Positions 1-64,000 of a stretch of DNA of 64,000 nt are shown here, one piece after another. The notes beneath the pieces were generated by a model. That model saw only the letters and a program-made list of their open reading frames with translations. It was not told where the DNA came from and did no database searches. A program made the position numbers and the translations under genes. The stretch is taken from IMG/VR virus record IMGVR_UViG_638276483_000001, positions 1 to 64,000 of that record; one strand, written 5' to 3'. The DNA is from a virus. Its lineage: Duplodnaviria; Caudoviricetes. Each line of letters opens with the position of its first letter. Within the stretch, counting starts at the first letter, position 1.

Positions 1-78
1 ATCCGCCACGAAAACATCCCTCCCCTGGAGTGGGGAGAGAGATTTTTTCCCTCCCCACGCAGACTTTTTATTAATAAA

Positions 79-894
79 TTGGGCCAAGGAGCACGGAATT
101 TGGCGGAAATTACATGCGAATTTTGCGGTAATTCATTTCCCCGGAAACCGGGGCGGGGCCGCCCCCCGAAATACTGCAGCGACTCCTGCCGAAACAAGGC
201 CTACTATCAGCCCGTTAAGCCCGAGTATGTTCAGTGCGGGGCCTGTGGCGACTTCTTTCAGCGCCCCAATGGGTGGAGAAAGTTCTGCACGGGCGACGCC
301 TGCCGTAAGGCGCGCGAGCGAGAGCGCTACCGCAGGCGCGACCAGCAGCGCGACTACAGCTACAAGAAACAAGCCAACTGCGACTCCTGTGGCGAGCTCA
401 CCTGGGGCAAGCCCGGCGACATCGTCATCTGCCATCCGTGCCGGCGCAAGAACGGCCCACCGGTCATGAGCCTGGAGGACCTCCGCCAGCTCCCGCCGGA
501 TAAGGGCGATGGACTCGGCTGGAGGCATCAAAGGGCCCTGCGCGCCCTCCGGGCGGCTCATGTGGACGGCAGCCCCTGCGACTGGTGCGGGCGCCCGATG
601 TGGCTGGACCCAGCCCGCAACTTCGACTACGACCCCGAATCCAGCGTCCGTGGGAATGGCGTCCTCCAGGGTGATCACGAGGTCTCCCGTGCCGACTGCC
701 TGAAAAAAGGCATTCCCGTCCCGCTGCCACACCGCCTGCTCCACGCGGCGTGCAACCGTCAGCGCGGCAGCGGCAGGAACGATCACCTCGCTTGGGCGGC
801 CCGCGAAAGCATCGAGGTCGTCACCGCGGATGGTGAGCCCGTCGCCGTGACCATCGAGATTGTCGACGGCCGGGTTATCGCCCGCATGTCTTAG
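79..894 (+). CDS. Zn-ribbon plus HNH-type endonuclease
   Basis: Multiple CxxC pairs; C-terminal CDWCG...GDH...H..CN HNH-like domain, paralogous to 3319..3690. Confidence 0.7.
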   Translation: MGQGARNLAEITCEFCGNSFPRKPGRGRPPKYCSDSCRNKAYYQPVKPEYVQCGACGDFFQRPNGWRKFCTGDACRKARERERYRRRDQQRDYSYKKQANCDSCGELTWGKPGDIVICHPCRRKNGPPVMSLEDLRQLPPDKGDGLGWRHQRALRALRAAHVDGSPCDWCGRPMWLDPARNFDYDPESSVRGNGVLQGDHEVSRADCLKKGIPVPLPHRLLHAACNRQRGSGRNDHLAWAARESIEVVTADGEPVAVTIEIVDGRVIARMS

Positions 895-984
895 CCCTTT
901 GACTCGCGGGGGCGTAGTACGCCGCGAATACTGACGCCTATCTGCGCAATGTGCGGCAGGGATATGCACATCCCATTGTAGGAG

Positions 985-1488
985 GTGCGCGTGGCAATCC
1001 GCTACGGACCGGACTGGGTTGAGAAGACTCTCCCCGCGGGGTTGTTTCAGAATGAGGTCTTCTATTACCGGACCTTCCCGTGGGCGACTCCGGAGCTCTT
1101 ATGGGTCGACGAGGCGCGCTTAGCCCTAGGGATTCGCCGTGGCGAGGTCCTGCGCAACTGCGAGTCTCCGCCGCTGTTGCAACTGGCACAACTGCTGGTT
1201 CGTCTCTCGGGGCTAGGCATACATCATCGCGATGTGCATATCGATAACGTTGTCGTTATCGCCGGGGAACCCAGGTTAATCGACTGGCAAACCGCCATAG
1301 CCACCAGTCCCGAGGCGCCTAGCTATGACCTTTATGGACCGAGCCCCGAGGTTCCGCCCGCCACGGAGTGTCCGTACTGGTGGGACTCACCCGACCCGTG
1401 GTCTATAGGAAAATTCTTCAATTCTGCTCTAGATCGATACGGGGAGGGCCCTTTTTTGGGCCTATTCGCTAGACCTTCTGCGGATTAA
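985..1488 (+). CDS. kinase-like (APH/Ser-Thr kinase fold) protein
   Basis: HHRDVHIDN catalytic loop and LIDW motif; AGGAGG RBS before GTG. Confidence 0.65.
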   Translation: MRVAIRYGPDWVEKTLPAGLFQNEVFYYRTFPWATPELLWVDEARLALGIRRGEVLRNCESPPLLQLAQLLVRLSGLGIHHRDVHIDNVVVIAGEPRLIDWQTAIATSPEAPSYDLYGPSPEVPPATECPYWWDSPDPWSIGKFFNSALDRYGEGPFLGLFARPSAD

Positions 1489-1525
1489 ACAGAAATCCGC
1501 GAAAAAACACGCAAAGGAAAGCTCA

Positions 1526-2170
1526 ATGGAGTTACTTGCGCATCAGAAATTAATTCACGAGACGATCGACAAATCCTCGATCTCAGCCTTCGCGGCACCC
1601 AGGCAGAACGGTAAAACGTACGCCGCCCTCGCCTATGCGCTGCAATACCCGGGCAGGGTGCTCTACTTTGGCCGGGGCTTCAGGGAGGCGGGGGAGGCCT
1701 TCGCCGCCGCCACCAAGCTTGGCGCGAACCGCGGGCCTGGCACCATCCTCAAGACCAATAAAAGCCAGCTCTCTATCGAGACGTCCCTGGGCGGGGACTT
1801 TGGCCGGGTGAACTTCATGCCCTACGGCCGCGGCTCTGGCCGGGGCATGGGGGCCGATCTGGTGATCCTCGACGATGCCCACGAAGTGGAGGCGGACGTG
1901 CTGGCGGAGATCAGCCCGTGCGTGTTCCGGACCAGTGGGAAGATCGCCGGCTTCGGGCTGCTACATGACCAGGGCCTCCTGGGACACCTGTTCAGGGTTG
2001 CCGACGGCAAGCGGGTGTGGCGCGGGGCGGAGATCGCCAGCGCCAACCCCGCACTTGGCCATCTCTTCACCCTGGAGCAGGTGGAGCGCGAGCGGGAGAT
2101 TCTTCCTGGCGAGATATTCCGGCGGGAGCGCCTGGGCCTGAATTCGAAGGGCTCCAGCGGAATCACCTAG
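1526..2170 (+). CDS. truncated terminase large-subunit-like ATPase
   Basis: Walker A APRQNGKT, GRG, Walker B LVILDDAH, ANPALG; no nuclease domain. Confidence 0.75.
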   Translation: MELLAHQKLIHETIDKSSISAFAAPRQNGKTYAALAYALQYPGRVLYFGRGFREAGEAFAAATKLGANRGPGTILKTNKSQLSIETSLGGDFGRVNFMPYGRGSGRGMGADLVILDDAHEVEADVLAEISPCVFRTSGKIAGFGLLHDQGLLGHLFRVADGKRVWRGAEIASANPALGHLFTLEQVEREREILPGEIFRRERLGLNSKGSSGIT

Positions 2171-2206
2171 TTTTCAGAACACGGTCAAATGATAGGGGAA
2201 CATCTA

Positions 2207-2710
2207 ATGACCGAAGTATCCACATTTAAGGGCGGCCGCGCCGTAGACATCGAAATCTACGAAGACCCGCCGATCGCAGAGAGAAGCGCCGAGTGGCGCC
2301 CTGTGATGCCGCGCCGCATCCGCATCAATGGCGTGGAGTGCCTCACCCCATTGAATAGTCCCGTCCGCGTCGAAGGGCTTCTAGACGTCGACGATGAGAG
2401 GCGCGCCCAGATGGCCACCGCCACCGTCACGGTGTTTGTGCGGTCACTTCATGCACAGAGCTTAGTGGACGGACCGTTGCCCGAGTATGTACCCATTGAC
2501 GGAAAAGTGAGCGCAGCGGATCTGGTGGTCTACGATGCCGCCGGCGGTGACTGGATTCCACTCAGGCCGTTCTTCGTGCGCTTCAACGGTGTGAACTGCC
2601 TGATCGCCGACGACATCAAGATTGAGGGCCTTGGCGGCAAAGAGGGCTGCCTCACCGCCACCATCCCGTTCTTGGTGCGCACGCTCAAGGTGCACGGAGG
2701 TCAGGAATGA
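2207..2710 (+). CDS. hypothetical protein with internal duplication
   Basis: RINGVECL...ATVTVFVRSL repeated as RFNGVNCL...ATIPFLVRTL; RBS before ATG 2207. Confidence 0.7.
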   Translation: MTEVSTFKGGRAVDIEIYEDPPIAERSAEWRPVMPRRIRINGVECLTPLNSPVRVEGLLDVDDERRAQMATATVTVFVRSLHAQSLVDGPLPEYVPIDGKVSAADLVVYDAAGGDWIPLRPFFVRFNGVNCLIADDIKIEGLGGKEGCLTATIPFLVRTLKVHGGQE

Positions 2711-2970
2711 CTTACGAGAACCTCGATTGCGCCTGCAGGGCCCCGTGCCCAATCCATAGCGGAGGCTTTGGCGACGTCACCTGGGTCAACAGCTGGGCCT
2801 ACAGCTCCAGGCGGCGCGTGCGCAAGCATTTGGGCAAATGGGTGGTGCTGAACCACCCCGCCGGCAACTGCGCATTCCTCACGTGGGATGAGGCCATAAG
2901 GTACGCCAGTATCCGATACGTCATGCGGAACGACGGGGTTCTGCTCATCGCCGCCGGGGGTGGCGCGTGA
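2707..2970 (+). CDS. hypothetical protein
   Basis: ATGA overlap with upstream gene. Confidence 0.6.
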   Translation: MTYENLDCACRAPCPIHSGGFGDVTWVNSWAYSSRRRVRKHLGKWVVLNHPAGNCAFLTWDEAIRYASIRYVMRNDGVLLIAAGGGA

Positions 2971-3341
2971 TCGCCCGCTTCCGCAGATGGCTCCGTGGCC
3001 CGCTGCCGCCGCTCGAGGATGTTCTCCTCAAGGCGTGCTGGGAGCGGCTCACGAACGACACCATCACGACATATGAGTGGCCGGACCTGCACGGCAGCAT
3101 CCTTGGCGAGGTCCCCACCATATTCCCTGGCGCGGAGTTGTACTTTGCCCCGCGACTCGGCGTTGACTACACCGCCCCCTGGGTGGTTGAGAACCCCTTC
3201 GAAGACACCTCCCGTTGGACGCTCATGGGGGATGTGATGAAGCGGCGCCTCCAGCCCATGTCGGAGTTCCTCAAAGACGTTCTCGAGGATGCCGACCTAA
3301 CCCTCACCTTCAGGCGCTATGGCGAGCAAGAAGACCACTGA
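2967..3341 (+). CDS. hypothetical protein
   Basis: GTGA overlap with upstream gene. Confidence 0.6.
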   Translation: MIARFRRWLRGPLPPLEDVLLKACWERLTNDTITTYEWPDLHGSILGEVPTIFPGAELYFAPRLGVDYTAPWVVENPFEDTSRWTLMGDVMKRRLQPMSEFLKDVLEDADLTLTFRRYGEQEDH

Positions 3342-3690
3342 AAGAGGCCTCGGCTGGCACCATCAGCAAGCCGCCGACCAGCTCAAGAAGAAGCACAAAG
3401 ACGGCTCACCGTGCGATTGGTGTGGTCGGCCGATGTGGCTGGACCCAGTGATGAACTGGGACTACAACCCGGACCCTGACGCCCCGAAAAGGGGTAACGG
3501 GGTACTCCAGGCCGACCACTCCAAGCAGTCCCGTGCCGAGGCGTTGAGAAAAGGCGAGAAGGTTTTGCCGCCCGATCGCCTTTTGCATGCCGCCTGCAAC
3601 CAGCAGCGCGGGGAAGGCCACAACGATCATTTGGCGGCCAACGGAAGGGTCGCAGAAACCCTGGCCATGCCGTGGCCTTGGAAAGTCTGA
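3319..3690 (+). CDS. HNH endonuclease (terminase-associated)
   Basis: RGLGWHHQ...CDWCG...ADH...LLHAACNQQRG, upstream of terminase. Confidence 0.8.
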   Translation: MASKKTTERGLGWHHQQAADQLKKKHKDGSPCDWCGRPMWLDPVMNWDYNPDPDAPKRGNGVLQADHSKQSRAEALRKGEKVLPPDRLLHAACNQQRGEGHNDHLAANGRVAETLAMPWPWKV

Positions 3691-3748
3691 CGTTCAGTTT
3701 TATTGAACGCGCATAAATAGTGAACATGCCATCGAAAGGAAAAAAGAA

Positions 3749-3910
3749 ATGGCAGTCAAAGTTGATACTCGCGACGGATACCCCGTCACCTATGACAATG
3801 GGCTCGCCACCGAGGTTGGCGATCACGGGGATCTTGTCGTGATCGCCTCCGGCAATAGGGTGGTGGGCCGCGTGCACGCCGCCGTCTGGACGGCGGTTCA
3901 CTACTCGTGA
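3749..3910 (+). CDS. small hypothetical protein (53 aa)
   Basis: AAGGA RBS, MAVKVDTRDG..., overlaps next GTG. Confidence 0.55.
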   Translation: MAVKVDTRDGYPVTYDNGLATEVGDHGDLVVIASGNRVVGRVHAAVWTAVHYS

Positions 3911-4065
3911 CCGAGAACTTCCTCGACGGACTCATCGAGACGATGCGCGCCTACGCCGCGGAGTTGTGGGGCCACCTCTCGGACGATCTGTTCGACCCCT
4001 CGGAATGGTTCGGCGCAGGTCAAGACCAACTTTTCGACAATTCCGAAGAGTTCGAGGAGTAACCA

Positions 4066-4455
4066 ATGGCCCTAACCGAGGGCCTCGGCGCCCGCGGCGC
4101 TGAGGTCTATCAAGCTCTCACTGAAAACCGGAAGATGAACGCCGCCCAGAAGGTGATGGCGTTGAATGCCGCGCGCCTCGCCGACACCCTGGACCGCATC
4201 GAATCGGAACTCGCCTTCGCAAGTACCACGGTGATAAACAGCCAGGGCACCGAGACCATCAACCCTCTCATTTCTGAGGCGCGGATGCTTACAGGAGCGC
4301 TCTGCACAATTCTCGCCAAGATGGGCATTGCCGAATTGCCGGAGCAAAGCTCCGGAGAGAAGTCTGTCTTTGACCAGCTTGCTGCTAGACGAGCCGAGCG
4401 GCTCGCCCCTAATGGGGGTTCAGGAGCCGCGGATATGGCTAAGCCCGGAAGCTAA
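4066..4455 (+). CDS. terminase small subunit
   Basis: Position; INPLISEAR and DQLAARRAER motifs typical of actinophage TerS. Confidence 0.8.
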   Translation: MALTEGLGARGAEVYQALTENRKMNAAQKVMALNAARLADTLDRIESELAFASTTVINSQGTETINPLISEARMLTGALCTILAKMGIAELPEQSSGEKSVFDQLAARRAERLAPNGGSGAADMAKPGS

Positions 4456-6964
4456 ATCCTCTGCCGGGCAGGAAGCGATTGACCTGGCCGCCGCGTGCGG
4501 CCTCATTCTCGACCCGTGGCAGGAATTGTGCCTGCACGAGGCTCTCAAAGAGAGCGAAGAACTCGTTCAGCTGGAGTCCGGCGCCTGGGTGAAGAAGTGG
4601 GCGGCCTCCTCCTTCGGCCTGGTGGTGTCCCGCCAGAACGGCAAGGGATCGATCCTGGAGGCCCTGGAGTTGGCCGGCCTGATCCTTTTCGGGGAGCGGC
4701 TGATCATTCACTCCGCTCACGAGTTCAAGGCTCTGGCGATCGATACGCCGATCCTTTCCGAGCGCGGGTGGACCACCATGGGCGATTTGGTCGATGGCGA
4801 TCGCGTTTATGGGCCCGACGGCCAACTAACGAATGTCATCGCCCACCCGATTCGCTACGAACGCCCCTGCTACCGGCTGACGTTTGACGACGGGCAAACC
4901 ATTGTCGCCGACGAGGATCACCTTTGGACGGTTTACGACGCCGTGAAGCGGGAGCACCGCACCCTGACGGTGCGCGAACTCGTCGACGGTGGGGTCTTCA
5001 CCACCCGCCGCAATGCGGGCCGGGCCGATTCGAACATCTACCGCTACCGCGTGCCCGTTACCGAGCCCCTCGCTGGCGTCGAAGCGGACCTTCCGGTCGA
5101 CCCGTACCTGCTCGGCTACTGGCTGGGCGACGGCGACACCAATGCGGGGCGCTTCACGGTTGGCGAAGAAGACCTGGAGGCCTTCAAACTCACCCTCGAG
5201 TCGCTCGGATACGAGTACAGCGACAGCGTGGACCCGCGGACCGGTGCCCACACCATTTGCGCGTACGGATTTATCCAGGGGCTTCGCGAGGCCGGGGTTG
5301 TCGGGAATAAGCACATCCCCGAGACGTACCTAACCGCTTCGATGGAGCAGCGTCGCGCCCTCCTCGCCGGGATCATGGACTCCGACGGCGGCGTCACGGG
5401 CCACCAGATCAGTGTCACCATGAAGAACGAGGCGCTGATGCGCCAGGTCCTGATGCTAGCCCGCTCGCTGGGGTACAAGTCCTTCTTCACGTCGCATTTG
5501 TCGATGCTGAACGGCGAGCATAAGGCCCGCGTCTACCGGGTGAAGTTCGCCAATCGACAGGAGCTCAATCCGTTCCGTTTGCCGCGAAAGGCAGCGAAGG
5601 TGCTGCCGCCCCTCGGCCGCGTCACCCGGGCCCAGTACAACGCCATCGTCTCGATTGAGCCGGTGGAATCTGTCCCGACGCGGTGCATCACGGTCGACAA
5701 CGACTCCAGGCTCTACGTGGTGGGTCACGGGTTCGTCCCGACCCATAACACCGCCGTCAACGGCATGGAGCGCTTGGAATCCCTGATCGCCAAGTCGGGG
5801 CTGAAGTACAAGGCCAAGCAGGCGCACGGCGCGGAGAGCATCGAGATCCTCGACGGGCCCAACCCGGGCGCGAGGGTGATGTTCCAGACCCGTACCGACC
5901 GGTCCGGCCTGGGTTTGACCGCCGACCGCGTCATCTTCGACGAGGCGATGACCATCACCCCCGGGTCGCTGAAAGCTCTTCTGCCGACCGTTTCGTCTCG
6001 ACCCAACCCACAGATCGTTTACACCGGGACGGCGGCCGACCAGCGCACACAGCCCTACTGCCACACCTTCGGCGGCGTCCGCTACCGCGCGCTGGAGCAA
6101 CTCCGCACGGGCGAGCGTAAGCGCCTCTGCTTCCTCGAATGGTCGGCCCCCGATGACCTGCCGGAGGAGAAGTTCGGCGATCCCCAGTACTGGGCGATGG
6201 CCAACCCCGGCCTGGGTTATCGCCAGACCGAGGAGAAGATCCTCGACGAGTACGAGGAGATGTGGGCCAACCTCCGCGACTTCGGGGTGGACCGCCTCGG
6301 CATCGGTGACTGGCCGCAGTTCGGCGCTGAAATGTCGGAGATCCCACTCGACAAGTGGCGGCGACTGAACAACCCCAGCCCAGACCTCGCCGGCGCTCGC
6401 GCCCTGATCCTCTACCGCACGCCCGAGGGCGGGCCGTGGGCGATCGTGGGCTCCCAGCGCTGCACCGACGGCCGCATCCACGTGGAGGTCGGTTACGCCG
6501 GCACGGACCCCGTGGACCGCGTGGTCGACAAGTTCATCCAGGCCATCACCGCCTGGGGCCCCGAAGAGATCCTGGTGGGCCGCGGCGGCGCGGCTGAGGT
6601 GATCCCTCAGATCGAGGCCGCCGGGTTCACGGTCTACAGCCCGAACCAGTCCGAAGAGGCCCAGGCCTGCGGCGGCTTCCTGAACGACGCGCTCGTCGAC
6701 CCGGAAAACCCGCTGCTGTCCCACGGCGATCAGCATTCCCTGAACGCTGCCATCACCCGCGCTGTCAAGCGAGACCTCCCCAGCGGTGGTTTCGTCTGGG
6801 ACTGCATTGAACCAAGCACCTACGCCCAGCTCATGGGCGTCACATTGGGCCGCTGGGCGCTGCTGAAGCACGCCATCAACGCCAAGCCCACGCCCGCTAT
6901 CCACGACTGGCCCGATCAACAAGAGATCGACAGCTGGATACAAGAACTCTACGAGGAGGCTTGA
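4328..6964 (+). CDS. terminase large subunit with intein (start may be 4412)
   Basis: VSRQNGKG Walker A, VIFDEA Walker B, ANPGLG; interrupted in frame by an intein. Confidence 0.95.
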   Translation: MPNCRSKAPERSLSLTSLLLDEPSGSPLMGVQEPRIWLSPEAKSSAGQEAIDLAAACGLILDPWQELCLHEALKESEELVQLESGAWVKKWAASSFGLVVSRQNGKGSILEALELAGLILFGERLIIHSAHEFKALAIDTPILSERGWTTMGDLVDGDRVYGPDGQLTNVIAHPIRYERPCYRLTFDDGQTIVADEDHLWTVYDAVKREHRTLTVRELVDGGVFTTRRNAGRADSNIYRYRVPVTEPLAGVEADLPVDPYLLGYWLGDGDTNAGRFTVGEEDLEAFKLTLESLGYEYSDSVDPRTGAHTICAYGFIQGLREAGVVGNKHIPETYLTASMEQRRALLAGIMDSDGGVTGHQISVTMKNEALMRQVLMLARSLGYKSFFTSHLSMLNGEHKARVYRVKFANRQELNPFRLPRKAAKVLPPLGRVTRAQYNAIVSIEPVESVPTRCITVDNDSRLYVVGHGFVPTHNTAVNGMERLESLIAKSGLKYKAKQAHGAESIEILDGPNPGARVMFQTRTDRSGLGLTADRVIFDEAMTITPGSLKALLPTVSSRPNPQIVYTGTAADQRTQPYCHTFGGVRYRALEQLRTGERKRLCFLEWSAPDDLPEEKFGDPQYWAMANPGLGYRQTEEKILDEYEEMWANLRDFGVDRLGIGDWPQFGAEMSEIPLDKWRRLNNPSPDLAGARALILYRTPEGGPWAIVGSQRCTDGRIHVEVGYAGTDPVDRVVDKFIQAITAWGPEEILVGRGGAAEVIPQIEAAGFTVYSPNQSEEAQACGGFLNDALVDPENPLLSHGDQHSLNAAITRAVKRDLPSGGFVWDCIEPSTYAQLMGVTLGRWALLKHAINAKPTPAIHDWPDQQEIDSWIQELYEEA
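4730..5749 (+). mobile_element. class 3 intein with LAGLIDADG homing endonuclease (340 aa)
   Basis: HEFK|ALAIDTPI...DEDHLW...TRCITVD...VPTHN|TAV; Ala1, Trp/Cys/Thr triad; LGYWLGDG and LAGIMDSDG. Confidence 0.92.
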
Positions 6965-7161
6965 GATTGTCTGAACCTTCTCGGCGGATCGACATTCAGC
7001 CCATTGTCTCCGGCCTTTTGCAATTGTCGGGCCTCGGCATGGTGATCGGCGGGGTGTATCTCCTTTTTCCGGTTGCCGCGCTGATCCTCGCTGGCGTCGC
7101 CGTCTTTGCAATGGGCTGGGCAATTGATCCGCCGAACCGTCAGAAGGGCGTTAAGCAATGA
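6961..7161 (+). CDS. small membrane protein
   Basis: Two hydrophobic segments; overlaps terminase and portal. Confidence 0.7.
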   Translation: MRLSEPSRRIDIQPIVSGLLQLSGLGMVIGGVYLLFPVAALILAGVAVFAMGWAIDPPNRQKGVKQ

Positions 7162-8387
7162 GCCTCTTCACCCGCATCTTCTCCGGGCCCAGCGAAGAGC
7201 GCACCCTTACCAAAATCTCCGGCATTCCGAGTCCTGCCGAGGACTGGGCCATGCACGGCGATCGCCCGGGGGCCAATAGCGCCATGACGCTCGGCGCGTT
7301 CTACGCCTGCGTCACCCTTCTCGCCGACACCGTCGCCTCGCTGAGTATCGACGCCTACCGCAAGAAGGACAACGTCCGCATTCCAGTCTCGCCGGCGCCC
7401 AAACTTCTCGAGTCCACTCCTTATCCGGGGCTGACCTGGTTCGACTGGTTGTGGATGCTGATGGAATCTCTCGCGGTTACGGGCAATGCCTTCGGCTACA
7501 TCAGTGCCCGCGACGAGGCGAACCGGCCGACGGCGATCATGCCGATCCACCCGGACTGCATCCACGTCACCGACGCCAAGGATGAGGACGGCGACTGGAT
7601 CGAGCCGGTCTACCGCATCGACGGCAAGGTCGTCCCCAACCACCGAATCATGCATATCAAGCGGTACCCCGTCGCGGGGTGCGCCTTGGGCATGTCGCCG
7701 ATCGAGAAGGCGGCTTCGGCCATCGGCCTGGGGCTGGCGGCCGAACGCTATGGCCTGCGGTGGTTCCGCGACTCGGCGAACCCGAGCGGAATCTTGTCGA
7801 GCGACGCGGACCTCACTCCTGACCAGGTCAAGCAGACGCAAAAACAGTGGATTCAAAGCCACCACAATCGACGCCTCCCCGCGGTGATGTCGGCTGGCAT
7901 CAAATGGCAGTCCGTCTCGATCACCCCGAACGAGTCGCAATTCCTCGAAACCCGCTCTTTTCAGCGGTCTGAGATTGCGATGTGGTTCCGCATTCCGCCG
8001 CACATGATCGGCGATGTCGAGAAGTCCACCTCATGGGGGACGGGCATTGAAGAACAGGGCATCAACTTCGTGCGCCACACGCTGCTTCCATGGCTGCGAT
8101 GCATTGAGCAGGCATTGGACACCTTCTTACCGCGTGGCCAGTTTGTCAAGTTCAACGTTGATGGCCTGATGCGTGGCGATGTCACGGCCCGTTTCACCGC
8201 CTACCAGATGGGGCTTCAGAACGGCATTTGGTCGGTCAATGAAGTCCGCGCGTGGGAAGACGCGCCACCAATCCCCGAGGGCGATATTCACCTGCAGCCC
8301 ATGAACTTTGTGCCCCTTGGCTATGTGCCGCCGGAAGAACCGGCGCAAGAACCCCAGCCGAACTCGGCGACGGAAGGAAACAAATGA
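7158..8387 (+). CDS. portal protein (HK97 family)
   Basis: GNAF, GMSPI, QFLETR, FRIPPHMIG, NEVRAWED motifs. Confidence 0.95.
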   Translation: MSLFTRIFSGPSEERTLTKISGIPSPAEDWAMHGDRPGANSAMTLGAFYACVTLLADTVASLSIDAYRKKDNVRIPVSPAPKLLESTPYPGLTWFDWLWMLMESLAVTGNAFGYISARDEANRPTAIMPIHPDCIHVTDAKDEDGDWIEPVYRIDGKVVPNHRIMHIKRYPVAGCALGMSPIEKAASAIGLGLAAERYGLRWFRDSANPSGILSSDADLTPDQVKQTQKQWIQSHHNRRLPAVMSAGIKWQSVSITPNESQFLETRSFQRSEIAMWFRIPPHMIGDVEKSTSWGTGIEEQGINFVRHTLLPWLRCIEQALDTFLPRGQFVKFNVDGLMRGDVTARFTAYQMGLQNGIWSVNEVRAWEDAPPIPEGDIHLQPMNFVPLGYVPPEEPAQEPQPNSATEGNK

Positions 8388-9655
8388 CTCTAACCCGCCG
8401 AGTGCGGCCGGTTGACGTCACGGATCACCCCGAACACCGGTCGATCCCCATGGACCGCATGGAGGTCCGTGAAGACAGTGATGAAAACACTCTCGTCCTT
8501 GAGGGCTACGCCTCCACTTTCGAACAGTACGAAATGTACGGCGGCCCCGCGAACGGTTACGGCTGGATCGAACAGCTGGATCGCCGTGCCTTCGAGAAGA
8601 CTCTCCGCGAAAAGCCCGACCTGCATCTTCTGGTGAACCACGCGGGCACCCCGCTGGCCCGCACCAAGTCCGGCACCTTGGACCTTTCGGTCGACGACAA
8701 GGGCCTGAAGGTCGTGGCCCGCCTCGACAAACGCGACCCCGACGTCCAGTCTCTCGCGGTCAAGATGGAGCGCGGCGACATGGACGAAATGTCCTTCGCG
8801 TTCCGCGTGAAGGCGCAGAAGTGGGAAGCCACCGACGAGTTCCCCGAGGACGATCAGGCGCTGCGCACGATCACTGAGGTGTCCCTGCACAAGGGCGACG
8901 TTTCTGTCGTGAACTTCGGCGCCAACCCGACCACCAGCGTCGGCCTGCGCTCCCTTCCGGAGGCTCTGCGGTTCCTTGCGGAAGCTGACGAAGAGGAACT
9001 CGCGGAGGTCCGTTCGGACGAGGATCTCGTCAAGCGCGCCATCGAGAAGCTTGGCGGCAAGGGGTCGGTTCACATCGAGCATATCCACGTCGCCGACGGC
9101 AAGGCCGGAGAGGCTCGTGAAGAGCCCGAGGAAAGCGCCGCGGAAGAGCGCGAAGAGTCCGAAGAAGTCCTCGTCGGCATTCGCTTCGAGGGGCGCGACC
9201 GCTGCTCCGTATTCCATCGAGCGAAGCGCAGCGGTGATGACTGCTATGAGGTTATCGTCAGCAAACTCGATATCTCGCGCGAGGTAGAGACCTACACAGA
9301 AGCCGAGCGATGGTTCCGCGAGACCGGCCCCGAGGGCATGCGCAAGGTTGACTTCCTCCAGCGCGAGGCGGATCTCCGCTTCAAGAAGGAGCAGGCCGCC
9401 AAGGCTCTTGCCGACATTGTCGCCGCAGAAGAGTCGAGCGAAGAAGACCTCCGGGCGGCAACCGAGGCCTACACCGCGGCGTGCGTGGCCTTCGACGAGA
9501 TCGGCGCGAAACGTGAGGACGCTGCGGAAGCCGAAGAGTCTGACGACGCCGAAGGCGGCATCAGCCTTCGCGAGGCTCTCGCCGAAATGGGCGTCGACCC
9601 CGAGGCCGACGAACTGACCGTCGCCGAAGTCGAAGCACTCCTCGGCAACGAATAA
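8384..9655 (+). CDS. capsid maturation protease with acidic C-terminal extension
   Basis: LEGYASTF, LVNH, MSFAF, DVSVVNFGANP. Confidence 0.9.
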   Translation: MTLTRRVRPVDVTDHPEHRSIPMDRMEVREDSDENTLVLEGYASTFEQYEMYGGPANGYGWIEQLDRRAFEKTLREKPDLHLLVNHAGTPLARTKSGTLDLSVDDKGLKVVARLDKRDPDVQSLAVKMERGDMDEMSFAFRVKAQKWEATDEFPEDDQALRTITEVSLHKGDVSVVNFGANPTTSVGLRSLPEALRFLAEADEEELAEVRSDEDLVKRAIEKLGGKGSVHIEHIHVADGKAGEAREEPEESAAEEREESEEVLVGIRFEGRDRCSVFHRAKRSGDDCYEVIVSKLDISREVETYTEAERWFRETGPEGMRKVDFLQREADLRFKKEQAAKALADIVAAEESSEEDLRAATEAYTAACVAFDEIGAKREDAAEAEESDDAEGGISLREALAEMGVDPEADELTVAEVEALLGNE

Positions 9656-9876
9656 ACCTATCCCGATAAACGACCCGGCCCTCCCTCGATAAGAGCGACA
9701 TCCGGGCGGGCCCGCGGACGTAGCTACGGCAGCCGCGGGTTTTTCGGGATCTCATGCCCCCTGGCACTGGGGGTTTCTTCAAAGTCGCCTATCTGGCGCA
9801 ACGCCCTGGCACTGGGCGGATCAATTAGTGCCCAAATTCTTTGGGCAATTCCCTCAAGAAAGGGGTGACCTTCTCC

Positions 9877-11310
9877 ATGGAGAAGCACCTGGAAGAACTG
9901 CGCGCACTGCGCGCGGCGGCGGTTGAAGCAGTCGCCACCCTGAAGGCCGAGCGTCAGGCGATCGCCGACGGCGCCAAGGCTGAAGAGCGCGCCGCGCTGT
10001 CGGCCGACGAGACCGCCGAGTTCCGCGCCAAGAGCGCGTCGATCAAGGCTGAGCTCGACAAGGTCGAGGATCTCGATGAGCAGATCCGCGAGCTGGAGAG
10101 CGAAATCGAGCGCTCCGGCAAGCTGGAGGCCGAAACCAAGACGGTCCGCAAGGCCACCGTCGAGGTCAACGAGGCCCTGACCTACGAGAAGGGCAACGGC
10201 CAGTCGTACTTCCGCGACCTGGCGATGCAGACCGTTGGCATGGCCGACGAGCCGGCCAAGGAGCGCCTGCGCCGCCACATGGTCGACGTGGAGTCCGACA
10301 AGGAAATCCGCAAGATTGCCAAGGTCGGCGAGGAATACCGCGACCTGGACCGGAACGGTGGCACGGGTGGGTATGCGGTCCCGCCGTTGTGGATGATGAA
10401 CCGCTTCATCGAGCTCGCTCGCGCCGGGCGCACCTACGCGAATCTGTGCCCGACCGAGCCTCTGCCGGGCGGCACCTCTTCGATCAACATCCCGAAGATC
10501 CTCACCGGCACCTCGACCGCGATCCAGGCCGCGGACAACGCCGCGCTGACCGCCCCCAGCGCCCATGAGGTCGACCTGACGGACGGCTTCGTGCAGGCCA
10601 ACGTGAAGACCATCGCCGGTCAGCAGGGTATCGCGATCCAGCTCCTGGATCAGGCCGCTGTCTCGGTCGACGAGTTCGTCTTCCGGGATCTCGCCGCGGA
10701 CTACGCCAACAAGTTGAACGTCCAGGTCATCTCGGGCACCGGCTCGAACAACCAGGTCGTCGGCGTGCGCGCCACCGCCGGTATCACGCAGGTCACTGCC
10801 ACCAGCGCCGGCAGCGCCCTGGAGAAGCACCAGATCATCTACCAGAAGATCGCCGACGCGATCCAGCGTGTGCACACCTCGCGCTTCCTGGAGCCCGAGG
10901 TCATCGTGATGCACCCGCGTCGTTGGGCCTCGTTCCACGCGATCTTCGCCGGCGACGATCGTCCGCTGATCGTGCCGAGCGGCCCCGGGTTCAACAACCT
11001 GGGCGTGCTGACCGAGGTCGCCTCGCAGCGTGTCGTGGGCCAGATGCACGGCCTGCCGGTCGTGACCGACCCGACCCTGCCGACCACGCTGGGCACCGGA
11101 ACTGACCAGGACGTGATCCACGTTCTGCGCGCGTCCGACCTGGCGCTGTTCGAGTCGAGCGTGCGTATGCGCGCCCTGCAGGAGACCCGGGCCGAGAACC
11201 TGTCGGTCCTGCTGCAGGTCTACGGCTACCTCGCCTTCACCGCCGCCCGCTTCCCGCAGTCGGTCGTGGAGATCGGTGGCACCGCGCTGACGGCACCGAC
11301 CTTCGCCTAA
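9877..11310 (+). CDS. major capsid protein (HK97 fold)
   Basis: N-terminal coiled-coil delta domain, GGYAVP, GLPVVTD; strong codon bias. Confidence 0.95.
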   Translation: MEKHLEELRALRAAAVEAVATLKAERQAIADGAKAEERAALSADETAEFRAKSASIKAELDKVEDLDEQIRELESEIERSGKLEAETKTVRKATVEVNEALTYEKGNGQSYFRDLAMQTVGMADEPAKERLRRHMVDVESDKEIRKIAKVGEEYRDLDRNGGTGGYAVPPLWMMNRFIELARAGRTYANLCPTEPLPGGTSSINIPKILTGTSTAIQAADNAALTAPSAHEVDLTDGFVQANVKTIAGQQGIAIQLLDQAAVSVDEFVFRDLAADYANKLNVQVISGTGSNNQVVGVRATAGITQVTATSAGSALEKHQIIYQKIADAIQRVHTSRFLEPEVIVMHPRRWASFHAIFAGDDRPLIVPSGPGFNNLGVLTEVASQRVVGQMHGLPVVTDPTLPTTLGTGTDQDVIHVLRASDLALFESSVRMRALQETRAENLSVLLQVYGYLAFTAARFPQSVVEIGGTALTAPTFA

Positions 11311-11328
11311 TTAGGTCCAAGTGAGTGA

Positions 11329-11359
11329 CCGCCGGATGTCATATAGCGGGCATCCGGCG
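11329..11359 (+). terminator. hairpin after capsid gene
   Basis: cgccggatg...catccggcg inverted repeat. Confidence 0.5.
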
Positions 11360-11386
11360 ATCCTTGCGCAACAAGGGGGAACGCCA

Positions 11387-12706
11387 ATGGAGAGCGGTAT
11401 CGACCTCTCCGTCCTGATCTGCTCTACCCACACTCGGTGGGACAACTTCGGGCAAGCGATCCAGCGGCAGATCTGGCCGCAGTTTGAGGCGCTCGCCCCC
11501 GAAGATCAGGCTCGAGTGGAGATCATCCTCCTCACCGACAACAAACAGCTCATGCTGGGGGATAAGCGCAATGTCATGGTCGACATTGCGCAGGGGCGCT
11601 ACGTCGTTTTCATTGACGACGACGACCGCATCGAACCTGACTACCTATCAACACTTTTAAACGCGATCGACACCAGTCCGGGTGTCGACGTTGTCACCTT
11701 TCACGCCTCGGTCAGCCTGAATGGCGGGCCCCCGAAGATCTGTCGCTACTCCACGGGGTGGGTCGAGGATCACAACACCGAGGATGAGTACCACCGGCTG
11801 CCGAATCACATCTGCTGCATTCGGCGCGACCTCGCCCGCTCGGTGTCCTACCCGTCGGTGCGGCACCACGAAGACAGTGGCTACTCGAAAATCCTTGCGC
11901 CGCTATTAAAGACGGAACGTGCTTTGAATCGGGTGCTGTACCACTACGACTACAGCGCCGCGACCACCGAGGCTCAAACCCGCGAAGCCACCGTCATCCG
12001 CCGGCGCGAACTCCCACCGTTGGTGGACATCGTTTTTTTGTCGAACGCCAAAACCGACGAACTACGGGAGATGACACAGCACGCGGTAGATACCTGCCTG
12101 GCAGGTGCCAACGCGCTCCCGGTCAACATCATTGTCGTCGAGCAGCAGCCCGGCATCGGGTACGACAACGCCCAGACCATGTATCAAACGGGACCCTTCC
12201 GATACAACGCCTTCGCCAACCTCGGCGTCGCCACGGGCTCCGCAGAGTGGGTGGCGATCGCCAACAACGACCTCGTCTTCTCTAACGGCTGGCTGCACGC
12301 CCTTCTGGCGGCGGATTATCCGTTCGTCTCACCCAAATCTCCCAACGACGCTCGGCAGCAAGACATTACCCGGAACACCGTCGGAGATGTCACCGGTCGG
12401 CACCTCTCGGGCTGGTTCTTCATGATGCGCCGGGAACTGTGGGAGCGTATCGGCGGCTTCGACGAGGTCGTGGACTTCTGGTGCTCCGACGACGTGGTGA
12501 TCGAGCAGTGTCGCGCGGTGGACACGCTGCCCATGCTGGTGCCGAAGTCCGAGGTCGCCCATCTGGGGTCAAAGACGTTCACGACCGAAGATCCCGCGAA
12601 GTTCGACGACATGACCTGGCTGCAGATCAAGAAGTTCAGCGACAAGTACGGCCCGCATCGGTTCACCGTTGAACCGCAATACCGGGAATGGCTAGCGCGC
12701 CAATGA
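11387..12706 (+). CDS. glycosyltransferase (two GT2-like domains)
   Basis: LSVLIC...YVVFIDDDD and IANNDL...IGGFDE. Confidence 0.9.
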   Translation: MESGIDLSVLICSTHTRWDNFGQAIQRQIWPQFEALAPEDQARVEIILLTDNKQLMLGDKRNVMVDIAQGRYVVFIDDDDRIEPDYLSTLLNAIDTSPGVDVVTFHASVSLNGGPPKICRYSTGWVEDHNTEDEYHRLPNHICCIRRDLARSVSYPSVRHHEDSGYSKILAPLLKTERALNRVLYHYDYSAATTEAQTREATVIRRRELPPLVDIVFLSNAKTDELREMTQHAVDTCLAGANALPVNIIVVEQQPGIGYDNAQTMYQTGPFRYNAFANLGVATGSAEWVAIANNDLVFSNGWLHALLAADYPFVSPKSPNDARQQDITRNTVGDVTGRHLSGWFFMMRRELWERIGGFDEVVDFWCSDDVVIEQCRAVDTLPMLVPKSEVAHLGSKTFTTEDPAKFDDMTWLQIKKFSDKYGPHRFTVEPQYREWLARQ

Positions 12707-13248
12707 CCTTGCATGAAATCGGGCTGAGGCACGGCACCGACAAGGCCACCCATCACAAGTTCTGCGACTTCTATGAAGAGCACCTGCCCGGCCGAGACTT
12801 CTCGGGCCGGCTCCTGGAGATCGGCATCATGCACGGCGCCAGCCTCCGAACGTGGGCCGAGTATTACCCGAACGCCGAGATCGTGGGCATCGACACCTTC
12901 GACAAGAGCTACCTGAACCTCCCGAACAACGTCTCCGTTGTCCACGGAGACGCCACCGATCACCACGTCACGGCGCCGCTTGGGACGTTCGACATCATCG
13001 TCGACGACGGTTCGCACCTCACCAGTGACCAGCAGGTGTCGTTTCTGTGGCTGTACTACAACCAGCTCGCGGACGGCGGCATCTACATTCTCGAAGACCT
13101 TCACACATCCCTGCCCGGATACCCCGGACCCTACGTGGATAGCAAGGTCCTCCCGGTCGAAATGCTTGAGCGCCAAGGCGTCGACTTCCGGCTCTACCGC
13201 CGCGACCCTGACGAATTGGACAGCATGACGTCGGTCATCTTCAAGTAG
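12703..13248 (+). CDS. SAM-dependent methyltransferase
   Basis: GTDK, LLEIGI, FDIIVDDGSH, GGIYILED. Confidence 0.88.
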   Translation: MTLHEIGLRHGTDKATHHKFCDFYEEHLPGRDFSGRLLEIGIMHGASLRTWAEYYPNAEIVGIDTFDKSYLNLPNNVSVVHGDATDHHVTAPLGTFDIIVDDGSHLTSDQQVSFLWLYYNQLADGGIYILEDLHTSLPGYPGPYVDSKVLPVEMLERQGVDFRLYRRDPDELDSMTSVIFK

Positions 13249-13336
13249 GGGAACAATCCTAAAGAAGCTAACCGCCCTGCTTCTGCTGGGCGGTATTTTC
13301 GCATTCCTCGCGGCGCCCGCCCTCACCGATCCATGG

Positions 13337-13846
13337 GTGATCAAGACGGTTTTCAGCCGCGAGAGACCGACGGTGATGGATGAAATCGCCGAGGCCGTCA
13401 ACGACGTCGCGCAGGCCTATCCGGAGGTGCGGGGCATCGAAGTCCGCGCCGAAGCGATCGATCCACACGTCTACGGATACGCCAGGGGCGGCAAGCTCAT
13501 CATGTTCAACAAAACCTACACCAGCAACCCGGAGCGATTCCGGAAGCTGGTGGAGAACGACATCACCCTCGGGTTCCACCCGGAGTTAGGGAGATGCTCG
13601 CACGCTGAACTGCTGGCGTACCATGAGGCCGCCCATGTAATCGATCAGAAGCGGCACCTGAAGCCGCGCGTGGCGTTTGCCGAGAAGTATGGCCGCGGCG
13701 AAATCCTCCGAGGAACACTCTCCGGCTATTCCTTCACCACGGATGGGCGCCTAGCCCACGGGGAGGCCTTGGCGGAGGCTTTCGCCGCCACGCTGTGCGG
13801 CAGCGCCAACGATACGGAGCGCGACATCTTCGCGTTCTTCAACTAG
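13337..13846 (+). CDS. putative zinc metallopeptidase
   Basis: HEAAH motif followed by EALAEAF. Confidence 0.6.
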   Translation: MIKTVFSRERPTVMDEIAEAVNDVAQAYPEVRGIEVRAEAIDPHVYGYARGGKLIMFNKTYTSNPERFRKLVENDITLGFHPELGRCSHAELLAYHEAAHVIDQKRHLKPRVAFAEKYGRGEILRGTLSGYSFTTDGRLAHGEALAEAFAATLCGSANDTERDIFAFFN

Positions 13847-13855
13847 GGGAACACT

Positions 13856-14161
13856 ATGGAAGACGATACGGAAGCAATCGTCGAGGTGGCGATGGAAACC
13901 GCCGACGAGAAGGGCGTGCCGATCGTCTTGCTCGGCGGGGCGCCCAACCACCCGATTGCGGACCTACTCCGCATGAGCGGGGCCCAGTTCCTGCACGCCC
14001 AAGACATGAGCTGCACGCCGCGGGCGGTCTACATCATCGCCGAGCCGCGCTACGGCGAGTATCGCTTCGCCACGGGATCGGTCGTGCTCGACCAATTCGC
14101 CAGTATCGCCGATCAGCCCGGGGTAACGGTGCACCGCAAAGAAGTCTTGGTGGACGACTAA
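13856..14161 (+). CDS. hypothetical protein
   Basis: AGGGG RBS, in operon. Confidence 0.65.
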   Translation: MEDDTEAIVEVAMETADEKGVPIVLLGGAPNHPIADLLRMSGAQFLHAQDMSCTPRAVYIIAEPRYGEYRFATGSVVLDQFASIADQPGVTVHRKEVLVDD

Positions 14162-14207
14162 AAAACCACCGAGCCGGCGGGGGATTGGGGCGCATCGGCT
14201 CGGTGGT
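14160..14207 (-). terminator. intrinsic terminator closing the TIGR cassette (possibly bidirectional)
   Basis: accaccgagccg...cggctcggtggt stem preceded on + by an A-run (U-tract on -). Confidence 0.7.
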
Positions 14208-14215
14208 CCGTTTTA

Positions 14216-14267
14216 TCGCAACGGGCGCATCGACCATGGGTGCCGGACATGCACTGGCCCGCTGCGA
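14216..14267 (-). ncRNA. TIGR stem-loop unit U1
   Basis: Minus strand TCGCAGCGGGCCA-GTGCATGTC-CGGCACCCA-TGGTCGATG-CGCCCGTTGCGA. Confidence 0.8.
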
Positions 14268-14378
14268 AGTCTTGAGTTTTAGTGGTCGCCGGACTGAGTG
14301 TGGAAGCGTCCGGCGACCGTAACCTTCGGGCCCAGGCTTGAAATCGGTTTAATCGGGTTAACCCTCCGGCTACGTTTC

Positions 14379-14407
14379 AGTGTAGTGCAGTGTGGCCGCT
14401 TGTGCAA
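14379..14407 (-). promoter_or_regulatory. SigA-like promoter P2 for TIGR unit U1
   Basis: TTGCAC-17 nt-TACACT on minus strand. Confidence 0.65.
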
Positions 14408-14439
14408 CCCACTGCGATAGATTTTTTAGGAGACCTTGC

Positions 14440-14601
14440 ATGAGTAACGTTCGCCAGCGGATGGAGGAGTACCTTGACCAGGGTGGATTCGGCGGAGTTA
14501 AGCCTGAGCACCGGGAGGGCATGTTGGACATCTTGGAGATGTTCGGCAACATCGTCCGCGAGGACTGGGACTCCTGGTCCGAGTATCTCAAGGGGGTTTA
14601 G
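14440..14601 (+). CDS. small hypothetical protein (53 aa) inside TIGR cassette
   Basis: AGGAG RBS; MSNVRQRMEEYLDQGGFGG... Confidence 0.65.
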   Translation: MSNVRQRMEEYLDQGGFGGVKPEHREGMLDILEMFGNIVREDWDSWSEYLKGV

Positions 14602-14774
14602 GTTCACCGGCCGCGGAGCCTTCTTGGGTGTCGCGGGGGATATGGCGACCGGTGAACCGTTCACGACTAGGCGTGTAGCTTTTGGGCGTCGACCGTGCGG
14701 CAGGCCCAGTCGCGAGGTTTAATGCCGCCGGGCGCGTCTGCCTTGGGTGTCGAGCCTCCTCTGGCCCGGCGGCA
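14601..14774 (-). ncRNA. TIGR stem-loop array, units U2-U4
   Basis: Hairpins 14601-14658, 14661-14715, 14723-14774, each with loop repeat CGAC(A/G)CCCA between two ~9-nt spacers. Confidence 0.88.
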
Positions 14775-14780
14775 AGTCTT

Positions 14781-15554
14781 TCATGCGGCCTGCGGAAGCT
14801 CCACGGCCTCGTGGAGCCGCTTCGACTCGCGCCACAAATCTCTCAGGATCTCTTTGCCCATCTTCCGCAGCGCCCGAGCGTGCTTGTGGCCATCGGACAG
14901 GGGGGACCCCGCCAGAGCGGGCTTACCCTTCGGGCCGCACCGTACGCAATCCTTGCCGTGTACCGCGTTGGCGTATTGCTCCTTCGCTGCATAGTAGACG
15001 TCGGCGTAATGCCCTTGGGCCTTGAGGCAGGCCCCGGTAATGTTCCACAGGCGCATCCGCGCCACGTCGTTCCAGTTGCCCTGGACACCTTTCATGTGCC
15101 GCGGCGCGGCGCCGTTGACCACGTGATAACCGCAGTAGGCCCACAGCTCGGAGACGGTGCGCGGCCGATCGTACGGCACCATGACCGGATCGCCGTTTTT
15201 GTCTTTCTCGCCCGTCTCATAGAACCCGCTATGCCAGTACGGGTCGCCCGTCTTGGCGAGTAGCCGGCCAGCTTGCTTGTAGCCGATGCCTTTTTGCGCG
15301 GTGATCCAATCCCCGAGGGGGTGGGCTTTCACGGAGCGCTCAAGATTCTTGATCATCGACTTTTCGCGCTCTTGGAGTTGCTCGACGTGGGCGCGCACCT
15401 GGATAACAGTCGGGTCGTCTTCGCGCAGTCCGTAGCCGTTGTTTTCTGTGTCGGTCAGTGACCGGAGGCGGTTTTCTGCGGCGATGCGGATGTCCTCGAT
15501 GTCGTCGAGGAGTTCGGCAAGAATGCCGATGTTCGTGGTGCTGAAGGGTTTCAT
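14781..15554 (-). CDS. Nop-domain TIGR-associated protein (TasA-like, no RuvC/HNH)
   Basis: Coiled coil RIAAENRL; KGIG...AGRLLA; SELWAYCG; GNWN..AR..LW; HARALRKMGKEILRDLW, the IS110/Nop C-terminal signature; no DEDD domain; flanked by dual-spacer arrays. Confidence 0.85.
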   Translation of the reverse strand: MKPFSTTNIGILAELLDDIEDIRIAAENRLRSLTDTENNGYGLREDDPTVIQVRAHVEQLQEREKSMIKNLERSVKAHPLGDWITAQKGIGYKQAGRLLAKTGDPYWHSGFYETGEKDKNGDPVMVPYDRPRTVSELWAYCGYHVVNGAAPRHMKGVQGNWNDVARMRLWNITGACLKAQGHYADVYYAAKEQYANAVHGKDCVRCGPKGKPALAGSPLSDGHKHARALRKMGKEILRDLWRESKRLHEAVELPQAA

Positions 15555-15575
15555 GGGTTTCTCTTTTCTCTGGGG

Positions 15576-15802
15576 TTCACCCCCCGGCGTTACCCAATAG
15601 GGTTCCGATAGAGAAATGGCCGAGCGGTGAAGTTTGGTTGACGGGGCGGGTGAACATTGGGTGTCGAAGATCAGTTGACCCCGTCAGGTTTGGTTGCCGC
15701 CCGCGGTACAGCTTTGGGTGTCGAGTCTGGCCTGGCCCGGCGGCAAGTTTGATGCGGCGGGCGAGGATGCCCTGGGTGTCGGACGCGCAATAGCCCGCCG
15801 CA
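15576..15802 (-). ncRNA. TIGR stem-loop array, units U5-U8
   Basis: Hairpins 15576-15631, 15639-15686, 15694-15746, 15753-15802 with the same 9+9 nt architecture. Confidence 0.9.
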
Positions 15803-15808
15803 AATCTG

Positions 15809-16309
15809 TTATTCGACCGGGCCGCTCAGTTCGCCGACGGTCTCCACATTCTCAAGCTCCATCTTGGCCAGTACGCGGGCCCAGTAATCAGCATCGGCGT
15901 TCGCAGCTTCAGCGGCCATGCGCCGGGACTCGATCAGGAACTTCACGTCATCGTGATTCAACTCTTTGATGATGACATAGCCACGGTCGGTCCCTATCTG
16001 CTTCTCCAGGAACTTCGCCCACGGGTTTTCTTCCGCATAAGCCTTGGTGCGATTTGATTTGTTTGCCTTCCCGCTGCGCACGGCCCCGCCGCCAGCTCGA
16101 CGCACATCGTTGAGCGCGGCATTTCGCTCATTGCCGATGAAGATGCGGATCTGCGGGGGGAGTGACTTGATGAAGAAGTCGCGAATCAAATGGTCGGGGG
16201 TGGCGTCGGCCACCTTCTCGGCCAATTCCCAGACGTCGGTGACGTCGGGGTTGTCGGCGATCACCTCTCGGATGGCGTCGTTGAGCGTGATTTCAGTTGC
16301 TGCGGTCAT
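15809..16309 (-). CDS. TIGR-cassette accessory protein of unknown function (166 aa)
   Basis: MTAATEITL...; shares a 17-nt leader with the tas gene; lies between arrays. Confidence 0.8.
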   Translation of the reverse strand: MTAATEITLNDAIREVIADNPDVTDVWELAEKVADATPDHLIRDFFIKSLPPQIRIFIGNERNAALNDVRRAGGGAVRSGKANKSNRTKAYAEENPWAKFLEKQIGTDRGYVIIKELNHDDVKFLIESRRMAAEAANADADYWARVLAKMELENVETVGELSGPVE

Positions 16310-16334
16310 GCGTTTCTCTTTTCTCTGGCTGGTT

Positions 16335-16568
16335 TTCACCGGCGGCGCTTGTAGCTTGGGTGTCGGGAACTCTCTGGCCGCCGGTGAAGCTTGGTCGCAG
16401 CGGGCGAGGAAGTTTTGGGTGTCGCCGCAACCTTGGCCCGCTGCGAAGCTTGGTGCCGGGGCGGCCCGAAGATGGGTGTCGCGTCGGATTTGGCCCCGGC
16501 AAATCTGTGGAGTTGTAACGCGGCGGGCGGGACTTCCTTGGGGGTCGAGAACCCGTTGGCCCGCCGCG
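16335..16568 (-). ncRNA. TIGR stem-loop array, units U9-U12
   Basis: Hairpins 16335-16388, 16395-16446, 16454-16501, 16519-16568. Confidence 0.9.
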
Positions 16569-16576
16569 ATGCCCCA

Positions 16577-16605
16577 ACCCTACCGCAGTGCGCTGGGCGG
16601 CGCAA
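16577..16605 (-). promoter_or_regulatory. SigA-like promoter P1 for the TIGR-Tas cassette
   Basis: TTGCGC-17 nt-TAGGGT; predicted start site ~16570 abuts the first unit. Confidence 0.65.
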
Positions 16606-16695
16606 TACACTGCGATGAACTTTTTCTTAAACTACCCGGGACCGAGGTTGACCTGGACTTTTCGACCTCAGCACACAAGCAAGGGGAACTGCTTC

Positions 16696-17424
16696 GTGCG
16701 AATCATCGGCATGTTGAGCTGGTATCAAGAGCCCGTTTCATGGCTCGCCGAGTGCGTGTCGGCGCTCTCCAAGATTTCCGACCACGTCGTCGCGGTTGAT
16801 GGGCCCTACTGGGGCTTCCCCGGCGCCGTGTTGAAGCCCGCCAGCGGCCCCGAACAGGCCGACGTCATCGCCCGCACCGCGGCCGGACTGGGTATGGGCT
16901 GCACCATCCATGCCCCACGCAAGCCCTGGTCGGGCCCAAACGGCGGCGAGGTCGCCAAGCGCGACTGGATGATGCAGGCCGCGATGCTGGTCGCAGAGCC
17001 GGGCGATTGGCTGCTGCGCGTGGACGCCGACGAGGTGTTCACCGCCGTCCCGGGTGACGTAAAGCAGCGCCTAGCCGAAACCGACAAGCACGTCGCCGAA
17101 GTAATGCTCTGGGAGCGCGAGGCCGAGGATTCCGTCAATCGAGTGGTCGATGTCGGCGACGACTACGAATCACCGCTGCGCTGCCTGTTCCGCGCAATCC
17201 CCGGCATCCGCATCGAGGGCGCGCACTTCGTTGTCTCCGCCCCCGTGGAGGGCGAGCGGAGATTCCTCGTCGGTCACAATACGGTGCCCGCAGAGTCCTT
17301 GTGGGATGTCCGCCTGGAGCACCGCACCCGACTTCGTTCACCCGGCCGCAAGCGCCTGAAGAACGAATACAGCCCACTGATCAATCAATTCGAGAAGGTC
17401 GAGGATACGCCTCGCAATGACTAG
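16696..17424 (+). CDS. glycosyltransferase (GT2-like)
   Basis: VVAVDG, DWLLRVDADE; AAGGGG RBS before GTG. Confidence 0.8.
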   Translation: MRIIGMLSWYQEPVSWLAECVSALSKISDHVVAVDGPYWGFPGAVLKPASGPEQADVIARTAAGLGMGCTIHAPRKPWSGPNGGEVAKRDWMMQAAMLVAEPGDWLLRVDADEVFTAVPGDVKQRLAETDKHVAEVMLWEREAEDSVNRVVDVGDDYESPLRCLFRAIPGIRIEGAHFVVSAPVEGERRFLVGHNTVPAESLWDVRLEHRTRLRSPGRKRLKNEYSPLINQFEKVEDTPRND

Positions 17425-17674
17425 CCCTATTCGAGATATCAAAGCAGATTACATCGCCGCGCTCCTGGCTGAGCGCGCCTCCTACTTGAGCGCCGGCCGC
17501 GCCGATCGCGCCGACGATGTTGCCGCCGAGCTCGCCCGAATGGGCCACGAGGTTCGGCCCGCCAAGCGGCCCGCGCCGGAACCCGTGGAGCGCGCCGTTG
17601 CCGACGAGCCGCTCGAGCAGGCCGTCGAAGCCGCTCCTAAGCGCCGCCGCGGGCGGCCCCCGAAAGGTGAGTGA
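17417..17674 (+). CDS. hypothetical virion-region protein
   Basis: In operon; C-terminal KRRRGRPPK. Confidence 0.7.
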   Translation: MTSPIRDIKADYIAALLAERASYLSAGRADRADDVAAELARMGHEVRPAKRPAPEPVERAVADEPLEQAVEAAPKRRRGRPPKGE

Positions 17675-18243
17675 TGGCTGAGGAGCTAACCCCCGAAGAT
17701 GTAGACACCTACACCCAGGGTCGGATCGACAAAGATGACCCTGAGACCGCACGCGCCCTCGCCGCCGCACTGTCTCGCGCTCGTAGAGCTTGCGGCTGGC
17801 ACGTCACCCCCGTCGTGGAGAGCACGGTTCGACTGCACGGCAGCGGCCACGACTTCATCGTCCTGCCGACGCTGAAACCTGTTGAGCTGCTCTCCATCAC
17901 GGAAGACGGCGAAGAGGTGGACCTTGATGAGGTCTACTTCGTCTCCCGGGAGCCCGGCGTGCTCTATAAGAAGTGCGGCTGGTGGTGCCGCGGGCCCATT
18001 GAGGTCACGCTCACCCACGGCTTCACCGCCGAGGAGGCTGGGGACTTCCGCGAGGTTGTTTTGCAGGCCGTGGATGTCGCCAACCTGATGGTCGGCACCG
18101 GCGCCACGGGCCCCATCACCGGCCTGGAAGTTGACGATGTCAACATGCGCTGGTCGGGCCTCGTGGACCGCAGCTGGGGCATCGCCAAGAACCCCATGCT
18201 GGAGTCGGTCCTCTACCAGTACCGGCTGGTGGCGATCGCGTGA
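17671..18243 (+). CDS. head-to-tail adaptor
   Basis: ARRACGWHVTP, VTLTHGF motifs; position. Confidence 0.85.
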   Translation: MMAEELTPEDVDTYTQGRIDKDDPETARALAAALSRARRACGWHVTPVVESTVRLHGSGHDFIVLPTLKPVELLSITEDGEEVDLDEVYFVSREPGVLYKKCGWWCRGPIEVTLTHGFTAEEAGDFREVVLQAVDVANLMVGTGATGPITGLEVDDVNMRWSGLVDRSWGIAKNPMLESVLYQYRLVAIA

Positions 18244-18584
18244 AGTTCGGCGGCCAGACGGTCACTTTCGTGACAATCACCGAAGACCTCGACGACCGCG
18301 ACGACTACGGCAACCCCAGGGAAATCCGCACCGAGGTGCCGGTTCCCGGTTGCCGCTTCCGCCCACTGACCGCCAAGGAAAAGGTGGAGTTCGGTTACAA
18401 CACCGTCGCCGACCCATGGAGGTGCACTGCACCCCCGGTTCCGGCGGTGATGGCGGCCGGGGCCACTGGCGAATTGATATACGACGGCGTCACCTACGAG
18501 ATCACTGGCGGGGCGCGGACGTTCCCGAACTTCGCCGGCAAGCCTTTCAAGGTGACGATCATCTGCGAGAGACGCGAGGTGTAA
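18240..18584 (+). CDS. head-to-tail stopper
   Basis: DDYGNP, VPGCRFRP, GVTYEITG. Confidence 0.8.
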   Translation: MKFGGQTVTFVTITEDLDDRDDYGNPREIRTEVPVPGCRFRPLTAKEKVEFGYNTVADPWRCTAPPVPAVMAAGATGELIYDGVTYEITGGARTFPNFAGKPFKVTIICERREV

Positions 18585-19034
18585 ATGCCCAGGGATGTGG
18601 TCGTCAAGCTCCGCGATGTCCGTGGCGCCCTCCTGGATGGCGTCAGCAGTAGTCGGGATCTGCGTCGCATCGTGCAGCGTTTCATCAACGACGTCGAACA
18701 AACCTGGCACGACGTCTGGGATGTTTCAATGCTGGGCGTCTTGGCGCAACAGACGGGCGTGCCACACCCGTACCAGACCGGCGATTACAAGGCGCACATC
18801 AAAAAGAAGAAACTCACCGCGATGCAGAAGATCCGCATCAAGAAGTTTCTCAAGGGCGGAATGCCCATCGGCCTGGTCTACAACAACGACGAGAAGGCCC
18901 ATTGGATCGAGTATGGCACCAAAAGGGACAGGCCCGGCAGCCGATCGCCATGGGGCCCGAACACGCCCACGCCGGCCTTCGAAATCATGCAGCGCGTGGC
19001 CCGGATCATGAATGAGGATGTGCGCTACAGGTGA
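18585..19034 (+). CDS. HK97 gp10-like neck protein
   Basis: TGDY, AHWIEYGT. Confidence 0.7.
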   Translation: MPRDVVVKLRDVRGALLDGVSSSRDLRRIVQRFINDVEQTWHDVWDVSMLGVLAQQTGVPHPYQTGDYKAHIKKKKLTAMQKIRIKKFLKGGMPIGLVYNNDEKAHWIEYGTKRDRPGSRSPWGPNTPTPAFEIMQRVARIMNEDVRYR

Positions 19035-19453
19035 CCGAATACGAATACCCGCCCGGCGTGAAAGTCCTCATCAAATGGCTGTCCGGGATCGAGGGCGTGG
19101 ACGTTCGACACGAACGGCCGCCGAACTCGCCGCTGCCGTTCATCTCCGTCCACCGCATCGGCGGGGGAGAGGACGAGAACTGCATTACCGACCAGGGGCG
19201 CTACGCCTTCATGGTTTTCGGGTCGAGCCAGGAAATGGTGGATGACACCGTCCGACTGGTCACTCGCCGGATGAAAAAGCTGGTCGGCTACGGGTCCCAG
19301 GAAAAGGTGACCGTCGGCGACAAGTCCTACTACGCCGACGAGGCCCACAAGCGTGAAGAGCGCCCGATCGACAACCTCGACGACGCCATCCCCAGGAAGT
19401 TCTTTGGAACGTCCCTGATGTACGACGTCCACATGAGGATCGTCGCCGCTTAA
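19031..19453 (+). CDS. tail terminator
   Basis: LPFISVHRIGG; position before major tail. Confidence 0.8.
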   Translation: MTEYEYPPGVKVLIKWLSGIEGVDVRHERPPNSPLPFISVHRIGGGEDENCITDQGRYAFMVFGSSQEMVDDTVRLVTRRMKKLVGYGSQEKVTVGDKSYYADEAHKREERPIDNLDDAIPRKFFGTSLMYDVHMRIVAA

Positions 19454-19701
19454 ACGTTGAGCGGCCTTCTCCGTTTGCAGGTTCTGCAGACCTTGTCCGC
19501 GTATTCGCCCCGGCATCCATCGTACTTCTCAATGTACCAGTCGTGCCGCCATCTGCGGCACCGGGGCCCGGGGGTCTGAATCTTTCCGCCCAATGGGCGA
19601 TTCCCCCACCAGATACGCGCACTGCCGTCTTCGAACTTAACGACCGAATCGTTAAGCACGCTCTCAGCAAAGAGATCGAACGGCTTCTTCATATCCACCA
19701 C
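19450..19701 (-). CDS. hypothetical protein (reverse-oriented insertion)
   Basis: 83-aa ORF filling a gap in the structural operon. Confidence 0.5.
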   Translation of the reverse strand: MVDMKKPFDLFAESVLNDSVVKFEDGSARIWWGNRPLGGKIQTPGPRCRRWRHDWYIEKYDGCRGEYADKVCRTCKRRRPLNV

Positions 19702-19743
19702 CCTATCACATCTCTTAGCTACTGAGAGGAATCAGGAATACAC

Positions 19744-20019
19744 ATGGCTAAGTACCGCACCCTGACGGCGGGCGCCTACGTGAACGGCGGAAAGGTCGTT
19801 TCTTTCGAGGCTAACCGCATCATCGAGCTGACCGACGCCCAGGCCGCAAAGCTTGGCGACAAGGTTGAGCGGTCGCAGGTGAACGATTCGATGTTCCCCG
19901 ACGGCGCCCCCATCATCCCCGCCGGCTTCGTTCCGGAAGCTGCCGCCCCAGTGGTCGAGGAAAAGGCCGAGGAGAAAGCTCCCGCGGCCCCGAAATTCAA
20001 GTTCGCCAAGACCAAGTAA
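19744..20019 (+). CDS. hypothetical virion-region protein
   Basis: AGGA RBS, strong codon bias. Confidence 0.75.
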   Translation: MAKYRTLTAGAYVNGGKVVSFEANRIIELTDAQAAKLGDKVERSQVNDSMFPDGAPIIPAGFVPEAAAPVVEEKAEEKAPAAPKFKFAKTK

Positions 20020-20058
20020 CCCCCTCCGCCCGTTCTTGGGCATCGAAAGGAATAGCTA

Positions 20059-21063
20059 ATGGCTCTGCCCGCTAACGGCGGTACCTACGCGAACCTGCTG
20101 CAGCCGGGAATCAACCCCCTGACTGTCCGCAAGGCAATCATCACCGACATCCTGATCCGCGACTACCGCAACCTAGATGGCACGGTGCACAACCTGGCCG
20201 ACCCCGCGGTCGGCCTCGGCAACGACGGCTTCTTCTCGCCGTTCGCCGAAGACGGCAAGCTGCGCTCCGACCTGCTTGGCGATAACGGCCTCGGCTTCTA
20301 CCACCTCGGCGCCCTGCACGAGGACGGCACGGAGATGACGTACGACACCGACGTCGCCGACACCATGATCGCCCAGAGCAAGCGCGCCGTGCGCTTCGAC
20401 GTCACCCAGGACAACGATGGCATCACCATCAAGGCCCTGGAGGGCACGCCGCTGGTCGACGCCCTGCGCTACGACAAGCCGCTGCACAGCCTCGCTGACG
20501 TCGGCCAGGCGCACTACACGATCGCCAAGGACGCCGAGACCAAACTGGTTGAGCGTCAGGTCATCGCGATCGGCTTCGACGGCGACAACTACTTCGCGCA
20601 GACGTTCCCGCGCATGTCGCTGCGTAACCGCGGCAACTCCAGCTGGAACAAGGCCGACGCGGACGTCATGGAGATCGAGCTCGGCGCCCTGCTGTGCCCG
20701 TTCGTCGGCAAGCCCGCTCTGTGGCACCGCGAGGGTGCGGACTGGCGCGGCCTGCAGGGTTACCCGCTGTTCGCCACGGCGCCCACGGCCGTTGCGGTCG
20801 CCGGCGAGATGGCCGACGTTACCTTCGACAAGCCCACGTCGAAGTCCACCTCGTACGAATACGAGGTGGAGAAGTCCAACGATGACGGCGCGACCTGGAC
20901 TGACGCCGTCATCGAGGATGTGTCGGGCACTGCCACGGTCACGATCCGCGTTTCGGGCGTCACCTCTTCGGCGAGCTGGAAGTTCCGCGTCAAGGCCACT
21001 GGCACGAACGCGCTGACCACCACCTCGGCCCCGACTGCCTCCGCGGTTATCGGCCTCTCCTAA
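20059..21063 (+). CDS. major tail protein with C-terminal Ig/FN3-like domain
   Basis: Position before chaperones; LGALHEDG; beta-rich C-terminus. Confidence 0.9.
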   Translation: MALPANGGTYANLLQPGINPLTVRKAIITDILIRDYRNLDGTVHNLADPAVGLGNDGFFSPFAEDGKLRSDLLGDNGLGFYHLGALHEDGTEMTYDTDVADTMIAQSKRAVRFDVTQDNDGITIKALEGTPLVDALRYDKPLHSLADVGQAHYTIAKDAETKLVERQVIAIGFDGDNYFAQTFPRMSLRNRGNSSWNKADADVMEIELGALLCPFVGKPALWHREGADWRGLQGYPLFATAPTAVAVAGEMADVTFDKPTSKSTSYEYEVEKSNDDGATWTDAVIEDVSGTATVTIRVSGVTSSASWKFRVKATGTNALTTTSAPTASAVIGLS

Positions 21064-21071
21064 TTGATCTA

Positions 21072-21112
21072 CCCATAAGCGGCGGGCTCGGGCTGTGTCC
21101 GCCGCTTATGGG
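21072..21112 (+). terminator. terminator after major tail gene
   Basis: cccataagcggcgg...ccgccgcttatggg then cttt. Confidence 0.7.
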
Positions 21113-21156
21113 CTTTAACAGCCCAACAGCCTCTTTTCTTTTTAGGAGTCATTCAA

Positions 21157-21663
21157 ATGACCTACACCCCTCGTAAGCCGGTTTCGGTTCGGGAAGCCAA
21201 GGAGCAGGCGGCCGAATACTTCGGTTTCACCGCCAGCGTCGAGATCGAGATCAACGGCGAGATCTTCGAAATCCCCAACCCCGGCCTTTTGGACGACGAC
21301 CAGCAGGAACGCTGGGAGGAGCTCCAGTTCCGCATCGACAAGTGCGATCGCGAAGAAGATGTCGTTGTCCCGCCGATGACGCTGGAAGACGGCACCGAAC
21401 TCCCGGGCCGCACCATCAAGGGCGAACTCAAGACGCCGTACCAGATCAACGGTGAACTGATGAAGCCCCCGTACAACGTTCAGCTTGCTCAGGCCATTTT
21501 CGGCGAAGAGAAGTACGAGCGGTTCAAGGCCGGCGGCGGGCGCTCCAACCAGATCCCCCTGGAATGGGCTCGCATGAACCGCGAATTCCAGGAGCGCGTT
21601 GAGAACGATCCCAAAAGTGGCGGACGCGGTTCCGAGGTGGATGGTATTTCCGAGGGAGATTGA
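21157..21663 (+). CDS. tail assembly chaperone (G)
   Basis: Between major tail and tape measure genes. Confidence 0.85.
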   Translation: MTYTPRKPVSVREAKEQAAEYFGFTASVEIEINGEIFEIPNPGLLDDDQQERWEELQFRIDKCDREEDVVVPPMTLEDGTELPGRTIKGELKTPYQINGELMKPPYNVQLAQAIFGEEKYERFKAGGGRSNQIPLEWARMNREFQERVENDPKSGGRGSEVDGISEGD

Positions 21664-21889
21664 GTGCGATCTCTCCCTTTATCACCACCGTGACATAGGG
21701 GAGTGGTTTCGAGGGGAGTTGAGCAGCCGAAAGCTGCTCACTCTTCTCGACGGTTTACCTGAAGATTCCTGGTACAAACTCAGCGTTCAATCTTACTTGA
21801 AAGAAGTCCAGGAAACGCACGAACAAGAAGTTGTGAGCGACATTCGTAGATCGATATTCGCTCAGCTCACTGGGCAGGAGATGGGTTAA
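21610..21889 (+). CDS. tail assembly chaperone frameshift extension (T)
   Basis: Overlapping +1-frame ORF entered at CCCAAAA 21610-21616. Confidence 0.75.
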
Positions 21890-24800
21890 TGGCAAGAGTT
21901 GATCTATGGGCGTTTCTCCATCTCAACCAGAAGTCGATGCGAAATGCGGAGAAAGAGGCGGTAGGCCGATTCCAGAAGATTGGCAGGGAATCGGCCGATG
22001 CCATGTCGAAGGAGATCGAGAACGCCGCTCCTCGCGTCCGCAGGGCGATGAACAGGGTTGCCGACGCGACCCTCAGCAGTTCTCGTGCAGCCCGCGAGGC
22101 CAAGAAGAGTCAGGATGCGCTGGCCAAGTCTAGCCAGAAGGTCCTGGAGCTCGAAGGGCAAATTGGGGAGCAGAGGAAGGCGTCCCAGCGACTCCGCAAG
22201 TCTGAAATCGCCAACCAGCGGTTGGAGACCAAGGCCCAGAAGGCTCGCAACGAGGCCCTTGAGGAGTACAACCGGCTTGTTGATCGTCGCAACAAGAAGA
22301 GCGACGCCCATAAGCAGACCAGGGAGGAAATCCGCCTCGCCGACCATCGAATCAAGCAGCTCAGGCTAGAGGGAAAATACAAAGAGGCCAAGGCCCTCGA
22401 TAAAGAGATCCACCCGACACGCAAGAAAAGCATCCTGGAGGAGCGGGATGTCCGCGCCCTGGATAAGCAGGTTGCCGCCGGCAAGGCCGACCTCGACAAG
22501 AAGACCAGAATCCTCAAGGACGCCGAGGAGAACCTCAAAAGGGTTCAAAAAGACCGCGACGATATAGTCAAGAGCCTCACAAAGTCCGAAGAAGAGCATC
22601 GCAAGGCCAACGACGCCGCTACGAAATCCCTCGAAGACCTCCGGAAAGCCAACGAGGACGTCGAGAAGGCCATCCGCAGTCGCGAGGAGGCTGTCAGATC
22701 CCTCCATGAGGTTGAAGAGGCCGAGAATGAGAAGCGGCGCAAGCGCGAAGACCGTAATCGCCGCGGCGGTAGGGGTAGGCGCCGCGGCGGCGACCTGGGC
22801 GTCATCGGCAACATGCTCACCGATCTGCCGTTCGTCCCCTCGGGGCGCGCTGGTGCGGCCATCGGTGGCGTCATGCTCATCACGATGGCATCGGCGATGG
22901 AAGCCGTTGTCACGGCCTCTCAGAGCCTTGCCCTCACCCCGGCCATCCTTATGGCTGCTGGCGCAGGGTTTGGCACGCTGGCGCTCGGCGTCTCGGGTTT
23001 CTCGGACGCCATCAAGGAGATGGACGACCCGGAGAAGTTCGCCGAGGCCCTCCAATCCCTCTCTCCGGCCGCCCAGCAGGCGGCGCTGGAGATCCAGTAC
23101 CTTGTCAACGGCCCCCTCGGGGACCTCAAGAAGGCTACTCAAGAGACTTTGTTCGAGGGTGTGGCGCAACGCTTCCGCAGCCTGACGAACACTTTCCAGC
23201 CGGAAATCATGCGGCTGACCACGGGCATCGCCGGCGCGATGAACGGAATGTTCGATGAGTTCACAAACCAGCTGATGACCCCAGGGTCGCAGAAGGCCAT
23301 TTCGAGCATCATCGACGACATTGTCAAGGCGTTCCAGAATCTTCAGCCCGCTATCGCACCGTTCACCAATGCGCTGCTGAAGATCTCGGAAACCGGCGCA
23401 TCCTTCCTCCCCGATCTCGCCACCGGGCTCGCGAACGCTGCTACGAGCTTCTCGCGCTTCATCACCGAGGCGCAACGCTCCGGCAAGCTGGAGGAGTTCA
23501 TCCAGAAGGGCATTGACGCGGCGAAGTCGCTTGGCGATGCCATCTGGACCATCGGCGGGCGGATCTACGAGGTCTTCGGCAACAAGAGCCCCGAGGATTT
23601 CGAGAAGACGCTTCAGGACGTCATCGATGCGGCGTTCGGCCTGGCCAATGGTCTGGTCTCGGCATCGAAGGCCGTCAACGCGGTGCTCAAGGAAATTGAG
23701 CCGCTCACCAACCTCATGAAGGATCACCCCGGACTGGTCTGGGCAATGATCGGCGCGTGGGTTGGCTTCAAGGGCCTCGGCCTCGTTGCGATGATCGCCG
23801 GCCTCGCCGGCGGACTCGGCAACGTTGCCAGCGCCCTAGGGAAGATCCCGAGCCTGGCGCAGAAGGCCGGGGCGGGCATCTCCGGGGCGCTGGCGGCCGT
23901 CAGTATCCCGGCCTGGCTGAAGTTCCTCATGAAGTGGGGCGGAGCCATCGGATTCGGTGGCCAATCCGACGTCAAGATGCCCGGGGACGAGGGCTACCCG
24001 TTCGACCCGAACGATCCGAAGTACGGGGAGGACGCTCTTCGGAGGAAGGCCCGGGAAAAGCTTGGGCTTCCTCCCGAGATCCCCACGGGCGGGGCCCCGG
24101 GCACCGGCAACGGTCCCCACGGGCGCGACGGACGCCGTCGCTGGAACCCGAACGCGGGCCGCAGCGCTACCACGGGCATCGGCCCGGCACCTGCTGACGC
24201 GGGCCTTCCTCCGTGGGCTCCGCATGACGTTCCGTTGCCGCCTGCTGCCGACGGGGGCGGAAAGCTCAGTGACAGCGAACGTCGTGACCAAATCTGGTCG
24301 ACGCTCAACCCGAACGACTTCATGCCGAAGATCGATGTCCCCATGGGGCCGATCACGCCGGGAACCCCCCAGCTGGAGTACGGCACGGACGGGAAACCGT
24401 TCTCGAAGCCGGGCTATGGCTACACCGATGTCGATCAGCGTGCTGTCGCGGATGCGCAGGAGAAGGTTCGGCGCGCCGCGCTCGACCTTCGCGACGCCCG
24501 CATGGAAGTCGCCATCCTCGAGCAGGATTCTCTCGCCACCGAGCGCGAAATCTTCGAGGCGAAAGAGAAGCTGCGCGAAGAAGAGTGGGAATTCAACCAA
24601 TCCCAGCTTGACCTTGTCGACGAGCTGAACGGCAAGTGGAAAAAGGTCAAGGGCGGCATGTCCGACGCCAACAAGCTTGGCGCCGGACTCGATGACGACC
24701 TCGGCATCTCGCGCGGCCTAGCCGGCTTGGCGGACAACCTGGTTCGACTCGTCGGCAACCTCGCCACGGCTCCGCTGCAGGCGATGCTAGGCAAGATCGC

Positions 24801-26688
24801 AGCCCAGGGCGATGGCTCCAGCGGCATCATCGGCATGCTCTTCGGCAAGTCCAAGGACGGACTCGAAGACTACGACAGTAGTGGAAACTACGTCGGCAGT
24901 TCGGGTGGTGGGCAGGTGTCCTATGCCCCTGGTGGAGGCCTTCCCCAGTCGCCGATGGCGGCTCCAGGGCAGTCCCCGGCGGATTTCGCCCGCAACACCA
25001 TGCTTCCGTTCTGGCAAAGTCAGGGCCTCACCGTGGGCGACCACGCGCCCGACCAGTACGGCGAGCACGGAAACGGCGCGCTGGACATCATGGTGCCCGA
25101 CAAGGCTACGGGGCAGAAGGTCCTTCAGCAGGTCCTTAGCGATCCAAACGTCTATGGCGCGATCTTCGACCGCACCTCTTACGGTTATGGACGTGGCCCG
25201 GAGGGTCGCCCGATGGAGGACCGCGGCAGCCCAACGCAGAACCACGAGGATCACGTCCACGCGTGGTACAAGCCGGGTAACCCGAACAACATCAACCCCA
25301 CCGGCACGCCCGTAGCTGGATTCAGCGGCCCCGGCGCGTTCGGCGGATCGTCGGGGGCAACCCCGGTGTTCGTCACCAACTGGCCTTTCGGCGGAGGAAT
25401 CCCCGGAATGGGTGGCGGTGGGTCACCCGGCGGTCCTGGGCAGATCGGCAAGATGAACGCCCCCATCGCGAATGCGGCGGCCTTCAGCGGATTCGGCAAC
25501 CCCGGATCTCCGCAGGCCATCGCCAACATGATCTATCAGCAGGCGGTTTCTCGCGGGTATAGCCCGCAGGAAGCGCAGGCGATCGTGGCGTACGCCATCG
25601 GCGAATCGGGACTCGACCCCACTCGCTCCGGCGGCCCCCAAGGCGGCCCCGGCGGGGCGAACGAGGTCGTCGGCTTGTTCCAGCAGAAGCCCGACTTCGC
25701 CCGGGGTGGCGGCATCGACCCGTCGCTGCGCACCAACGCCGCAGCCAACACCTACGCCTACCTCAACCAGCTGGACAGAAACCGGAACCTCCCGATTGAA
25801 CAGGCCTTGCCTAAGACGTCGGTGGGTGGCCCGCTCGCGACCGGCCAGGATTGGGGCAGCCTGATGCGTCAGGCCGGTCAGCTCCTCGGCATGCCCGGGG
25901 GTATGGCAGGCGGACCGCTCAGCACCGGTATGCCCACGGGCCTCCCCGGAGGCCGTGCCCCCGGTGCTGCGGGCGGTGCGGCTGGCGGTGGTCTACCCGG
26001 CCTGTTCGGCGGGTTGGGCGCCGCGGGCGGTGGAGCGGCAGGTGGCGCACTCGGCCAGCTTGCCCCACAAAGGCAGCAGCCCGGCACCGGCATGCCCGGT
26101 GCGGCAGGTGCTGCGGCAGGCGCTGTTGGCGGCCTCGAGGCGGGTCAAACCGCCGCGGGTCAAGGCAACAACGACTACAAGCCTGGCGAGGAAGGCTGGC
26201 AGCCCCAGGGCGGCGGCCTCGGCGTCGGTGGCCTTGCGGGCGCTGCCATCCAGGGCGCCATGGGCGCGGGCTCGGCGATGGCCGGTCCGGCAGCTCCGGC
26301 GGCCTCGGCGGCGGCACAAATGGCCATGCAGCTCATCCAGCGAACCATCAAGTACGGCGGTGAGGTTGCGGCCATCGGCGTCGAGGGTTTGATGGAAACC
26401 TTCAGCTTGGGCGATTCAGCCCTCGGCGATATGTCGAAGAGCTGGTTCGGTCGCCTTCTCGGCGGCCTTTCTCAGGCCAAGCCCGCCCTTGGCGGAACGG
26501 CCGGAAAGCAAGACGAGAAGTCGGCAGAAAAGAAGGGCGAGCAGGACCCGAATGCTGACAAGCAACAGCAGCAGGGCGGCCTCGGCGGGGTGAATATCGG
26601 AACATTTGTCCAAAGCCCCGACAAAAACAACCAGCAGGTCATGAATCAGCTCAACTTTATGAGCTACGCCGCGGGCCAGCCCCGCTAA
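21889..26688 (+). CDS. tape measure protein
   Basis: 1599 aa, Ala/Gly-rich helical; embedded HEDHVH and AIGESGL hydrolase-like motifs. Confidence 0.95.
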   Translation: MARVDLWAFLHLNQKSMRNAEKEAVGRFQKIGRESADAMSKEIENAAPRVRRAMNRVADATLSSSRAAREAKKSQDALAKSSQKVLELEGQIGEQRKASQRLRKSEIANQRLETKAQKARNEALEEYNRLVDRRNKKSDAHKQTREEIRLADHRIKQLRLEGKYKEAKALDKEIHPTRKKSILEERDVRALDKQVAAGKADLDKKTRILKDAEENLKRVQKDRDDIVKSLTKSEEEHRKANDAATKSLEDLRKANEDVEKAIRSREEAVRSLHEVEEAENEKRRKREDRNRRGGRGRRRGGDLGVIGNMLTDLPFVPSGRAGAAIGGVMLITMASAMEAVVTASQSLALTPAILMAAGAGFGTLALGVSGFSDAIKEMDDPEKFAEALQSLSPAAQQAALEIQYLVNGPLGDLKKATQETLFEGVAQRFRSLTNTFQPEIMRLTTGIAGAMNGMFDEFTNQLMTPGSQKAISSIIDDIVKAFQNLQPAIAPFTNALLKISETGASFLPDLATGLANAATSFSRFITEAQRSGKLEEFIQKGIDAAKSLGDAIWTIGGRIYEVFGNKSPEDFEKTLQDVIDAAFGLANGLVSASKAVNAVLKEIEPLTNLMKDHPGLVWAMIGAWVGFKGLGLVAMIAGLAGGLGNVASALGKIPSLAQKAGAGISGALAAVSIPAWLKFLMKWGGAIGFGGQSDVKMPGDEGYPFDPNDPKYGEDALRRKAREKLGLPPEIPTGGAPGTGNGPHGRDGRRRWNPNAGRSATTGIGPAPADAGLPPWAPHDVPLPPAADGGGKLSDSERRDQIWSTLNPNDFMPKIDVPMGPITPGTPQLEYGTDGKPFSKPGYGYTDVDQRAVADAQEKVRRAALDLRDARMEVAILEQDSLATEREIFEAKEKLREEEWEFNQSQLDLVDELNGKWKKVKGGMSDANKLGAGLDDDLGISRGLAGLADNLVRLVGNLATAPLQAMLGKIAAQGDGSSGIIGMLFGKSKDGLEDYDSSGNYVGSSGGGQVSYAPGGGLPQSPMAAPGQSPADFARNTMLPFWQSQGLTVGDHAPDQYGEHGNGALDIMVPDKATGQKVLQQVLSDPNVYGAIFDRTSYGYGRGPEGRPMEDRGSPTQNHEDHVHAWYKPGNPNNINPTGTPVAGFSGPGAFGGSSGATPVFVTNWPFGGGIPGMGGGGSPGGPGQIGKMNAPIANAAAFSGFGNPGSPQAIANMIYQQAVSRGYSPQEAQAIVAYAIGESGLDPTRSGGPQGGPGGANEVVGLFQQKPDFARGGGIDPSLRTNAAANTYAYLNQLDRNRNLPIEQALPKTSVGGPLATGQDWGSLMRQAGQLLGMPGGMAGGPLSTGMPTGLPGGRAPGAAGGAAGGGLPGLFGGLGAAGGGAAGGALGQLAPQRQQPGTGMPGAAGAAAGAVGGLEAGQTAAGQGNNDYKPGEEGWQPQGGGLGVGGLAGAAIQGAMGAGSAMAGPAAPAASAAAQMAMQLIQRTIKYGGEVAAIGVEGLMETFSLGDSALGDMSKSWFGRLLGGLSQAKPALGGTAGKQDEKSAEKKGEQDPNADKQQQQGGLGGVNIGTFVQSPDKNNQQVMNQLNFMSYAAGQPR

Positions 26689-26697
26689 CCGAAACTT

Positions 26698-26741
26698 CGC
26701 ATCAACCCCCGCTCACGTTCCCCTGGGCGGGGGTTGATGCG
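26698..26741 (+). terminator. hairpin after tape measure gene
   Basis: cgcatcaacccccgc...gcgggggttgatgcg. Confidence 0.55.
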
Positions 26742-26770
26742 TCTTCGGACCTCACTCGAAAGGGGACCCC

Positions 26771-28756
26771 TTGGAGAGCTATCCTCCCACGCCGATTACC
26801 AAATACGGCATCAATCTTCTCCGCGAAGGTATTGAGCCGAATATCACCTACACCAGCCCCGGCGGGGAGATCATCTTCTATCTCAACGGCGGACTGGCGC
26901 CGTGGCCCGGGGTCACGGAGGGAATAGCCCTCGAAGAAGGAATTGAGGGTATGCACCCTCTATTCAATCACCTCGATAACAAGGGCGCGAGACAAGACGG
27001 CGCAACATGGTCGGACACGGTTTATGAACCCGCCGAAATGGTGATGAAGGTTATCGCCTCGGCGCAGTCGGCCGAAAACATGCGCCGCCTTATCCGCAAA
27101 TGGGTCGCCTCATGGGACCCGGAGAATCCGGGCAAGCTCACCTGGGTTACTCCCGAGTCGGGGGAGTGGTGGTGCTACCCAAGGCTTCACCGGGCCCCGA
27201 CCGACAAGCTTCAGCGCGGATACACCCGCGACGGCATCCAGAAATTCCAGTGGTTCATCCGCAATGATGACGCTTTCTGGCGCTCGCACGATTCGGTTTC
27301 TCAATTCCAGTTCGCATACAAGATGGCGATCGACGAATTCAATCGCGACGACGAGGGAAGCCTCGGCCCGAACTGGGATCAGACATACCTTGGCCCCGGC
27401 GATGGTGTGTGCGAGACCGAATCCGCGGTCAACTTCCTGATCCCCGGCCGGGCCCGCTGGACCCCGTCGGGCGACGAGCAGAACACTGTCGTCAACCGCT
27501 ACCTCGGGGTCAGCGAGACCCAGGTTATCGAGGTGTTTGGCGGCCCGACCGCTATCCGGCTCGGCTTCGATGGCCAACTCACTTCGTCGATCTCGTATCC
27601 CGCCTCCGCGGCGGAGATCAAGACGGCCCTGGCGTCGCTGTCCAACATCACCACCGACGACGTCGATGTCGACGGGGAGTCGGGCGGGCCCTACACGGTC
27701 ACGTTCAAGGGCGCCTACGCCAAAACCGATGTGCCGCAGATCGAGGCTTCGATCGCCAGTGGCGGTATCAACCCGTACGCCACGGTCAGGACCACGGCGA
27801 CGGGTTCGCCCGGAACCACGGCCACCAACAAGCAGGTCATTTCGATCCAGCTCGGCGCTTTCTTCATGTTCCCGTTCCCCGATGCCGCCTACATCGATAT
27901 CTGGGGCCGGATGAGCGAGGACGGTCAGGACGGCATCCGGCTGCGAATCGGCCCGCAATGGATCAGATTGTCGGCCTTCAACAATGGCGTGGAAACCGTT
28001 CTGCGGCAGCGCATCCTGCTCATCCTCCCGATCTGGGGCGAGACGTGGTCACTGGTGTGCGGCACCGCCAACAACGACCGCCAGTACACCGTCATGCGCA
28101 GCGGCTTCCCGATCCTGACCTACAAGGAGTCCGGGACGCAGTCGCACGTGGGCGAGGACTACCGCGGCGTCGGCTTCGGCATGGAATGCGGCGACGGCTT
28201 CACCCGGCAGCTGGTTCCGCCGGCGGTCAACCGCTGGTCGTTCGGCGACAACGCCACCGTCACCCAGTCCGGCCACCTGGCGGTCACCAACTTCGGCGAC
28301 CAGCCCGGCTTCCCGGACCTGGTGGTGTACGGCCCCGGCACGTTCTTCTTCAGCGACGGGCCCGGCGCCAATCCGACGATCGAGTTCGGCCCCCTCGCCG
28401 ATGGCCAGGTGGCGCTCATCAAGACCCACCCGGGTCAGAGGGCTGTCTACGACATCACCACCGATCAGACCGAGCAGGACCTCCCGTTCTTCCAGGACTT
28501 CCTGCACCGCCTGATCAGCTTGGCGTTCAACGGCAACATCCCGCCCCTGATGCAGTGGTTCGAAAGCATCTTCGGCATCGAGCCCCCGCAAGGCAACATG
28601 TACGCCCTCCTCAAGGGGCGCTGGTCAAAGCCGGTCCCTGCGCGCGGCCTCGATGGCACGCCGACCACGCATCAGATCGCTGTGGAAATCAAGGACGGCA
28701 ACGCCAATTCAAAGGTTATCGCGGCACTGACGCCCATGAGGCGCTGGCCGGAGTAA
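26771..28756 (+). CDS. minor tail protein (distal tail-like)
   Basis: Follows TMP; GARQDGAT motif. Confidence 0.85.
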   Translation: MESYPPTPITKYGINLLREGIEPNITYTSPGGEIIFYLNGGLAPWPGVTEGIALEEGIEGMHPLFNHLDNKGARQDGATWSDTVYEPAEMVMKVIASAQSAENMRRLIRKWVASWDPENPGKLTWVTPESGEWWCYPRLHRAPTDKLQRGYTRDGIQKFQWFIRNDDAFWRSHDSVSQFQFAYKMAIDEFNRDDEGSLGPNWDQTYLGPGDGVCETESAVNFLIPGRARWTPSGDEQNTVVNRYLGVSETQVIEVFGGPTAIRLGFDGQLTSSISYPASAAEIKTALASLSNITTDDVDVDGESGGPYTVTFKGAYAKTDVPQIEASIASGGINPYATVRTTATGSPGTTATNKQVISIQLGAFFMFPFPDAAYIDIWGRMSEDGQDGIRLRIGPQWIRLSAFNNGVETVLRQRILLILPIWGETWSLVCGTANNDRQYTVMRSGFPILTYKESGTQSHVGEDYRGVGFGMECGDGFTRQLVPPAVNRWSFGDNATVTQSGHLAVTNFGDQPGFPDLVVYGPGTFFFSDGPGANPTIEFGPLADGQVALIKTHPGQRAVYDITTDQTEQDLPFFQDFLHRLISLAFNGNIPPLMQWFESIFGIEPPQGNMYALLKGRWSKPVPARGLDGTPTTHQIAVEIKDGNANSKVIAALTPMRRWPE

Positions 28757-28766
28757 GGAGAACTGC

Positions 28767-30500
28767 TTGCCCAGAGTTGAAGTTGAACAGAAGACTCTCG
28801 ACGATTTACGGGCCAAGCTCTCCCAGGATGCGTATACGGCGGTTGAGGCCGCCCGGATGGTGTCGGAGATCGAGAAAGCTGCGGTCTCCGACACCCGCAT
28901 TATCGTCACCGTCTACGACAAGTTCTATCGCCCAGTGGGGGAGGCGGGCGACTACCTCTCCGTGGAGTGCAAATTCCCCCGCAACCAGGTCGAGAGCGGA
29001 AACCTTTCCCTCAAGCGCACCGATCCGTTGGCGGACGTTGTTCTGCAATGCCACGAGACCACGGTGCCCGTCACAATCGAAATCGGGCACCTATTGTGGT
29101 CGGGGCAGGTGAAGACGGCCCACGACAATTTCAACAACGCCGGCCAGGCGGATTTTGTCGAGTGCGAACTCGAAGGCGATTACGCCTGGCTGATGAAGAT
29201 CCTGGCGTGGCCGAACTTTCTGCTTCCATTGCAGGTCCAATTCCCGCCGCGCGGGGTGGCGATCGGCCCGGCCATTTCCATCCTCAAATGGCTATTGGGC
29301 ACCCAGGCATTCCGCCTGCAGGCGGGCATGTGGGAAATGGTCAACAACCTCCTGAGCCTGAATCTCGACTGGCGCGCCTGGTTCGGTACCGTTTTGTCGG
29401 CAGACCCGGGGAGCGACGGAATTGGCCTCGACGACGTGGCCCGCACTCTGCGCACGCCCATTTATGTCGTCCCCACCAATCCACTGACAGATACCTCGCC
29501 GTTCATTTCGGTGAACTGGCGCATGGACAAGATCGGCTCCATTTTCGAAGAGGTTGTTGAGGACAACGGCCTGCATGTCGAGGTGAAGTTGTGGCGGCCG
29601 GGTGATCCCCAGCCGGGCAACGACCCGCTGCTGGCGTTGTTCCCGCTCACGGTCCCCACGATTGTCGTGGACATCAAGGACCGCATGGGGATCGTGGGGC
29701 CCACGGGCACCTTCCTGGACGGCATCTTGCGCGTCCTGGTGGATTTGCAGAGCTCCATTTTCGGCGACGTCCTGGCGCCATTCTTGAACCCGAAGGGTGA
29801 GTACGCCCCGGACGGGTGGAATATCGCACCACTACTCGGTGTGCATTATGTCCCAACGTGGGCAGTATTCAATGCGGATCATCCTAAAGGCGGGGTTTCC
29901 GGCCGACTATCCCATCATAGACCAGAGGCGTGGCGGGTAATTGTCGGCGGTAAATCTCCGAAATGGTTAAATGATCTAATTAATGCGACCATGGCCTTTA
30001 TTCTGGATATGGTCCTCATCGTCGTCGGCATTACCGGCATTCCGAGCAATATGTTCGAAGGCCTGTTCAACGACGTGTTGCTGGCATTCCAGTTGGCGGA
30101 TAACTTCGATCGTCGCGTCAAAATGGGTCCGTACGGCCACGCCGAGGTCTTTGTGCCCACCAACAAGGCGCCGTACACCATCGATGGCATTTTCGCGCTC
30201 AAGCGTGAAATGTGGAACACCCGCGGATACATCTCGGGCGAGGTCACCTTCAAAAACGGCCTGCCCTACGAGATCGGCCGCGACCTGTTCCCGGGCGCCC
30301 TGGCGACCATTATCCGCAACGGTCAACTCTACACCGACTGGGTCGAGAATATCGTTGTCGTGGACACCCGCGACGGCCGTTCCGAGGTTATTGTTCAAAT
30401 CGGCGACGGCAAGGCCGAAGAGGCCCCGGTCGTCAAACTCCAGCGCAAGCTGTCGAAGTTCCAAGAGGCCATCAACATCTTGACATTGGCCACCCAGTAG
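28767..30500 (+). CDS. minor tail protein
   Basis: Position; VGGKSPKWLN motif. Confidence 0.85.
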   Translation: MPRVEVEQKTLDDLRAKLSQDAYTAVEAARMVSEIEKAAVSDTRIIVTVYDKFYRPVGEAGDYLSVECKFPRNQVESGNLSLKRTDPLADVVLQCHETTVPVTIEIGHLLWSGQVKTAHDNFNNAGQADFVECELEGDYAWLMKILAWPNFLLPLQVQFPPRGVAIGPAISILKWLLGTQAFRLQAGMWEMVNNLLSLNLDWRAWFGTVLSADPGSDGIGLDDVARTLRTPIYVVPTNPLTDTSPFISVNWRMDKIGSIFEEVVEDNGLHVEVKLWRPGDPQPGNDPLLALFPLTVPTIVVDIKDRMGIVGPTGTFLDGILRVLVDLQSSIFGDVLAPFLNPKGEYAPDGWNIAPLLGVHYVPTWAVFNADHPKGGVSGRLSHHRPEAWRVIVGGKSPKWLNDLINATMAFILDMVLIVVGITGIPSNMFEGLFNDVLLAFQLADNFDRRVKMGPYGHAEVFVPTNKAPYTIDGIFALKREMWNTRGYISGEVTFKNGLPYEIGRDLFPGALATIIRNGQLYTDWVENIVVVDTRDGRSEVIVQIGDGKAEEAPVVKLQRKLSKFQEAINILTLATQ

Positions 30501-30582
30501 TTAAGCACACGGGTTAGTTGGGCGCGATTGAAGCGCAGCCCTAAATCCGCCCACTAATTCATCAAGGGGGACTTATTCCACT

Positions 30583-31434
30583 ATGGCATTGACTATCGAT
30601 GGCGCCAACATCACCTTCGACGGTCGGGTCACCGTTGTCAACGGCTTCAACCCCGACACCGGGGTGGCCTATCTTGTTCTGACGCCCGAGGGCGGCTTCG
30701 GCGAGCTGCCGTTCTTCTCGGCTGGCACACCCGGCCTCCCGCCGGAGTTCACCGAGATCAAAATGACCCCGGTCGACCCGGACGATCCGCTGCCCACCCC
30801 CAACCCGGTGGTGACCCCGGTCGATCCGGGCGGGCCCGGCCTGCCGTCCAAATACAAGCTGGAGTTCTTCGTCCACAGCGGGCAGAAGGGCGACGAAGGC
30901 CCCGTGGTGATCGCCAACGCCGACGACCTGGCAACCTCGCCAGCCCTCGGCGGGGGCACCAACGGCTACACCCTTGTCTACCGCTCCTCGGACGGCATGT
31001 GGGTGCCCACCGCGCAGCGCGTGGGCAACATGTACATCTCCGAGGCGATTGCCTCGACTTCTGCCAGCGTCACCTCGACACGACTGCTGTCGAGTATCAC
31101 CATCCCGGCCCAGCCGTTCAACTGGTATCCGAGGGTGTTCGCTCAGACGCAGGTCGCCGGCGCGGCCGATACGCGCGTGGACCTGATTGCCCGCCTGAAC
31201 GACCCCGCCTCCGGGGGGATGGTCGGCTACTCCAAAGGGCTCGCTGGGGTGACCCCACCCCCAAACGTCGTCATTCCTGGATTCACTGTCGGTAGCGCGC
31301 TGCCAACGGTGTCCGCGGGCAATGCTGCCACGATCTATCTGCGCGCAGAACAGCAGGCATCCACGAGCAGCTCCTGGTCCACCCCGGCCTCGCCCGCGAC
31401 AACGTTCTGCGCGGAGGTTGCGCCGCTGCTATGA
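30583..31434 (+). CDS. minor tail protein
   Basis: Position; IPAQPFNWYP motif. Confidence 0.8.
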   Translation: MALTIDGANITFDGRVTVVNGFNPDTGVAYLVLTPEGGFGELPFFSAGTPGLPPEFTEIKMTPVDPDDPLPTPNPVVTPVDPGGPGLPSKYKLEFFVHSGQKGDEGPVVIANADDLATSPALGGGTNGYTLVYRSSDGMWVPTAQRVGNMYISEAIASTSASVTSTRLLSSITIPAQPFNWYPRVFAQTQVAGAADTRVDLIARLNDPASGGMVGYSKGLAGVTPPPNVVIPGFTVGSALPTVSAGNAATIYLRAEQQASTSSSWSTPASPATTFCAEVAPLL

Positions 31435-33986
31435 CGACCCCTTTCCAGCAGAAAGCGTTTCCGTCCAACCCTGCCGTACCTTCTTCGGCACCAGCGGGTT
31501 ACACCGCGCCATCTTCGGCGCCCCCCACCACGGGGGAGGCGCCCAAGACCTCGGCCGAGCTGTCCGCCCTGCGCGGCCAGTTCTGGGAACTACTACTCCA
31601 GAAGGTTGTCGAAGCCTTAACCGGCGTGTTTCTGCCCGGTCTGGGTAGCGCGTTCGACCAGTTGCGTGATTGGGCGTTGAACATCCCGATTCTCGGGGAC
31701 ATCATTCAGGCGATCACCGGCCTGGTGGGTGGCGGGATTGAGGAGCTGACGCAGTTCTTCGGTAACATCCGCAACTTCTTCCAATCAATCAACTTCAACG
31801 ATCCGAGTTTCAACCCGCTTCAGGCTGCGGCGCAGTTGGTGAACATCATCCTTGCGCCGCTGCGCAATTTGCTGCCCAGTCTATTGACGATCCTGCCGAT
31901 CGGTGGCATATCAAACCAATCGCCGAACATTCTTCCCGCCCCGAAGTTTCCCGAGGGGTCGGTGGGGGATAACGCGGATTGGGTTGTGGACCCGTCGAGT
32001 TCGCGCAGCGGTGATGGTTCGGGTGCGGCGAAGGTCATTGCCGATGGCACGTTGAAGGCGCTGCGGTCGGGGCAGAATGTTGGCGATTTCTTCGCGGTGG
32101 GCGAAGGCCAGACGGTCACTGCCCGGGTGTTTGTGTCGCATGAGGGGTATGTGGGCACGGGCGCGCCGATTCGGTTGCAGCTGGTGCCGTACATCGACGG
32201 CGTTGCACAGGCCCCTGTGGATTTGAACGCGTACGCCCCCCAGGACGCGAACTTGGCGTGGCCCGGTAAGGAGCTGTCGGGGGAGTATCGGGTGCCCGCT
32301 GGGGTGACTGGTGTGCAGACCCGGTTCGTGGTGACCGAAGACGCCGCTGCGGGCACGTTCTGGTGGGATGACGCCGAGGTTAAGCAGACCGGCGTTATTC
32401 AGCAGTCGTGGGTCGAGGGCCTTCCGGAGATTCTGCAAACCTTGTTGGCCCGGGTGCAGTTGACGATTGACACGGTGGTGTCGGCGATCCGCGGCGGCGT
32501 GCAGACCGTTGAGAACACGCTGGAGGATTTGTTCGACGCTTTGCGCAACATCTCCCCGGAGTCAATCGCGGGCATGCTCGGCCCGGAGAATCTGCGGGAA
32601 ACTATCGAGAATATCGTCAACAGCATTGTCGGTGGCCTGGTGGGCCTTCCGGGTATTGGTGCTGGTATCGCCGACCTGTTCAACGTGTTGCAGGAGATCG
32701 CCTCGCGCGCCAGCTTGGGGTTGTTCTCGTGGGACATCCTTGGCATCAGGACCAACAAGCCTGTCGATAGTGGTTTGTTGCCGTCGGAGCGGTCCAACTT
32801 CCCGCTGTCGAACGTCACGACGTGGCTGGAGGCCACGCAGAGCAATTCGCTCATCGGTGTTGACTTGATTGAAGAGTCGATGCCGCTGGGCGTGGTGTCG
32901 TGGATCGGCTACGGCCTTTCGGGGATCACCGAGTTCTACGTCAACATCTGGAAGGTCGACTTGGCGTCGGGCGACTGGACGCTGGCGCACCATTCCCCGA
33001 ACATCGTGGGGCTTTTGGGCGGCACGGGCGCCCCCGGGGAGTTCATCTCCTACGAGCTGGATGACCCGGTTCCCGTGGTGGCGTCTGAGGCGTACGCCTA
33101 TGAGCTTGTCCCGGTGGGCGGTACGCATTATGTGCGTGGCCGTGTGGCGGACTTGCCGAATCATCCGACGTCGCAGATTGTGTCGCTGGCGGCCACCAGA
33201 AACAACACGTCGCCGGATAGCCCGCCGTCGTCGATTGCGAAGGCGTCGGTGACCCGCTCGGGCGATGTGCCGTGGGTGAGTATCGCCGTGGATACAGGTT
33301 CCGGCGGCGACCATCACGATCCGTTGAAGGTCTACCTTGGCACCGCGGCCACGGTGTTCCCGGTTCCGAACTGGGTGAACTACATCGACCCGGTTGCGGT
33401 GGGCGCTGGTGGTGGTGGTGCGCAGGGCTGGGCCTTGGGTATCAACGGTCAGGCCGGTCAGCCCGGGAAGTTCAACGCCACCACATGGGTGCGCGGTGAG
33501 CATTTCGGCGACAACGCCATCATCACCCTCGACCCGGGCGCTGGCGGCGTGGGCGGTCCTGGTGACGGCGCGGCCGGCGGTAACACCACGTTGTCTATCT
33601 CCACGCCCGGGGGTGACACGTATTCCATTGTCGCCGAAGGTGGCGCGGCGGGTACCACTGAAGGGTTTCTGTCGAAACCTGTTGGCCGAGGCCCGGGCAC
33701 ATTCACGTTCAACGAGCAGGACTATGTGGGCGGCGTTGACCAGAAGGTCATGGGCGGCCACGGCGCGCCCGCTGGTGGTGCCGGTAACGGCGGCAAGGGC
33801 TCGTTGGCGGCCTTTCAGTCCGGCGGCAATGGCGCTCCTGGTGGCGGCTGGGTGTTCTTCCGGCCCGACCCGCTGCCTGACCCTGACCCGGATTTGACGC
33901 CCCCGACGCCCCCCACGTTGGTGGAGCTGGTCGATTCAACTTTCAGCACTATCACGATTACGTGGTCTGGAGCAACAGACGTATGA
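31431..33986 (+). CDS. minor tail protein with Gly-rich C-terminus
   Basis: 851 aa; GAGGGG repeats. Confidence 0.85.
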   Translation: MTTPFQQKAFPSNPAVPSSAPAGYTAPSSAPPTTGEAPKTSAELSALRGQFWELLLQKVVEALTGVFLPGLGSAFDQLRDWALNIPILGDIIQAITGLVGGGIEELTQFFGNIRNFFQSINFNDPSFNPLQAAAQLVNIILAPLRNLLPSLLTILPIGGISNQSPNILPAPKFPEGSVGDNADWVVDPSSSRSGDGSGAAKVIADGTLKALRSGQNVGDFFAVGEGQTVTARVFVSHEGYVGTGAPIRLQLVPYIDGVAQAPVDLNAYAPQDANLAWPGKELSGEYRVPAGVTGVQTRFVVTEDAAAGTFWWDDAEVKQTGVIQQSWVEGLPEILQTLLARVQLTIDTVVSAIRGGVQTVENTLEDLFDALRNISPESIAGMLGPENLRETIENIVNSIVGGLVGLPGIGAGIADLFNVLQEIASRASLGLFSWDILGIRTNKPVDSGLLPSERSNFPLSNVTTWLEATQSNSLIGVDLIEESMPLGVVSWIGYGLSGITEFYVNIWKVDLASGDWTLAHHSPNIVGLLGGTGAPGEFISYELDDPVPVVASEAYAYELVPVGGTHYVRGRVADLPNHPTSQIVSLAATRNNTSPDSPPSSIAKASVTRSGDVPWVSIAVDTGSGGDHHDPLKVYLGTAATVFPVPNWVNYIDPVAVGAGGGGAQGWALGINGQAGQPGKFNATTWVRGEHFGDNAIITLDPGAGGVGGPGDGAAGGNTTLSISTPGGDTYSIVAEGGAAGTTEGFLSKPVGRGPGTFTFNEQDYVGGVDQKVMGGHGAPAGGAGNGGKGSLAAFQSGGNGAPGGGWVFFRPDPLPDPDPDLTPPTPPTLVELVDSTFSTITITWSGATDV

Positions 33987-35869
33987 CAATCAAAGGGTAT
34001 TTCGTTTACGCGAAAGAGAAGGACGCTTCAGGCGATTTCGTTCAGTTGAATCCCGACCCGGTGTTGCCGCCGTACGGGACAAACGGTTTGAAGTCGAACA
34101 CCACGTACGAGTTCTATGTGAAGACGGTGGACAACGCCGGCTGGTTGTCGGACCCGTCGGATACCTACGAGTTCACCACTCCCGCGCACACTGCGGGTGA
34201 TTTGTTGTCGCCGGAGGACCAGGCGATGGTGGATTTGATTGTGGAGGAGTCCCGCGCGGAGACCGGCCAGCCGGGAGTGATGTTGCAGATCACCGGTCCG
34301 CGCGGGAACTATGCGAAGGCGTATGGCACCACCGTGGGCGGCACGGTTCGCCCGTTGACGTTGGATGACCACTTCCGCATGGGTTCCTCCACGAAGATGT
34401 TCACCGCGATTGCGTTTTTCCAGGCCGTCGACAAAGGCCTCATCACGCTGGATGACACTCTGGAGCAGTACGTTCCGGGCATCCCGAACGGTACCGCGAT
34501 CACGATGGGGCACATGCTGTCCATGCGGTCGGGTATCGCGGAGTATACGGCGGGTATCAACGCGCTCTGGATCACGCTGTTTCCGACGTGGCCATGGACG
34601 GGCGCGAAGGACTTCCTGGGCTCTATGAAAGGGCCGTCAAATTTCTATCCTGGCACCGACTACCTGTATACGAACTCCAACTTTGCGCTGATCGGGATGG
34701 TTCTAGAGATTGTCGACCCGGCCCATCGGCCGATCAAGCAAATCTTCAAAGAAGACATCATAGACCCTCTTGGGCTGACGGAAACGTCATGGCCGCCGAT
34801 CGGTCCAGTTCCTCCCCCCGCGTCGATCGCTGACACGTTCAACCCGAACTTCCTCGACGCTGCCGGGGCGCTGGCGACGAACATCAACGACTACACGAAG
34901 TTCGCGGAGGCGTTGCGGGACAACGCGATGGGCCTGTCGCCCGAGTCGTATGACGCGTGGCTGTCAACGTTCTGGAAGCATCCCACAGGGTGGGACCCGT
35001 ACGCGAACGGGTTCTACATTCCTTCCGAGTACTACTACGGGTACGGGATAGAGTCGTTCGGAACGTGGTTCGGGCATCCGGGACTCTTTTCGGGTGGCTG
35101 GTCGTCCACGATTTTCTTTGAGCGGGACTCGGGTGCGACATTCACGCTGCACGAGAACTCGAATACCTCCAACCCCCCGGCCGCGGGCTATACCCGCATT
35201 TGGGTGCGGGTGGCGGAGTATCTGTACCCCGGAACGATTACGAATGACCAAAACTGGCCGGTGCCGCCGGAGCCGGTGGATGTTGGGTTTGATGCAGTGT
35301 CGTCGGCCGGGGCTGGTGTCGGTAGCGCCACTGTGAACTTCAAGGCCTCCGAGGGGGCCACGGTGTTCGCGGTGGTGGCGTGGGACCGCGCGGGCTCAGC
35401 CCCGTCGGCCACATATGGCGGCGCCGGCGGTGTACTTCTCGGGTCCGTTTCGCACGATGGCGATCCGGCGAATGGAGGATTGGCGATTTTCCGCATGGAG
35501 AACGCAGGCTCCGGCGTTGCTCGCCAGATGAAGGCCACCGGCCCGGGCTGGGTGAGTGCGTATGCCATTTCATTCAACGATGTTGTGTCCGTGGGAACCC
35601 CCACGTTCGCGCACGGCAACGGCACTGCGCACAGCCAGTCGGTGACGGTACCGAGCGGGGTGACGCTGCAGGCGTTCTCGGCCGGGGCCGGGGGGGCGTC
35701 GTCGTCCAAGCTGACAACGATTCTGGGGGCGCGCTTGCGCGCGGAGCAGTCGGGGATCGCCCCGCCCCTGTGTGTCAACACGACGACCAGGACGGGAACG
35801 GTGAGCGCCACCTCGTCGCGGCCGAATAAGTGGGCTGGCATGGCGGTGAACTTGCAGATTGGGGGATGA
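33983..35869 (+). CDS. minor tail protein with beta-lactamase/D-Ala-D-Ala carboxypeptidase domain
   Basis: FN3-like N-terminus; FRMGSSTK (SxxK), YTNSN, GHPG. Confidence 0.9.
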   Translation: MTIKGYFVYAKEKDASGDFVQLNPDPVLPPYGTNGLKSNTTYEFYVKTVDNAGWLSDPSDTYEFTTPAHTAGDLLSPEDQAMVDLIVEESRAETGQPGVMLQITGPRGNYAKAYGTTVGGTVRPLTLDDHFRMGSSTKMFTAIAFFQAVDKGLITLDDTLEQYVPGIPNGTAITMGHMLSMRSGIAEYTAGINALWITLFPTWPWTGAKDFLGSMKGPSNFYPGTDYLYTNSNFALIGMVLEIVDPAHRPIKQIFKEDIIDPLGLTETSWPPIGPVPPPASIADTFNPNFLDAAGALATNINDYTKFAEALRDNAMGLSPESYDAWLSTFWKHPTGWDPYANGFYIPSEYYYGYGIESFGTWFGHPGLFSGGWSSTIFFERDSGATFTLHENSNTSNPPAAGYTRIWVRVAEYLYPGTITNDQNWPVPPEPVDVGFDAVSSAGAGVGSATVNFKASEGATVFAVVAWDRAGSAPSATYGGAGGVLLGSVSHDGDPANGGLAIFRMENAGSGVARQMKATGPGWVSAYAISFNDVVSVGTPTFAHGNGTAHSQSVTVPSGVTLQAFSAGAGGASSSKLTTILGARLRAEQSGIAPPLCVNTTTRTGTVSATSSRPNKWAGMAVNLQIGG

Positions 35870-37032
35870 GCGTGGCTGTTGGCTGGTGGGCTGAGTCCCA
35901 CGTCTCGTTTGGCGTCACCCTCGCCCCCGAGTTGGGGTTTACCTATGGTGGCCCCAAGGAGGAGTTTGGCGTCACCCTCACCCCCGAGATCGGCATGGCC
36001 GCCGTGGCGCACAACCGTGCGAGTTTCGGTTTGTCGGTGCCGGTTTCGCTGGGGATGGGGGCGGCCAGCCACAGCAAGGCGTCGTTCGGCCTGGTGTTCG
36101 CGCCGTATATCGCGATGCGTGGTCCGGCGGCGTTCGAGCCGGTGTTTCCGTCCGAGGATTTGTATCCGTCGGTGTCGCTGTTCCCGACGCCGCGCGCGCA
36201 GTCTCCCGGTTTCGGGTTGTCGTTCGCGCCGAGCCTGGGGTTCGAGGCCGCGCCGAAGTTTGCGCGGTCGTTCGGTATCGAACTGGACCCGCAGGTCGGC
36301 ATGGGTACCGCACTCGGGTTCACGAAGGGCTTCGGGATCGAACTGTCCCCGCAGGTTGGAATGTCCGGCGCGGAGCGGTATTACCGCGAGTTCGAGCTGA
36401 CGTTGACCCCGGGAATCGGTATGGACGCCGTGGGCAATGACGGTGTTGACCCGGTGGCGTTCGACGCGGTAACCATGTCCCAGCAAACGACGTCGACGTT
36501 CTCGTTCAACCACACGGCCACCGCCGGAGCGTCGGTACTGGTGTCACTGGTCGTACAGGGCAGCGACACGATCGCCTCCGTCACCTACGACGGATCAGCG
36601 ATGACGCTTATCGGCAGCCAGGCTCTAAACAATAACGCTGGCAGTGGCTCCCAACACTTGTACGTCATTCATGGCGTTGCTGGCGGGTCCAAGCAGGTGA
36701 CGGTCAACAAGCCCACCGGCTTCGGGTGGGTGGGCGCTGTCGCGGCCTCGTATCTGAACGCGACCACCACCGGCACCGTGCAGAAGTCATACGGAAACAG
36801 TGGTTCGGCAAGCCTGTCGGCGTCCGCGCCTGGAGACGGTGGCCGGGTAGTCGTTTCGTTCGCCAACATTGGGAACCGGACGTTTACACCCTCTGGCGGA
36901 ACGAACCGATTCTCGGGTTCGGGCCTGTTCCCGATCCTGACCATCAGCGACGCGACGACGGCCACGAACTTCACGGCGACAAGCTCGTCGGGCACATGGG
37001 CCGCCATGGCGGTCCCGCTCAATCCCGTATAA
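35866..37032 (+). CDS. minor tail protein
   Basis: FGxxLxP repeats; Ser/Thr-rich C-terminal domain. Confidence 0.8.
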   Translation: MSVAVGWWAESHVSFGVTLAPELGFTYGGPKEEFGVTLTPEIGMAAVAHNRASFGLSVPVSLGMGAASHSKASFGLVFAPYIAMRGPAAFEPVFPSEDLYPSVSLFPTPRAQSPGFGLSFAPSLGFEAAPKFARSFGIELDPQVGMGTALGFTKGFGIELSPQVGMSGAERYYREFELTLTPGIGMDAVGNDGVDPVAFDAVTMSQQTTSTFSFNHTATAGASVLVSLVVQGSDTIASVTYDGSAMTLIGSQALNNNAGSGSQHLYVIHGVAGGSKQVTVNKPTGFGWVGAVAASYLNATTTGTVQKSYGNSGSASLSASAPGDGGRVVVSFANIGNRTFTPSGGTNRFSGSGLFPILTISDATTATNFTATSSSGTWAAMAVPLNPV

Positions 37033-37049
37033 CCCGAAAGGAAACAATC

Positions 37050-37391
37050 ATGGGCATTCCCAATGCAACTCACAAAGCAGCGTCGGACGCTATCGCCGGT
37101 CTCGGTGACTGGATCAGTGTGCATACCGGAGCTGCTGGCACCACAGGGGCGAATGAAGCCACGGGTGGTGGATATGCGCGGGAGCAGACGTCGTGGACGT
37201 CGGGCTCCACGGGCACCAACACCGGCGACGAGGTTGAAATCTCCGTGGCGGCAGGCACCTACGTGGAGGGCGGCATCTGGTCGGCCAGCTCGTCGGGCAC
37301 CTTCGTCGGTTCGGAAGCTTTCGACGACGGTGACGTGGAGGTGTCCGGTACGGGGGCGAGCATCTCCGTGACGCCCCGCATAGTCGCCTGA
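37050..37391 (+). CDS. minor tail protein
   Basis: HTGAAGTTGANEATGGGYAR motif. Confidence 0.8.
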   Translation: MGIPNATHKAASDAIAGLGDWISVHTGAAGTTGANEATGGGYAREQTSWTSGSTGTNTGDEVEISVAAGTYVEGGIWSASSSGTFVGSEAFDDGDVEVSGTGASISVTPRIVA

Positions 37392-37413
37392 AATCCTGGA
37401 TAGGGGAACTGTT

Positions 37414-37668
37414 TTGAACATCAAAACTGATCATCAGATCGTCGCGTTCGGCAACGACATGATGGGCTTGTTTGACCGTGACGGCACGTTGATTGTGCAG
37501 GCCGCCCGCGTGGTTGGCGGGTGGGAGGTCACCGCCGAGGGGCGGCCCCCGGCGACCGTGTTGGATCGGTCTTCGGCGATCACCGAAATGATCAACACCG
37601 CCCTCGCGGTGCTTCCGGGTGACGGTTATTCGTGCCTGGTGCCGAGGGGTTTACGGGCGCAACCCTAG
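37414..37668 (+). CDS. hypothetical protein
   Basis: AGGGG RBS, TTG start. Confidence 0.65.
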   Translation: MNIKTDHQIVAFGNDMMGLFDRDGTLIVQAARVVGGWEVTAEGRPPATVLDRSSAITEMINTALAVLPGDGYSCLVPRGLRAQP

Positions 37669-37680
37669 GAGGGGTTTGGT

Positions 37681-38319
37681 ATGGCTTATTCGAAGCAGTC
37701 GTGGGAGAACGTTCCCTCAACGAACACCCCGTTGTCGGCGGACCGTCTCAACCACATCGAGGACGGTATCGAAGGGGCGCATGAGGGGCTGGACGATAAG
37801 GCCGACCTCGCCCACGACCACGTTTTGGCCGATGTTACCGATGTCACCTCTACTGGCGCGGCTATTGCTGGCGCGGCGGATAACGATGCAGCCCTGGAGG
37901 CTTTGCAGCCGGAGTTGGACAACAAGATCCACGAGATCGTCGACTACTACGCGACCAACGAGTTGGATGTTCAGGTGGATGCTTCCGATGTGGTGTCGGG
38001 CACGCTGAGCATTAGTCGCATCCCCGTGGGTAGTAGTGGTTCCACGGTGTGTGTTGGTAATGATTCGCGCCTGTCGGACCAGCGGACACCCTTGGACAAC
38101 TCGGTGACCCTGGCGAAGATTCAGGACGGTGCGATCACCAACGCGAAGATCAATACCGGCGCGGCGATTGCGAAATCGAAGCTGGCTTCGGATGTGCAAA
38201 CCTCACTGGGTAAAGCGGATTCGTCGGTGCAGAAATCCGGCAGCGCGTCCGGGATGTGGATGGGCACCACCCTTCCTGGTACCGGCACGGCGGGTGTGTT
38301 GTACGTGGTGGTTCCGTGA
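37681..38319 (+). CDS. minor tail/fibre protein
   Basis: TPLSADRLNHIEDGI and VTLAKIQDGAITNAKI repeats. Confidence 0.75.
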   Translation: MAYSKQSWENVPSTNTPLSADRLNHIEDGIEGAHEGLDDKADLAHDHVLADVTDVTSTGAAIAGAADNDAALEALQPELDNKIHEIVDYYATNELDVQVDASDVVSGTLSISRIPVGSSGSTVCVGNDSRLSDQRTPLDNSVTLAKIQDGAITNAKINTGAAIAKSKLASDVQTSLGKADSSVQKSGSASGMWMGTTLPGTGTAGVLYVVVP

Positions 38320-39296
38320 AAGTTTGGAACGGCACAGCGTTCGTTGACCCCACCGCGTTCAAGGTGTGGAACGGGTCGGCGTTCGTCAACCCTGAGCTGT
38401 ACACGTGGAACGGGACCAGCTTTGACAAGGTGTGGCCGTCGTTTGAACCGTTCAGCATTTCCAGCGAAGACCCCGGCTACGAGGATCTGATCGACGAACC
38501 GGTACCCGAGGGCGCTTCGGGCTGTTGGGTGACCCTCGTTGGTGGCGGAGGCGGGGGCGGTGCGGGCTACCAGAGTTTCGATGATACCTACCGCCGCGGC
38601 GGCGGCGGCGGAGCGGGTGGGGCAAAGATTCCCCGCGTGTGGGTGCCTCGCGAGGCTATGGGTTCCTCCTACAGCGTCGTCTTAGGACTCGGCGGGGCGT
38701 ATACCGGTGGAGGCTCGACAGGATTTGGCGGCACCGACGGGGGATCGTCCTCGTTCTTGTCCGGATCTGTGTCGCTGATCGCAGGAGGAGGGGCGCGCGG
38801 CGCGATCGCGCTGTCCGGTAGCAGTACGCAGGTGTCCGGGGGCGCTGGAAGCCTGACGAGCGTCACCTCCGGGGTTGCCGGGGCCGTCGTTATCCCCGGC
38901 GCGCCCGGGGGTAAGGGGGCCGCGTCGTCAGGCTCTGCGGAAGATGGCGGAGATAACCCGAGCGGTGCAGGTGCGGGCGGCGGAGGAGGCGGCCGGGTTT
39001 CGGACTCCAATAGCCAGACTCCCGGGGGCAGAGGAGGTAACTCCGCGGTCGGTACCGGAGGGGAGCGGGGCGGTGCCGGGGCCAACGGGTCCAGCGCCGC
39101 CGACCAAACCGGCGGTAACCCAGGCGCTGGAGGAGGCGGTGGCGGTGGCAACAACAGCGGGTCCACAACCACCGGTCACGGCGGTAACGGAGGTAAATAC
39201 GGCGGAGGCGGTGGCGGAAGTGGCGGTCATAGGACTAATGCTCGTCGCTACGGCGGAGCGGGCGGTGACGGATACGTCCTGGTCGAGTGGGAATGA
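38316..39296 (+). CDS. glycine-rich minor tail protein
   Basis: KVWNG repeats and long Gly-rich tract. Confidence 0.8.
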   Translation: MKVWNGTAFVDPTAFKVWNGSAFVNPELYTWNGTSFDKVWPSFEPFSISSEDPGYEDLIDEPVPEGASGCWVTLVGGGGGGGAGYQSFDDTYRRGGGGGAGGAKIPRVWVPREAMGSSYSVVLGLGGAYTGGGSTGFGGTDGGSSSFLSGSVSLIAGGGARGAIALSGSSTQVSGGAGSLTSVTSGVAGAVVIPGAPGGKGAASSGSAEDGGDNPSGAGAGGGGGGRVSDSNSQTPGGRGGNSAVGTGGERGGAGANGSSAADQTGGNPGAGGGGGGGNNSGSTTTGHGGNGGKYGGGGGGSGGHRTNARRYGGAGGDGYVLVEWE

Positions 39297-39299
39297 CCC

Positions 39300-39491
39300 C
39301 TACTCGCCGCGAATGATTTGATACACCCGCCCTCTGGTGATGCCTGCTTGTCTGGCGATCTCAGGTGCGGGCATGCCGTCCGCGTACGCGGCCTTCACGA
39401 GGTCGAACATTTCACTGGTCAGCTCGCCCATCTCGGCTGCAACCTTCTGCCGCTTGTCGCGGTTGGCGGCTAGTCGATCAGCGAGGGGCAT
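39300..39491 (-). CDS. HTH DNA-binding protein
   Basis: PEIARQAGITRGRVYQI. Confidence 0.85.
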   Translation of the reverse strand: MPLADRLAANRDKRQKVAAEMGELTSEMFDLVKAAYADGMPAPEIARQAGITRGRVYQIIRGE

Positions 39492-39520
39492 GCGGGAAAT
39501 AGTAGCACGTTATACGCAGG

Positions 39521-39550
39521 TTGACAGACTGTGTGCAGGGCCTATACAGT
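39521..39550 (+). promoter_or_regulatory. SigA-like promoter
   Basis: TTGACA-18 nt-TACAGT, divergent from HTH gene. Confidence 0.55.
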
Positions 39551-39641
39551 AGGCCCCATCAACTTGAGACACCGCCCGGCGGGGCGAAGGCCCGAGAAAC
39601 CAACCCCGCCGGACGGCCCACCCCCAACAGGAGGCCCACCA

Positions 39642-39938
39642 ATGCTACGCAACACCATCGCAACCATCACAGCCGCCCTCACCCTCGCACTCCTCACCCC
39701 CGCAGTCGCAGACGCCGCACCCAAACACTGCGACAACCACGGCACCGGACACGGCAAAATCTACAAGCACGCCTGCGCCACCGGACCCGGCGGAGCAGGC
39801 GCCGACTGGACCTACGCCAAAAACCCCGACGGCACCGTGAAAACGGTCGTAAAAGACGGCAAAGAGCACAAGGTCTACAAGTGCACCCGCCACTGCGGCG
39901 GCGGACGCCACAACACCGAAACCACAGACCCCTGGTGA
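39642..39938 (+). CDS. secreted Cys/His-rich protein
   Basis: Signal peptide ending AVADA; AGGAGG RBS. Confidence 0.75.
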   Translation: MLRNTIATITAALTLALLTPAVADAAPKHCDNHGTGHGKIYKHACATGPGGAGADWTYAKNPDGTVKTVVKDGKEHKVYKCTRHCGGGRHNTETTDPW

Positions 39939-39997
39939 TCGTCAGAAAGAACGGGCTGCCATTTTCGTGGTAGCCCGTTTGTCATGAAAAGCGGAAG

Positions 39998-40156
39998 ATG
40001 AATCGCTACACCATCCTCGGTATCGAAAAACCTTTCCCTTGGGTCAGCCTCGGCCTGCTCGGCGGCCTGATACTCACCGGGCTACTCTCGTGGGCATTCG
40101 CCACCGGCAGCGTGACGCTCGTCGAAAAACTCATCGACGACCTACCCGACTTCTGA
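39998..40156 (+). CDS. small membrane protein
   Basis: MNRYTILGIEKPFPW plus a TM segment. Confidence 0.6.
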   Translation: MNRYTILGIEKPFPWVSLGLLGGLILTGLLSWAFATGSVTLVEKLIDDLPDF

Positions 40157-40250
40157 CGGGCCGGCCCCTGTTCTACCTCTAAACAACACCCCCAGAAAAC
40201 CCCGCCACCACCAAGGTGCGCGGGGCTTTTCCATGCCCGAAAGGGGGCGC

Positions 40251-40751
40251 ATGCCTCTTTATCGCACGCTCGGCCCGCTTACATACATCGACGACGGTCG
40301 AGTAAGGCACATCACCCGGGCGGGCGTCATCATCGATATCAGTCGAGAAACGGCCGATGGGTTACCCGGACTTGTCGCATACGTCGACAGTGAGGTTACC
40401 AGCTTCCCTCGCATCGAAATGCTTAGCTACGAGGATTACAGCGACTTCCCGGTGCACGGCAGCGATGGATACATTTACGCAGACCGAAGCGGCAATGCAA
40501 TCTACCAATGGGTGAATGACGGATATGTCGCCATCGCCGGAACCGCATCGTGGAGCACCTTATCGGGAAAGCCTTCAGAGTTTCCGCCATCCGATCATTC
40601 CCACGATAGCGCCAGCGCTGTACATGCCGTGATCGTCTCCACCGGTTCAGAGGCCCGCCCCTCCACCGATGGCACCGTCCTGTGGCTCGGCGGCTCTAGC
40701 GAGCCCACGAACTACGACGACACCAAAGACATCTGGTTCGGGACGGACTAA
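40251..40751 (+). CDS. hypothetical (tail-related) protein
   Basis: GKPSEFPPSDHSH motif. Confidence 0.7.
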   Translation: MPLYRTLGPLTYIDDGRVRHITRAGVIIDISRETADGLPGLVAYVDSEVTSFPRIEMLSYEDYSDFPVHGSDGYIYADRSGNAIYQWVNDGYVAIAGTASWSTLSGKPSEFPPSDHSHDSASAVHAVIVSTGSEARPSTDGTVLWLGGSSEPTNYDDTKDIWFGTD

Positions 40752-40895
40752 GTGCGAGTACTCGGACAAGAAATCACCAAGGTCCGGGTCGCGGGGGGTT
40801 GACGCCATCCGCGTCCGGGTCCGTGGCCAGGACGAGTGGACGGCCGAGTCACCCGCTCCAGTCCCCGACCCACCCTATTCCCCCGAAGGGGCATT

Positions 40896-41222
40896 ATGAA
40901 GAAGTTTCTCATCTCCCTCGTCGTCGGGGTTCTTGCCGAGGCGGTCAAGAATCCTGAGATCCGGGACTTCGTTTCCGGCCTTGTTGTGAAGCTTGCCGAA
41001 AAACTCAAGGGCGATCTGGTTCCGGCTTTGATCGGCCTGTTCCCGACATTCGGCGGCGCCATCATCGAGACCGTCCTCGACAAGCTGCCGGGCGTCCACA
41101 ACCTGGATGTCGAGATTCTCAATTCCGACGTCGCCAAGAAAATCATCGAATCTGACCCGGACCTTCCTTTCGTGTCGGGATTCATTGACCTCACCGAAAT
41201 TCTCAGGGGATTCATCAAATAA
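40896..41222 (+). CDS. hypothetical protein before lysin A
   Basis: AAGGGG RBS; abuts lysA. Confidence 0.7.
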   Translation: MKKFLISLVVGVLAEAVKNPEIRDFVSGLVVKLAEKLKGDLVPALIGLFPTFGGAIIETVLDKLPGVHNLDVEILNSDVAKKIIESDPDLPFVSGFIDLTEILRGFIK

Positions 41223-42643
41223 TGGCAGTCACTCGCGCAAACGTAGAAGCAACCAAGAACTTCATCCGGGCGCGGGTCGGCAATCCTTACGTTTACGGCG
41301 GCGCGCTGTCGCCCACGGACGTACGGAGGGGAACTGACTGCTCGGAGGTCTGGCAGACCGTCCTCGAGATGGTCCACGGCCGGTACAACCCAGGTCGCCA
41401 GTCCGAAGGCGCCACCACCGAGTCCTACAGGTACATCCCCGTCGGGGGAGTGGGCCCGTTCGGCACCATCCGCGTCAACCACTGGCGTGACATCCCCGCC
41501 AACGCAGCGGCGAAACTGGCGTTCCACCACGGTCCGGGCGGCGGCGCCAACTCCCACATGTGGGGCGAGTTGGACGGCATGCTCATCGAGTCCGCGGGCT
41601 CCAAGGGCCTCGTGACCAACGGTCGCGCCATGACTATCGACAACTCGTACGCCACGGCCTGGGCATACCTCCCTGGCCCGATTGTCGAAGACGGCAGCCC
41701 GATCCCGGAGGACCCCAACGCGGTCACCTGGGGTATCGACATCTCCAATCACCAGGGGGACATGGACCTCAACCGCGTCAAAGCGGAGGGGTTCGACTTC
41801 ATCTGGTGCAAGGTGTCGGAGGGCGCCAACTACCGCGATCCGTTCTGGCCGGGCAACCGGGACAAGGCCCGCAAGGCGGGGCTGATCCTCGCCGGCTACC
41901 ACTACGTCCGGACCGGCGACCCCGCCGCCCAGGCGCGGACATTCGTCGAGCACCTGGGGGACAAGTCGATCCCCGCCATGCTCGATTTCGAGGACGGCTC
42001 CGGCAACATCGACCAGTTCTGGGCGGTGAAAAACGAGATCGAAAAGCTCGGCGTCCAGGTCCGCCTCTCCTACATACCCGACTGGTATTGGGAGCGCATC
42101 GGCAAGCCGGACCTGTCGAAGGTTCCGGGACTGATCTCGTCCGAATACGTCAGCGGCACCGGGTATGCATCGGTGCTTTACCCGGGCAACAACAGCAACT
42201 TCTGGAAAGCGTACGGCGGCCGGACGCCCGACGTCCTGCAGTTCACCGACCGCGCCCTCGTGGCCGGCAAGTCGGTCGACGCCAACGCCTTCCGGGGAAC
42301 ACCAGACAAGCTGCGCCGTCTTCTGGGCGCGGGAGGAGATGACTTCTTGTCCGCATTGAGTGACGCAGAACAGCGGCTGCTCTTTGATCGCACCAATCAG
42401 CTGTGGGGCGCCCTTTTCAATCCGATCGCCTCGCTGTCGAAATACCGCGCCGAGGGCGAGGGCGAGGTCCACAAGACGAAGGACCTGGTCCGGAACATAG
42501 ACGCCATGACGCATGAGACCTTAGTCGAGCGTCAGGCCATGATGGGCAATCCCGAGGCTCTCGCCCTCGTTAAACGCGAGGCCGACAAGGGCGACAAATG
42601 GGCCCAATGCGTCCTTGACTACATCGAAGGCGACGAATCCTAG
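41222..42643 (+). CDS. lysA: lysin A (N-terminal peptidase + GH25 muramidase)
   Basis: PYVYGG...TDCS...SHM; GIDISNHQG, KVSEG, LDFE, LQFTD. Confidence 0.92.
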   Translation: MAVTRANVEATKNFIRARVGNPYVYGGALSPTDVRRGTDCSEVWQTVLEMVHGRYNPGRQSEGATTESYRYIPVGGVGPFGTIRVNHWRDIPANAAAKLAFHHGPGGGANSHMWGELDGMLIESAGSKGLVTNGRAMTIDNSYATAWAYLPGPIVEDGSPIPEDPNAVTWGIDISNHQGDMDLNRVKAEGFDFIWCKVSEGANYRDPFWPGNRDKARKAGLILAGYHYVRTGDPAAQARTFVEHLGDKSIPAMLDFEDGSGNIDQFWAVKNEIEKLGVQVRLSYIPDWYWERIGKPDLSKVPGLISSEYVSGTGYASVLYPGNNSNFWKAYGGRTPDVLQFTDRALVAGKSVDANAFRGTPDKLRRLLGAGGDDFLSALSDAEQRLLFDRTNQLWGALFNPIASLSKYRAEGEGEVHKTKDLVRNIDAMTHETLVERQAMMGNPEALALVKREADKGDKWAQCVLDYIEGDES

Positions 42644-42745
42644 ACCCCGCCTGCTAGAATGTCAAGTGAACGGGGCCGAGAAAGTGCTACCAACACTTCT
42701 CGGCCCCTAACCCACTCACTTGATTGCGGCAAGGAGGGGCTAGCA

Positions 42746-43288
42746 GTGGATGCTACCTCGAATACCGAAGAATGGCGCCCAGCCCCCGGCTACGAGGGCC
42801 TCTACGAGGTGTCGAGTCACGGGCGAGTCCGCTCGCTGGACAGAACGGTCCCCACCCGGCGCCACCCCGGGGGTGTGCGCAAGCTTCGGGGGTGTCTATT
42901 GAAGCCGTCCCCGTCCAAGTACGGACACCTGATGGTCAACCCCTCGAAGGACGGGCGGCAAAAGGTGGAATACATCCACCACCTCGTGATGCTCGCCTTC
43001 TCTGGCCCACGGCCAGAGGGAATGCTCGTCTGCCACAACGATGGCGATCCCACCAATAACCGCCTCGACAACCTGCGGTGGGACGACCAATTCGGCAATA
43101 TGCGAGACACGCTCTCGCATGGAACATGCTTCCAGGCCAATAAGACCCACTGCATACGTGGGCATGAATTTAATCAGCAAAACACTCACATCGCCCCCGA
43201 TGGCGGCCGGGTGTGCCGCCTTTGCAGGCGCATCACCAAGAATGCGCGACGAGCGCGATTGCGCCAGCAGGGGCTGCCAATAAACTGA
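42746..43288 (+). CDS. NUMOD4-HNH homing endonuclease
   Basis: EEWRPAPGYEGLYEVSSHGRVRS; CHNDGDPTNNRLDNL. Confidence 0.92.
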   Translation: MDATSNTEEWRPAPGYEGLYEVSSHGRVRSLDRTVPTRRHPGGVRKLRGCLLKPSPSKYGHLMVNPSKDGRQKVEYIHHLVMLAFSGPRPEGMLVCHNDGDPTNNRLDNLRWDDQFGNMRDTLSHGTCFQANKTHCIRGHEFNQQNTHIAPDGGRVCRLCRRITKNARRARLRQQGLPIN

Positions 43289-43300
43289 AGAAAGGGCGCT

Positions 43301-43681
43301 ATGCCCGCTGATATCGACGTCAAAAACCAGATCGACGGCGTCCAGGGTGACGGATCTCCGCGTCCCTGGGCTTGGGTTAAGTGCCGCGCCCGCACCGTCC
43401 TGGGCAACCTGAAGGCTAAGCCTTTCTCCCGCGAGATTAACGGGAAGCCCGTCGCGGCGACCCCCTCGGCGCTGGATCATATCATCTGCACTTCCGAGCA
43501 GACCTCGTGGCGGTATGTCGCCTCGGATGGCAACGTCTACGACCTGAAGGATTTCATGATCGTCGCCATCGAAAGGATGATCGACGAGACAGATCCCGCC
43601 AAGCTCGCGGAATACCGCAACAAGGCATCCCAGCTGCGCCCCTGGCCCGCGGGCTACGCAGGCAGGCCCGATTTCGAGTGA
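43301..43681 (+). CDS. hypothetical protein in lysis cassette
   Basis: AAGGG RBS; overlaps lysB start. Confidence 0.7.
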   Translation: MPADIDVKNQIDGVQGDGSPRPWAWVKCRARTVLGNLKAKPFSREINGKPVAATPSALDHIICTSEQTSWRYVASDGNVYDLKDFMIVAIERMIDETDPAKLAEYRNKASQLRPWPAGYAGRPDFE

Positions 43682-44550
43682 GTCTATGGCCTGAAATCCG
43701 GGCCATGCTCAACGGCGAGTTCTACGTTCCGGCCGGGACGATAATCACCGCCAACGGCACTGGGGTGCCGGACGGTGCCGGTCCCGGCTTCGGGGCGGAT
43801 CTCGCGCGCGAGCTTGAGCGTGTAGCCGAGGGCATGTGGATCTGGAAGTGGATCAACTACCCCGCCGCCGTCATGCCGATGCGCCCCAGCATTAACACCC
43901 TGCGCCTAGCGCTGAAGGAGATGATCCGGACAACCCCCGGAAAGATCGTCCTCTCGGCGTACAGCCAGTCCGCGGTGGCCTTTGCCTACGTCTGGCGCGA
44001 CGACATCCTCAACCCGGACGGGGAACTGCACGATCGCCTCGACGACATCGTCGCGGTGATTCTGTACGGCAACCCCGTCAGGGCCCCGGGAATTGCGTAC
44101 GGCAACGAACTGGGTGGCCAGTCCGCGCCGGGCAAGCTGAACGGCCACGTCACCGGCGGCATCGCCGGCCCCGACTGCTTGCGGCCGGAAGAGTGCGTCC
44201 ACCCGGTGACGGGGAGGCGGATCGTCCTAGATTTCGCCAACGCCGGCGACCTCTACGCTGCGGCCCCGGTCGGTGCCGAACCCTGGGTCAAGGAGACCGA
44301 GGTCGGCCATAACGAGACGCTGATCTACGAGGCGGTGATGGATTTCAACGGCCGCGACATTCTGGCTTTCGCCAAGGAGATCGCGCAGATCCTCACGATG
44401 CCGCTGTCGCAGGTGGTTCCGCTTGTGCAGGCCATCATCAACGGCTTGTCCTTCCTGGTGCAGGGCCCGAAGGCGCCGCACTGGACGTACACGATCGGCC
44501 CCGCCGTCGACTACCTGGTGCGCACCGGGAACGAACTTAGAAAGAATTGA
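43678..44550 (+). CDS. lysB: lysin B (cutinase-like esterase)
   Basis: NGTG, NYPA, AYSQSA, YGNP, GDLYA, PHWTY. Confidence 0.9.
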   Translation: MSLWPEIRAMLNGEFYVPAGTIITANGTGVPDGAGPGFGADLARELERVAEGMWIWKWINYPAAVMPMRPSINTLRLALKEMIRTTPGKIVLSAYSQSAVAFAYVWRDDILNPDGELHDRLDDIVAVILYGNPVRAPGIAYGNELGGQSAPGKLNGHVTGGIAGPDCLRPEECVHPVTGRRIVLDFANAGDLYAAAPVGAEPWVKETEVGHNETLIYEAVMDFNGRDILAFAKEIAQILTMPLSQVVPLVQAIINGLSFLVQGPKAPHWTYTIGPAVDYLVRTGNELRKN

Positions 44551-44552
44551 AC

Positions 44553-44873
44553 ATGAATCTCGGGAAGTATTGGAAAGCAATTACCGCTTTCCTGTCCCTG
44601 GTGGCCACCAACCTGGCCTACCGGGTGACTAGTGGCGAAGAGCCGCTGCCCGCCTTTGACGATTACAAGGGCTGGATACTGTTCGCGGCCACCACCGCGG
44701 CGGGCACCTTCCTCACGTGGGCCAAGGGCAACAAGGGCTTCGTGGAGTCCGACAAGGTAGAGGCTCCAACTATCAACTCAGAGTTGATAGTTGACGAGTC
44801 TGAGGCTGACACCGAGCCGATCCCGGTCGCTGAACAGGCTGAGAAGCCCAAGCGTCGGAGACCTGTGATCTAG
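44553..44873 (+). CDS. holin
   Basis: KYWKAI, two TM segments, charged tail. Confidence 0.8.
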   Translation: MNLGKYWKAITAFLSLVATNLAYRVTSGEEPLPAFDDYKGWILFAATTAAGTFLTWAKGNKGFVESDKVEAPTINSELIVDESEADTEPIPVAEQAEKPKRRRPVI

Positions 44874-45259
44874 TGGACGCCCCGGCATACGAGCCCACCG
44901 GGTGGTTCGGAATGCTGCCGTGGCTGTTGTACGCTGTGCCCTTCCTCGTTCCCACGCTATTCATCGCATGGGGGCAGTGGAAGGCGCGGCGCCACAACGC
45001 TAAGCAGGCCGCCACCACCGACGAGCTCAAGCAAACCATCGGAGCTATCCGTAACAACGTCCAGAACGGTCACAAGACCCTGATGCGCGACGACCTCGAC
45101 GAACTCGTGGCCGGCATCAAAGAGTTGCGGGCCGGGCAAGAGACGCAAGGCGAAATGCTCAACCGCATGGATAGACGCCTCGACCGTATCGCCGAGGACC
45201 TGTCCACAGAGCGCCAGGAACGTATCGCTGGCGATAGGAGATCAGAAAACTGCAGGTAA
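44873..45259 (+). CDS. membrane protein (DUF2746-like)
   Basis: One TM; VQNGH..MRDDLD; ERQERIAGD. Confidence 0.75.
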   Translation: MDAPAYEPTGWFGMLPWLLYAVPFLVPTLFIAWGQWKARRHNAKQAATTDELKQTIGAIRNNVQNGHKTLMRDDLDELVAGIKELRAGQETQGEMLNRMDRRLDRIAEDLSTERQERIAGDRRSENCR

Positions 45260-45501
45260 CGGTGTATTCCCCGCCAACCCCCTGTGTCATGTGCCGGACC
45301 ACCAAGGCCCGCCTGGACAAGTTCGGAATACCTTACGAGTCCGTGGTGACCGACGAGGAAACCGCCAATCGATTTCGGAATGAAGGCCGATCCTCATACC
45401 CCGTGGTTGTCGTTGAACGCGACGGCCAGGAACCGTGGGTGTGGTCGGGCTTCCGCGACACCGAGATCAAGAAGCTTGCCGACGAGCTGGCAAGTAAATA
45501 A
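45250..45501 (+). CDS. NrdH-like glutaredoxin
   Basis: VTVYS...CVMC, YPVVVV, WSGFR; start CTG 45250 or GTG 45262. Confidence 0.85.
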   Translation: MQVTVYSPPTPCVMCRTTKARLDKFGIPYESVVTDEETANRFRNEGRSSYPVVVVERDGQEPWVWSGFRDTEIKKLADELASK

Positions 45502-45517
45502 ACAGCTCCCCATAGAC

Positions 45518-45614
45518 GAGGCCCGCGCTCCCCAGGACGTTCCCCCCTGGGTTGAGCGCGGGCCTCTTTGCCTTTTGACGCCCCGTTAGCTTCGGCTAGC
45601 GGGGCGTCTTTTTG
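45518..45614. terminator. tandem terminators between convergent operons
   Basis: gaggcccgcgctc...gagcgcgggcctc ttt and gacgccccg...cggggcgtc tttttg. Confidence 0.8.
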
Positions 45615-46078
45615 TTTTCTAGGCGTGCGCGGGGTCTGTGCGGTTCACCGATGATCGCAATCCCAGTCGATGTCACACGTGCAGCCCACAGCCTCGCCAA
45701 TACACGCCCAGCAGCCGGTGCAGGTGCAAGGGGCGTCAACTCCGTGCGGAAAGCAGGTGCATGTCATCTCCACCCCAGTCAAGGCTCCGTCAGTCATTGG
45801 CCTCCCTCTTGGTCATTGAGATGGTCACAACTCCACCCCCAGCTTTGCGATGAATTGGGGTGTCATTGCCACTCCTCGAAACACTTGTCGCACTCGACGT
45901 GGTCGGGGCCGTTCCAGTACGCCGGGCCGAAGACCTCGTTGAGGTGGCCGCAGAACTTCCCGCACTTGTCACACCTCATAACGGCCCCGCCGCGGCACGT
46001 CGTACACCCATTTGCCGAGCCGCGGATCGTCCACTCGACAACGGCCGAGTAAGTCGCTATGGATACCCCAGCCGCGCT

Positions 46079-46501
46079 TCATTCGACCACCTGGAGCACC
46101 CGGGCGGACAGCTGGCCGGTGGGGCTGCTGCAGTAATCCCAATCGAGACCGTCCTGCCGCCACTTATCGCCCCGAATGTCGAACGAGGCAACCGTGCCGT
46201 CGTCGCAACCCACAACCTCGAACACGACCGTGAACGTGGCGGTCTCGGGGAGCGTGGGCCCGTTGTATCGGGGGTCGATCTTGAATCGGACGTTGCATCC
46301 GGCCGAACCGTAGCACTGCCGCTCGATCACATTTACCCCGATGTAGAAGTCTTCGGGGTCCGGGGGAATGATCTCTTCCTCGACAACGGCCGCGGGAGTG
46401 GTGGTCACCGGGGAGCCCGCGGCGATCGGCTTACCGTCGACCGGGACGCACGCCACGCCGAAGAGCGCGGTCGTTGCGATTACTGTTGCGATGCGTAGCA
46501 T
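46079..46501 (-). CDS. putative lipoprotein
   Basis: Hydrophobic leader ending GVAC; CYGSAGC motif. Confidence 0.75.
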   Translation of the reverse strand: MLRIATVIATTALFGVACVPVDGKPIAAGSPVTTTPAAVVEEEIIPPDPEDFYIGVNVIERQCYGSAGCNVRFKIDPRYNGPTLPETATFTVVFEVVGCDDGTVASFDIRGDKWRQDGLDWDYCSSPTGQLSARVLQVVE

Positions 46502-46743
46502 GGTGCTTGCCTTTCATTGAGGCGTGGGCGGGTCATTCTTGACGGGGCGGCCCGCCCACTTAAAAGTTTCTTAGAGGTACATCCCAACCGGCGGCTGGGG
46601 TTCTTCCTCGTGGGGAAGGTGAGAGTCGAGATAATCAGCCGTCAAGCGGTTGGTGGCCATCGCGCCGGCGATCAGGGCCCGCCGGGCGATCCCGCGAGTG
46701 ATCGGGAAACTGAGGCGATGGGTGACGACTTTGGCATCCATGA

Positions 46744-47100
46744 TTACCCCGCGTGCGAGAACTGCGGGCCGTGCGCCTCGTCGAAGGCGTCCACAATATC
46801 CTTGGGAATCCGGCCACGGTCGGAAACCTTCATACCCTTCTTCTTAGCCCAGTCCCGGATGGCGCCGAGCTGGTCGGTCTTGCTGGCCACCGGTTTAGCC
46901 TTCGTGGGCGAGGCGTGGTGGGAGCGCTTTGCCCCGCGGATCTTGCGAGCCGACTCGATGAATCCCGCGAGGGCTTTTTCCAGCTCCTCGTAGGTCGAGT
47001 TGACAAGATCAATCTCGTAGACCTCACCCGCCAGGGCGAACTCTCGCGTAGTCGCGCCTTCTTCGCCCGTGATGTCGTCTACCAGTACGACCTTCTTCAT
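46744..47100 (-). CDS. lsr2: Lsr2-like nucleoid-associated protein
   Basis: LVDDITG, YEIDL, IRDWAK, RGRIP. Confidence 0.92.
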   Translation of the reverse strand: MKKVVLVDDITGEEGATTREFALAGEVYEIDLVNSTYEELEKALAGFIESARKIRGAKRSHHASPTKAKPVASKTDQLGAIRDWAKKKGMKVSDRGRIPKDIVDAFDEAHGPQFSHAG

Positions 47101-47135
47101 GTGGATCTCCTTTGATAGCCGGAATGGTTATCTAG

Positions 47136-47164
47136 AAGATATAGCGCCTATGGATAAGCGTCAA
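47136..47164 (-). promoter_or_regulatory. SigA-like promoter for lsr2
   Basis: TTGACG-17 nt-TATCTT. Confidence 0.6.
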
Positions 47165-47189
47165 CCCTATCCTTGAAAAGAGTTACTGG

Positions 47190-47441
47190 TCATTCGTCGA
47201 ATGCCTTCCTGATGAGGTCCAGCTCTTCACGGTTGCGTTCTTCCCGTGCTTTCAGGGCTTCGGCTGCGGCGGCGCCCACGTCGTGGGGGACGTCCGCCAA
47301 ATGGGCGTAGATGTCTGCGCTCATCTGGCAGAACGCCCGATACTCATCCGGGTCTTGGATGGGGCATTTTTTGAGGGTGTCGATCGAAGCGTTGAGGTTG
47401 TCCCACGCGGCGATCCACGCCTCTACACGAGCATCAGTCAT
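47190..47441 (-). CDS. hypothetical protein
   Basis: GGAGG RBS, leftward operon. Confidence 0.6.
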   Translation of the reverse strand: MTDARVEAWIAAWDNLNASIDTLKKCPIQDPDEYRAFCQMSADIYAHLADVPHDVGAAAAEALKAREERNREELDLIRKAFDE

Positions 47442-47628
47442 TGTTCCTCCGTAGGTGCTCATCGTCAGGACTGTCGTGCCACCTATCGATCAGATCGTCG
47501 AGGTACCGATTCCAGGCCGAGGTGGTGACGGGCACGCCCTTACATGAGTGGATCACTTCGAACACCCATTTGCCGCAGCGCTGACATTCTTTCCGGCCGT
47601 CGCCGGGGTCCGTAGTCGGATGACTCAC
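47434..47628 (-). CDS. hypothetical protein
   Basis: Overlapping start/stop chain. Confidence 0.55.
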   Translation of the reverse strand: MSHPTTDPGDGRKECQRCGKWVFEVIHSCKGVPVTTSAWNRYLDDLIDRWHDSPDDEHLRRNND

Positions 47629-47825
47629 TCCAGCGGCCTCACTTTCGTGCTCTTCACCGCCACCGTCTGATACGGGGATAGGCGGGAGGTAATGGACCCG
47701 TAATCCGCCTCCGGGTCCACTTTGATCGTGCAGAACACCCAGCCGCGCTCAACTTTCTCGACGTGGCCCCGGTGTTCTAGGCCTTCGAATTCGACGATGA
47801 CGTCATCGCCAGGCTTGGGTTTCAC
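47625..47825 (-). CDS. hypothetical protein (SH3-like)
   Basis: PGDDVIVEFEG; overlap chain. Confidence 0.6.
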   Translation of the reverse strand: MKPKPGDDVIVEFEGLEHRGHVEKVERGWVFCTIKVDPEADYGSITSRLSPYQTVAVKSTKVRPLE

Positions 47826-47988
47826 GCCTTCTCCAAAAGTCGGGTGAGCTCGGCGCGCACCGATCGGTAAACATCGTCCAGCGCGTTGATCGCGTCGGCG
47901 ACTGTTGTGTAGGTGGGCGGGGCCGGAAGTCGGTAGGTCATCTCAATCTGACCTCCGCCAACGACGGACCTGCTCCGGGTTTGTCCGC

Positions 47989-48462
47989 TCACAGTTCTTG
48001 CTCCCGCCAGTTAGGGTTGGCCGCCTCTACCGCGGCCGAGAAGTCTGCCAATTCGTCTCGCATCCAATCCGCGATCTCGCCATTGCGGCTGTAGTGCTTG
48101 AAGTGCTTGCCCGGGCGGGTGGCGGCCATCCAGCACGTGTGATCAGAGAACAAGTCCAGGTGGACCGAGCGGTCGCCGCCGCGCCAATAGAACGTCAGGT
48201 CCCCGTTGTCCGGCGCAATCGAGGCGTACACGGTGTCCGGGGTGAAGAGCTGCTCCACCACCCTGTAGCCCCACTGGGCCATATGTAGGCCGATGTGCCC
48301 GCCGCTCCAGAGGTTGGCGATGTCCAGTTTGGCCCGCTCGGTGGCGGAGCGTGTATCAAGCTTCACTCTGGCCGGGCCCATGGGATTCAGGTTCCCCGGG
48401 CCTGGCCGTTTGGTCACGGTCGCCTTCAGCGCCGGGTCCGCAAGAGTCCATCGTTCGGTCAC
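47989..48462 (-). CDS. hypothetical protein
   Basis: Overlap chain. Confidence 0.55.
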   Translation of the reverse strand: MTERWTLADPALKATVTKRPGPGNLNPMGPARVKLDTRSATERAKLDIANLWSGGHIGLHMAQWGYRVVEQLFTPDTVYASIAPDNGDLTFYWRGGDRSVHLDLFSDHTCWMAATRPGKHFKHYSRNGEIADWMRDELADFSAAVEAANPNWREQEL

Positions 48463-48752
48463 GGGCGGAACACCTCGACGTTCCCCCACGGGCCCTTGTG
48501 GTCAGAGAGCTCGTCGGCATCCCCGTTCGAGTACAACGTGAGCCACGTCTCGTCATCGACCTTCACGTAGACCGCTGCCAGACTGGACAGGAGGAGCGTG
48601 GCACGCACCGTGCCGATCGGGTCTCGTGGCTCTGGCTTCTCGGTGATGTCGTACTTCTCCAGCAGCTTCTCGGCGATGGCGGCGGACGAGGCCCCCCGCA
48701 CCCTCTGCTCGTAGAGCAGGCTCACGAGCTCCCGCGTGTTGATGTTGGTCAT
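48459..48752 (-). CDS. hypothetical protein
   Basis: Overlap chain. Confidence 0.6.
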   Translation of the reverse strand: MTNINTRELVSLLYEQRVRGASSAAIAEKLLEKYDITEKPEPRDPIGTVRATLLLSSLAAVYVKVDDETWLTLYSNGDADELSDHKGPWGNVEVFRP

Positions 48753-48997
48753 ACCTTCTCCTTGCGATGCAGGCGGCTAGCAGCCGCGACGTTTAACATG
48801 GGCTCCACCGGAGCCCCGCGGCACAGGGACCGCGAACCCACCAGCTCCAGCCCGTTCTTCCGCCAGCGTTTGACGGTGTCCACGTCGACGCCGAGCATCT
48901 CCACGAGCTGGGCGGCCGACTCGCACCACTCGCATGGAACTTCTTCTTCCAGCATCTCCTCGGAGAGGATGTCGGAAGCGAACTGGGTATCGCTCAC
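48749..48997 (-). CDS. hypothetical protein with HTH-like segment
   Basis: LGVDVDTVKRWRKNGL. Confidence 0.55.
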   Translation of the reverse strand: MSDTQFASDILSEEMLEEEVPCEWCESAAQLVEMLGVDVDTVKRWRKNGLELVGSRSLCRGAPVEPMLNVAAASRLHRKEKV

Positions 48998-49218
48998 CGG
49001 GAGCCCTCCTTTGGCGGCTTGACCACTGCATAGCCCTCGGCGCCCAGATCCGCCAAAATCACGTCGGCCGCGGCGCGGCGCACCTCATCACTCCACCCGG
49101 CGAGAAGTCCAAGGCTGCGCAGTGTGCGGGCAATCCTTTCGGACGCCCCGACATCAATGAAGTCTGGGCGAGGATTGGACCGCAGGATATCCTCGATCCA
49201 TTCGTCTAACTCACTCAT
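48994..49218 (-). CDS. hypothetical protein
   Basis: Overlap chain. Confidence 0.55.
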   Translation of the reverse strand: MSELDEWIEDILRSNPRPDFIDVGASERIARTLRSLGLLAGWSDEVRRAAADVILADLGAEGYAVVKPPKEGSR

Positions 49219-49411
49219 CGCTCACCACGTATCCACGCTTGAAGAAGGCCGTCCGGACAATCTGCTGGGCGAGATGGATTTTGTGGACGGCCCGGGAATG
49301 GCCAACGGCGACATGGAACGCCCCATTCTCGTGGGCCGCGTCCGCCTTGTCCACCGCGTCATTCCAGAGTTTGTCGAGCTCGGTCATGATCTCTTTGAGG
49401 ATGTCGTTCAT
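49211..49411 (-). CDS. hypothetical protein
   Basis: Overlap chain. Confidence 0.55.
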   Translation of the reverse strand: MNDILKEIMTELDKLWNDAVDKADAAHENGAFHVAVGHSRAVHKIHLAQQIVRTAFFKRGYVVSDE

Positions 49412-49866
49412 CCGAACCCCACATGTTCGCCAGCGTCAATCGCCCTACCCAGTCCTTCTATGAAGGTGCGTAGTCGCCCCCTCAGATAGTCATCATCATT
49501 CGCCAGCCGCTCGTACTCCGGCTCCAACTCTTCGAGCCTGGCCTTCAACCGGGGGAGATAGCCGCGTCGCAGCTCCCCGTCGCAATCCGAATGGATTAGC
49601 AGGTAGAGAACGTCATCCTGCTTGGGGATTCCGTAGATGTCATCCGGCCGCCGCCAGACGGGGTCCTTCTTGCGCCATCGACCCTGGTAGTTGTCGAGCG
49701 TATAGAGATCCCAGTCAAAATCCAGAACCGGACTGCCATGGCTCCAGTGGTCAGGGTCGCTAGGGATGATGTAGGGGAGTCCGGCGGCGCGCCCAACAAC
49801 CTCACGGAACCGGGCAAACCCGCTATAGGCCCCGTGCCAACAGTCGTGCGTAGTGTCTAGTCCCAT
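49408..49866 (-). CDS. hypothetical protein
   Basis: MGLDTTHDCWHGAYS...HSDCDG; GGAGG RBS. Confidence 0.7.
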   Translation of the reverse strand: MGLDTTHDCWHGAYSGFARFREVVGRAAGLPYIIPSDPDHWSHGSPVLDFDWDLYTLDNYQGRWRKKDPVWRRPDDIYGIPKQDDVLYLLIHSDCDGELRRGYLPRLKARLEELEPEYERLANDDDYLRGRLRTFIEGLGRAIDAGEHVGFG

Positions 49867-50064
49867 CTTAATCCTCCCGGTACCAGGGCTTGATTTCGCC
49901 GACCCGCAGCCGTGGACCGTAGGGGTGGCTAAATCCCCACAGGCCTCCCGCTAGATTGGGGTTGCGCTGGTCGATCCGGCGCCACATCGACGCAGGCGCG
50001 AACGACAACCCGATGCTGGCCAGCTCCAGTGCGAGCAGTACCCAGAAGGCGATCCACAGGGCGC

Positions 50065-50271
50065 TCATTCTCGCCACCTCCATTTGCCGTCCTCGCCCAG
50101 TTCCTGTATCGCGGTGTTCCACCAGCGCTCGGGCACCGGCCAGTCGGCGGTGCACTCAGCGAGGCCGAGTTTCTCGACAATCTCCTTAGCTCCAGCGTCT
50201 GCGTCACTGCCAAAACACCCGCCAGGCGTTGAGCGCAGAATGTCGGCTATCATCTTCTCGATATCGTTCAT
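50065..50271 (-). CDS. hypothetical protein
   Basis: Overlap chain. Confidence 0.55.
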   Translation of the reverse strand: MNDIEKMIADILRSTPGGCFGSDADAGAKEIVEKLGLAECTADWPVPERWWNTAIQELGEDGKWRWRE

Positions 50272-50544
50272 TTCAGCTCCTTGATCGCGCCCCGCCACTC
50301 ACACGCGGTAAACCATTCCCGAAGACTGCCGACAAACTCTTCCGCCTCTTCTGGCCCGTCGAGATGAAACTCCGCGGCAACAGATACGGTGCGTCCACTG
50401 AGAAGCGACCTGCCCTCGGGCCCCAATTCCCGGAGATGACACCAGATGAGGTACCACTCGCGGAAATAGTTGAAGATGTTCATGAATTCTCTTTCCCGCA
50501 GGCATGGCCCCAGGCACGGTTGCACTCCTTGCAATGAACCTGAA

Positions 50545-50733
50545 TCACCGCACGTACTCCCTCAGATACGACAGCGCCAACCGGACGCCCTCAGCTTTGC
50601 CCCGCAGCCGGTCGAAATCCGTTCCGTGCGGGAACTTGACGCGCTTCTCGTCGGCCATGAAGTTGAGTTTCACGATCGCGTCCTCCATGCGGTTGATGAG
50701 GTCAGAGACTTGATCAGGGTTCAGGTCAGGCAC
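50545..50733 (-). CDS. hypothetical protein
   Basis: GGAGG RBS; RGKAEGVRLALSYL. Confidence 0.55.
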   Translation of the reverse strand: MPDLNPDQVSDLINRMEDAIVKLNFMADEKRVKFPHGTDFDRLRGKAEGVRLALSYLREYVR

Positions 50734-50941
50734 CAGGCACCTCCCGCCAATCCCGGTACACAAAAGTCCACAGTGACTCCCGGTACGGCGCCGGTCGGCC
50801 TGCGTAGGAGATGGCTTTCGCGAGCACGTGTTCCTCGCCGATCGCGGTGATTTCGATGATCGTTTCGCCGCGTCCTTCATCGCCGGCGAGCCTGGTGCCG
50901 ACCTTCCAGCCGTTCTTCCGTGCAGTGTCTGCGTCGCTCAT
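50726..50941 (-). CDS. hypothetical protein
   Basis: Overlap chain. Confidence 0.6.
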   Translation of the reverse strand: MSDADTARKNGWKVGTRLAGDEGRGETIIEITAIGEEHVLAKAISYAGRPAPYRESLWTFVYRDWREVPGA

Positions 50942-51219
50942 GTCTCGCTCCATCCCGACACCCAGCGGGCAGCTGTGCGGTCACCGATCCATCCAGGCGG
51001 GAGAATCCACCCCTCGCGGGCGGGAACGGTTTCACGGGTGAGTCCTCCGAGGGCTTTATCAACCTCAGAAGCCACATGCGCGGTGTGTACGCCGTCGCCT
51101 GCCGCCGACCACCCGCAGATGCAGTACTCGGCGCGCACCATGTCGAACCCCACGTCTGCGCCGTTGTACGCGTGCGCATCGATCACCTCGATCATGAGGT
51201 TTTGGGCTTCGCTGCTCAC
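50938..51219 (-). CDS. hypothetical protein (paralog of 51367..51648)
   Basis: AHVASEVDKALGGLTRET. Confidence 0.65.
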   Translation of the reverse strand: MSSEAQNLMIEVIDAHAYNGADVGFDMVRAEYCICGWSAAGDGVHTAHVASEVDKALGGLTRETVPAREGWILPPGWIGDRTAARWVSGWSET

Positions 51220-51366
51220 GCTTCCTCCCCAACCAATTTGCGCAGACGCTCAACCTCGGCTACCAATTCGGCGAGCAGCCGGTAGGACCGGCCCGGTGCG
51301 ACCGCGACCCGAGACCCCTTCGCCACTTCGTAGTCGACCAGCGCAGCCTTGGCGCGCTCAACAACA

Positions 51367-51648
51367 TCACTCATCAGGTATCTCCATCCAGTGGGTAACG
51401 AATCGGGTTGCAGGCTCTGGCACGCCCAGCTCGAAGATGCTCTCGATTACGCGGGTTTCCCGCCTGAGTCCTCCGAGGGCTCTGTCGATCTCGGCGGCGA
51501 CGTGGGCCTCGAAATCGTCGAGCGAACCGTCGCGGAAATCACATTCACCCACCCGCGTACCCTGGCAGCGGGAGTGTCCAGTTTCCAGGTTTAACGTCCG
51601 CCGGTGTCGGCGCTGAACCGCGATCATGATCTTCTGCGCGTCGCTCAT
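51367..51648 (-). CDS. hypothetical protein (paralog of 50938..51219)
   Basis: AHVAAEIDRALGGLRRET. Confidence 0.65.
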   Translation of the reverse strand: MSDAQKIMIAVQRRHRRTLNLETGHSRCQGTRVGECDFRDGSLDDFEAHVAAEIDRALGGLRRETRVIESIFELGVPEPATRFVTHWMEIPDE

Positions 51649-51860
51649 TGTTCCCCCTCGGCTACAACCGCAGCCTTCTCCGCATCCAGCACCGCCAACG
51701 TCGCAGGGCTCAACCGAATCCCGTCAGCGACCTTTTGCATGGCTTCAATCGCGGACTGCTTCATCTGCCGACCGCATTCGCAGGTCCATACGCCATCGAC
51801 GACCGACCAGGTGCGCGGCACTTCAAGGCAATCGCACGGAACGCCTTCGACCCAACTCAC
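51645..51860 (-). CDS. hypothetical protein
   Basis: Overlap chain. Confidence 0.55.
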   Translation of the reverse strand: MSWVEGVPCDCLEVPRTWSVVDGVWTCECGRQMKQSAIEAMQKVADGIRLSPATLAVLDAEKAAVVAEGEQ

Positions 51861-52243
51861 TTGTCTTCCCCCTCGGCTACAACCGCAGCAGCGGCGGCAG
51901 CGAGAAGGGCAGCGGCGATGAACCGAGCCTCAATTATGTTCACCGGCTCGAACGGCTCGCCGTTATATGCGATCTGAACCTCGTTCGGGTATCCCCACTG
52001 CGAGATGCCGAACAAGCTGCCCGGGCACCACCAGGCCAATCGGTCAGCTGGGGGGAACTCGTCGTCCTCGTAGCGGGTGGAGTTGGGTTCGGGTAGTTGG
52101 ACTACCGCCACACCAGGAAGAGACAGGAGGGCGTCAGCAAGGATCTCGCCCGGATCAACTCGGCAATCCGACGAGCTACCAACGATCCGGTAGTACGACC
52201 GGCTGAGGGCTTCTGTGAGTACTGCACGCAACTCGTCGCTCAT
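51857..52243 (-). CDS. hypothetical protein
   Basis: VAVVQLPEP family motif. Confidence 0.65.
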   Translation of the reverse strand: MSDELRAVLTEALSRSYYRIVGSSSDCRVDPGEILADALLSLPGVAVVQLPEPNSTRYEDDEFPPADRLAWWCPGSLFGISQWGYPNEVQIAYNGEPFEPVNIIEARFIAAALLAAAAAAVVAEGEDK

Positions 52244-52467
52244 CGACCGCTCCGATGAATCTGCGCCGCCCGCGCCTTGGCCTTGTTCAACGTTGTCCAG
52301 TCCCCGCACCACCGCTTCTCCGCGTGCCCGTCGTACAACTCCCAGCGGTTTGATGCCGCGTTCTTCGGGTGCAGTATTTTCCACCGGCCGTCATCGCTTT
52401 CGTAATTGAGATACGGCAGTCTTGAGGGTTCGCGTCGCCAGATGATTGGCATTTTCGGATCGCTCAT
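52240..52467 (-). CDS. hypothetical protein
   Basis: Overlap chain. Confidence 0.6.
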   Translation of the reverse strand: MSDPKMPIIWRREPSRLPYLNYESDDGRWKILHPKNAASNRWELYDGHAEKRWCGDWTTLNKAKARAAQIHRSGR

Positions 52468-52706
52468 TGTTCCCCCTCGGCAGCATCAGCGGCAGCGAGC
52501 AGATCAGCAGCGTGAATGCGCGCCTCGGCCACGTTGACGTGGTTCAACTCCCAGTACTCGGACGGCTGTTCGGGCAGTTCTACTAGGGCGATACGGTTAG
52601 CCCTCAGGGCGGCGATGATGCGCATTGCCACATGCTCATGCGGGGAGTCCGGCCCCCAGCATTCGCGGATCGGCGCGGCGATGGTGTCGAGAATGTGATC
52701 GTTCAT
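52464..52706 (-). CDS. hypothetical protein
   Basis: IALVELPE family motif. Confidence 0.6.
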   Translation of the reverse strand: MNDHILDTIAAPIRECWGPDSPHEHVAMRIIAALRANRIALVELPEQPSEYWELNHVNVAEARIHAADLLAAADAAEGEQ

Positions 52707-53053
52707 TCTTGAATCTCCGCATCCGATGGGGCGAGCGCGGCCAGCAAGCATTGGGCCAGTCGCCGGGCCTGAACGGGGCCGAGGTTCATCTCCATCCACC
52801 CCCACGAGACATTGCATCCCGTGAAAGGCTTTCCGGTCTTCTCTTCAAGCAGGCGCACGCGGTTGACCCGGAAGTCGTCATCGTCGCGATCGACATACCA
52901 TCCGCCGAATTCCCGCTCGGGCAATTCCACTACCGCGATGCGCTCCGCCTCGAATGTCGCGAGGATATTGCGAGCCTCGTCATGGTCGAGCGCGGCAACT
53001 TCTTCGTCATCCGCCAAGGCTTTGGCAATGGTGTCGAGAATTCGGTCGCTCAT
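52703..53053 (-). CDS. hypothetical protein
   Basis: IAVVELPE family motif. Confidence 0.6.
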   Translation of the reverse strand: MSDRILDTIAKALADDEEVAALDHDEARNILATFEAERIAVVELPEREFGGWYVDRDDDDFRVNRVRLLEEKTGKPFTGCNVSWGWMEMNLGPVQARRLAQCLLAALAPSDAEIQE

Positions 53054-53250
53054 CACGCCTCCTGGAATTGCTTCTTGAGCCACTCGCGGGCTTCTTCGCG
53101 CTGGACCATCACTCGCCGGCCGATGCGGGCGTACCGCGGTCCGTAGCCCACCTGGCGCCAATACCGCGCCGTGGCGAGCGACACCTGCGCCTCACGGGCG
53201 AAGTCTTCGAGCGTCATGAGGAACGGCTCGTTTGAAGTGTGCTGCTGCAT
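53053..53250 (-). CDS. xis: excisionase / recombination directionality factor
   Basis: SLATARYWRQVGYGP..RIGRRV winged HTH, divergent from integrase. Confidence 0.8.
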   Translation of the reverse strand: MQQHTSNEPFLMTLEDFAREAQVSLATARYWRQVGYGPRYARIGRRVMVQREEAREWLKKQFQEA

Positions 53251-53343
53251 GAACCTAACTGTACTTCACTACGGGGCGTTATGGAATGCAGTGCAGTGTT
53301 GAGATTCCTCAACAAAAACGGTTTCCCTGCATACGCTGTCCGT

Positions 53344-54570
53344 ATGCAGAACAGGACCCCGGGGCGGCACGGCGTCGCCGACATGTGGTACCGAGACGAC
53401 GGAACCCCCACCAACCTCGCAACCCCCGGGTCCAGCCCCAAAAGCCCCTCGGGTAGCGGCGCCCGCTGGAGAGCCTGGTACATCGACACCGCGGGCAGGC
53501 AGCGCACCAAGAAGTTCCCCAACAAGAAGGCGGCCGAGCGGTGGGCCGACAAGCAGGCCGGCGACGTCAATGCCGGAGCCTGGGCGGACCCGCAGGCCCA
53601 GAAGGAAACGTTCTCCGTCGTCGCGGAGAAGTGGTACGCCACCAAGTCCAACCGGGAAGCCACCACCAAGCACGGCTACCGCAACATCCTCGACACGATC
53701 GTCCTACCCAAATGGGGCGACACCCCAATCCGCAACATCGACCACGAGAGCCTTCAAGACTGGGTGAACGAGCTGTCAACGACGGGGGAGTACCGCACCA
53801 AGGGGGAGGGCGGCTTCTCGGCCTCTAGGACCATCCAGATCCACCTAGTGGTCAACGGGGTGATGAAGTACGCCCTGCGCACCGACCGCATCCTCAAGAA
53901 CCCCGCAGAGGGCCTGGAGCTGCCCACCAAACGGAAAAACACCCGGCAGCGCTACCTCACCCACAAACAGCTCCAAGAGTTTGCCGCGGAGATGGGCCGC
54001 TTTGAGGGCCTGACGCTCCTCCTGGGCTACTGCGGGGCCCGGACGAGCGAAGCCTTCGGGGCGCGGGGTAGAGACTTCCGTGGGCGCATCTGGGAGCTTT
54101 ACGGGGCCATCGTGAGGAACGTCGAGAAGGACACCAAGACCCACCGGGCCCGATTCATCCCCATCCCCGACGTTGTGTGGAACAAGATCCAGATGCCGGC
54201 CAATCCGGACGCCCTGGTGTTCCCCGGCCGCCGCGGGCACATCACCAACGGCGAGTACCGCTGGGCCTTCGACGGGGCTCTCAGGACGATGCAGGAGCGC
54301 ACAGAGAAGCTACGGGCCGAGGAGATCGCCGAGACCGGCCGGGCCACCACTCCAGCCTTCCCCCGGATCACCCCGCACGACCTCCGGCACACCTGCGCCT
54401 CGCTGGCCATCTCCTCCGGCGCCAACGTCAAGGCGGTCCAGAACCTTCTGGGACACGCCACCGCGGTGATGACTTTGGACCTCTACGGGCATTTGCTTTC
54501 GGACGATTTGGACCGGGTGATGACCGCTCTCAACGAAGCGGCGGCCGCCGCGTCACCTCGCAGTTTGTGA
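53344..54570 (+). CDS. int: tyrosine integrase
   Basis: GARTSE, HDLRHT, LGH, TLDLYGH catalytic motifs. Confidence 0.95.
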   Translation: MQNRTPGRHGVADMWYRDDGTPTNLATPGSSPKSPSGSGARWRAWYIDTAGRQRTKKFPNKKAAERWADKQAGDVNAGAWADPQAQKETFSVVAEKWYATKSNREATTKHGYRNILDTIVLPKWGDTPIRNIDHESLQDWVNELSTTGEYRTKGEGGFSASRTIQIHLVVNGVMKYALRTDRILKNPAEGLELPTKRKNTRQRYLTHKQLQEFAAEMGRFEGLTLLLGYCGARTSEAFGARGRDFRGRIWELYGAIVRNVEKDTKTHRARFIPIPDVVWNKIQMPANPDALVFPGRRGHITNGEYRWAFDGALRTMQERTEKLRAEEIAETGRATTPAFPRITPHDLRHTCASLAISSGANVKAVQNLLGHATAVMTLDLYGHLLSDDLDRVMTALNEAAAAASPRSL

Positions 54571-54666
54571 TGACTGAAGATGGCTCATACGTACCGTTCA
54601 AGCATACTATCTGCATACGGCTGAGATTTGCATACCGTCTCGATCTTGAAAAAGTGCCTCTGACCA

Positions 54667-54709
54667 GTGCCCTCGGTGAGATTCGAACTCACACTGTACG
54701 GGTTTTGAA
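54667..54709 (-). other. attP common core (3' half of a tRNA-Leu(CAA)-like gene)
   Basis: Minus strand TTCAAAACCCGTACAGTGTGAGTTCGAATCTCACCGAGGGCAC; TGCATAC arm-type repeats at ~54612, 54629, 54818, 54829. Confidence 0.85.
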
Positions 54710-55022
54710 TTTTTTGATCTGGCGTTTTCTACCTGTGGGATTGCAGATCCGCAACACTATTTCCGCAGGCTGGCATGCGTACGAGCGGTGATTGTTGGCG
54801 GCAGCGTGGTCCCATGGTGCATACGATTTGCATACGGTTGACCCGATCCGGGGAGTGGCCGAGCGGGTCTGAGGTCGGCACTCGGGGTGCTGCAGCAAAC
54901 ACTTTGCTGGCCCGCCCCTGCCCTAATAGTTAGCTTGGCTAGGCGGGGCGGAACACTGCTCTCACCCGACCACTTGCGGGCCAGAGGTTGCAAACCCTCA
55001 AACATCTCCCACTGGGGCTACG

Positions 55023-55499
55023 TCAACCCCAGGGATCTTGCTTCACTGGAACAAGCTCTGACGGTCTCTCTAAACCGTCAGCTTCTCTTTGATACTTCAT
55101 AGGCATAGTCGATTTGACGGCATATGAGGGTCTCTTGTATGGAGTCGATCCGACGGCACGTGCCGCGGGTGCGCAGACCCTCCTGGCCCGGTGCATGACG
55201 TACTCGTGTTTGTAGATCCGGTCGCCATGCTTGTACTCGTTGTGGCGGAGCCAGCCGGATTGGATGAGCAGTTTCATGGCGTTCCCGACGCGCTTGCTAT
55301 TCGTCGGCCAGCCGAGCCCGGCGGCGATGCTCCGCTGACTTACATCCCAGCCGTCTTCCAGCGAGAGTAGGTATGCCCCGACCATGCGAGCGTCGGATGT
55401 GAGTTTGCCATCCCGGATGAGCGCCGTCGGGATGACGACGTACCCAGAGTTGGGCATGTCACCCAGTAACTTGAGCGTGGTTCGTTGCATGTAACCCAT
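55023..55499 (-). CDS. HTH protein resembling a replication-initiator N-terminus
   Basis: VIPTALIRDGKLTSDAR...YLLS...W...RVGNAMKLLIQSGWL. Confidence 0.7.
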   Translation of the reverse strand: MGYMQRTTLKLLGDMPNSGYVVIPTALIRDGKLTSDARMVGAYLLSLEDGWDVSQRSIAAGLGWPTNSKRVGNAMKLLIQSGWLRHNEYKHGDRIYKHEYVMHRARRVCAPAARAVGSTPYKRPSYAVKSTMPMKYQREADGLERPSELVPVKQDPWG

Positions 55500-55559
55500 G
55501 GAGCCTCCAATTGCGATGGAACAGTAGCTTCAGCGTACTGTGGTACGATTAGGGTTGCA

Positions 55560-56060
55560 ATGCGATCTTGTAGCCGGAAGTGGTGTCAGCGCCCTCAGTG
55601 GCGCGCCTCGGTATGCAAGCGGCACTGGTTTGAGTACGCCGCCAGCCGCTGCGTGGGCGGCACCAAGGCGGATTTGAAACTCATCCTTCTAGAGGAGCAG
55701 GAGCACCGATGCGCCAACCCCGGGTGTCGAGCGCCGCTAGCCGCCGGTCGCGGCGCCCACCTCGATCACGACCACGACTGCTGCGGATCGGGCAAGGCGT
55801 GTGTCGCATGCACTCGAGGGATTTTATGCCCGGCCTGCAACCTCATGCTCGGCAGCGCCAAGGATGACATCGAGCGGCTTCGCGGCGCTATCGAGTACCT
55901 AGAAACCTTCAGGCTGTACGGAAAGCCGATCGCCATCGTGAACCGCGGCAAGCGCGGCAACAGGAGATTCCGCACGCCCCGCGAGCGCCAGGCAATCAAG
56001 GACGCGCTCAGGCCCGAGGGGCAGCTGCCAAGCGAGTGGGAATACCGGCCAGCGCCATAA
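55560..56060 (+). CDS. endonuclease VII-like protein
   Basis: HLDHDH...RGILCPACNLMLG...AIEYL. Confidence 0.85.
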   Translation: MRSCSRKWCQRPQWRASVCKRHWFEYAASRCVGGTKADLKLILLEEQEHRCANPGCRAPLAAGRGAHLDHDHDCCGSGKACVACTRGILCPACNLMLGSAKDDIERLRGAIEYLETFRLYGKPIAIVNRGKRGNRRFRTPRERQAIKDALRPEGQLPSEWEYRPAP

Positions 56061-56131
56061 ACCGTAGTGTGATCTAGCTAGCATCACACTGTGGTACGAT
56101 CATGGTTGAAACGTACTTTTAAGGAGTTGAA

Positions 56132-56317
56132 ATGAAGATCATCATCGAGATCGACTACGACCCAGACTTGGCCCGCTATCCGGCCGAGGTGACCACCAAG
56201 TTGGAGGCCCTTCTGTTTGAGGTGGCCGCGCTGGAAGCCGGCGACTCGGATATCGGGATGTTTCTCGACAACATGGGTGATATCTACGTGGTGGACGATG
56301 ATGGGAACCGGGTCTAG
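56132..56317 (+). CDS. hypothetical protein
   Basis: AAGGAG RBS. Confidence 0.65.
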   Translation: MKIIIEIDYDPDLARYPAEVTTKLEALLFEVAALEAGDSDIGMFLDNMGDIYVVDDDGNRV

Positions 56318-56724
56318 TGAGGTATACCGACTACGCCATCGACAACGCGATCCAGGTTCTTCAAGGATTGGGGCTCGACGTTCCCGATGAGCTTCTAGAG
56401 CTTCGCCGGCGCGCCCTGACCCTGCAGCGCTGGCTTGAGGCCGAGGCGGACTACAAGCGTAGGGTCAAGGCGTGGCTGGACGCCGAAGAACTCTGGAACA
56501 ACCAGCAGTGGGCCCTCGATAACGTCATGGCCTACCGCGCCGCCAAAGAGGGATGGCTTCGAATGAAGGAAGTCAGCCCGGCGTTTGACGGGCAGGATGA
56601 GTTCGAGAAGCTCGGCATCCGTCTTCAGAATCGGTATGCGCGATTCGCGGTCGGCGCCCTCGAGTCGATCGGCATCTTTGACGAGGATGCCTGGACTTAT
56701 ATCGACGCAGCGGAGTGTCAGTGA
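56317..56724 (+). CDS. hypothetical protein
   Basis: Overlap chain. Confidence 0.6.
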   Translation: MRYTDYAIDNAIQVLQGLGLDVPDELLELRRRALTLQRWLEAEADYKRRVKAWLDAEELWNNQQWALDNVMAYRAAKEGWLRMKEVSPAFDGQDEFEKLGIRLQNRYARFAVGALESIGIFDEDAWTYIDAAECQ

Positions 56725-56887
56725 TCTATATCCTCGTCCGATCGTTGGCCCCGCTACTCATGCTGCCGTATGGGCAAGTTGTCATTCGGCCGCTGATCGA
56801 CGCCGGGCTTAGTCCGTGGGTGATAGGGACCGCGATGGCCGCCCCCATCGTGGGATTTTTGTTCGGGTGCTTTCGAGAAGGTCGCTC

Positions 56888-57073
56888 ATGAGCTGGCTTA
56901 ACGAACCCTGCCCGCCCCCGGTGAACACAATCCACAACACCGTCAACCGGGTGGAGCTGATCGACCACCGCGAATCCTCCGATAATCGGGGATTGGTTTT
57001 TAGCGCCTGGGATGCGAAGTCTGTCCTGGTGTCTATTCAGGATGACCGGACATTGAAGGTGTTTCTCAGTTGA
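56888..57073 (+). CDS. hypothetical protein
   Basis: RVELIDH...SIQDDRTLKVFL. Confidence 0.6.
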   Translation: MSWLNEPCPPPVNTIHNTVNRVELIDHRESSDNRGLVFSAWDAKSVLVSIQDDRTLKVFLS

Positions 57074-57279
57074 CTAGATATTTCTATGTTCCAGGCATGA
57101 TGTACCCGTACTGGATCGTGTCCGAGGATAAGGACTGGCCCCGCCCGGGTGATGCGACGACGGTGGCGATGAATTCGGCCGCGAGCACCGACATGGGCAA
57201 CCTGTACGGGGATGAGTTCTCCCAGCTCTTTCCGCACGCCGTGGAGATCACGAAGGAACAGTACGAGGCGCGCGCATGA
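57070..57279 (+). CDS. hypothetical protein
   Basis: Overlap chain. Confidence 0.55.
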   Translation: MTRYFYVPGMMYPYWIVSEDKDWPRPGDATTVAMNSAASTDMGNLYGDEFSQLFPHAVEITKEQYEARA

Positions 57280-57442
57280 GCCCCCTGCAATTCAGCCTCT
57301 TAATGAAGGAGATCACCGAGCGGGCCGACCGGATTCATCGCGCTGGCCGTGAGCAGAATTCTCCCGAGAAGATCGCTCGGGCGCGCGGACTCTACACTGC
57401 CGTGAAGATGATGCGGAATGCGTGGGCGATGGGGGCGGTTGA

Positions 57443-57811
57443 GTGAGCGACTTCCCATACGGAATCTGTCCCGCTCAGGTGGATGGGTTTACTGCCGACG
57501 GGCGCCCTTTCTATTACCGCTGTCGCCATGCCCGCTGGACTATCGCCATAGGCGAGGTGGGCTGGGGAGCGAACTGCCTGTCTTGGCCGGGGAGCTACCG
57601 CGAACGAATCGAGTTCTCCGGTAAAGGTGACTACGCGTCCAAGGTTGAGGTGGACGCCCTTCTGACCGAGCACCTGGGCGAGGGGTGGCGCCAAGCCACG
57701 TGGGAAGAGTGCCTCTTCACCGAGACGTGCAAGTGCGGAAAAGACTTTGAGTCCAGCGGCAGCACGATCTGCACGGAATGCATGGTGAAGAAGTTCCGGG
57801 GAGACGGATGA
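57443..57811 (+). CDS. hypothetical protein
   Basis: CPAQVDG...PFYYRCRH motif. Confidence 0.6.
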   Translation: MSDFPYGICPAQVDGFTADGRPFYYRCRHARWTIAIGEVGWGANCLSWPGSYRERIEFSGKGDYASKVEVDALLTEHLGEGWRQATWEECLFTETCKCGKDFESSGSTICTECMVKKFRGDG

Positions 57812-57998
57812 TCTGGGATTACGCGCTGGACACCGACGACTTCGCCTACACCGCCACAGGCCAGCAGCCCCGAGGTGCCCCCGGGCCGCGGTCTGCGGAG
57901 AGTGTGGAGCCCCCGCCGGCCCGTACTACTCGTTAACGCGTCGAGCTTGATTTGGCAAATATTGCCGCACCCGTAGGTTATGTCCGGTAGCCTGGGCA

Positions 57999-58250
57999 AT
58001 GATGCTACGAGGGGTTTTAGCAGTAGCGATCATGGTGGGGATTAGCGTGGCGGGGGCCGCGCCCGCAGGTGCGGATGGCTGTTCTCGACCGGTCGTGCTA
58101 CTCAACGGTGAAGAAGTGCAGCAGCACCAGCCGACGTTGCGGTGCAACGGCGTGGGTGGTTCATTGGGCGGCGGTGGAGCGCGCCCCAGGGGCCTCCTGG
58201 GCGACTTTCCGATAGTGGGCAACCTACCCGGGCTAGGTGGCATCCTTTAA
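57999..58250 (+). CDS. putative secreted protein
   Basis: Signal peptide ending APAGA. Confidence 0.55.
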   Translation: MMLRGVLAVAIMVGISVAGAAPAGADGCSRPVVLLNGEEVQQHQPTLRCNGVGGSLGGGGARPRGLLGDFPIVGNLPGLGGIL

Positions 58251-58940
58251 GGCTCGCCGCAGCTTGCTGAAGCCCTTCATCTTTTGCTGCCACGAATAGG
58301 CGGCCGCCAGGGCGAAGCCCGCCAGCCACACCGCGGTGCCCATGAGGATCACCCAGTAGGCGCGCTCCCCGCCCCATAGGTTGACGTCGGTCATCATACA
58401 CACGAGGGCGGCCATCTGGCCGAGCTGGGCCAGAAAACCTGCGGCGCAGGGCACCAGGAACAGGATGGCCATGCGCCGCTGCCGCTCATCGCAGACGAGG
58501 ACCAGTAGCGCCAGGATCGCAAACCCTAGAAGGTACGCGGTGGTTGCGGTCATCACCGTGGAATAGATCTCCAGGTACAGCGGGATGCTCCATCGCCGTC
58601 CGTGCAACTCGGCCGTAAACCCTCCGCCGAGGAATAGCGCACCCAGCATGGCGAGCACGCCCACGATCATCGGATTGGCCACCCACCGTCGGACGATGTG
58701 CCAGGTGTCTCCTTCTATGCGGGAGACCGCGGTGGTGGCGATGGCCCCGGCGCCGGCGACGAGGCAGATGTGTCCGGCCACCTGGAGCAGGCCGAGACAA
58801 AAGGTGAGAACGATGCTGAGCCCAAGGAGGGCTACAGCGATGGTGGACGCCAGCTCCCAGCGCAGGGACCAGGTCATCCATCGCACCCGGAGGCTCCAGC
58901 CGAGGCAGGAGAGGGCAGCGATCGTTAGGGCGGTTGTCAT
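58233..58940 (-). CDS. multi-pass membrane protein downstream of repressor
   Basis: About seven hydrophobic segments. Confidence 0.8.
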   Translation of the reverse strand: MTTALTIAALSCLGWSLRVRWMTWSLRWELASTIAVALLGLSIVLTFCLGLLQVAGHICLVAGAGAIATTAVSRIEGDTWHIVRRWVANPMIVGVLAMLGALFLGGGFTAELHGRRWSIPLYLEIYSTVMTATTAYLLGFAILALLVLVCDERQRRMAILFLVPCAAGFLAQLGQMAALVCMMTDVNLWGGERAYWVILMGTAVWLAGFALAAAYSWQQKMKGFSKLRRALKDAT

Positions 58941-59046
58941 GCTTGGCCTTCAGAAAAAAGAAGCGGAACGGTCACGGCCAAGTAAACCCTTTATTAAACA
59001 AGATCAACAGGGGCTTAAGAAGATATTAAGGCCCGTTGCCGAATTG

Positions 59047-59466
59047 TTATATGGGCGGAGCATCCTGACGGGCGCGGAACCTAGCCAGCCTGCCCGTCGT
59101 CTTCCTCGTCGCCACTTTTAAAGAGCTGGGCTCAGTCCTGTCCAGGACCTCTTCCAGCAGCCGCTCGGTCTCCACCATGCCGAGGTCGGGCTCATGCCGC
59201 ACAACGGTGTCGTACTCCTCTTTCCGGCCGTAGCCGGCGGCGGCCATCGCGTCGGGCAGGGTGGAGCCCTCGCCGAACTGGCGCCAGAAGTTCACCACCT
59301 TGTCGGCCGACGGGCGCTTGAAACCCTCGGCCTTGATCCAGTTGCCGACCATCGATCCCGATGCGTCGACCAGTTCGCCGATCTGTTCGTTGGTTAGATC
59401 GCCCCGGTGTGCCTCTAGTTGACGCAGCACGTACCGGGACCATGTCTGCGCGTAATCCTCATCCAT
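59047..59466 (-). CDS. immunity repressor (XRE HTH)
   Basis: TNEQIGELVDASGSMVGNW..RPS; divergent from Cro-like gene. Confidence 0.8.
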   Translation of the reverse strand: MDEDYAQTWSRYVLRQLEAHRGDLTNEQIGELVDASGSMVGNWIKAEGFKRPSADKVVNFWRQFGEGSTLPDAMAAAGYGRKEEYDTVVRHEPDLGMVETERLLEEVLDRTEPSSLKVATRKTTGRLARFRARQDAPPI

Positions 59467-59645
59467 GGTGATAACGCTACTCCATCGTATTGAGATGTTG
59501 CAACAGTGTCGATTTAACTGCAGTGCGGATTTCGTAGCCAAAACCGCTGCTCAGGAACTAATCCGTTGTCTCGCAACAATGTAACTCGACGCCCGAAAGC
59601 GTTGCGGCAACGCAACATTTCGAGGCTGGGGCGTTTGCCAACTCC

Positions 59646-59675
59646 TTGCGCAGGGTAGGGCCATCGCACTACAGT
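59646..59675 (+). promoter_or_regulatory. early lytic promoter candidate
   Basis: TTGCGC-18 nt-TACAGT upstream of cro. Confidence 0.55.
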
Positions 59676-59745
59676 GAAGCGCATCACGAAGTGCAGTTCA
59701 CTTGCACAGCAACACCAGGGCAGTACCTGAAGGGGATGGTGACTG

Positions 59746-59970
59746 ATGGCTTATTTCCGCGTGAATCACAGGGGTTTTCAAAGCCTCAAGGAGCAGGGCG
59801 TCGCGAAGAGCGATCGGGCGATCGCTCAACTGCTCCAAGTTGATCCCGCAACAATGTCCCGCGTTCTACGAGGGAAGACGGAGCCAACCGGGCGCTTGGT
59901 CGCCGGCGCGGTGGCAGCCCTCGGGCCGAGCTGGCTGGGCATCCTCTTCGACGTTGTGGAAGAGAAGTGA
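59746..59970 (+). CDS. Cro-like HTH protein
   Basis: IAQLLQVDPATMSRVLRGKTEP. Confidence 0.82.
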   Translation: MAYFRVNHRGFQSLKEQGVAKSDRAIAQLLQVDPATMSRVLRGKTEPTGRLVAGAVAALGPSWLGILFDVVEEK

Positions 59971-60218
59971 AGACCTGCTACCGCGGTCACGAGCGGTCCG
60001 AGGCAAACACCTACATCTTCTTCGATTCGCAGACCGGCCAGAAGAAGCACATGTGCCGGGAATGCCGCAGGAAAGTTGGCCGAGTGTGCGGCTACTGCAA
60101 CACCGCGTTCACCACGACCCTGCAACACGATTCGTGGGTCTGCCCAACCTGCACCGCGGGCGGGGCTTCCACCACTGATTACGCACCCTTGGGTTCCACC
60201 TGGGTGACGAGCGGCTAG
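59967..60218 (+). CDS. Cys-rich hypothetical protein
   Basis: CYRGH, CREC, CGYC, CPTC. Confidence 0.6.
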   Translation: MKTCYRGHERSEANTYIFFDSQTGQKKHMCRECRRKVGRVCGYCNTAFTTTLQHDSWVCPTCTAGGASTTDYAPLGSTWVTSG

Positions 60219-60227
60219 GAGACAAAC

Positions 60228-60593
60228 ATGAGGAACAAAGCCCTGCTCAACGAGGTCATGGACTTCATCCTGAAGTACCCCGAGGCGCACAATCAGGGCG
60301 TCTACTTCAACGAGTGCGGTACAGCCGCCTGCTTCGCGGGCTGGACCTGCTACCTGGCGGGATACGACAGGTTCCCAGGAGCCTGGAACTACGTCGCCGA
60401 CCCCGAATCCCCAGAGGGATTCGATCACGCTTCGTACAAGGCCCGGGACCTTCTCGGACTTACCGTGGCGGAAGCGATCGAGCTCTTCGATGGCGACAAC
60501 ACCCCGGAGGATCTCCAGCGGATGGTTGCCAACCTCGTTGCTGACAGGCCCGTCGATAGCGACAGCCGCTACTGGCAGAGTGCGGATCAGTAA
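60228..60593 (+). CDS. hypothetical protein
   Basis: CGTAACFAGW motif; AGGAG RBS. Confidence 0.7.
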   Translation: MRNKALLNEVMDFILKYPEAHNQGVYFNECGTAACFAGWTCYLAGYDRFPGAWNYVADPESPEGFDHASYKARDLLGLTVAEAIELFDGDNTPEDLQRMVANLVADRPVDSDSRYWQSADQ

Positions 60594-61394
60594 ATGATCC
60601 CCGCACTCGCGCATCTCGAAGCCCGCCAGAGGCACCTCTGGGACACCGTCGCCTACAGCGGCAACCAGAAGCTCGACATCTGGCTTCCGGAAAGCCCGGA
60701 GAACGCGCCGGTCTTCATGTTCATCCCCGGCGGGGCCTGGACCATTGGCGACCGCCGCGGCCAGGGCTACGCCATCATGTCCCACCTCGTCCAGCAGGGC
60801 TGGATCTGCGTGGCGATCGACTACCGCACCGCCCCCAAGAACCATTGGCCGGCCCCTTTCGAAGATGTGTCCGCCGCTTTCCACTGGGTGAGGGCCAACA
60901 TCCACCAATACGGTGGGGGAGACTTCCTGGCCGTCGGCGGGGCCTCGGCCGGAGGTCACATGGCCTCACTTCTCGGATTGACTGACTGGTCCTTCTCTAA
61001 ACCTGATGCAGTGGTTTCTTTGTACGGGGTTTACGACTGGACCTCGAAGAGCCTGGATCACTGGCTGATCAACCGTTACGTCCAGCACGTGGTGGTGGGC
61101 CGGCGCGACCACGACACCCTCCGGATCTCCTCGCCGATCCACCAGATCCACCGCGACGCCCCGCCCTTCCTCATCATCCAGGGCGACTGCGATCTGGTTA
61201 CCCCACAAAGCGGGGCGAAGAAGTTCTTCAAGAAGCTGAAGGAAACCTCTCTCAACCACGCGGTGTATCACCGGGTGCCGGGCGGTATTCACGGCTTCGA
61301 CCTTCTCCAGGGGTGGCAGACCGATAGGGCCATCGACGCGATCGACGACTTTCTCACCACAGCTCGTATTCCCGGTCTTTTGGAGGCGTCATGA
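60594..61394 (+). CDS. alpha/beta-hydrolase esterase/lipase
   Basis: PGGAW, GASAGG, GDCD, HGFD. Confidence 0.9.
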   Translation: MIPALAHLEARQRHLWDTVAYSGNQKLDIWLPESPENAPVFMFIPGGAWTIGDRRGQGYAIMSHLVQQGWICVAIDYRTAPKNHWPAPFEDVSAAFHWVRANIHQYGGGDFLAVGGASAGGHMASLLGLTDWSFSKPDAVVSLYGVYDWTSKSLDHWLINRYVQHVVVGRRDHDTLRISSPIHQIHRDAPPFLIIQGDCDLVTPQSGAKKFFKKLKETSLNHAVYHRVPGGIHGFDLLQGWQTDRAIDAIDDFLTTARIPGLLEAS

Positions 61395-61661
61395 CCGACA
61401 GCACCATGCTCCGCGAAGCGGCCATCAAGAAGCTGATGGACATTCAGGAGGCGTGTCGCGCCGAACTCTTGCAGCACCCGATGCGGGCGTACCGCGGTAT
61501 CAGCCTCGCCAACGAAATCCTCGACATCATCAAGGGGGAGTGATGACTACCCAGGCGATCATCTTCTTCTCTTCCGTGGCAATGGTTCCGGCCCTCGCCT
61601 TCGTTATCGGTGGCGCGCAGGCCTGGGCTGAGCGGTGGTCTTATCGACGGGACTTCTGGCG

Positions 61662-62039
61662 ATGAGGACCTGCACAATTCCGGGGTGCGAGAAGAAGCAC
61701 CACGCTCGCGGCTTCTGCGTCGTGCACTACGGCCGCTGGACCCGCAGCTCCGACGAGCCCCGCGGCAACTACCGCCGCAGCCACCGGTCGGATTGCAAGC
61801 TGGAATGGTGCAACGGGCGGTTCTACGCCAAGGATCTCTGCCGGTTCCATCACCAGCGTCTCCTCCGCGGCAAGGCCATGGACGACCCGCGCGGCAACGT
61901 CGGGATCTTCGATTGGGCGGCGTGCGGGACGCCGGCGCAATACAGGAAGCACTTCCGGCACGGCATCCCCTTGTGCGACGCATGCCGGAAAGCTGAGAGT
62001 CGACGTCAGAAGGACCGCCGCGAGAAGGCAAAGCGATGA
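61662..62039 (+). CDS. Cys/His-rich hypothetical protein
   Basis: CTIPGC..ARGFC..H repeats; CGT...CDAC. Confidence 0.65.
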   Translation: MRTCTIPGCEKKHHARGFCVVHYGRWTRSSDEPRGNYRRSHRSDCKLEWCNGRFYAKDLCRFHHQRLLRGKAMDDPRGNVGIFDWAACGTPAQYRKHFRHGIPLCDACRKAESRRQKDRREKAKR

Positions 62040-62350
62040 AAGATTCTTCCGAACCTTTACGGGGATCTGATCATCCCAATGCTAAAGTTGACCTTGAGCA
62101 AATCCTCGGAAACTGGAGGCCAGCGTGTGGATTGCGGGAGGACATGCCAGCGCTTTCGGTGTGTGGGAATCCCGCCACGCATGTACTCAACTTTCATGGC
62201 GGACATTTTGTTCATCTGACTTGCATCCCCTGCTACCTCCTCTACATGGAGGCAATCCGTCAGTGGATTGAAACATCCCCCAAGGTGGAATGCACCGCCT
62301 GCGGAGAAGGCGTAGATGCACTCGTTCATCTCAAGCTAACTCCGCTCTAA
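62036..62350 (+). CDS. hypothetical protein
   Basis: ATGA overlap; Cys pairs. Confidence 0.55.
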   Translation: MKDSSEPLRGSDHPNAKVDLEQILGNWRPACGLREDMPALSVCGNPATHVLNFHGGHFVHLTCIPCYLLYMEAIRQWIETSPKVECTACGEGVDALVHLKLTPL

Positions 62351-62616
62351 GAAACTTCCCCGGCCAAGAGCCGGCGGGCAAAACTTAAAAGCTTCAACCG
62401 GCGGAATGCCAGCTCCCTCCCAAGTAGACGGGGGTGACGATTCCATCAGCCTTTAGGTGCCGTACGAAGCGTTATATGTGTGACGGGTTAAGTGCTACAG
62501 GGGCCTGAAAAGGCCGCCCGCGGGGACATAGAAACCTCGCCGTTAGCCGCAAGGCGCGTAGACCCACCTCGGTGGAGGATTAAGCTTACCCAAATCTTTT
62601 TGCAGAGAAATCTGCA

Positions 62617-62677
62617 GCGCACGGCCGGAATGGTTCGGCACGAATTCGTCAAGGTTCAAATCCTTGCGTGCGCACCA
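62617..62677 (+). ncRNA. tRNA-like RNA lacking an anticodon loop
   Basis: GCGCACG/CGTGCGC acceptor + A-CCA; D-like arm GCCG-GAATGGTT-CGGC; T arm CAAGG-TTCAAAT-CCTTG; only ACGAATTCGT between them. Confidence 0.75.
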
Positions 62678-62678
62678 G

Positions 62679-62738
62679 TCGCGGGGAGTCGAGCCGGCTT
62701 GTTCTAGCCGAGTGTCGGTTCCTCCCCGCGATTTTTTG
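62679..62738 (+). terminator. hairpin/terminator after tRNA-like RNA
   Basis: tcgcggggag...ctccccgcga followed by tttttt. Confidence 0.7.
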
Positions 62739-62763
62739 TACCCAAAATCAGGGAGGTTCGCCC

Positions 62764-63063
62764 ATGCTCGGACGTTTCACTGAAGATCAGCAAGTTCTGC
62801 TCGCCTGCTACTGGGCGCTCTCCGACGCCCACCCGCCTCACAAGGGCGAGCTGCGAAAGATGTTCCGCAGCAAGGTGGATACCTCAACCGCGGAGCACGC
62901 GGTGATCTCCGCCCGCCGCGCCGAGGACTTCCACATCGGCATCGCCGGTGCCCTCACCGAACTCTCCAAGGCCACTCAGAAATACCCCCGCTACGCCTTC
63001 GACCGTTTCCGTCGGGGGACGGGCGTTCCCAACCATCGCAAGGTGCGGGTCCGTGACAACTGA
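62764..63063 (+). CDS. hypothetical protein
   Basis: GGAGG RBS. Confidence 0.65.
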   Translation: MLGRFTEDQQVLLACYWALSDAHPPHKGELRKMFRSKVDTSTAEHAVISARRAEDFHIGIAGALTELSKATQKYPRYAFDRFRRGTGVPNHRKVRVRDN

Positions 63064-63353
63064 CCAGGCGGCGAAGATCCTTTATCTCGCCTATCACAAA
63101 GACCGCTACGCCCCGCATTGGGAATCCGCCCCGGACCAGTCGCGGTGGCGACAGACTGCCGCAGCACTCCTCCGGGAGATGAAATGATCTTCGTTGAGAT
63201 CGAATGCGACAACCCGAGCTGCCCCAACGGCAGTGAGTATGTTGACGTCTACCTCGACGCGTGGCGCCGGGGCGCGCCCGTAAACACCTACCTCCCCGAG
63301 GGATGGCGTGTGGCGAACGCGGTGGAGCGCCCTGATTGCGCGGGGATCGAAGA

Positions 63354-63578
63354 GTGAACGCGGCCGAGATAATGCAGCGCCGGATCGACCTCTATGAACA
63401 CCTGACCGATATCGATCAAGCATTGCGGCTACTGGTCGGCGGGCCCATGACCCCAGGGGCTGAAGAAACGGCATTCGAACTCCTTGAGGAGAGGGACATG
63501 GTGTGCCACCTCATGCGAGAGGTCGGCTACGAACCTTGGGATTCCCCTTTCTCCGAAGATGAAACGAAGGTCTTATGA
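63354..63578 (+). CDS. hypothetical protein
   Basis: Overlap chain. Confidence 0.55.
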   Translation: MNAAEIMQRRIDLYEHLTDIDQALRLLVGGPMTPGAEETAFELLEERDMVCHLMREVGYEPWDSPFSEDETKVL

Positions 63579-63778
63579 ACTACGAATACGAACTGGTGAT
63601 CGCCAAGAACGCCGCAAGGGAAACTGAGGCGTTGATCCGCAACGCCCTCGAATACCTGGCGGAGGCCCGCTCCACGGTGATCGATCACCTCTCCGCCCCC
63701 AATGACATCTACGCCCGGCTGACCATTGTTCAGGACCTCGGCCTGGTGGAAGACAATCTCCGAAAGGCTCTGAATTGA
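63575..63778 (+). CDS. hypothetical protein
   Basis: ATGA overlap. Confidence 0.6.
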   Translation: MNYEYELVIAKNAARETEALIRNALEYLAEARSTVIDHLSAPNDIYARLTIVQDLGLVEDNLRKALN

Positions 63779-63908
63779 AGACCCTGAAAACCTTCGCTAT
63801 TGCCGGCGCGGTTGCCACCGCATTCACCGCGGTCGGCCTTGTTACGGCACGCCCCGCCGAGGCGGTCCCCGGCCAGTGTGGGGGCGCGATCGTGTTCGGC
63901 AGCGGCGG

Positions 63909-64000
63909 GTGCTAACCGAGCGCTGGATGCCGATTCCGGGCCTTCCGGGGTATGAGGCCAGCTCGCTCGGCCGTGTCAGGTCCCTGCCCAGGCGGATTAC
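63909..64000 (+). CDS. NUMOD4-type endonuclease, 5' part (runs off window)
   Basis: MLTERWMPIPGLPGYEASSLGRVRSLPR. Confidence 0.75.
   Translation, partial: MLTERWMPIPGLPGYEASSLGRVRSLPRRI

Follow-up and report, generated by a model that had tools for sequence, protein, structure and literature searches.

Organisation of the locus

The window, meaning the whole 64,000-nucleotide stretch of viral DNA analysed here (IMGVR_UViG_638276483_000001:1-64000), comes from the 110,865-bp genome of a temperate Cluster J mycobacteriophage whose host is Mycobacterium smegmatis. The locus carries twelve hairpin units and two genes on the minus strand, and includes a cassette that comprises units 1-11, tasA, a gene for a 166-aa protein, a 53-aa plus-strand ORF and the promoter-like site P1. 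Its features, with positions counted from the first letter of the window, are as follows.

14166..14207, minus strand: terminator hairpin, CCACCGAGCCG ... CGGCTCGGTGG then TTTTTT (scan match 14180-14166)
14217..14266, minus strand: tigRNA unit 12, the 'orphan', outside the cassette (57.0 bits, E 5e-12; spacers GTGCATGTC / TGGTCGATG)
14284..14318, minus strand: 11-bp hairpin with a 13-nt loop, GCTTCCACACTCA, between P2 and unit 12 (read from the sequence)
14379..14407, minus strand: promoter-like site P2, TTGCAC-N17-TACACT (by eye), inside the inverted repeat GCAGTG-N17-CACTGC (14387-14415)
14410..14418, plus strand: left copy of the 9-bp direct repeat CACTGCGAT, cassette boundary
14419..16616, no strand assigned: cassette, ~2.2 kb, absent from other Cluster J phages
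14440..14601, plus strand: 53-aa ORF inside the cassette, on the opposite strand (ORF list)
14605..14654, minus strand: tigRNA unit 11 (51 bits; spacers TATCCCCCG / AGAAGGCTC)
14663..14712, minus strand: tigRNA unit 10, a variant (25.7 bits, E 1.1e-4; box C shifted, CCT/CTG; loop CGACGCCCA; two stem G-U pairs)
14724..14773, minus strand: tigRNA unit 9 (60 bits; spacers GAGGAGGCT / AGGCAGACG)
14781..15554, minus strand: tasA, 257 aa, coiled coil and Nop domain, no nuclease domain (profile, PDB and fold searches)
15579..15628, minus strand: tigRNA unit 8, degenerate (33.5 bits; loop CGGAACCCT), with the leader of tasA next
15638..15687, minus strand: tigRNA unit 7 (49.1 bits; box C is TCA)
15695..15744, minus strand: tigRNA unit 6 (29.7 bits)
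15753..15802, minus strand: tigRNA unit 5 (55.9 bits; box C is CTA)
15809..16309, minus strand: tas-associated gene for a mostly helical 166-aa protein (PHROG 4604), no recognised fold or family
16337..16386, minus strand: tigRNA unit 4 (46.6 bits), with the leader of the 166-aa gene next
16396..16445, minus strand: tigRNA unit 3 (56.9 bits; spacers AGGTTGCGG / AAACTTCCT)
16453..16502, minus strand: tigRNA unit 2 (37.7 bits)
16519..16568, minus strand: tigRNA unit 1 (57.5 bits; loop CGACCCCCA)
16577..16605, minus strand: promoter-like site P1, TTGCGC-N17-TAGGGT (by eye), inside a second inverted repeat (16585-16613)
16608..16616, plus strand: right copy of the 9-bp direct repeat CACTGCGAT, cassette boundary

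A preliminary description of this DNA had placed candidate promoters and a terminator in the same orientation as the units. The terminator held up, since its hairpin and T-run were found by the scan, but the strict sigma-70 scan returned no promoter in 13800-16900, P1 and P2 being weak matches. On the plus strand the terminator scan also matched at 14193-14205, where there is a T-rich tail 3' of the upstream plus-strand gene. Both the terminator stems and the inverted-repeat site of P2 are kept in all 10 aligned Cluster J loci; the inverted repeat itself occurs twice in the window, against 0.05 copies expected, and twice in the genome. In distant Cluster J phages the 11-bp hairpin retains its loop motif, while its stems differ and still pair. 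The 53-aa ORF is doubtful as a gene: it had no homologue except itself in the protein collection or in 130 loci, and the longer 69-aa frame (14392-14601) gave no Pfam or PHROG match.

Twelve guide units with variable, complementary stems

Read on the minus strand, the twelve units follow the scheme [variable paired stem]-CCA-N9-CGACACCCA-N9-CG-[stem]. We searched the whole window for CCA-N9-CGACACCCA-N9-CG, allowing up to 3 mismatches, and obtained 41 matches, a number reached by none of 100 shuffles (mean 12.7, largest 22). Twelve minus-strand matches fell in the interval 14226-16559 (six exact, four with 1 mismatch and two with 3), and the remaining 29 were dispersed, with 2-3 mismatches each. 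Across the whole 110,865-bp genome the sole further site with at most 1 mismatch was at 109402 on the plus strand, without a flanking stem, and no complete unit was found outside the twelve. A covariance model built from the twelve units and run with filters off recovered all of them (E 1e-12 to 1.1e-4), the next best match within 12000-19000 having an E value of 0.15. All twelve minus-strand hairpins of the preliminary description were recovered by both the pattern search and the covariance model, and the coordinates of its four groups (14216-14267, 14601-14774, 15576-15802 and 16335-16568) agree with ours.

The same description held that the stems vary yet stay complementary, and the pairing statistics bear this out: 88.6% of the stem cells are paired, compared with 65.2 +/- 3.1% in shuffles (0 of 500 reached 88.6%), 8 of the 10 stem pairs differ on both sides among the units of the window, and sliding the 3' stem partner by 1-3 columns leaves pairing at only 33-53%. 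Units 12 and 3 have the same 5' stem arm, and the 3' arm of unit 12 is one base off that of unit 3 (a G-U pair).

Each unit contains two 9-nt spacers, each flanked by box C (CCA) on one side and a box D-like dinucleotide on the other, and all twelve units lie on the tasA strand, at most 1.1 kb from the gene. The 9-nt spacing applies to 12/12 units in a 32-nt frame, unit 10 being offset by one base (CTG + 9 nt or, alternatively, CCT + 10 nt). CCA occupies the edge position in nine units (with the variants CTA, TCA and CTG/CCT) and the loop position in eleven, box D is CG at 24/24 positions, and the loop of unit 8 has degenerated to CGGAACCCT. CTT is found at the stem base of 6/12 units, against a background of 3.1%. 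A 17-nt leader, CCAGAGAAAAGAGAAAC, is common to tasA, where it follows unit 8, and to the 166-aa gene, where it follows unit 4.

Units of this architecture also occur beside related tas genes in other phage contigs. When the covariance model was run on 67 of 80 IMG/VR tas loci (13 near-duplicates were dropped), it identified 149 units (E <=1e-3) in 46 of the 67 loci, every one on the tas strand. In these units box C and box D are conserved at 97-99%, the top base per spacer column accounts for only 28-45%, and CTT is present at the stem base in 44 of the 149 (background 3.1%). In an alignment fitted to the model, their stems pair at 98.5%, with all ten stem pairs changing on both sides.

A Tas protein without a nuclease domain

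The 257-aa product had been described as a Nop-domain protein without RuvC, and a comparison of 14781..15554 with TasA, Nop5 and IS110 by profile and structure had been proposed; its outcome agrees with that description. The protein matched the NCBIfam model NF052498, 'TIGR-Tas system RNA-guided endonuclease', at 216.7 bits (cut-off 100) over residues 10-244, and the IS110 model NF033542 at 14.2 bits (cut-off 140) over residues 50-105 only. A phmmer search of the PDB found TasR (9mty, 1.7e-13) and TasH (3.3e-7). With the AF2 model (pLDDT 94.5, pTM 0.87) as query, Foldseek ranked 9mty_A first (3.9e-9, TM 0.64), together with eight TasH chains (3e-7 to 4e-6), followed by the IS110-family structures 9t56 (9e-4) and 8wt9, and then by Nop5 (1nt2_B, probability 1.00). 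No Pfam domain, including nuclease, DEDD and IS110 domains, was found at E <=1, and in the AF2 model the N-terminus is a coiled-coil helix (residues 7-34). Since the chain opens with a coiled coil and has no Pfam nuclease domain, we assign it to the TasA form. Only 10 residues follow the last TasH-aligned position (247 of 257), compared with ~74 in TasH (280 of 354), a tail probably too short for an extended C-terminal processing loop like the Tyr/His loop of dual-repeat Tas proteins.

The expectation that homology searches would mislabel this protein was partly correct: the family bears the label 'transposase' in PHROG 4285 and in several RefSeq phage records, and a 2013 paper discussed below speaks of a transposon, but NCBIfam names the family correctly, and a relative at 48% identity carries the NCBI name 'TIGR-Tas system RNA-guided endonuclease'.

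For the 166-aa protein there was no Pfam match and no PDB sequence match below E 0.16, and structure searches gave at best a Foldseek E value of 1.7 and a VIA Z-score of 4.9 that covered one helix only. ParB was absent among its matches, all searches being weak; a ParB-like partner in an operon with tasA is what Faure et al. (2025, PMC12045711) describe for TasParB-associated TIGR-TasA loci.

The cassette is an indel at a resident guide gene

The cassette is an indel with 9-bp repeat ends and lies where a resident lone guide gene has its promoter-like site. The empty site in phage Courthouse has a single repeat copy (CACTGTGAT), and blastn aligned window positions 13238-14427 with 2239-3429 of the Courthouse locus (L001), and 16600-18000 with 3404-4804. 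Fourteen records matched at the flanks only and not in the cassette, which is missing in 49 related Cluster J phage records. For the Cluster J phage Omega, Pope et al. (2013, PMC3706429) interpret an insertion at this site, absent in LittleE and Courthouse, as an IS110-like transposon, with a 5-bp CACTG duplication and a product, gp21, 51% identical to Subcluster A1 homologues.

Unit 12 is present in all 13 fetched Cluster J relatives, with spacers other than those in the window, and every one of the 49 related Cluster J records matching the locus has the lone guide gene; five relatives' genomes searched whole contained no Tas. The lone unit is traceable through 14 related phages, and one of these carries the full cognate cassette alongside. 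A comparison of relatives for spacer turnover had been suggested, and it showed 6 spacer-pair alleles in the 14 phages on a near-invariant scaffold, which is held even in phages whose flanks are only ~72% identical. Between the window and Courthouse, 5 of the 18 spacer positions of unit 12 are identical, as against 241/250 in the remaining homologous stretch (Fisher p 8e-13).

One conjecture, which we rate as rather unlikely as a whole, is that the lone guide gene (promoter-like site, hairpin, unit and terminator) would be a working trans-acting guide rather than a leftover, served by TasA from a co-resident or co-infecting phage with the cognate cassette, such as this one, whether as guide piracy or as a decoy sequestering the TasA of a rival. 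On that conjecture the spacers would be swapped as alleles under diversifying selection, and the 2.2-kb cassette would be a mobile unit inserting precisely at the guide promoter between CACTGCGAT copies.

Identity, targets and alternative explanations

The RNA-guided DNA-binding TIGR-Tas systems were first described in 2025 (Faure et al. 2025, PMC12045711), and that paper describes TasA beside stem-loop arrays, targeting by tandem spacers, and the two boxes C and D; repression by TasA and a CUU motif as processing site are reported by Xu 2026 (bioRxiv 10.64898/2026.09.09.750476). The locus, in a temperate Cluster J mycobacteriophage, is very probably a TIGR array of the stem-loop type whose effector is a nuclease-less TasA. 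The NF052498 score, the closeness of the AF2 model to TasR and TasH, and twelve units with tigRNA anatomy all support the TIGR-Tas-like system proposed in the preliminary description. The stem-loop TIGR-TasA class is already published in both papers, and the locus is a further member of it.

Targets were sought in the predicted arrangement of the two spacers, with six other arrangements as controls. In the phage's own genome the predicted arrangement gave 0 matches at up to 2 mismatches and 2 at 3 mismatches, while the controls gave 0-1 at 2 and 2-7 at 3; in Courthouse and the 130 loci there were likewise none above controls, and limited wider searches returned none. Since the twelve guides have no match in their own phage or in Courthouse, the closest cassette-less relative, their targets are most likely other phages or mobile elements, or host genes.

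By analogy with PlTasA and MbTasA, minus-strand transcripts would start at P1 (~16600) and P2 (~14400) and stop at the terminator (14166-14207). Transcription from P1 would cover units 1-4, the 166-aa gene, units 5-8, tasA and units 9-11, and that from P2 the small hairpin and unit 12. As in those systems, the transcripts may be cut near the CUU-enriched stem bases by an enzyme other than TasA, after which each hairpin would be bound by a TasA dimer via box C (CCA) and box D (CG). Spacers A and B are then expected to pair with opposite strands of an 18-bp site, and the bound complex, being nuclease-less, would block transcription or replication of the target. The whole would function as a moron-like cassette, with transcription opposed to that of the late operon.

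Three other explanations were weighed. An IS110-family transposon, with the 257-aa protein as transposase and the 2.2-kb segment as its insertion sequence, is highly improbable. In its favour, the window shows all three features given by Pope et al. (2013, PMC3706429): the cassette is missing in Courthouse, CACTGCGAT stands at both ends, and TasA is 51% identical to its Subcluster A1 homologue in BPBiebs31. PHROG 4285 is also labelled transposase. However, the IS110 model reaches a tenth of its cut-off and covers 56 residues, no Pfam DEDD or IS110 domain was found, and solved Tas proteins are far closer in Foldseek than IS110 recombinases. The RuvC-like catalytic domain is missing, because the chain opens with a coiled coil. 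In addition, there are twelve guide units and not one bridge RNA, and no guide fits the empty site, where the best had 6 mismatches, the mode of 200 random windows. As the indel is real, the cassette moved or was lost by means not encoded in the 257-aa protein.

A decaying or inert cassette whose hairpins just persist would fit the degenerate units 8 and 10, the lack of a guide target in the phage's own genome, Courthouse and the 130 loci, and the 49 related records without the cassette. Set against such a relic, which we consider very unlikely, are the intact tasA frame, with 31/31 invariant family positions of alignment A1 (by construction), the 10 of 12 units that keep both boxes (at most 1 base off), the loop and paired stems, and the scaffold of the lone unit, near-invariant beside its diverged flanks. 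We give least credence to self-regulation, in which the guides would repress the phage's own genes, for example at a lysis-lysogeny or late-gene switch; it is extremely improbable given the own-genome matches, which do not exceed the controls, even though the cassette lies within the late operon, the promoter-like sites carry an operator-like inverted repeat, and transcriptional repression by TasA systems is reported by Xu 2026.

Comparison with known systems

The TIGR array with TasA proposed here resembles the stem-loop systems PlTasA (from a Peromyscus leucopus gut contig), BlTasA and MbTasA (PMC12045711; bioRxiv 10.64898/2026.09.09.750476; Guan et al. 2026, bioRxiv 10.64898/2026.08.11.744272). 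It shares with them a solo coiled-coil and Nop protein, a phage host, hairpins closed by variable palindromic stems and holding two ~9-nt spacers, each flanked by box C (CCA) and a box D dinucleotide, sub-arrays up- and downstream of tas with genes between, and an enrichment of CUU at the stem base, which here is not universal. In contrast to the published systems, box D in the window is CG and not UG, the loop repeat is the fixed 9-mer CGACACCCA, a conserved 166-aa partner gene lies between sub-arrays, unit 12 stands apart from the cassette and has a promoter-like site and a terminator of its own, and the locus is found in a cultured, engineerable mycobacteriophage. The CG of box D in place of UG, the degeneracy of units 8 and 10, the occurrence of CTT at only half of the units, the negative outcome of the strict promoter scan and the target searches that found none are points against our assignment.

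Faure et al. (2025, PMC12045711) call the natural targets and role of TIGR-Tas, above all of TasA, unknown because most loci are metagenomic. Here a complete 12-guide TasA system occurs in a temperate phage of M. smegmatis that has cassette-less close natural relatives, a lone guide whose spacers vary among those relatives, a host with thousands of sequenced phages in which targets can be sought, and standard phage engineering, so that the role of TasA becomes testable by ordinary plating, RNA and binding experiments. The analysis also reinterprets a published IS110-like transposon segment as a TIGR-TasA cassette and brings to attention a conserved partner protein without a recognised fold.

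The dual-repeat TIGR nucleases TaTasR and SpTasH (PDB 9mty, 9vzx, 21kl, 9w02-9w04) likewise combine Nop domain and coiled coil, in sequence and fold, and use tandem-spacer guides. TasA of the window differs from them in having neither RuvC nor HNH, its guides are stem-loops whereas theirs are 36-nt dual-repeat RNAs, and box D is UG in TasR arrays but CG here. The IS110/IS621 bridge-RNA recombinases (PDB 8wt6, 8wt9, 9t56) have a related RNA-binding domain (Foldseek 9e-4 to 1e-2), and the likeness extends to the historical annotation of the family as transposase and to a cassette indel with a short repeat at each end; unlike them, TasA has no DEDD/RuvC domain and is accompanied by twelve guide units, where the recombinases have a single two-loop bridge RNA. 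With the archaeal box C/D sRNP (Nop5-fibrillarin-L7Ae; PDB 1nt2) the system shares the Nop fold (probability 1.00 over 100 columns) and two guide segments anchored by box C/D-like motifs. The window has no fibrillarin, L7Ae or K-turn, in contrast to the archaeal particle, and the target given in the TIGR papers is DNA, as opposed to rRNA for the archaeal sRNP.

Twelve hairpin units surround two genes on the minus strand

The window covers the first 64 kb of a genome totalling 110,865 bp; in its flanks it shares 94-96% identity with Cluster J (Omegavirus) Mycobacterium smegmatis phages, such as Courthouse, MiaZeal and LittleE. Between 14217 and 16568, its minus strand carries 12 hairpin units in four groups, with the anatomy [9-11-bp stem]-CCA-N9-CGACACCCA-N9-CG-[stem], the two N9 stretches being spacers A and B. 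When up to three mismatches are allowed, the window contains 41 matches to the core pattern, where 12.7 would be expected; none of 100 shuffles reached 41. The sole cluster of these matches is formed by the 12 units, which include all six exact matches in the window, and a search of the whole genome found no units beyond them. Stem sequences vary between units, and 88.6% of the stem cells are paired, compared with 65.2% in shuffles; in eight of the ten stem pairs both partners change, and sliding the 3' partner makes the pairing collapse. We trained a covariance model on the 12 units (hereafter the model); it recovered all of them at E <= 1.1e-4 and nothing besides them below E 0.15 in 12000-19000. 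An Rfam search returned no family at E <= 1. Units 8 and 10 are variants, the former with a degenerate loop and the latter with a box C offset by one base. The pattern count against shuffles, the paired variable stems and the recovery by the model confirm the 12 hairpins claimed in the preliminary description.

In the direction of transcription, the locus reads as follows:

near 16600, minus strand: P1, a promoter-like site read by eye
minus strand: units 1-4
15809-16309, minus strand: gene for a 166-aa protein
minus strand: units 5-8
14781-15554, minus strand: gene for a 257-aa protein (tasA)
minus strand: units 9-11
plus strand: doubtful 53-aa ORF
near 14400, minus strand: P2, a promoter-like site read by eye
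minus strand: 11-bp hairpin
minus strand: unit 12
minus strand: terminator

An identical 17-nt purine-rich leader, CCAGAGAAAAGAGAAAC, precedes tasA (15555-15585, minus strand) and the 166-aa gene (16310-16340, minus strand), each copy directly after the last unit of a four-unit sub-array. Since the same leader stands before both genes in this arrangement, the sequence suggests that four units, a leader and a gene make up a module that was duplicated.

The 257-aa protein is a TasA

Pfam returned nothing for the 257-aa protein, and PHROGs assigns it to family 4285, labelled 'transposase'. In contrast to the IS110 model, which scored 14.2 bits against a cut-off of 140, the NCBIfam model NF052498 ('TIGR-Tas system RNA-guided endonuclease') scored 216.7 bits against a cut-off of 100. 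By sequence, its top matches in the PDB are the solved TasR (9mty, 1.7e-13) and TasH (3.3e-7). Fold searches with an AF2 model built from 42 relatives (pLDDT 94.5) ranked the TasR and TasH complexes best (3.9e-9 to 4e-6), followed by IS110-family recombinases (9e-4 to 1e-2) and then Nop5 (probability 1.00). In this AF2 model the chain opens directly with the coiled-coil helix, and the nuclease domain is therefore absent. The protein is a TasA. Both the HMM and the structure checks thus agree with the Nop-fold protein without a nuclease that had been proposed initially; the accompanying expectation, that homology searches would mislabel it, held for PHROG 4285 and failed for NCBIfam.

Among 2587 candidates, 1504 proteins match the TasA family at E <= 1e-3, and a relative at 48% identity already carries the NCBI name TIGR-Tas protein. 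A TasA relative occurs in 89 phage records, always below 60% identity, and 81 of these are Mycobacterium phages; those of 48-54 kb are all Subcluster A-like among the matches listed. Close relatives of the window TasA, 68-86% identical to it, are the proteins P0002-P0005, and metagenome and viral scans gave no relative above 51% identity.

Two local features of the protein were also seen. Within residues 199-225 (tasA, 14781-15554, minus strand), His199, Cys203, Cys206 and His223 are invariant in the 42 relatives and His225 is present in at least 90%; the alignments to TasR and TasH show nothing that corresponds to the CxxC stretch, and these His and Cys residues may form a zinc site special to this actinophage clade. 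The window TasA and its closest relatives P0003 and P0005 have about 17 extra residues, roughly 110-126 (FYETGEKDKNGDPVMVP), which most other aligned relatives are without. They lie inside a modelled pair of strands (107-117 and 123-131) and may be the wedge or another guide-contacting insertion.

The 166-aa partner belongs to PHROG 4604, where its function is given as unknown. A full HMMER scan found 67 representative clusters at E <= 1e-3, of about 100-215 aa apart from one of 418 aa. In 18 of 117 tas-holding loci, tas has a homologue of this gene a short way upstream and separated from it by units, a count that tblastn, at 22-31% identity, leaves too low. The predicted structure (pLDDT 88.9) is mostly helical, with a long C-terminal helix, and its fold search in the PDB gave nothing convincing (best Foldseek E 1.7; best VIA Z 4.9, to a single helix); there was likewise no PDB match by profile, no Pfam family and no NCBIfam match. 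Weak searches found no likeness to the ParB-like partner as outlined in Faure 2025 (PMC12045711).

Hairpin units accompany tas genes across the family

The link between units and tas is family-wide. At E <= 0.1 the model gave 283 matches across 80 IMG/VR tas loci, BPBiebs31 and the window. In a stricter search of 67 of the 80 IMG/VR loci (13 near-duplicates were dropped), 149 matches at E <= 1e-3 fell in 46 loci; all 149 are on the tas strand, 112 upstream of tas and 37 within or after it. Conservation in these 149 units is 97-99% at box C and box D and at most 45% in any spacer column, and the stems are 98.5% paired with 10 of 10 pairs covarying, in an alignment that was fitted to the model and leans towards it. 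CTT stands at the stem base in 6 of the 12 window units and 44 of the 149 others, against a background of 3.1%, in agreement with the CUU processing motif reported by Xu et al. 2026 (bioRxiv 10.64898/2026.09.09.750476).

In several longer IMG/VR tas genes the model matched inside the coding region, like the intragenic tigRNAs reported in the same preprint. These matches, by fetched locus, are:

L041, 3391-3450
L019, 3448-3507
L025, 3385-3444
L029, 3382-3441
L056, 3403-3462
L057, 3361-3420

The cassette is an indel previously read as a transposon

In blastn comparisons, 13238-14427 and 16600-18000 of the window are collinear with one continuous stretch of Courthouse. Since both flanks adjoin there, the ~2.2 kb between them (14419-16616), holding units 1-11, tasA and the 166-aa gene, are extra in the window. 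CACTGCGAT stands at both ends of this cassette, and Courthouse has a single CACTGTGAT. The inverted repeat GCAGTG-N17-CACTGC, whose right half is a CACTGCGAT copy at each end, overlaps the promoter-like TTGCNC-N17-TANNNT; the window has two exact copies of this repeat (0.05 expected), and the genome has no others. Other tas loci are not enriched for GCAGTG...CACTGC (8 matches against ~10 expected).

An insertion at the same place, found in the Cluster J phage Omega and not in LittleE or Courthouse, was described as having a 5-bp CACTG duplication and no terminal inverted repeats, with Omega gp21 being 51% identical to Subcluster A1 homologues, and was interpreted as an unusual IS110-like transposon (Pope 2013, PMC3706429). 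The window cassette is likewise absent from Courthouse, shows the CACTG duplication and has a protein with the same 51% identity. The indel itself still stands, but because the 257-aa protein has no catalytic domain, its reading as a transposase is replaced by TasA. None of the cassette guides matches the empty insertion site.

A lone guide changes its spacers on a fixed scaffold

Unit 12, a lone guide outside the cassette, belongs to a locus conserved across Cluster J, down to relatives that are ~72% identical. Matches to 14150-14445 were found in 49 Cluster J records, all of which cover the terminator and unit 12. The parts of this locus are:

promoter-like site with the inverted repeat
leader block
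hairpin with a conserved loop and covarying stems
the unit
terminator

In 13 phages fetched from the 49 records, the model matched exactly once at the lone-unit place. This is the sole unit in all five whole genomes, and a tas search of five whole relative genomes at E <= 1 found none, with the window's genome as positive control at 2.6e-115. The stem, CGCAGCG[G/A]G...CCCGCTGCG, is that of unit 3 and is the same in all 13 relatives save for the G/A position; in the window, unit 12 has the unit-3 stem with one base of the 3' arm changed. GACTT before the unit and both boxes are invariant in the 13 relatives; ten of these have CGACACCCA as the loop, and three have CGACCCCCA or CGCTCCCCA. On this scaffold the spacers turn over, with five alleles in the 13 relatives and a sixth in the window. 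The window and Courthouse agree at 5 of 18 spacer positions but, in the homologous DNA around them, at 241 of 250 positions (p 8e-13). Whether spacers would be less invariant than repeats had been set beforehand as a test of the guide reading, and at the lone unit they are. A guide in a Tas-less phage either is a leftover that has been repeatedly rewritten or acts together with a TasA provided in trans.

Spacer B of three alleles, TGGCCCGC[C/T], complements the unit's own 5' stem and CCA, and these alleles may fold differently or be degenerate. The alleles of Ariel, Constella, Optimus and Thibault have TGGCCCGCT or TGGCCCGCC as spacer B, the complement of their own 5' stem end and CCA. Such a spacer resembles a duplicate 3' arm and could possibly form an alternative, longer hairpin. 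The units concerned, by fetched locus, are:

L088, 462-521
L091, 464-523
L093, 463-522
L094, 464-523

On the opposite strand, a plus-strand CDS of 45-60 aa annotated as 'hypothetical protein', in the interval from gp19 to the glycosyltransferase in Cluster J, overlaps the lone unit (Courthouse gp20, L001 3186-3323; equivalents in loci L084-L090 and L092). Because its codons vary most at the two spacers, it is probably no protein gene. The hairpin that precedes the lone unit, at 14284-14318 (minus strand), keeps the loop motif GCTTCCACRC(A)TCA across Cluster J; its stems vary yet pair (GGTCGCCGGAC/GTCCGGCGACC versus GGCCCGCCGGGG/CCCCGGCGGGCC), and a distant Cluster J subgroup has ~27 additional bases in it.

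Target searches do not point to the phage's own genes

We derived the target from the reported 3' overhangs of 8 nt and the cut-position rule; on one strand it reads 5'-[spacer A][reverse complement of spacer B]-3'. We tested the 12 spacer pairs and five lone-unit alleles, also in the alternative arrangement [rc A][B], with gaps of 0-2 and four to six control arrangements. In the phage's own genome, 130 fetched loci and the whole Courthouse genome, the predicted arrangement had no match at <=1 mismatch, and its counts at 2-3 mismatches equalled those of the controls. Exact matches appeared solely in the alternative arrangement and inside the lone unit itself, because of the three alleles whose spacer B is complementary to the unit's own 5' stem and CCA.

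An exact IMG/VR scan for six predicted targets, run with no control pattern, gave 3, 4, 0, 6, 2 and 1 stretches. Seven of these 16 lie in contigs of 41-50% G+C, none resembles the window genome, and three high-G+C regions that were examined held no mycobacteriophage relative. Four of the six matches to the unit 3 target are copies of one site, exact with a 1-nt gap and with the same flanking sequence; the four contigs that carry it are related to one another, have 65-66% G+C and come from different samples:

L208, 9874-9892
L209, 5227-5245
L210, 6421-6439
L213, 5748-5766

A comparison with 50,697 phage records gave no relative for the region, and the four copies count as one independent site, compatible with chance. 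Among 151 genomes of one mycobacterial genus, the unit 12 target at <=1 mismatch was present in one, with none for the reversed-pattern control and an estimated chance expectation of ~1.3. Since no target was found in the phage's own genome, in Courthouse or in the other searches, self-regulation of the phage's own genes is unlikely.

The locus is an example of a published class

Stem-loop arrays with TasA have been reported as sub-arrays that are processed to single-hairpin RNAs and are found mostly in phages, an occurrence for which a mycobacteriophage review is cited; the two spacers pair with different DNA strands, spacer B over the 9 bp adjacent to those bound by spacer A, and gaps of 1-2 bp are tolerated (Faure 2025, PMC12045711). 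A later catalogue lists 2,559 stem-loop arrays, and guide-dependent, reversible repression of transcription is reported there for TasA and dead TasR (Xu 2026, bioRxiv 10.64898/2026.09.09.750476); PlTasA structures have also been reported (Guan 2026, bioRxiv 10.64898/2026.08.11.744272). The window system fits this published class feature by feature, with minor differences in box D, which is CG, in the loop, which is a fixed 9-mer, and in the partner gene, which is another one. Its anatomy, its fold and the presence of units on the tas strand thus support the TIGR-Tas-like reading made at the outset. This kind of system is already published, and the window locus is a real, correctly read example of it, in which a tractable phage-host pair, natural cassette-less relatives and a variable lone guide make TasA biology testable.

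By analogy with published experiments on relatives, transcription would proceed from P1 and P2, and an enzyme other than TasA would process the RNA near the stem bases. Each hairpin would then be loaded on a TasA dimer, and binding at 18-bp sites would block transcription or replication. Because the locus runs antisense to the late operon in which it lies, carries promoter-like sites of its own that include an operator-like repeat, and has counterparts in Subcluster A phages that adjoin immunity genes, we infer from position that it may be expressed in the prophage as a defence or competition module.

In BPBiebs31 (Subcluster A), a few genes separate tas from the repressor and the superinfection-immunity gene upstream of it. 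Specifically, 654-3690 of its fetched locus (L002) holds, on one strand, the repressor, a hypothetical gene, the superinfection-immunity gene, two small genes and then the tas block, composed in order of a homologue of the 166-aa gene, four or five hairpin units and tas; this gene order places the TIGR-Tas system in the BPBiebs31 immunity region.

What the first reader, a model, noticed from the sequence alone, without database searches (positions are those of the whole stretch)
14216..16568. Reconstructed 18-nt targets of the 12 guides
Joining spacer A to the reverse complement of spacer B (opposite-strand tandem targeting as described for Tas) gives: U1 GTGCATGTCCATCGACCA; U2 TATCCCCCGGAGCCTTCT; U3 CCGCACGGTTGTAGCTTT; U4 GAGGAGGCTCGTCTGCCT; U5 TTTCTCTATTTACCCAAT; U6 ACTGATCTTGGTGAACAT; U7 GGCCAGACTGTACAGCTT; U8 TTGCGCGTCAGGATGCCC; U9 GAGAGTTCCCTTGTAGCT; U10 AGGTTGCGGAGGAAGTTT; U11 AATCCGACGGCCCGAAGA; U12 ACGGGTTCTGGACTTCCT. 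Several read like actinobacterial coding DNA across the junction (e.g. ATG TTC ACC AAG ATC; AAC TTC CTC CGC AAC; CGG GTT CTG GAC TTC). That is suggestive only. I found no full match in this window by eye, so targets may be foreign.
Basis: inference. Interest (0 to 1): 0.85.

Follow-up and report, generated by a model that had tools for sequence, protein, structure and literature searches.

The report
Phage TIGR-TasA guide array, targets unresolved

Summary
Window 14217-16568 has 12 stem-loop units on the minus strand: helix, CA, 9-nt spacer A, 9-nt loop, 9-nt spacer B, CG, helix. All 12 reader 18-mers equal A plus the reverse complement of B.

The units surround a 257-aa gene that passes NCBIfam TIGR_Tas_endo (216.7 bits, cut-off 100) and folds like solved TasR and TasH without a nuclease domain. 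This is a stem-loop TIGR-TasA system, a known kind.

Targets are unresolved:
- The phage's own genome has no site closer than 4 mismatches.
- Up to 2.25 Mb of related DNA and 21 whole mycobacteriophage genomes (1.40 Mb) were searched. Native pairings beat shuffled ones nowhere except guide U6.
- U6 pairs 17 of 18, with the odd position an rU.dG wobble, in the minor tail gene of cluster B1 phages. p is about 0.01 by a scoring rule chosen afterwards and about 0.2 by plain counting.

Unit U1 lies outside the tasA cassette. It persists in 4 of 4 Tas-less relatives with identical flanks, in three spacer versions among the five phages.

The parts
14217..14266 (-). Unit U1. It lies outside the tasA cassette, has a variant loop with one changed base, and a G-U in the helix. 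It is the last unit of the minus-strand transcript, just upstream of a terminator-like hairpin.
14605..14654 (-). Unit U2, with 0 mismatches to the fixed positions and a 13-bp stem.
14663..14712 (-). Unit U3, degenerate: 3 mismatches to the fixed positions, with TG in place of CA.
14724..14773 (-). Unit U4.
14781..15554 (-). tasA, 257 aa. It has a coiled coil plus a Nop-type RNA-binding domain and no nuclease domain.
15579..15628 (-). Unit U5, degenerate: the loop differs and the spacers are A+T-rich.
15638..15687 (-). Unit U6, the guide with the cluster B1 lead.
15695..15744 (-). Unit U7.
15753..15802 (-). Unit U8, with TA in place of CA.
15809..16309 (-). Accessory gene, 166 aa, phrog_4604, fold unknown. 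The same family sits upstream of tasA, with units in between, in part of the Tas family.
16337..16386 (-). Unit U9.
16396..16445 (-). Unit U10. Its helix is the same as that of U1.
16453..16502 (-). Unit U11.
16519..16568 (-). Unit U12, with one changed loop base. It is the first unit of the minus-strand transcript.
14387..14427 (+). Left copy of a 41-nt element (hairpin plus T-run) that brackets the cassette.
16585..16625 (+). Right copy of the bracketing 41-nt element. By my count from the alignment, 28 of 41 bases match the left copy. The Tas-less relative Courthouse has one hybrid copy.
14166..14205 (.). Two-way terminator-like hairpin. On the minus strand it follows U1 and is followed by a T-run.
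14440..14601 (+). Open frame of 53 aa between U1 and U2 on the other strand. It is unverified, with no relative in 149 tasA loci.

Best explanation
This is a stem-loop TIGR-TasA system carried by a Cluster-J-type (Omegavirus-like) mycobacteriophage.

A minus-strand transcript runs U12-U9, the accessory gene, U8-U5, tasA, U4-U2 and U1, and ends at a terminator-like hairpin. It would be cut into about 50-nt hairpin tigRNAs. Each hairpin presents two 9-nt spacers between CA...CG box-like motifs, separated by a 9-nt loop.

By analogy with solved relatives, a TasA dimer holds one tigRNA. Spacer A pairs with one DNA strand and spacer B with the other strand of the adjoining 9 bp. TasA has no nuclease, so the expected outcome is binding and a block to transcription, not cutting.

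The sites are not in the phage itself, so the guides point at foreign DNA. Which DNA is not settled. The only candidate is the minor tail protein gene of cluster B1 phages, for U6.

Shown here: the anatomy, the family membership of the protein, the helix covariation, the spacer boundaries and the absence of self targets.
Inferred: transcription, processing, dimer binding, the order of the join, repression and the target class.
For: Protein:
- NCBIfam NF052498 TIGR_Tas_endo, 216.7 bits against a cut-off of 100.
- phmmer against PDB chains: TaTasR 9mty at E 1.7e-13 and TasH at E 3.3e-7.
- The AF2 model has pLDDT 90.7 and pTM 0.83. The ten best Foldseek rows are all TasR or TasH chains, with TM 0.59-0.67.
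- The alignment to TasR begins at its residue 151, and the model's first 100 residues are a helical hairpin, so there is no RuvC or HNH part.

Array:
- 12 units with helix covariation.
- The two 9-nt blocks are replaced wholesale between relatives while the flanks are identical.
- 40 of 45 phage loci with a relative of this TasA have such units on the tasA strand by a strict finder, 217 units in all.

Self-avoidance: the best site in the own genome has 4 mismatches for 11 of 12 guides, and the native mean of 4.17 matches the shuffled mean of 4.18.

Published behaviour of the kind:
- Stem-loop arrays, a 9-nt loop, a CUU at the stem base, 18-bp recognition and repression by TasA: bioRxiv 10.64898/2026.09.09.750476, Results read in full.
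- The tandem-spacer rule: PMC12045711, passages.

U6 lead:
- The site is at Orion (DQ398046) 30321-30338, in frame in the 751-aa minor tail gene. It has 0 hard mismatches and 1 wobble.
- The stretch is at least 99% identical in 292 of 349 records hit.
- The null rate is 49 hits in 44,732 shuffled pairings.
Against: - No RNA data: no sequencing run was listed, so transcription, strand and processing are unproven.
- A sigma-70 consensus scan found 0 promoter-like sites in 13900-16900.
- Pfam gave no hit for the protein at E up to 0.1.
- The order of the join is my inference; the opposite join is not excluded.
- Over all searched DNA, native pairings do no better than shuffled ones.
- The U6 hit is a single event. 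The wobble-aware rule was chosen after I saw it, and by plain counting 3 of 182 shuffled pairings also reach 1 mismatch. The site lies mid-gene, not at a promoter.
- Two units (U3, U5) are degenerate and may be dead.
- Spacers are 53.7% G+C against 61.4% for the genome, which is unexplained.
Confidence: 0.8

Rival explanations
1. The guides serve competition between phages. At least U6 directs TasA to the minor tail protein gene that nearly all cluster B1 mycobacteriophages share, lowering their yield in a cell that carries this phage.
For: - A 17 of 18 match with an rU.dG wobble at the odd position, in the literature-supported join with no gap.
- The site is at least 99% identical in 292 of 349 records, all Mycobacterium phages.
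- 0 of 182 shuffled pairings reach 0 hard mismatches with at most 1 wobble in 1.84 Mb.
- Wider null: 0.0011 hits per pairing over 44,732 pairings, and 3 in 5,064 for pairings with one half from this array. That gives about 0.007-0.013 expected hits for 12 guides.
- Arrays differ between near-identical cluster-A-type phages: 19 distinct guides in 12 loci, 13 of them seen once. That fits an arms race.
Against: - Only one guide of 12 is involved.
- The scoring rule was chosen post hoc, and plain counting gives p of about 0.2.
- The other Orion near-site (U1, 16 of 18, two hard mismatches) is at chance level and unchanged in 2 further B1 phages.
- Orion's mean best match over all 12 guides is 4.33 against 4.67 for shuffles with sd 0.76, which is not remarkable.
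- The site is mid-gene.
Confidence: 0.2
2. The guides point at the host chromosome or its resident elements, so the phage can silence host genes during infection or lysogeny.
For: - TasA proteins repress chromosomal genes when reprogrammed (preprint Results).
- No target was found in 25 whole phage genomes beyond one lead.
- In cluster-A-type phages the cassette lies among right-arm genes next to the repressor region.
Against: - Not tested: no Mycolicibacterium genome could be searched without typing the joined sequences.
- Arrays vary a great deal between phages grown on the same laboratory host. That argues against fixed host targets.
Confidence: 0.15
3. The targets follow the other join, revcomp(A) + B, or the RNA is made from the plus strand, which amounts to the same thing. 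In that case the reader's 18-mers are the wrong sequences.
For: - The papers I could read give no explicit order in their text.
- My reconstruction of the cut sites gives 10-nt rather than the stated 8-nt overhangs for the favoured join, so the published description and my reading do not fit exactly.
Against: - The other join can only give 5' overhangs, whereas 3' overhangs are reported.
- tasA, the accessory gene and the CUU motifs lie on the minus strand.
- The other join gave 0 hits among 212 native guides, where 0.24 were expected, and nothing at 1 mismatch or fewer without a gap, apart from one self-match of the Ariel unit.
Confidence: 0.1
4. The repeats are terminator or REP-like hairpins with no guide role, and the variable blocks are neutral.
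For: - The hairpins are G+C-rich and intergenic.
- U1 survives in phages without any Tas gene.
Against: - The fixed 9-9-9 register with box-like motifs.
- A Tas gene in the middle of the array.
- The same architecture beside Tas genes in 40 of 45 phage loci.
- Wholesale change confined to the two 9-nt blocks while 38 and 46 flanking bases are invariant.
- No terminator T-run after most units.
Confidence: 0.03

Closest known systems
Stem-loop TIGR-TasA systems: PlTasA from a Peromyscus gut contig, Bifidobacterium longum BlTasA and Minisyncoccota MbTasA (PMC12045711; bioRxiv 10.64898/2026.09.09.750476 and 10.64898/2026.08.11.744272)
   Same: - A Tas protein with a Nop domain and no nuclease.
- Hairpin units with two spacers of about 9 nt, box C/D-like dinucleotides and a 9-nt loop.
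- Stems that vary between units.
- Sub-arrays on both sides of tas.
- A CUU at the stem base in part of the units.
   Different: - The host is a cultured mycobacteriophage lineage with many sequenced relatives.
- The cassette sits antisense within the structural gene arm.
- An accessory 166-aa gene lies inside the array.
- One unit lies outside the cassette and survives in Tas-less relatives.
- No expression or binding data exist for this system.
TaTasR (PDB 9mty) and SpTasH (9w04 and others), dual-repeat TIGR nucleases
   Same: The coiled coil plus Nop C-terminal domain (TM 0.59-0.67). The tandem-spacer logic of 9 + 9 nt on opposite strands.
   Different: Those proteins carry RuvC or HNH domains and cut DNA. 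Their arrays are regular dual repeats processed to 36 nt. The protein here has no nuclease, and its units are hairpins with linkers.
TasA homologues of cluster-A-type mycobacteriophages (for example BPBiebs31 gp74, annotated as transposase or hypothetical)
   Same: About 51% identical TasA in 81 Mycobacterium phage records. The gene order is the same: accessory gene, units, tasA.
   Different: Those phages have 1-3 units by the strict finder, upstream only. The cassette lies in the right arm near the repressor. No spacer is shared with this array.
IS110/IS621 bridge RNA recombinases
   Same: A distant fold relation of the RNA-binding domain (8wt6 at rank 12, E 7.5e-3). An RNA with two specificity loops.
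   Different: No recombinase catalytic domains, no transposon ends, and many guides instead of one.
Archaeal and eukaryotic box C/D RNPs
   Same: A Nop-domain protein and two guide segments per RNA between C/D-type boxes.
   Different: The target is DNA, not RNA. There is no fibrillarin or L7Ae partner nearby, and no match to any Rfam family at E up to 1.

Membership tests
TIGR-Tas (Tas protein) | Protein of the Tas family with a Nop-type RNA-binding domain after a coiled coil | tested here: met
   NF052498 at 216.7 bits against a cut-off of 100. 9mty at E 1.7e-13 and TasH at E 3.3e-7. The model has pLDDT 90.7, and the top 10 Foldseek rows are all TasR or TasH.
TIGR-Tas, TasA subtype | No RuvC or HNH nuclease domain | tested here: met
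   The protein is 257 aa. Pfam gives no family at E up to 0.1. The match to TasR starts at its residue 151. Residues 7-102 of the model are helices only.
TIGR array, stem-loop type | Repeated units with two spacers of 8-12 nt flanked by box C/D-like motifs and separated by a loop of about 9 nt | tested here: met
   12 units with CA-N9-CG..CCA-N9-CG and a 9-nt loop. Ten of 12 have at most 1 mismatch to the 13 fixed positions.
TIGR array, stem-loop type | Palindromic flanks that differ between units but always pair | tested here: met
   87.5% of cells paired against 61.5% in shuffles (0 of 500 reach it). Eight of 10 pairs have changes on both sides.
TIGR array, stem-loop type | CUU at the base of the stem, the reported processing site | tested here: inconclusive
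   CUU lies directly 5' of the 10-bp helix in 5 of 12 units. GUU or AUU is there in 2 more, and U5 has it one base upstream.
TIGR-Tas | Array beside or around the tas gene on the same strand | tested here: met
   Units lie on both sides of tasA, and all 12 are in minus-strand sense.
TIGR-Tas | Array transcribed and processed into Tas-bound tigRNAs | not testable with these tools
   No sequencing run was listed for the stretch. A blank there is no evidence either way.
TIGR-Tas | Tas dimer on one tigRNA | not tested
TIGR-Tas | Guides bind an 18-bp DNA site through both strands | not testable with these tools
   Only a search for natural sites was possible. It gave one lead and is otherwise no better than shuffled pairings.
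CRISPR-Cas | Direct repeats of 25-36 nt with single spacers, plus cas genes | tested here: not met
   Tandem Repeats Finder gave 0 rows. The units are hairpins with two 9-nt spacers, and neither neighbouring protein matched a Cas family in the three family libraries searched (Pfam, NCBIfam, PHROGs).
IS110-type bridge RNA element | DEDD and serine recombinase domains with one bridge RNA | tested here: not met
   Only the RNA-binding part resembles 8wt6 (rank 12). The PHROG label 'transposase' reflects this shared domain.

The most novel reading that the evidence does not exclude
Cluster-J-type phages keep a single tigRNA gene (U1) at a fixed place even when they have no Tas gene.

Its two 9-nt spacers occur in three versions among five phages whose flanks are base-for-base identical. 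G000 and Ariel each have their own version, and the three others share one. This would be a guide-only passenger that borrows TasA from a co-resident or co-infecting TIGR-Tas phage.

The allelic series would then be a natural record of precise spacer replacement, a process for which no mechanism is known in TIGR systems.
Probability: 0.25. Interest if true: 0.8.

Novelty: new member of a known kind. Interest (0 to 1): 0.45.

Why it matters
The natural targets of TIGR guides and the way arrays gain spacers are both stated as open questions in the two main papers (PMC12045711 Discussion; preprint Discussion).

This system sits in a cultured, genetically tractable phage-host pair with hundreds of sequenced competitors. 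An exhaustive, controlled target search and simple plating or reporter tests are therefore feasible. The Tas-less relatives with a swapped-spacer solo unit offer a natural experiment on spacer turnover.

As it stands the array is an ordinary member of a described family, and NCBI's family model already names this protein family.

Tried and rejected
Self-regulation. Rejected: the own genome has no site under 4 mismatches in either join.

Targets in close relatives or at the empty insertion site. Rejected for 4 whole Cluster-J-type genomes: nothing at 1 mismatch or fewer without a gap.

Targets in the neighbourhoods of other TIGR-bearing phages (0.9 Mb). No enrichment. The U11 site with 2 mismatches in the DnaB-like gene of cluster-A-type phages has both differences at non-synonymous positions and is at chance level.

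A second native hit in the pooled test. It came from a doubtful unit far from its tasA with an atypical loop, so I dropped it as chance.

Accessory protein.
- No Pfam or NCBIfam family.
- ESM Atlas gave no usable hit.
- The AF2 model has pLDDT 86.3 and pTM 0.45. Foldseek gave 0 matches at E up to 0.001 among 20 rows.
- Its role is unknown, and I could not test whether it is the ParB-like partner described for some TasA loci.

Lysin B as an anchor to fetch diverse phage DNA. The relatives were too narrow (83 proteins), so I abandoned it.

An IMG/VR scan with the B1 tail protein found only 3 loci.

I tried once to display the single record in the 95-99% band at the U6 site and missed it. It remains unseen.

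Sequencing runs: none was listed and no RNA holder was listed.

Literature. Two searches found no paper that treats TIGR-Tas in mycobacteriophages beyond a citation. Supplements were closed, so Table S1 of PMC12045711 and the TIGRSafari catalogue may already list this locus.

What I read of each paper:
- PMC12045711: section 4 in full and passages.
- 10.64898/2026.09.09.750476: abstract, outline and the whole Results, plus passages.
- 10.64898/2026.08.11.744272: passages.
- 10.64898/2026.07.30.739390: passages.
- PMC13421893: the search listing only, and a term search with no hits.
Full report
WHAT IS THERE

The window is the first 64 kb of a 110,865-bp virus record (G000). Its flanks are about 95% identical to Cluster-J-type (Omegavirus) mycobacteriophages such as Courthouse, MiaZeal, LittleE and Ariel. 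Those phages lack most of 14.4-16.6 kb.

That stretch holds 12 hairpin units in four groups: U1; U2-U4; U5-U8; U9-U12. Between the groups lie two minus-strand genes of 257 aa and 166 aa.

Read on the minus strand, each unit is a helix of about 10 bp, then CA, 9 variable nt, the loop CGACACCCA, 9 variable nt, CG, and the other arm of the helix.

Tandem Repeats Finder sees nothing, because the units are separated by linkers and share only 13 fixed bases.

CHECK OF THE OBSERVATION

A script rebuilt A + revcomp(B) for all 12 units from coordinates.

Unit quality is as follows:
- 7 units have no mismatch to the fixed positions.
- 3 units have one mismatch.
- U3 and U5 have three mismatches.

The helix is supported by covariation. 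87.5% of 120 cells pair against 61.5% in shuffles (0 of 500 reach it), 8 of 10 pairs change on both sides, and slid partners reach at most 49.2%.

No Rfam family matches at E up to 1.

WHAT IT IS

The 257-aa protein passes NCBIfam TIGR_Tas_endo at 216.7 bits against a cut-off of 100. It matches solved TasR (9mty, E 1.7e-13) and TasH (E 3.3e-7) by sequence.

Its model has pLDDT 90.7, and the ten best structural neighbours are all TasR or TasH chains. Pfam is silent, and PHROGs calls the family 'transposase'.

The match to TasR starts after its RuvC domain, and the model has only a helical hairpin before the Nop-type domain. It is therefore a TasA. The NCBIfam word 'endonuclease' does not apply to this member.

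The architecture matches the stem-loop TIGR arrays described in PMC12045711 and in the 2026 preprint. Those descriptions include the 9-nt loop, units on both sides of tas, and a CUU at the stem base. Here the CUU lies directly 5' of the helix in 5 of 12 units.

DISTRIBUTION

Relatives at under 60% identity occur in 89 phage records: 81 Mycobacterium, 5 Gordonia, 1 Rhodococcus, 1 Arthrobacter and 1 Microcystis. They also occur in:
- 44 IMG/VR loci;
- 24 genomes of mostly Actinomycetota;
- at least 201 metagenome stretches;
- 1,504 proteins in the large protein collection, the closest 86% identical.

A strict finder sees 217 units beside tasA in 40 of 45 phage loci. Some of those units lie inside the tas reading frame.

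The 166-aa gene (phrog_4604) recurs just upstream of tasA, with units in between, in 22 of 149 loci. Among loci with enough upstream DNA to judge, it is present in 19 of 103. The family has 67 representative clusters and no recognisable fold.

THE JOIN

The papers state that spacer A pairs with one strand and spacer B with the adjoining part of the other. They also state that swapping A and B is tolerated, that gaps of 1-2 bp are tolerated, and that TasR leaves 3' overhangs.

Only A + revcomp(B) can yield 3' overhangs; the other join gives 5' overhangs. By my count the favoured join gives 10-nt rather than the stated 8-nt overhangs, so this step is inference. I tested both joins throughout.

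TARGET SEARCH

(1) Own genome. The minimum is 4 mismatches for 11 of 12 guides in the favoured join. Native means are 4.17 and 4.25 against 4.18 and 4.14 for shuffled pairings.

(2) 0.9 Mb of TIGR-bearing loci, all arrays against all DNA. Hits at 0, 1 and 2 mismatches were:

| Join | 207 native guides | 1,570 shuffled pairings |
|---|---|---|
| A + revcomp(B) | 0, 0, 22 | 1, 9, 125 |
| revcomp(A) + B | 0, 0, 16 | 0, 5, 123 |

(3) 2.25 Mb including four whole Cluster-J-type genomes. Nothing at 1 mismatch or fewer without a gap, except a self-match of the Ariel unit.

(4) A panel of 21 whole mycobacteriophage genomes, 1.40 Mb. The panel was L5, Bxb1, Bxz2, TM4, Che8, Che9c, Halo, Cjw1, Rosebush, Corndog, Barnyard, Giles, Bxz1, Orion, PBI1, LeBron, Wildcat, Gadjet, Marvin, Patience and BPBiebs31.
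- In the favoured join without a gap, 14 guides gave 0, 1, 3 and 20 hits at 0-3 mismatches. The 182 shuffled pairings gave 0, 3, 19 and 272.
- Per genome, native and shuffled means do not differ.

THE ONE LEAD

U6 matches Orion 30321-30338 at 17 of 18, in frame in the 751-aa minor tail protein gene. The odd position is an rU.dG wobble. The surrounding stretch is at least 99% identical in 292 of 349 records hit. One more record lies at 95-99%, and 56 cluster-B3-type records are at 89.5%.

Sites with no hard mismatch and at most one wobble are rare:
- 0 of 182 shuffled pairings reach that in 1.84 Mb.
- 49 of 44,732 pooled shuffled pairings reach it in the 1.40-Mb panel.
- 3 of 5,064 pairings with one half from this array reach it.

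That gives about 0.007-0.013 expected hits for 12 guides. However, I chose the wobble rule after seeing the hit. By plain counting, 3 of 182 shuffled pairings reach one mismatch, so p is about 0.2.

A second Orion near-site (U1, 16 of 18, over the start codon of gene 7) has two hard mismatches. It is unchanged in two further B1 phages and is at chance level. I treat the U6 site as a lead and no more.

U1 AND THE CASSETTE

U1 lies outside the inserted cassette. The cassette is bracketed by two copies of a 41-nt hairpin-plus-T-run element at 14387-14427 and 16585-16625. Courthouse has one hybrid copy, which fits insertion or deletion by recombination there.

Courthouse, LittleE, Squint and Ariel have no Tas gene: 0 of 4 match, while G000 does. 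Each still keeps one perfect unit at the U1 position.

The flanks are identical over 38 and 46 nt. The two 9-nt blocks come in three versions: G000 has one, Courthouse, LittleE and Squint share another, and Ariel has a third. In the Ariel version one block repeats part of the stem. The relatives annotate a 138-nt 'gene 20' across this unit.

In cluster-A-type arrays the same spacer A occurs with three different spacers B. The halves can therefore change separately.

VERDICT

The functional question, what the 18-mers hit, stays open because the decisive search could not be run here.

Noticed in passing
window 14217-14266; L158 3660-3709 (Courthouse), L159 about 12256-12305 (Ariel), L160 about 14044-14093 (LittleE), L161 about 12605-12654 (Squint): A solo tigRNA-like unit is kept at the same place in 4 of 4 relatives that have no Tas gene. 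The flanks and stem are identical, but the two 9-nt spacer blocks come in three versions.
   Followed up: partly
window 14387-14427 and 16585-16625: Two copies of a 41-nt hairpin-plus-T-run element bracket the tasA cassette, and the Tas-less relative has one hybrid copy. This suggests gain or loss of the cassette by recombination between them.
   Followed up: partly
L158 3638-3775 (Courthouse gene 20) and the same gene in Ariel and LittleE: The annotated 138-nt 'hypothetical protein' gene 20 of the relatives lies across the solo unit. It is probably not a protein gene.
   Followed up: no
window 15551-15573 and 16306-16328: tasA and the accessory gene have nearly the same 23-nt stretch over their start codons and leaders (96% identical, family D8), as if they share one translation start region.
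   Followed up: no
loci L024-L053, units at +375 to +530 from the tasA start: Many relatives carry one to three units inside the tasA reading frame, at an insertion seen in the protein alignment. The 2026 preprint reports the same for BlTasA. This window's tasA has none.
   Followed up: no
L012, L014, L015 (cluster-A-type phage arrays): The same spacer A is paired with three different spacers B in three phages, so the two halves of a guide can change independently.
   Followed up: no
L159 12295-12312 (Ariel): In Ariel's version of the solo unit, one spacer block repeats the adjoining stem sequence. It gives a perfect self-match in the alternative join and may be a slippage product or a dead unit.
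   Followed up: no
W23 (Marvin) 39023-39319: A weak Tas-like match (18.4 bits, E 4.7e-5, far under the cut-off) with one TGA inside, in a phage of another cluster.
   Followed up: no
the 24 spacers of window 14217-16568: Spacers are 53.7% G+C against 61.4% for the phage genome. The cause is unknown.
   Followed up: no

Follow-up and report, generated by a model that had tools for sequence, protein, structure and literature searches.

A conserved 166-aa protein family as a putative companion of one clade of nuclease-less, stem-loop TasA

A gene for a 166-aa protein, located directly upstream of tas in a 64,000-nt stretch of viral DNA (IMG/VR record IMGVR_UViG_638276483_000001, positions 1 to 64,000; hereafter the window), appears to represent a family that is the fixed companion of one clade of nuclease-less, stem-loop TasA. 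This clade resides in phages of actinobacteria and their relatives, and the published PlTasA belongs to it. In its 2025 description, TIGR-Tas consisted of two parts, a guide array and one Tas protein (Faure 2025, PMC12045711), and TasA was said to have no clear protein associations except for an occasional ParB-like gene (Faure 2025, PMC12045711). Our analysis suggests that the 166-aa gene is a likely third part of this guide-RNA system. In the accessible parts of the TIGR-Tas literature, including the three primary TIGR papers, the 166-aa family is not mentioned as a Tas partner and, as far as we could find, this strictly linked third gene has not been described. Taken as a whole, the statement that the family accompanies TasA and functions together with it is probable, with most of its weight on the partnership.

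Three questions have been stated to be open: how stem-loop guides mature, which natural role TasA has and by what route spacers are exchanged (Xu 2026 preprint). A family present at tasA in every examined locus of the clade would be a concrete candidate for all three. Moreover, the clade takes in the structural and biochemical model locus, and the companion gene is amenable to testing in M. smegmatis, which is a tractable host, and in the phages that infect it.

The 166-aa gene and the adjacent tasA

The gene lies on the minus strand (15809..16309), with its ATG at 16309 and its stop at 15809. An alternative GTG start would yield a 176-aa form and would fall inside the last array unit; we prefer the ATG because it is supported both by the family alignment and by a BFVD entry of 166 aa that is 100% identical to our protein, an uncharacterized protein of Mycobacterium phage Omega. 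That this ORF is a real gene, as the original prediction had assumed, is shown by its membership in a large family and by a confident fold, albeit one without a structural match. Residues 7–166 align with phrog_4604 (E 5.4e-61) over profile positions 1–159 of 159, which makes this a full-length match. A word-based search retrieved only the protein itself and one relative with 69% identity; an exhaustive profile search collected 575 clusters at E ≤ 1e-3, of which 98 reach E ≤ 1e-10 and 5 reach E ≤ 1e-30. Among the 575 clusters, the best 150 are 146–216 aa long, and most of these match over nearly their full length.

Structure prediction for the protein alone, one of the checks proposed at the outset, was confident when AlphaFold2 was supplied with 114 sequences (pLDDT 91.1, pTM 0.69); with 4 sequences, the pLDDT was 59.0. 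The model comprises three N-terminal helices (residues 9–73), a low-confidence basic linker (74–95) and a short helix, followed by a β-hairpin (104–113), a long helix (119–153) and a conserved tail. Nearly invariant positions of the family include R62, S87, K89, R94, W97, C117, T118, D121 and R129, although the window protein itself has Leu and Asn at positions 117 and 118 instead of the near-invariant Cys and Thr.

No known fold was matched by this model. The best E value was 1.0 for Foldseek against PDB and 0.4 for a sequence-profile search of PDB, and among 48,161 chains compared by VIA-align the highest Z was 4.3, so that no chain reached Z ≥ 5. BFVD returned uncharacterized relatives only, and a search of the ESM Atlas with the model produced nothing usable. 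The 166-aa query hit no Pfam families at E ≤ 1, and Pfam, NCBIfam and PADLOC applied to 114 members gave single stray matches that do not name the family. We found no catalytic signature in the family, no HTH, recombinase, nuclease, integrase or polymerase signature (Pfam, NCBIfam/PADLOC and fold searches), and no fold or family match suggestive of RNA binding in Pfam, NCBIfam, PADLOC, PDB, Foldseek or VIA-align. We also rejected the possibility that the ORF was once the N-terminal domain of Tas and had been split off: it resembles neither the RuvC nor the HNH domain of TasR and TasH, and no fusion was found. The search for fused forms covered proteins of 334–2000 aa and, by the nature of the method, carries little weight.

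The gene that follows (14781..15554, minus strand) encodes a tasA-like protein of 257 aa in which no nuclease domain was detected. It matches phrog_4285 (E 2.3e-109), whose PHROG label, 'transposase', is an annotation only. The protein has relatives of about 51% identity in cluster A1 mycobacteriophages, and proteins with the A1 motif account for 99 rows classed as Tas in Table S1 of Faure 2025 (PMC12045711). It also shares 31% identity (E 1e-32) with the PlTasA-like protein of locus L054, which is discussed below. Being kin to published Tas and having no Pfam nuclease domain, or indeed any Pfam domain, at E ≤ 1, the neighbor is a nuclease-less Tas, in agreement with the original prediction.

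Linkage of the 166-aa family to TasA

We scanned IMG/VR with a three-sequence Tas alignment and detected the partner with a profile of the 166-aa family that had been built blind to genomic context. In each of the 34 loci chosen by Tas similarity (31–51% identity to the window Tas over the best segment), a family member is encoded directly 5′ of tas on the same strand. The gaps between the two genes range from 13 to 973 bp and are mostly 250–350 bp. About 12 of these loci come from near-identical A1 phages, and 20 are non-redundant (more than 10% apart in Tas). The same gene order is found in four of five further phage lineages, represented by BPBiebs31, Gordonia phage BENtherdunthat (gp058), Rhodococcus phage Peregrin (gp186) and Mycobacterium phage Rich (gp51). 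In a Microcystis phage, whose Tas is 26.5% identical, no family member lies within 3 kb of tas, and the link is therefore clade-specific.

Linkage was also assessed starting from the family, in bacterial genomes and in phage tallies. Two sets of 401 bacterial genomes each, drawn at the order and class level and having one genome (G001) in common (about 800 in total), contained three strong family matches, all three with tas directly 3′. One weak partial match (E 1e-8) has no tas within 1.5 kb. Among 50,697 phage records, Tas is present in 89 (Mycobacterium 81, Gordonia 5, Rhodococcus 1, Arthrobacter 1, Microcystis 1), and P0013, an unbiased representative of the family, in 86 (81, 4 and 1); compared as totals, the two tallies are nearly equal. 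Single distant family members used as IMG/VR queries found no loci, a metagenome scan for the context of the family gave three loci that match neither profile, and a single Tas protein as query found no Tas relatives among genome contigs.

The two proteins also diverge in step. Pairwise distances of the partner correlate with those of Tas (r 0.635 for 210 pairs from 21 non-redundant loci), a value that none of 2000 permutations reached, and the partner diverges faster (mean distance 0.75 vs 0.49). The surroundings of the pair differ among cluster A1, Gordonia and Rhodococcus phages and prophages, and often there is no array 5′ of the pair. Thus, in the genomic sense, the counts for IMG/VR, the further lineages and the strong bacterial matches, together with this correlation, uphold the prediction that the gene is a partner of tas. 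Its co-occurrence with TasA loci, another of the proposed checks, is strict within the examined clade.

The clade extends to the published model locus PlTIGR (Faure 2025 Fig. 7B), which was recovered from the gut metagenome of Peromyscus. Locus L054 is a near-copy of PlTIGR: the HTH ORF differs by one residue, the TasA N-terminus and the array starts are the same, and the units of L054 (4 + 5 + 4 = 13) equal the published number. PlTIGR has been described as 'three subarrays separated by a ~450-nt intergenic region' (Faure 2025, PMC12045711). At positions 3273–3746 of L054, between the second and third sub-arrays, there is a 157-aa ORF whose stop overlaps the tasA start and which falls into the 166-aa family (HMM E 7e-15; hhalign 98.2%, with the motif FGDCTRDDL). 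In this near-copy, the 'intergenic' stretch is a gene of the family. The published PlTIGR sequence is 2,635 characters long and, at this size, would be expected to include the ORF as well; we infer that it does. PlTIGR resembles the window locus in its Tas clade (31% identity), in its units (stem, spacer, CGAYACCCA core, spacer, stem) and in having arrays on both sides of a ~470-nt stretch just 5′ of tasA. In contrast to the window, L054 has four units within the tasA reading frame and no shared leader.

A simple scan placed 4–5 units inside the 5′ part of the tas frame in each of L034, L042, L047 and L054. Stem-loop units inside the tas frame have already been reported for BlTasA, and in-frame units of this kind are probably part of the Tas proteins annotated as 'long' in Gordonia phages.

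TasParB is likewise linked to tasA; it was named from HHpred matches to ParB and has dual-repeat arrays around it (Faure 2025, PMC12045711). Like the 166-aa gene, it shares an operon with tasA and flanking arrays, and its product has a C-terminal helix that could dimerize. However, the arrays around the 166-aa family are of the stem-loop type. None of 114 family members matched ParB models in Pfam at E ≤ 0.01, and no ParB chain is present among the Foldseek PDB matches (best E 1.0) or the best 50 VIA-align rows (best Z 4.3). For these reasons, we treat the family as apparently distinct from TasParB as it has been described. By analogy only, the arrangement recalls box C/D RNPs, in which Nop5 is joined by L7Ae and fibrillarin: in both cases, a Nop-domain protein on a C/D-type guide RNA is accompanied by small separate partners. 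Pfam, Foldseek and VIA-align revealed no likeness of the family to either L7Ae or fibrillarin.

Arrays, leader and the inserted cassette

The locus as a whole is a stem-loop TIGR-TasA system, that is, one of an already known kind. Read along the minus strand from 16,612 to 14,415, it consists of a promoter-like sequence, four units, a leader, the 166-aa ORF, three plus one units, a second leader, the 257-aa ORF and three further units. Array 1 (16335..16568) has four canonical stem-loop units with CTT-containing linkers. Array 2 (15576..15802) has three canonical units (15802–15639) and a degenerate terminal unit (15631–15576) that retains the stem but not the CGACACCCA core, and array 3 (14601..14774), 3′ of tas, has three units; all are on the minus strand. 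The original prediction of four units before each gene is therefore accurate for array 1, while for array 2 it holds only if the degenerate unit is counted. In total, the cassette contains ten canonical units and one degenerate unit, and a single orphan unit lies outside it.

The units are arranged in tandem, each with its own stem and two spacers around the core: stem, 11-nt spacer A, CGACACCCA-type core, 10-nt spacer B and closing stem. The stems have 8–14 contiguous pairs (9–12 in array 1, with a different sequence in each unit), and their sequence varies between units while complementarity is kept. Directly before the stems are the linkers AAGCTT, AAACTT, AGACTT and AGATT, which agree with the CUU motif reported at the stem base as the processing boundary (Xu 2026 preprint). 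Since the spacers of array 1 are unlike those of array 2, a recent duplication of an entire array does not account for the pair. The last unit of each array (14601–14658, 15576–15631 and 16335–16388) has the same kind of stem, TTCACCGG...CCGGTGAA, and the loss of the core in the last unit before tas resembles a degenerate terminal repeat.

An identical 17-nt leader precedes both genes, as originally noted. Copy 1, CCAGAGAAAAGAGAAAC, is at 16312..16328 on the minus strand (read 16328–16312) and is followed by GC-ATG (ATG 16309–16307); copy 2 is at 15557..15573 on the same strand (read 15573–15557) and is followed by CC-ATG (ATG 15554–15552). Each copy thus ends 2 nt before its ATG, and each comes after an array. 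A repeat search extended the likeness through the start codon as family D10 (23 nt, 22/23 identical, 15551–15573 and 16306–16328). According to our own arithmetic, an exact 17-mer is expected to recur by chance about 2e-4 times within 2.6 kb, and the expectation is still lower for an A/G-rich word in G+C-rich DNA. Both leaders directly follow a terminal array unit whose 3′ arm ends in GGTGAA, so that the repeated block is made up of the 3′ arm of the terminal unit, the leader and the start codon. A duplicated block of four units, leader and gene, as first proposed, is thus correct for these elements but not for the arrays, whose spacers differ.

The leader is purine-rich, and its AGAAAAGAG ends 6 nt before the ATG and matches 8 of 9 positions of the complement of the mycobacterial 16S rRNA 3′ end. 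Most simply, the leader would be a duplicated ribosome-binding (Shine-Dalgarno-like) region. None of the 20 other non-redundant loci shares a leader word of at least 12 nt before both genes, the longest word shared elsewhere being the 11-nt unit core in L054. In the A1 phages, the partner gene overlaps the preceding gene and has no array on its 5′ side. The repeated block is therefore a local, lineage-specific duplication, and the shared leader does not belong to the general working of the system. Accordingly, the idea that the leader matches the translation of the two genes is plausible for this locus, given the Shine-Dalgarno-like sequence, but does not generalize to the other 20.

The arrays and both genes lie within a cassette of 2,198 bp (14415..16612) that is missing from related Cluster J phages. 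Alignment with phage Courthouse places CACTG copies at its boundaries (14410–14414 and 16608–16612), and 14 related Cluster J phage records match the flanks only. The same cassette has been described from Mycobacterium phage Omega as an "IS110-like transposon", an insertion of 2.2 kb with identical boundaries and an identical 5-bp CACTG duplication (Pope 2013, PMC3706429). The authors of that study already pointed out that, unlike the Omega insertion, IS110 elements reportedly create no target duplications (Pope 2013, PMC3706429). A discrete insertion relative to an empty site is what would be expected of the IS110 family. By contrast, no DEDD/RuvC-like transposase with a Tnp domain was found: the supposed transposase is TasA, which has no Pfam match at E ≤ 1, be it to a transposase or to a DEDD domain, and the rest of the element is made up of guide arrays and the 166-aa partner gene. 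The 166-aa gene is not discussed in the accessible account of the insertion (Pope 2013, PMC3706429). A long-standing mycobacteriophage 'transposon' annotation can thus be re-read as a TIGR-TasA cassette.

At the right end of the cassette, 5′ of array 1, a promoter-like sequence (TTGCGC, 17 nt, TAGGGT; 16577..16605, minus strand) was recognized by eye, and it is similar to the backbone sequence at 14379–14407. Because a consensus promoter scan of 13800–17000 called no sites, we only infer a promoter role for 16605–16577, from that reading by eye. The ends of the cassette (14379–14427 and 16577–16625) resemble the flanks of the insertion site over about 45 nt, including the −35/−10-like hexamers, and this likeness extends past the 5-bp duplication reported in 2013. 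Such a likeness could reflect a recombination event that inserted the cassette or, alternatively, its loss from the other phages through deletion between repeats. The cassette also includes a 69-aa ORF of uncertain status on the plus strand (14392..14601), with a good ribosome-binding site and antisense to read-through from array 3; it matches nothing in Pfam and nothing clearly in PHROG, and the 34 related loci (L022–L055) contain no homologue.

Possible roles of the 166-aa protein

That the 166-aa protein is a functional partner of TasA seems to us highly likely from its genomic associations. The combination of a helical N-terminal domain, a basic linker with near-invariant Ser, Lys, Arg and Trp, a β-hairpin and a long C-terminal helix suggests a small nucleic-acid-binding adaptor, possibly dimeric. 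Our preferred guess, a tentative one, is that its role is on the RNA side, in line with the array-processing factor that was among the roles originally suggested.

Two considerations favor such a role. First, PlTasA binds guide and DNA without a protein of the 166-aa family, which speaks against a part in binding guides or recognizing DNA and leads us to favor an accessory role in vivo. Purified PlTasA and synthetic tigRNA alone gave binary and ternary cryo-EM complexes and shifted target DNA, and PlTasA-VPR, supplied with a U6-driven guide, was active in human cells (Appleby 2026 preprint). Second, guides are interleaved with coding genes and occur even inside tas, which favors a role on the precursor RNA. 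In the window, array 1, leader, gene, array 2, leader, tas and array 3 would probably be co-transcribed as one precursor, starting at the promoter-like sequence at 16605–16577. Excision of guides from it at CUU sites would leave both messages with near-identical short 5′ ends, the duplicated leader giving both genes the same translation start region. The 166-aa protein would then handle the guide-containing precursor, acting in the maturation or loading of stem-loop tigRNAs or, in an alternative form of the proposal, balancing guide excision against translation; for DNA recognition itself it would be dispensable.

Which agent processes stem-loop arrays at CUU has been left open among 'Tas, host ribonucleases, or auxiliary factors' (Xu 2026 preprint). 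In the same study, flanking sequence improved stem-loop processing, and for CPR TasR, whose stem-loop arrays were processed in E. coli, the authors favor a host RNase (Xu 2026 preprint). The CPR TasR result counts against our reading, as do the missing catalytic signature, the Leu and Asn in place of the near-invariant Cys and Thr, the searches that gave no match suggestive of RNA binding and the restriction of the shared leader to this lineage. A more specific and more doubtful form of our preferred reading is that the family constitutes a system-encoded 'auxiliary factor' of stem-loop TIGR in actinobacterial phages, which would recognize the units of the precursor and direct their maturation or loading. 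If true, this would account for the presence of guides before, between and inside coding genes, and it would mean that the factor was present unnoticed in the PlTIGR construct first used for stem-loop guide processing.

The evidence for linkage (34/34 loci, 4/5 lineages and 3/3 bacterial matches) would apply equally to a downstream effector or co-repressor, either recruited by DNA-bound TasA-tigRNA or binding DNA beside TasA. Its action could result in a firmer block of transcription or replication, in exclusion of competing phages or in help with recombination at the bent target. The conserved basic residues and the long, possibly dimerizing helix of this small helical protein would suit such a role, and TasA has no enzymatic domain, its natural role being left open by the authors (Faure 2025, PMC12045711; Xu 2026). 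However, a TasA from a different lineage, combined with T7-driven guides, was enough to repress a reporter (Xu 2026 preprint), and so TasA alone suffices for repression in reporter assays. Together with the binding of tigRNA and DNA by PlTasA alone, this speaks against the protein being the effector or silencing subunit that Tas lacks, as originally worded. Furthermore, Pfam, Foldseek and VIA-align identified no DNA-binding or enzymatic fold. The search for self-targets in this phage genome (paired 9-mers, at most 2 mismatches each, gaps 0–4) gave 57 paired hits for the 11 units, no better than chance given a mean of 6.1 hits per mismatched spacer pair in 110 controls; thus, no site of action can be named. 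Overall, we regard an effector as rather unlikely.

Less likely still is a role in the housekeeping of the cassette, either as an operon regulator or as a factor that moves or maintains the 2.2-kb element, with no direct work alongside TasA. This explanation draws on the discrete and precise insertion with a 5-bp duplication and no recognizable transposase, absent from 14 related phage records and called a transposon in 2013 (Pope 2013, PMC3706429), on cassette ends that mimic the target flanks, and on the position of the gene, always first of the pair like many regulators. But elsewhere the pair is found in quite different surroundings, often without an upstream array, and the comparison with an empty site concerns only Omega. 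The protein has no HTH or recombinase signature, and the PlTIGR-like locus L054 already has a separate HTH gene upstream. Strict linkage could also stem from joint carriage in one mobile cassette, and we assign the remaining probability to there being no functional tie between the protein and TasA.

A part for the protein in spacer turnover, helping to replace spacer pairs in stem-loop units, is very improbable. In its favor, no adaptation machinery is known for TIGR (Faure 2025, PMC12045711; Xu 2026), and spacers clearly turn over, since an orphan unit shows three spacer pairs among nine near-identical backbones. Against it, eight of these nine phages have neither the 166-aa gene nor tas at the site, so that turnover there needs no resident copy, and the family has no nuclease, integrase or polymerase signature. 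The originally suggested role in spacer acquisition is thus unsupported.

An orphan stem-loop unit in the Cluster J backbone

The orphan unit is part of a transcription unit of the backbone (14160..14407, minus strand) outside the cassette. It comprises a promoter-like sequence recognized by eye (TTGCAC/TACACT, 14407–14379), a hairpin (14318–14284) 5′ of the orphan unit, the orphan stem-loop tigRNA unit itself (14267–14216) and a terminator (about 14209–14160). Nine Cluster J phages have the orphan unit (the window, L013 and L059–L065), eight of them without tas at the site. Its flanks, stems and core are nearly invariant among them, and the spacers occur in three unrelated versions. Constancy of flanks, stems and core with varying spacers is the pattern of a live guide and not of a decayed relic; the orphan unit may thus be a guide without a resident Tas. 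The stretch is annotated as a 45-aa gene (gp20) on the opposite strand.

Upstream in the backbone, the gene at 13337–13846 matches a PHROG 'zinc-finger protease' (phrog_7153, E 1.8e-92), and the C-terminal half of its product was reported to resemble the zinc-binding part of the catalytic domain of lethal factor (Pope 2013, PMC3706429).
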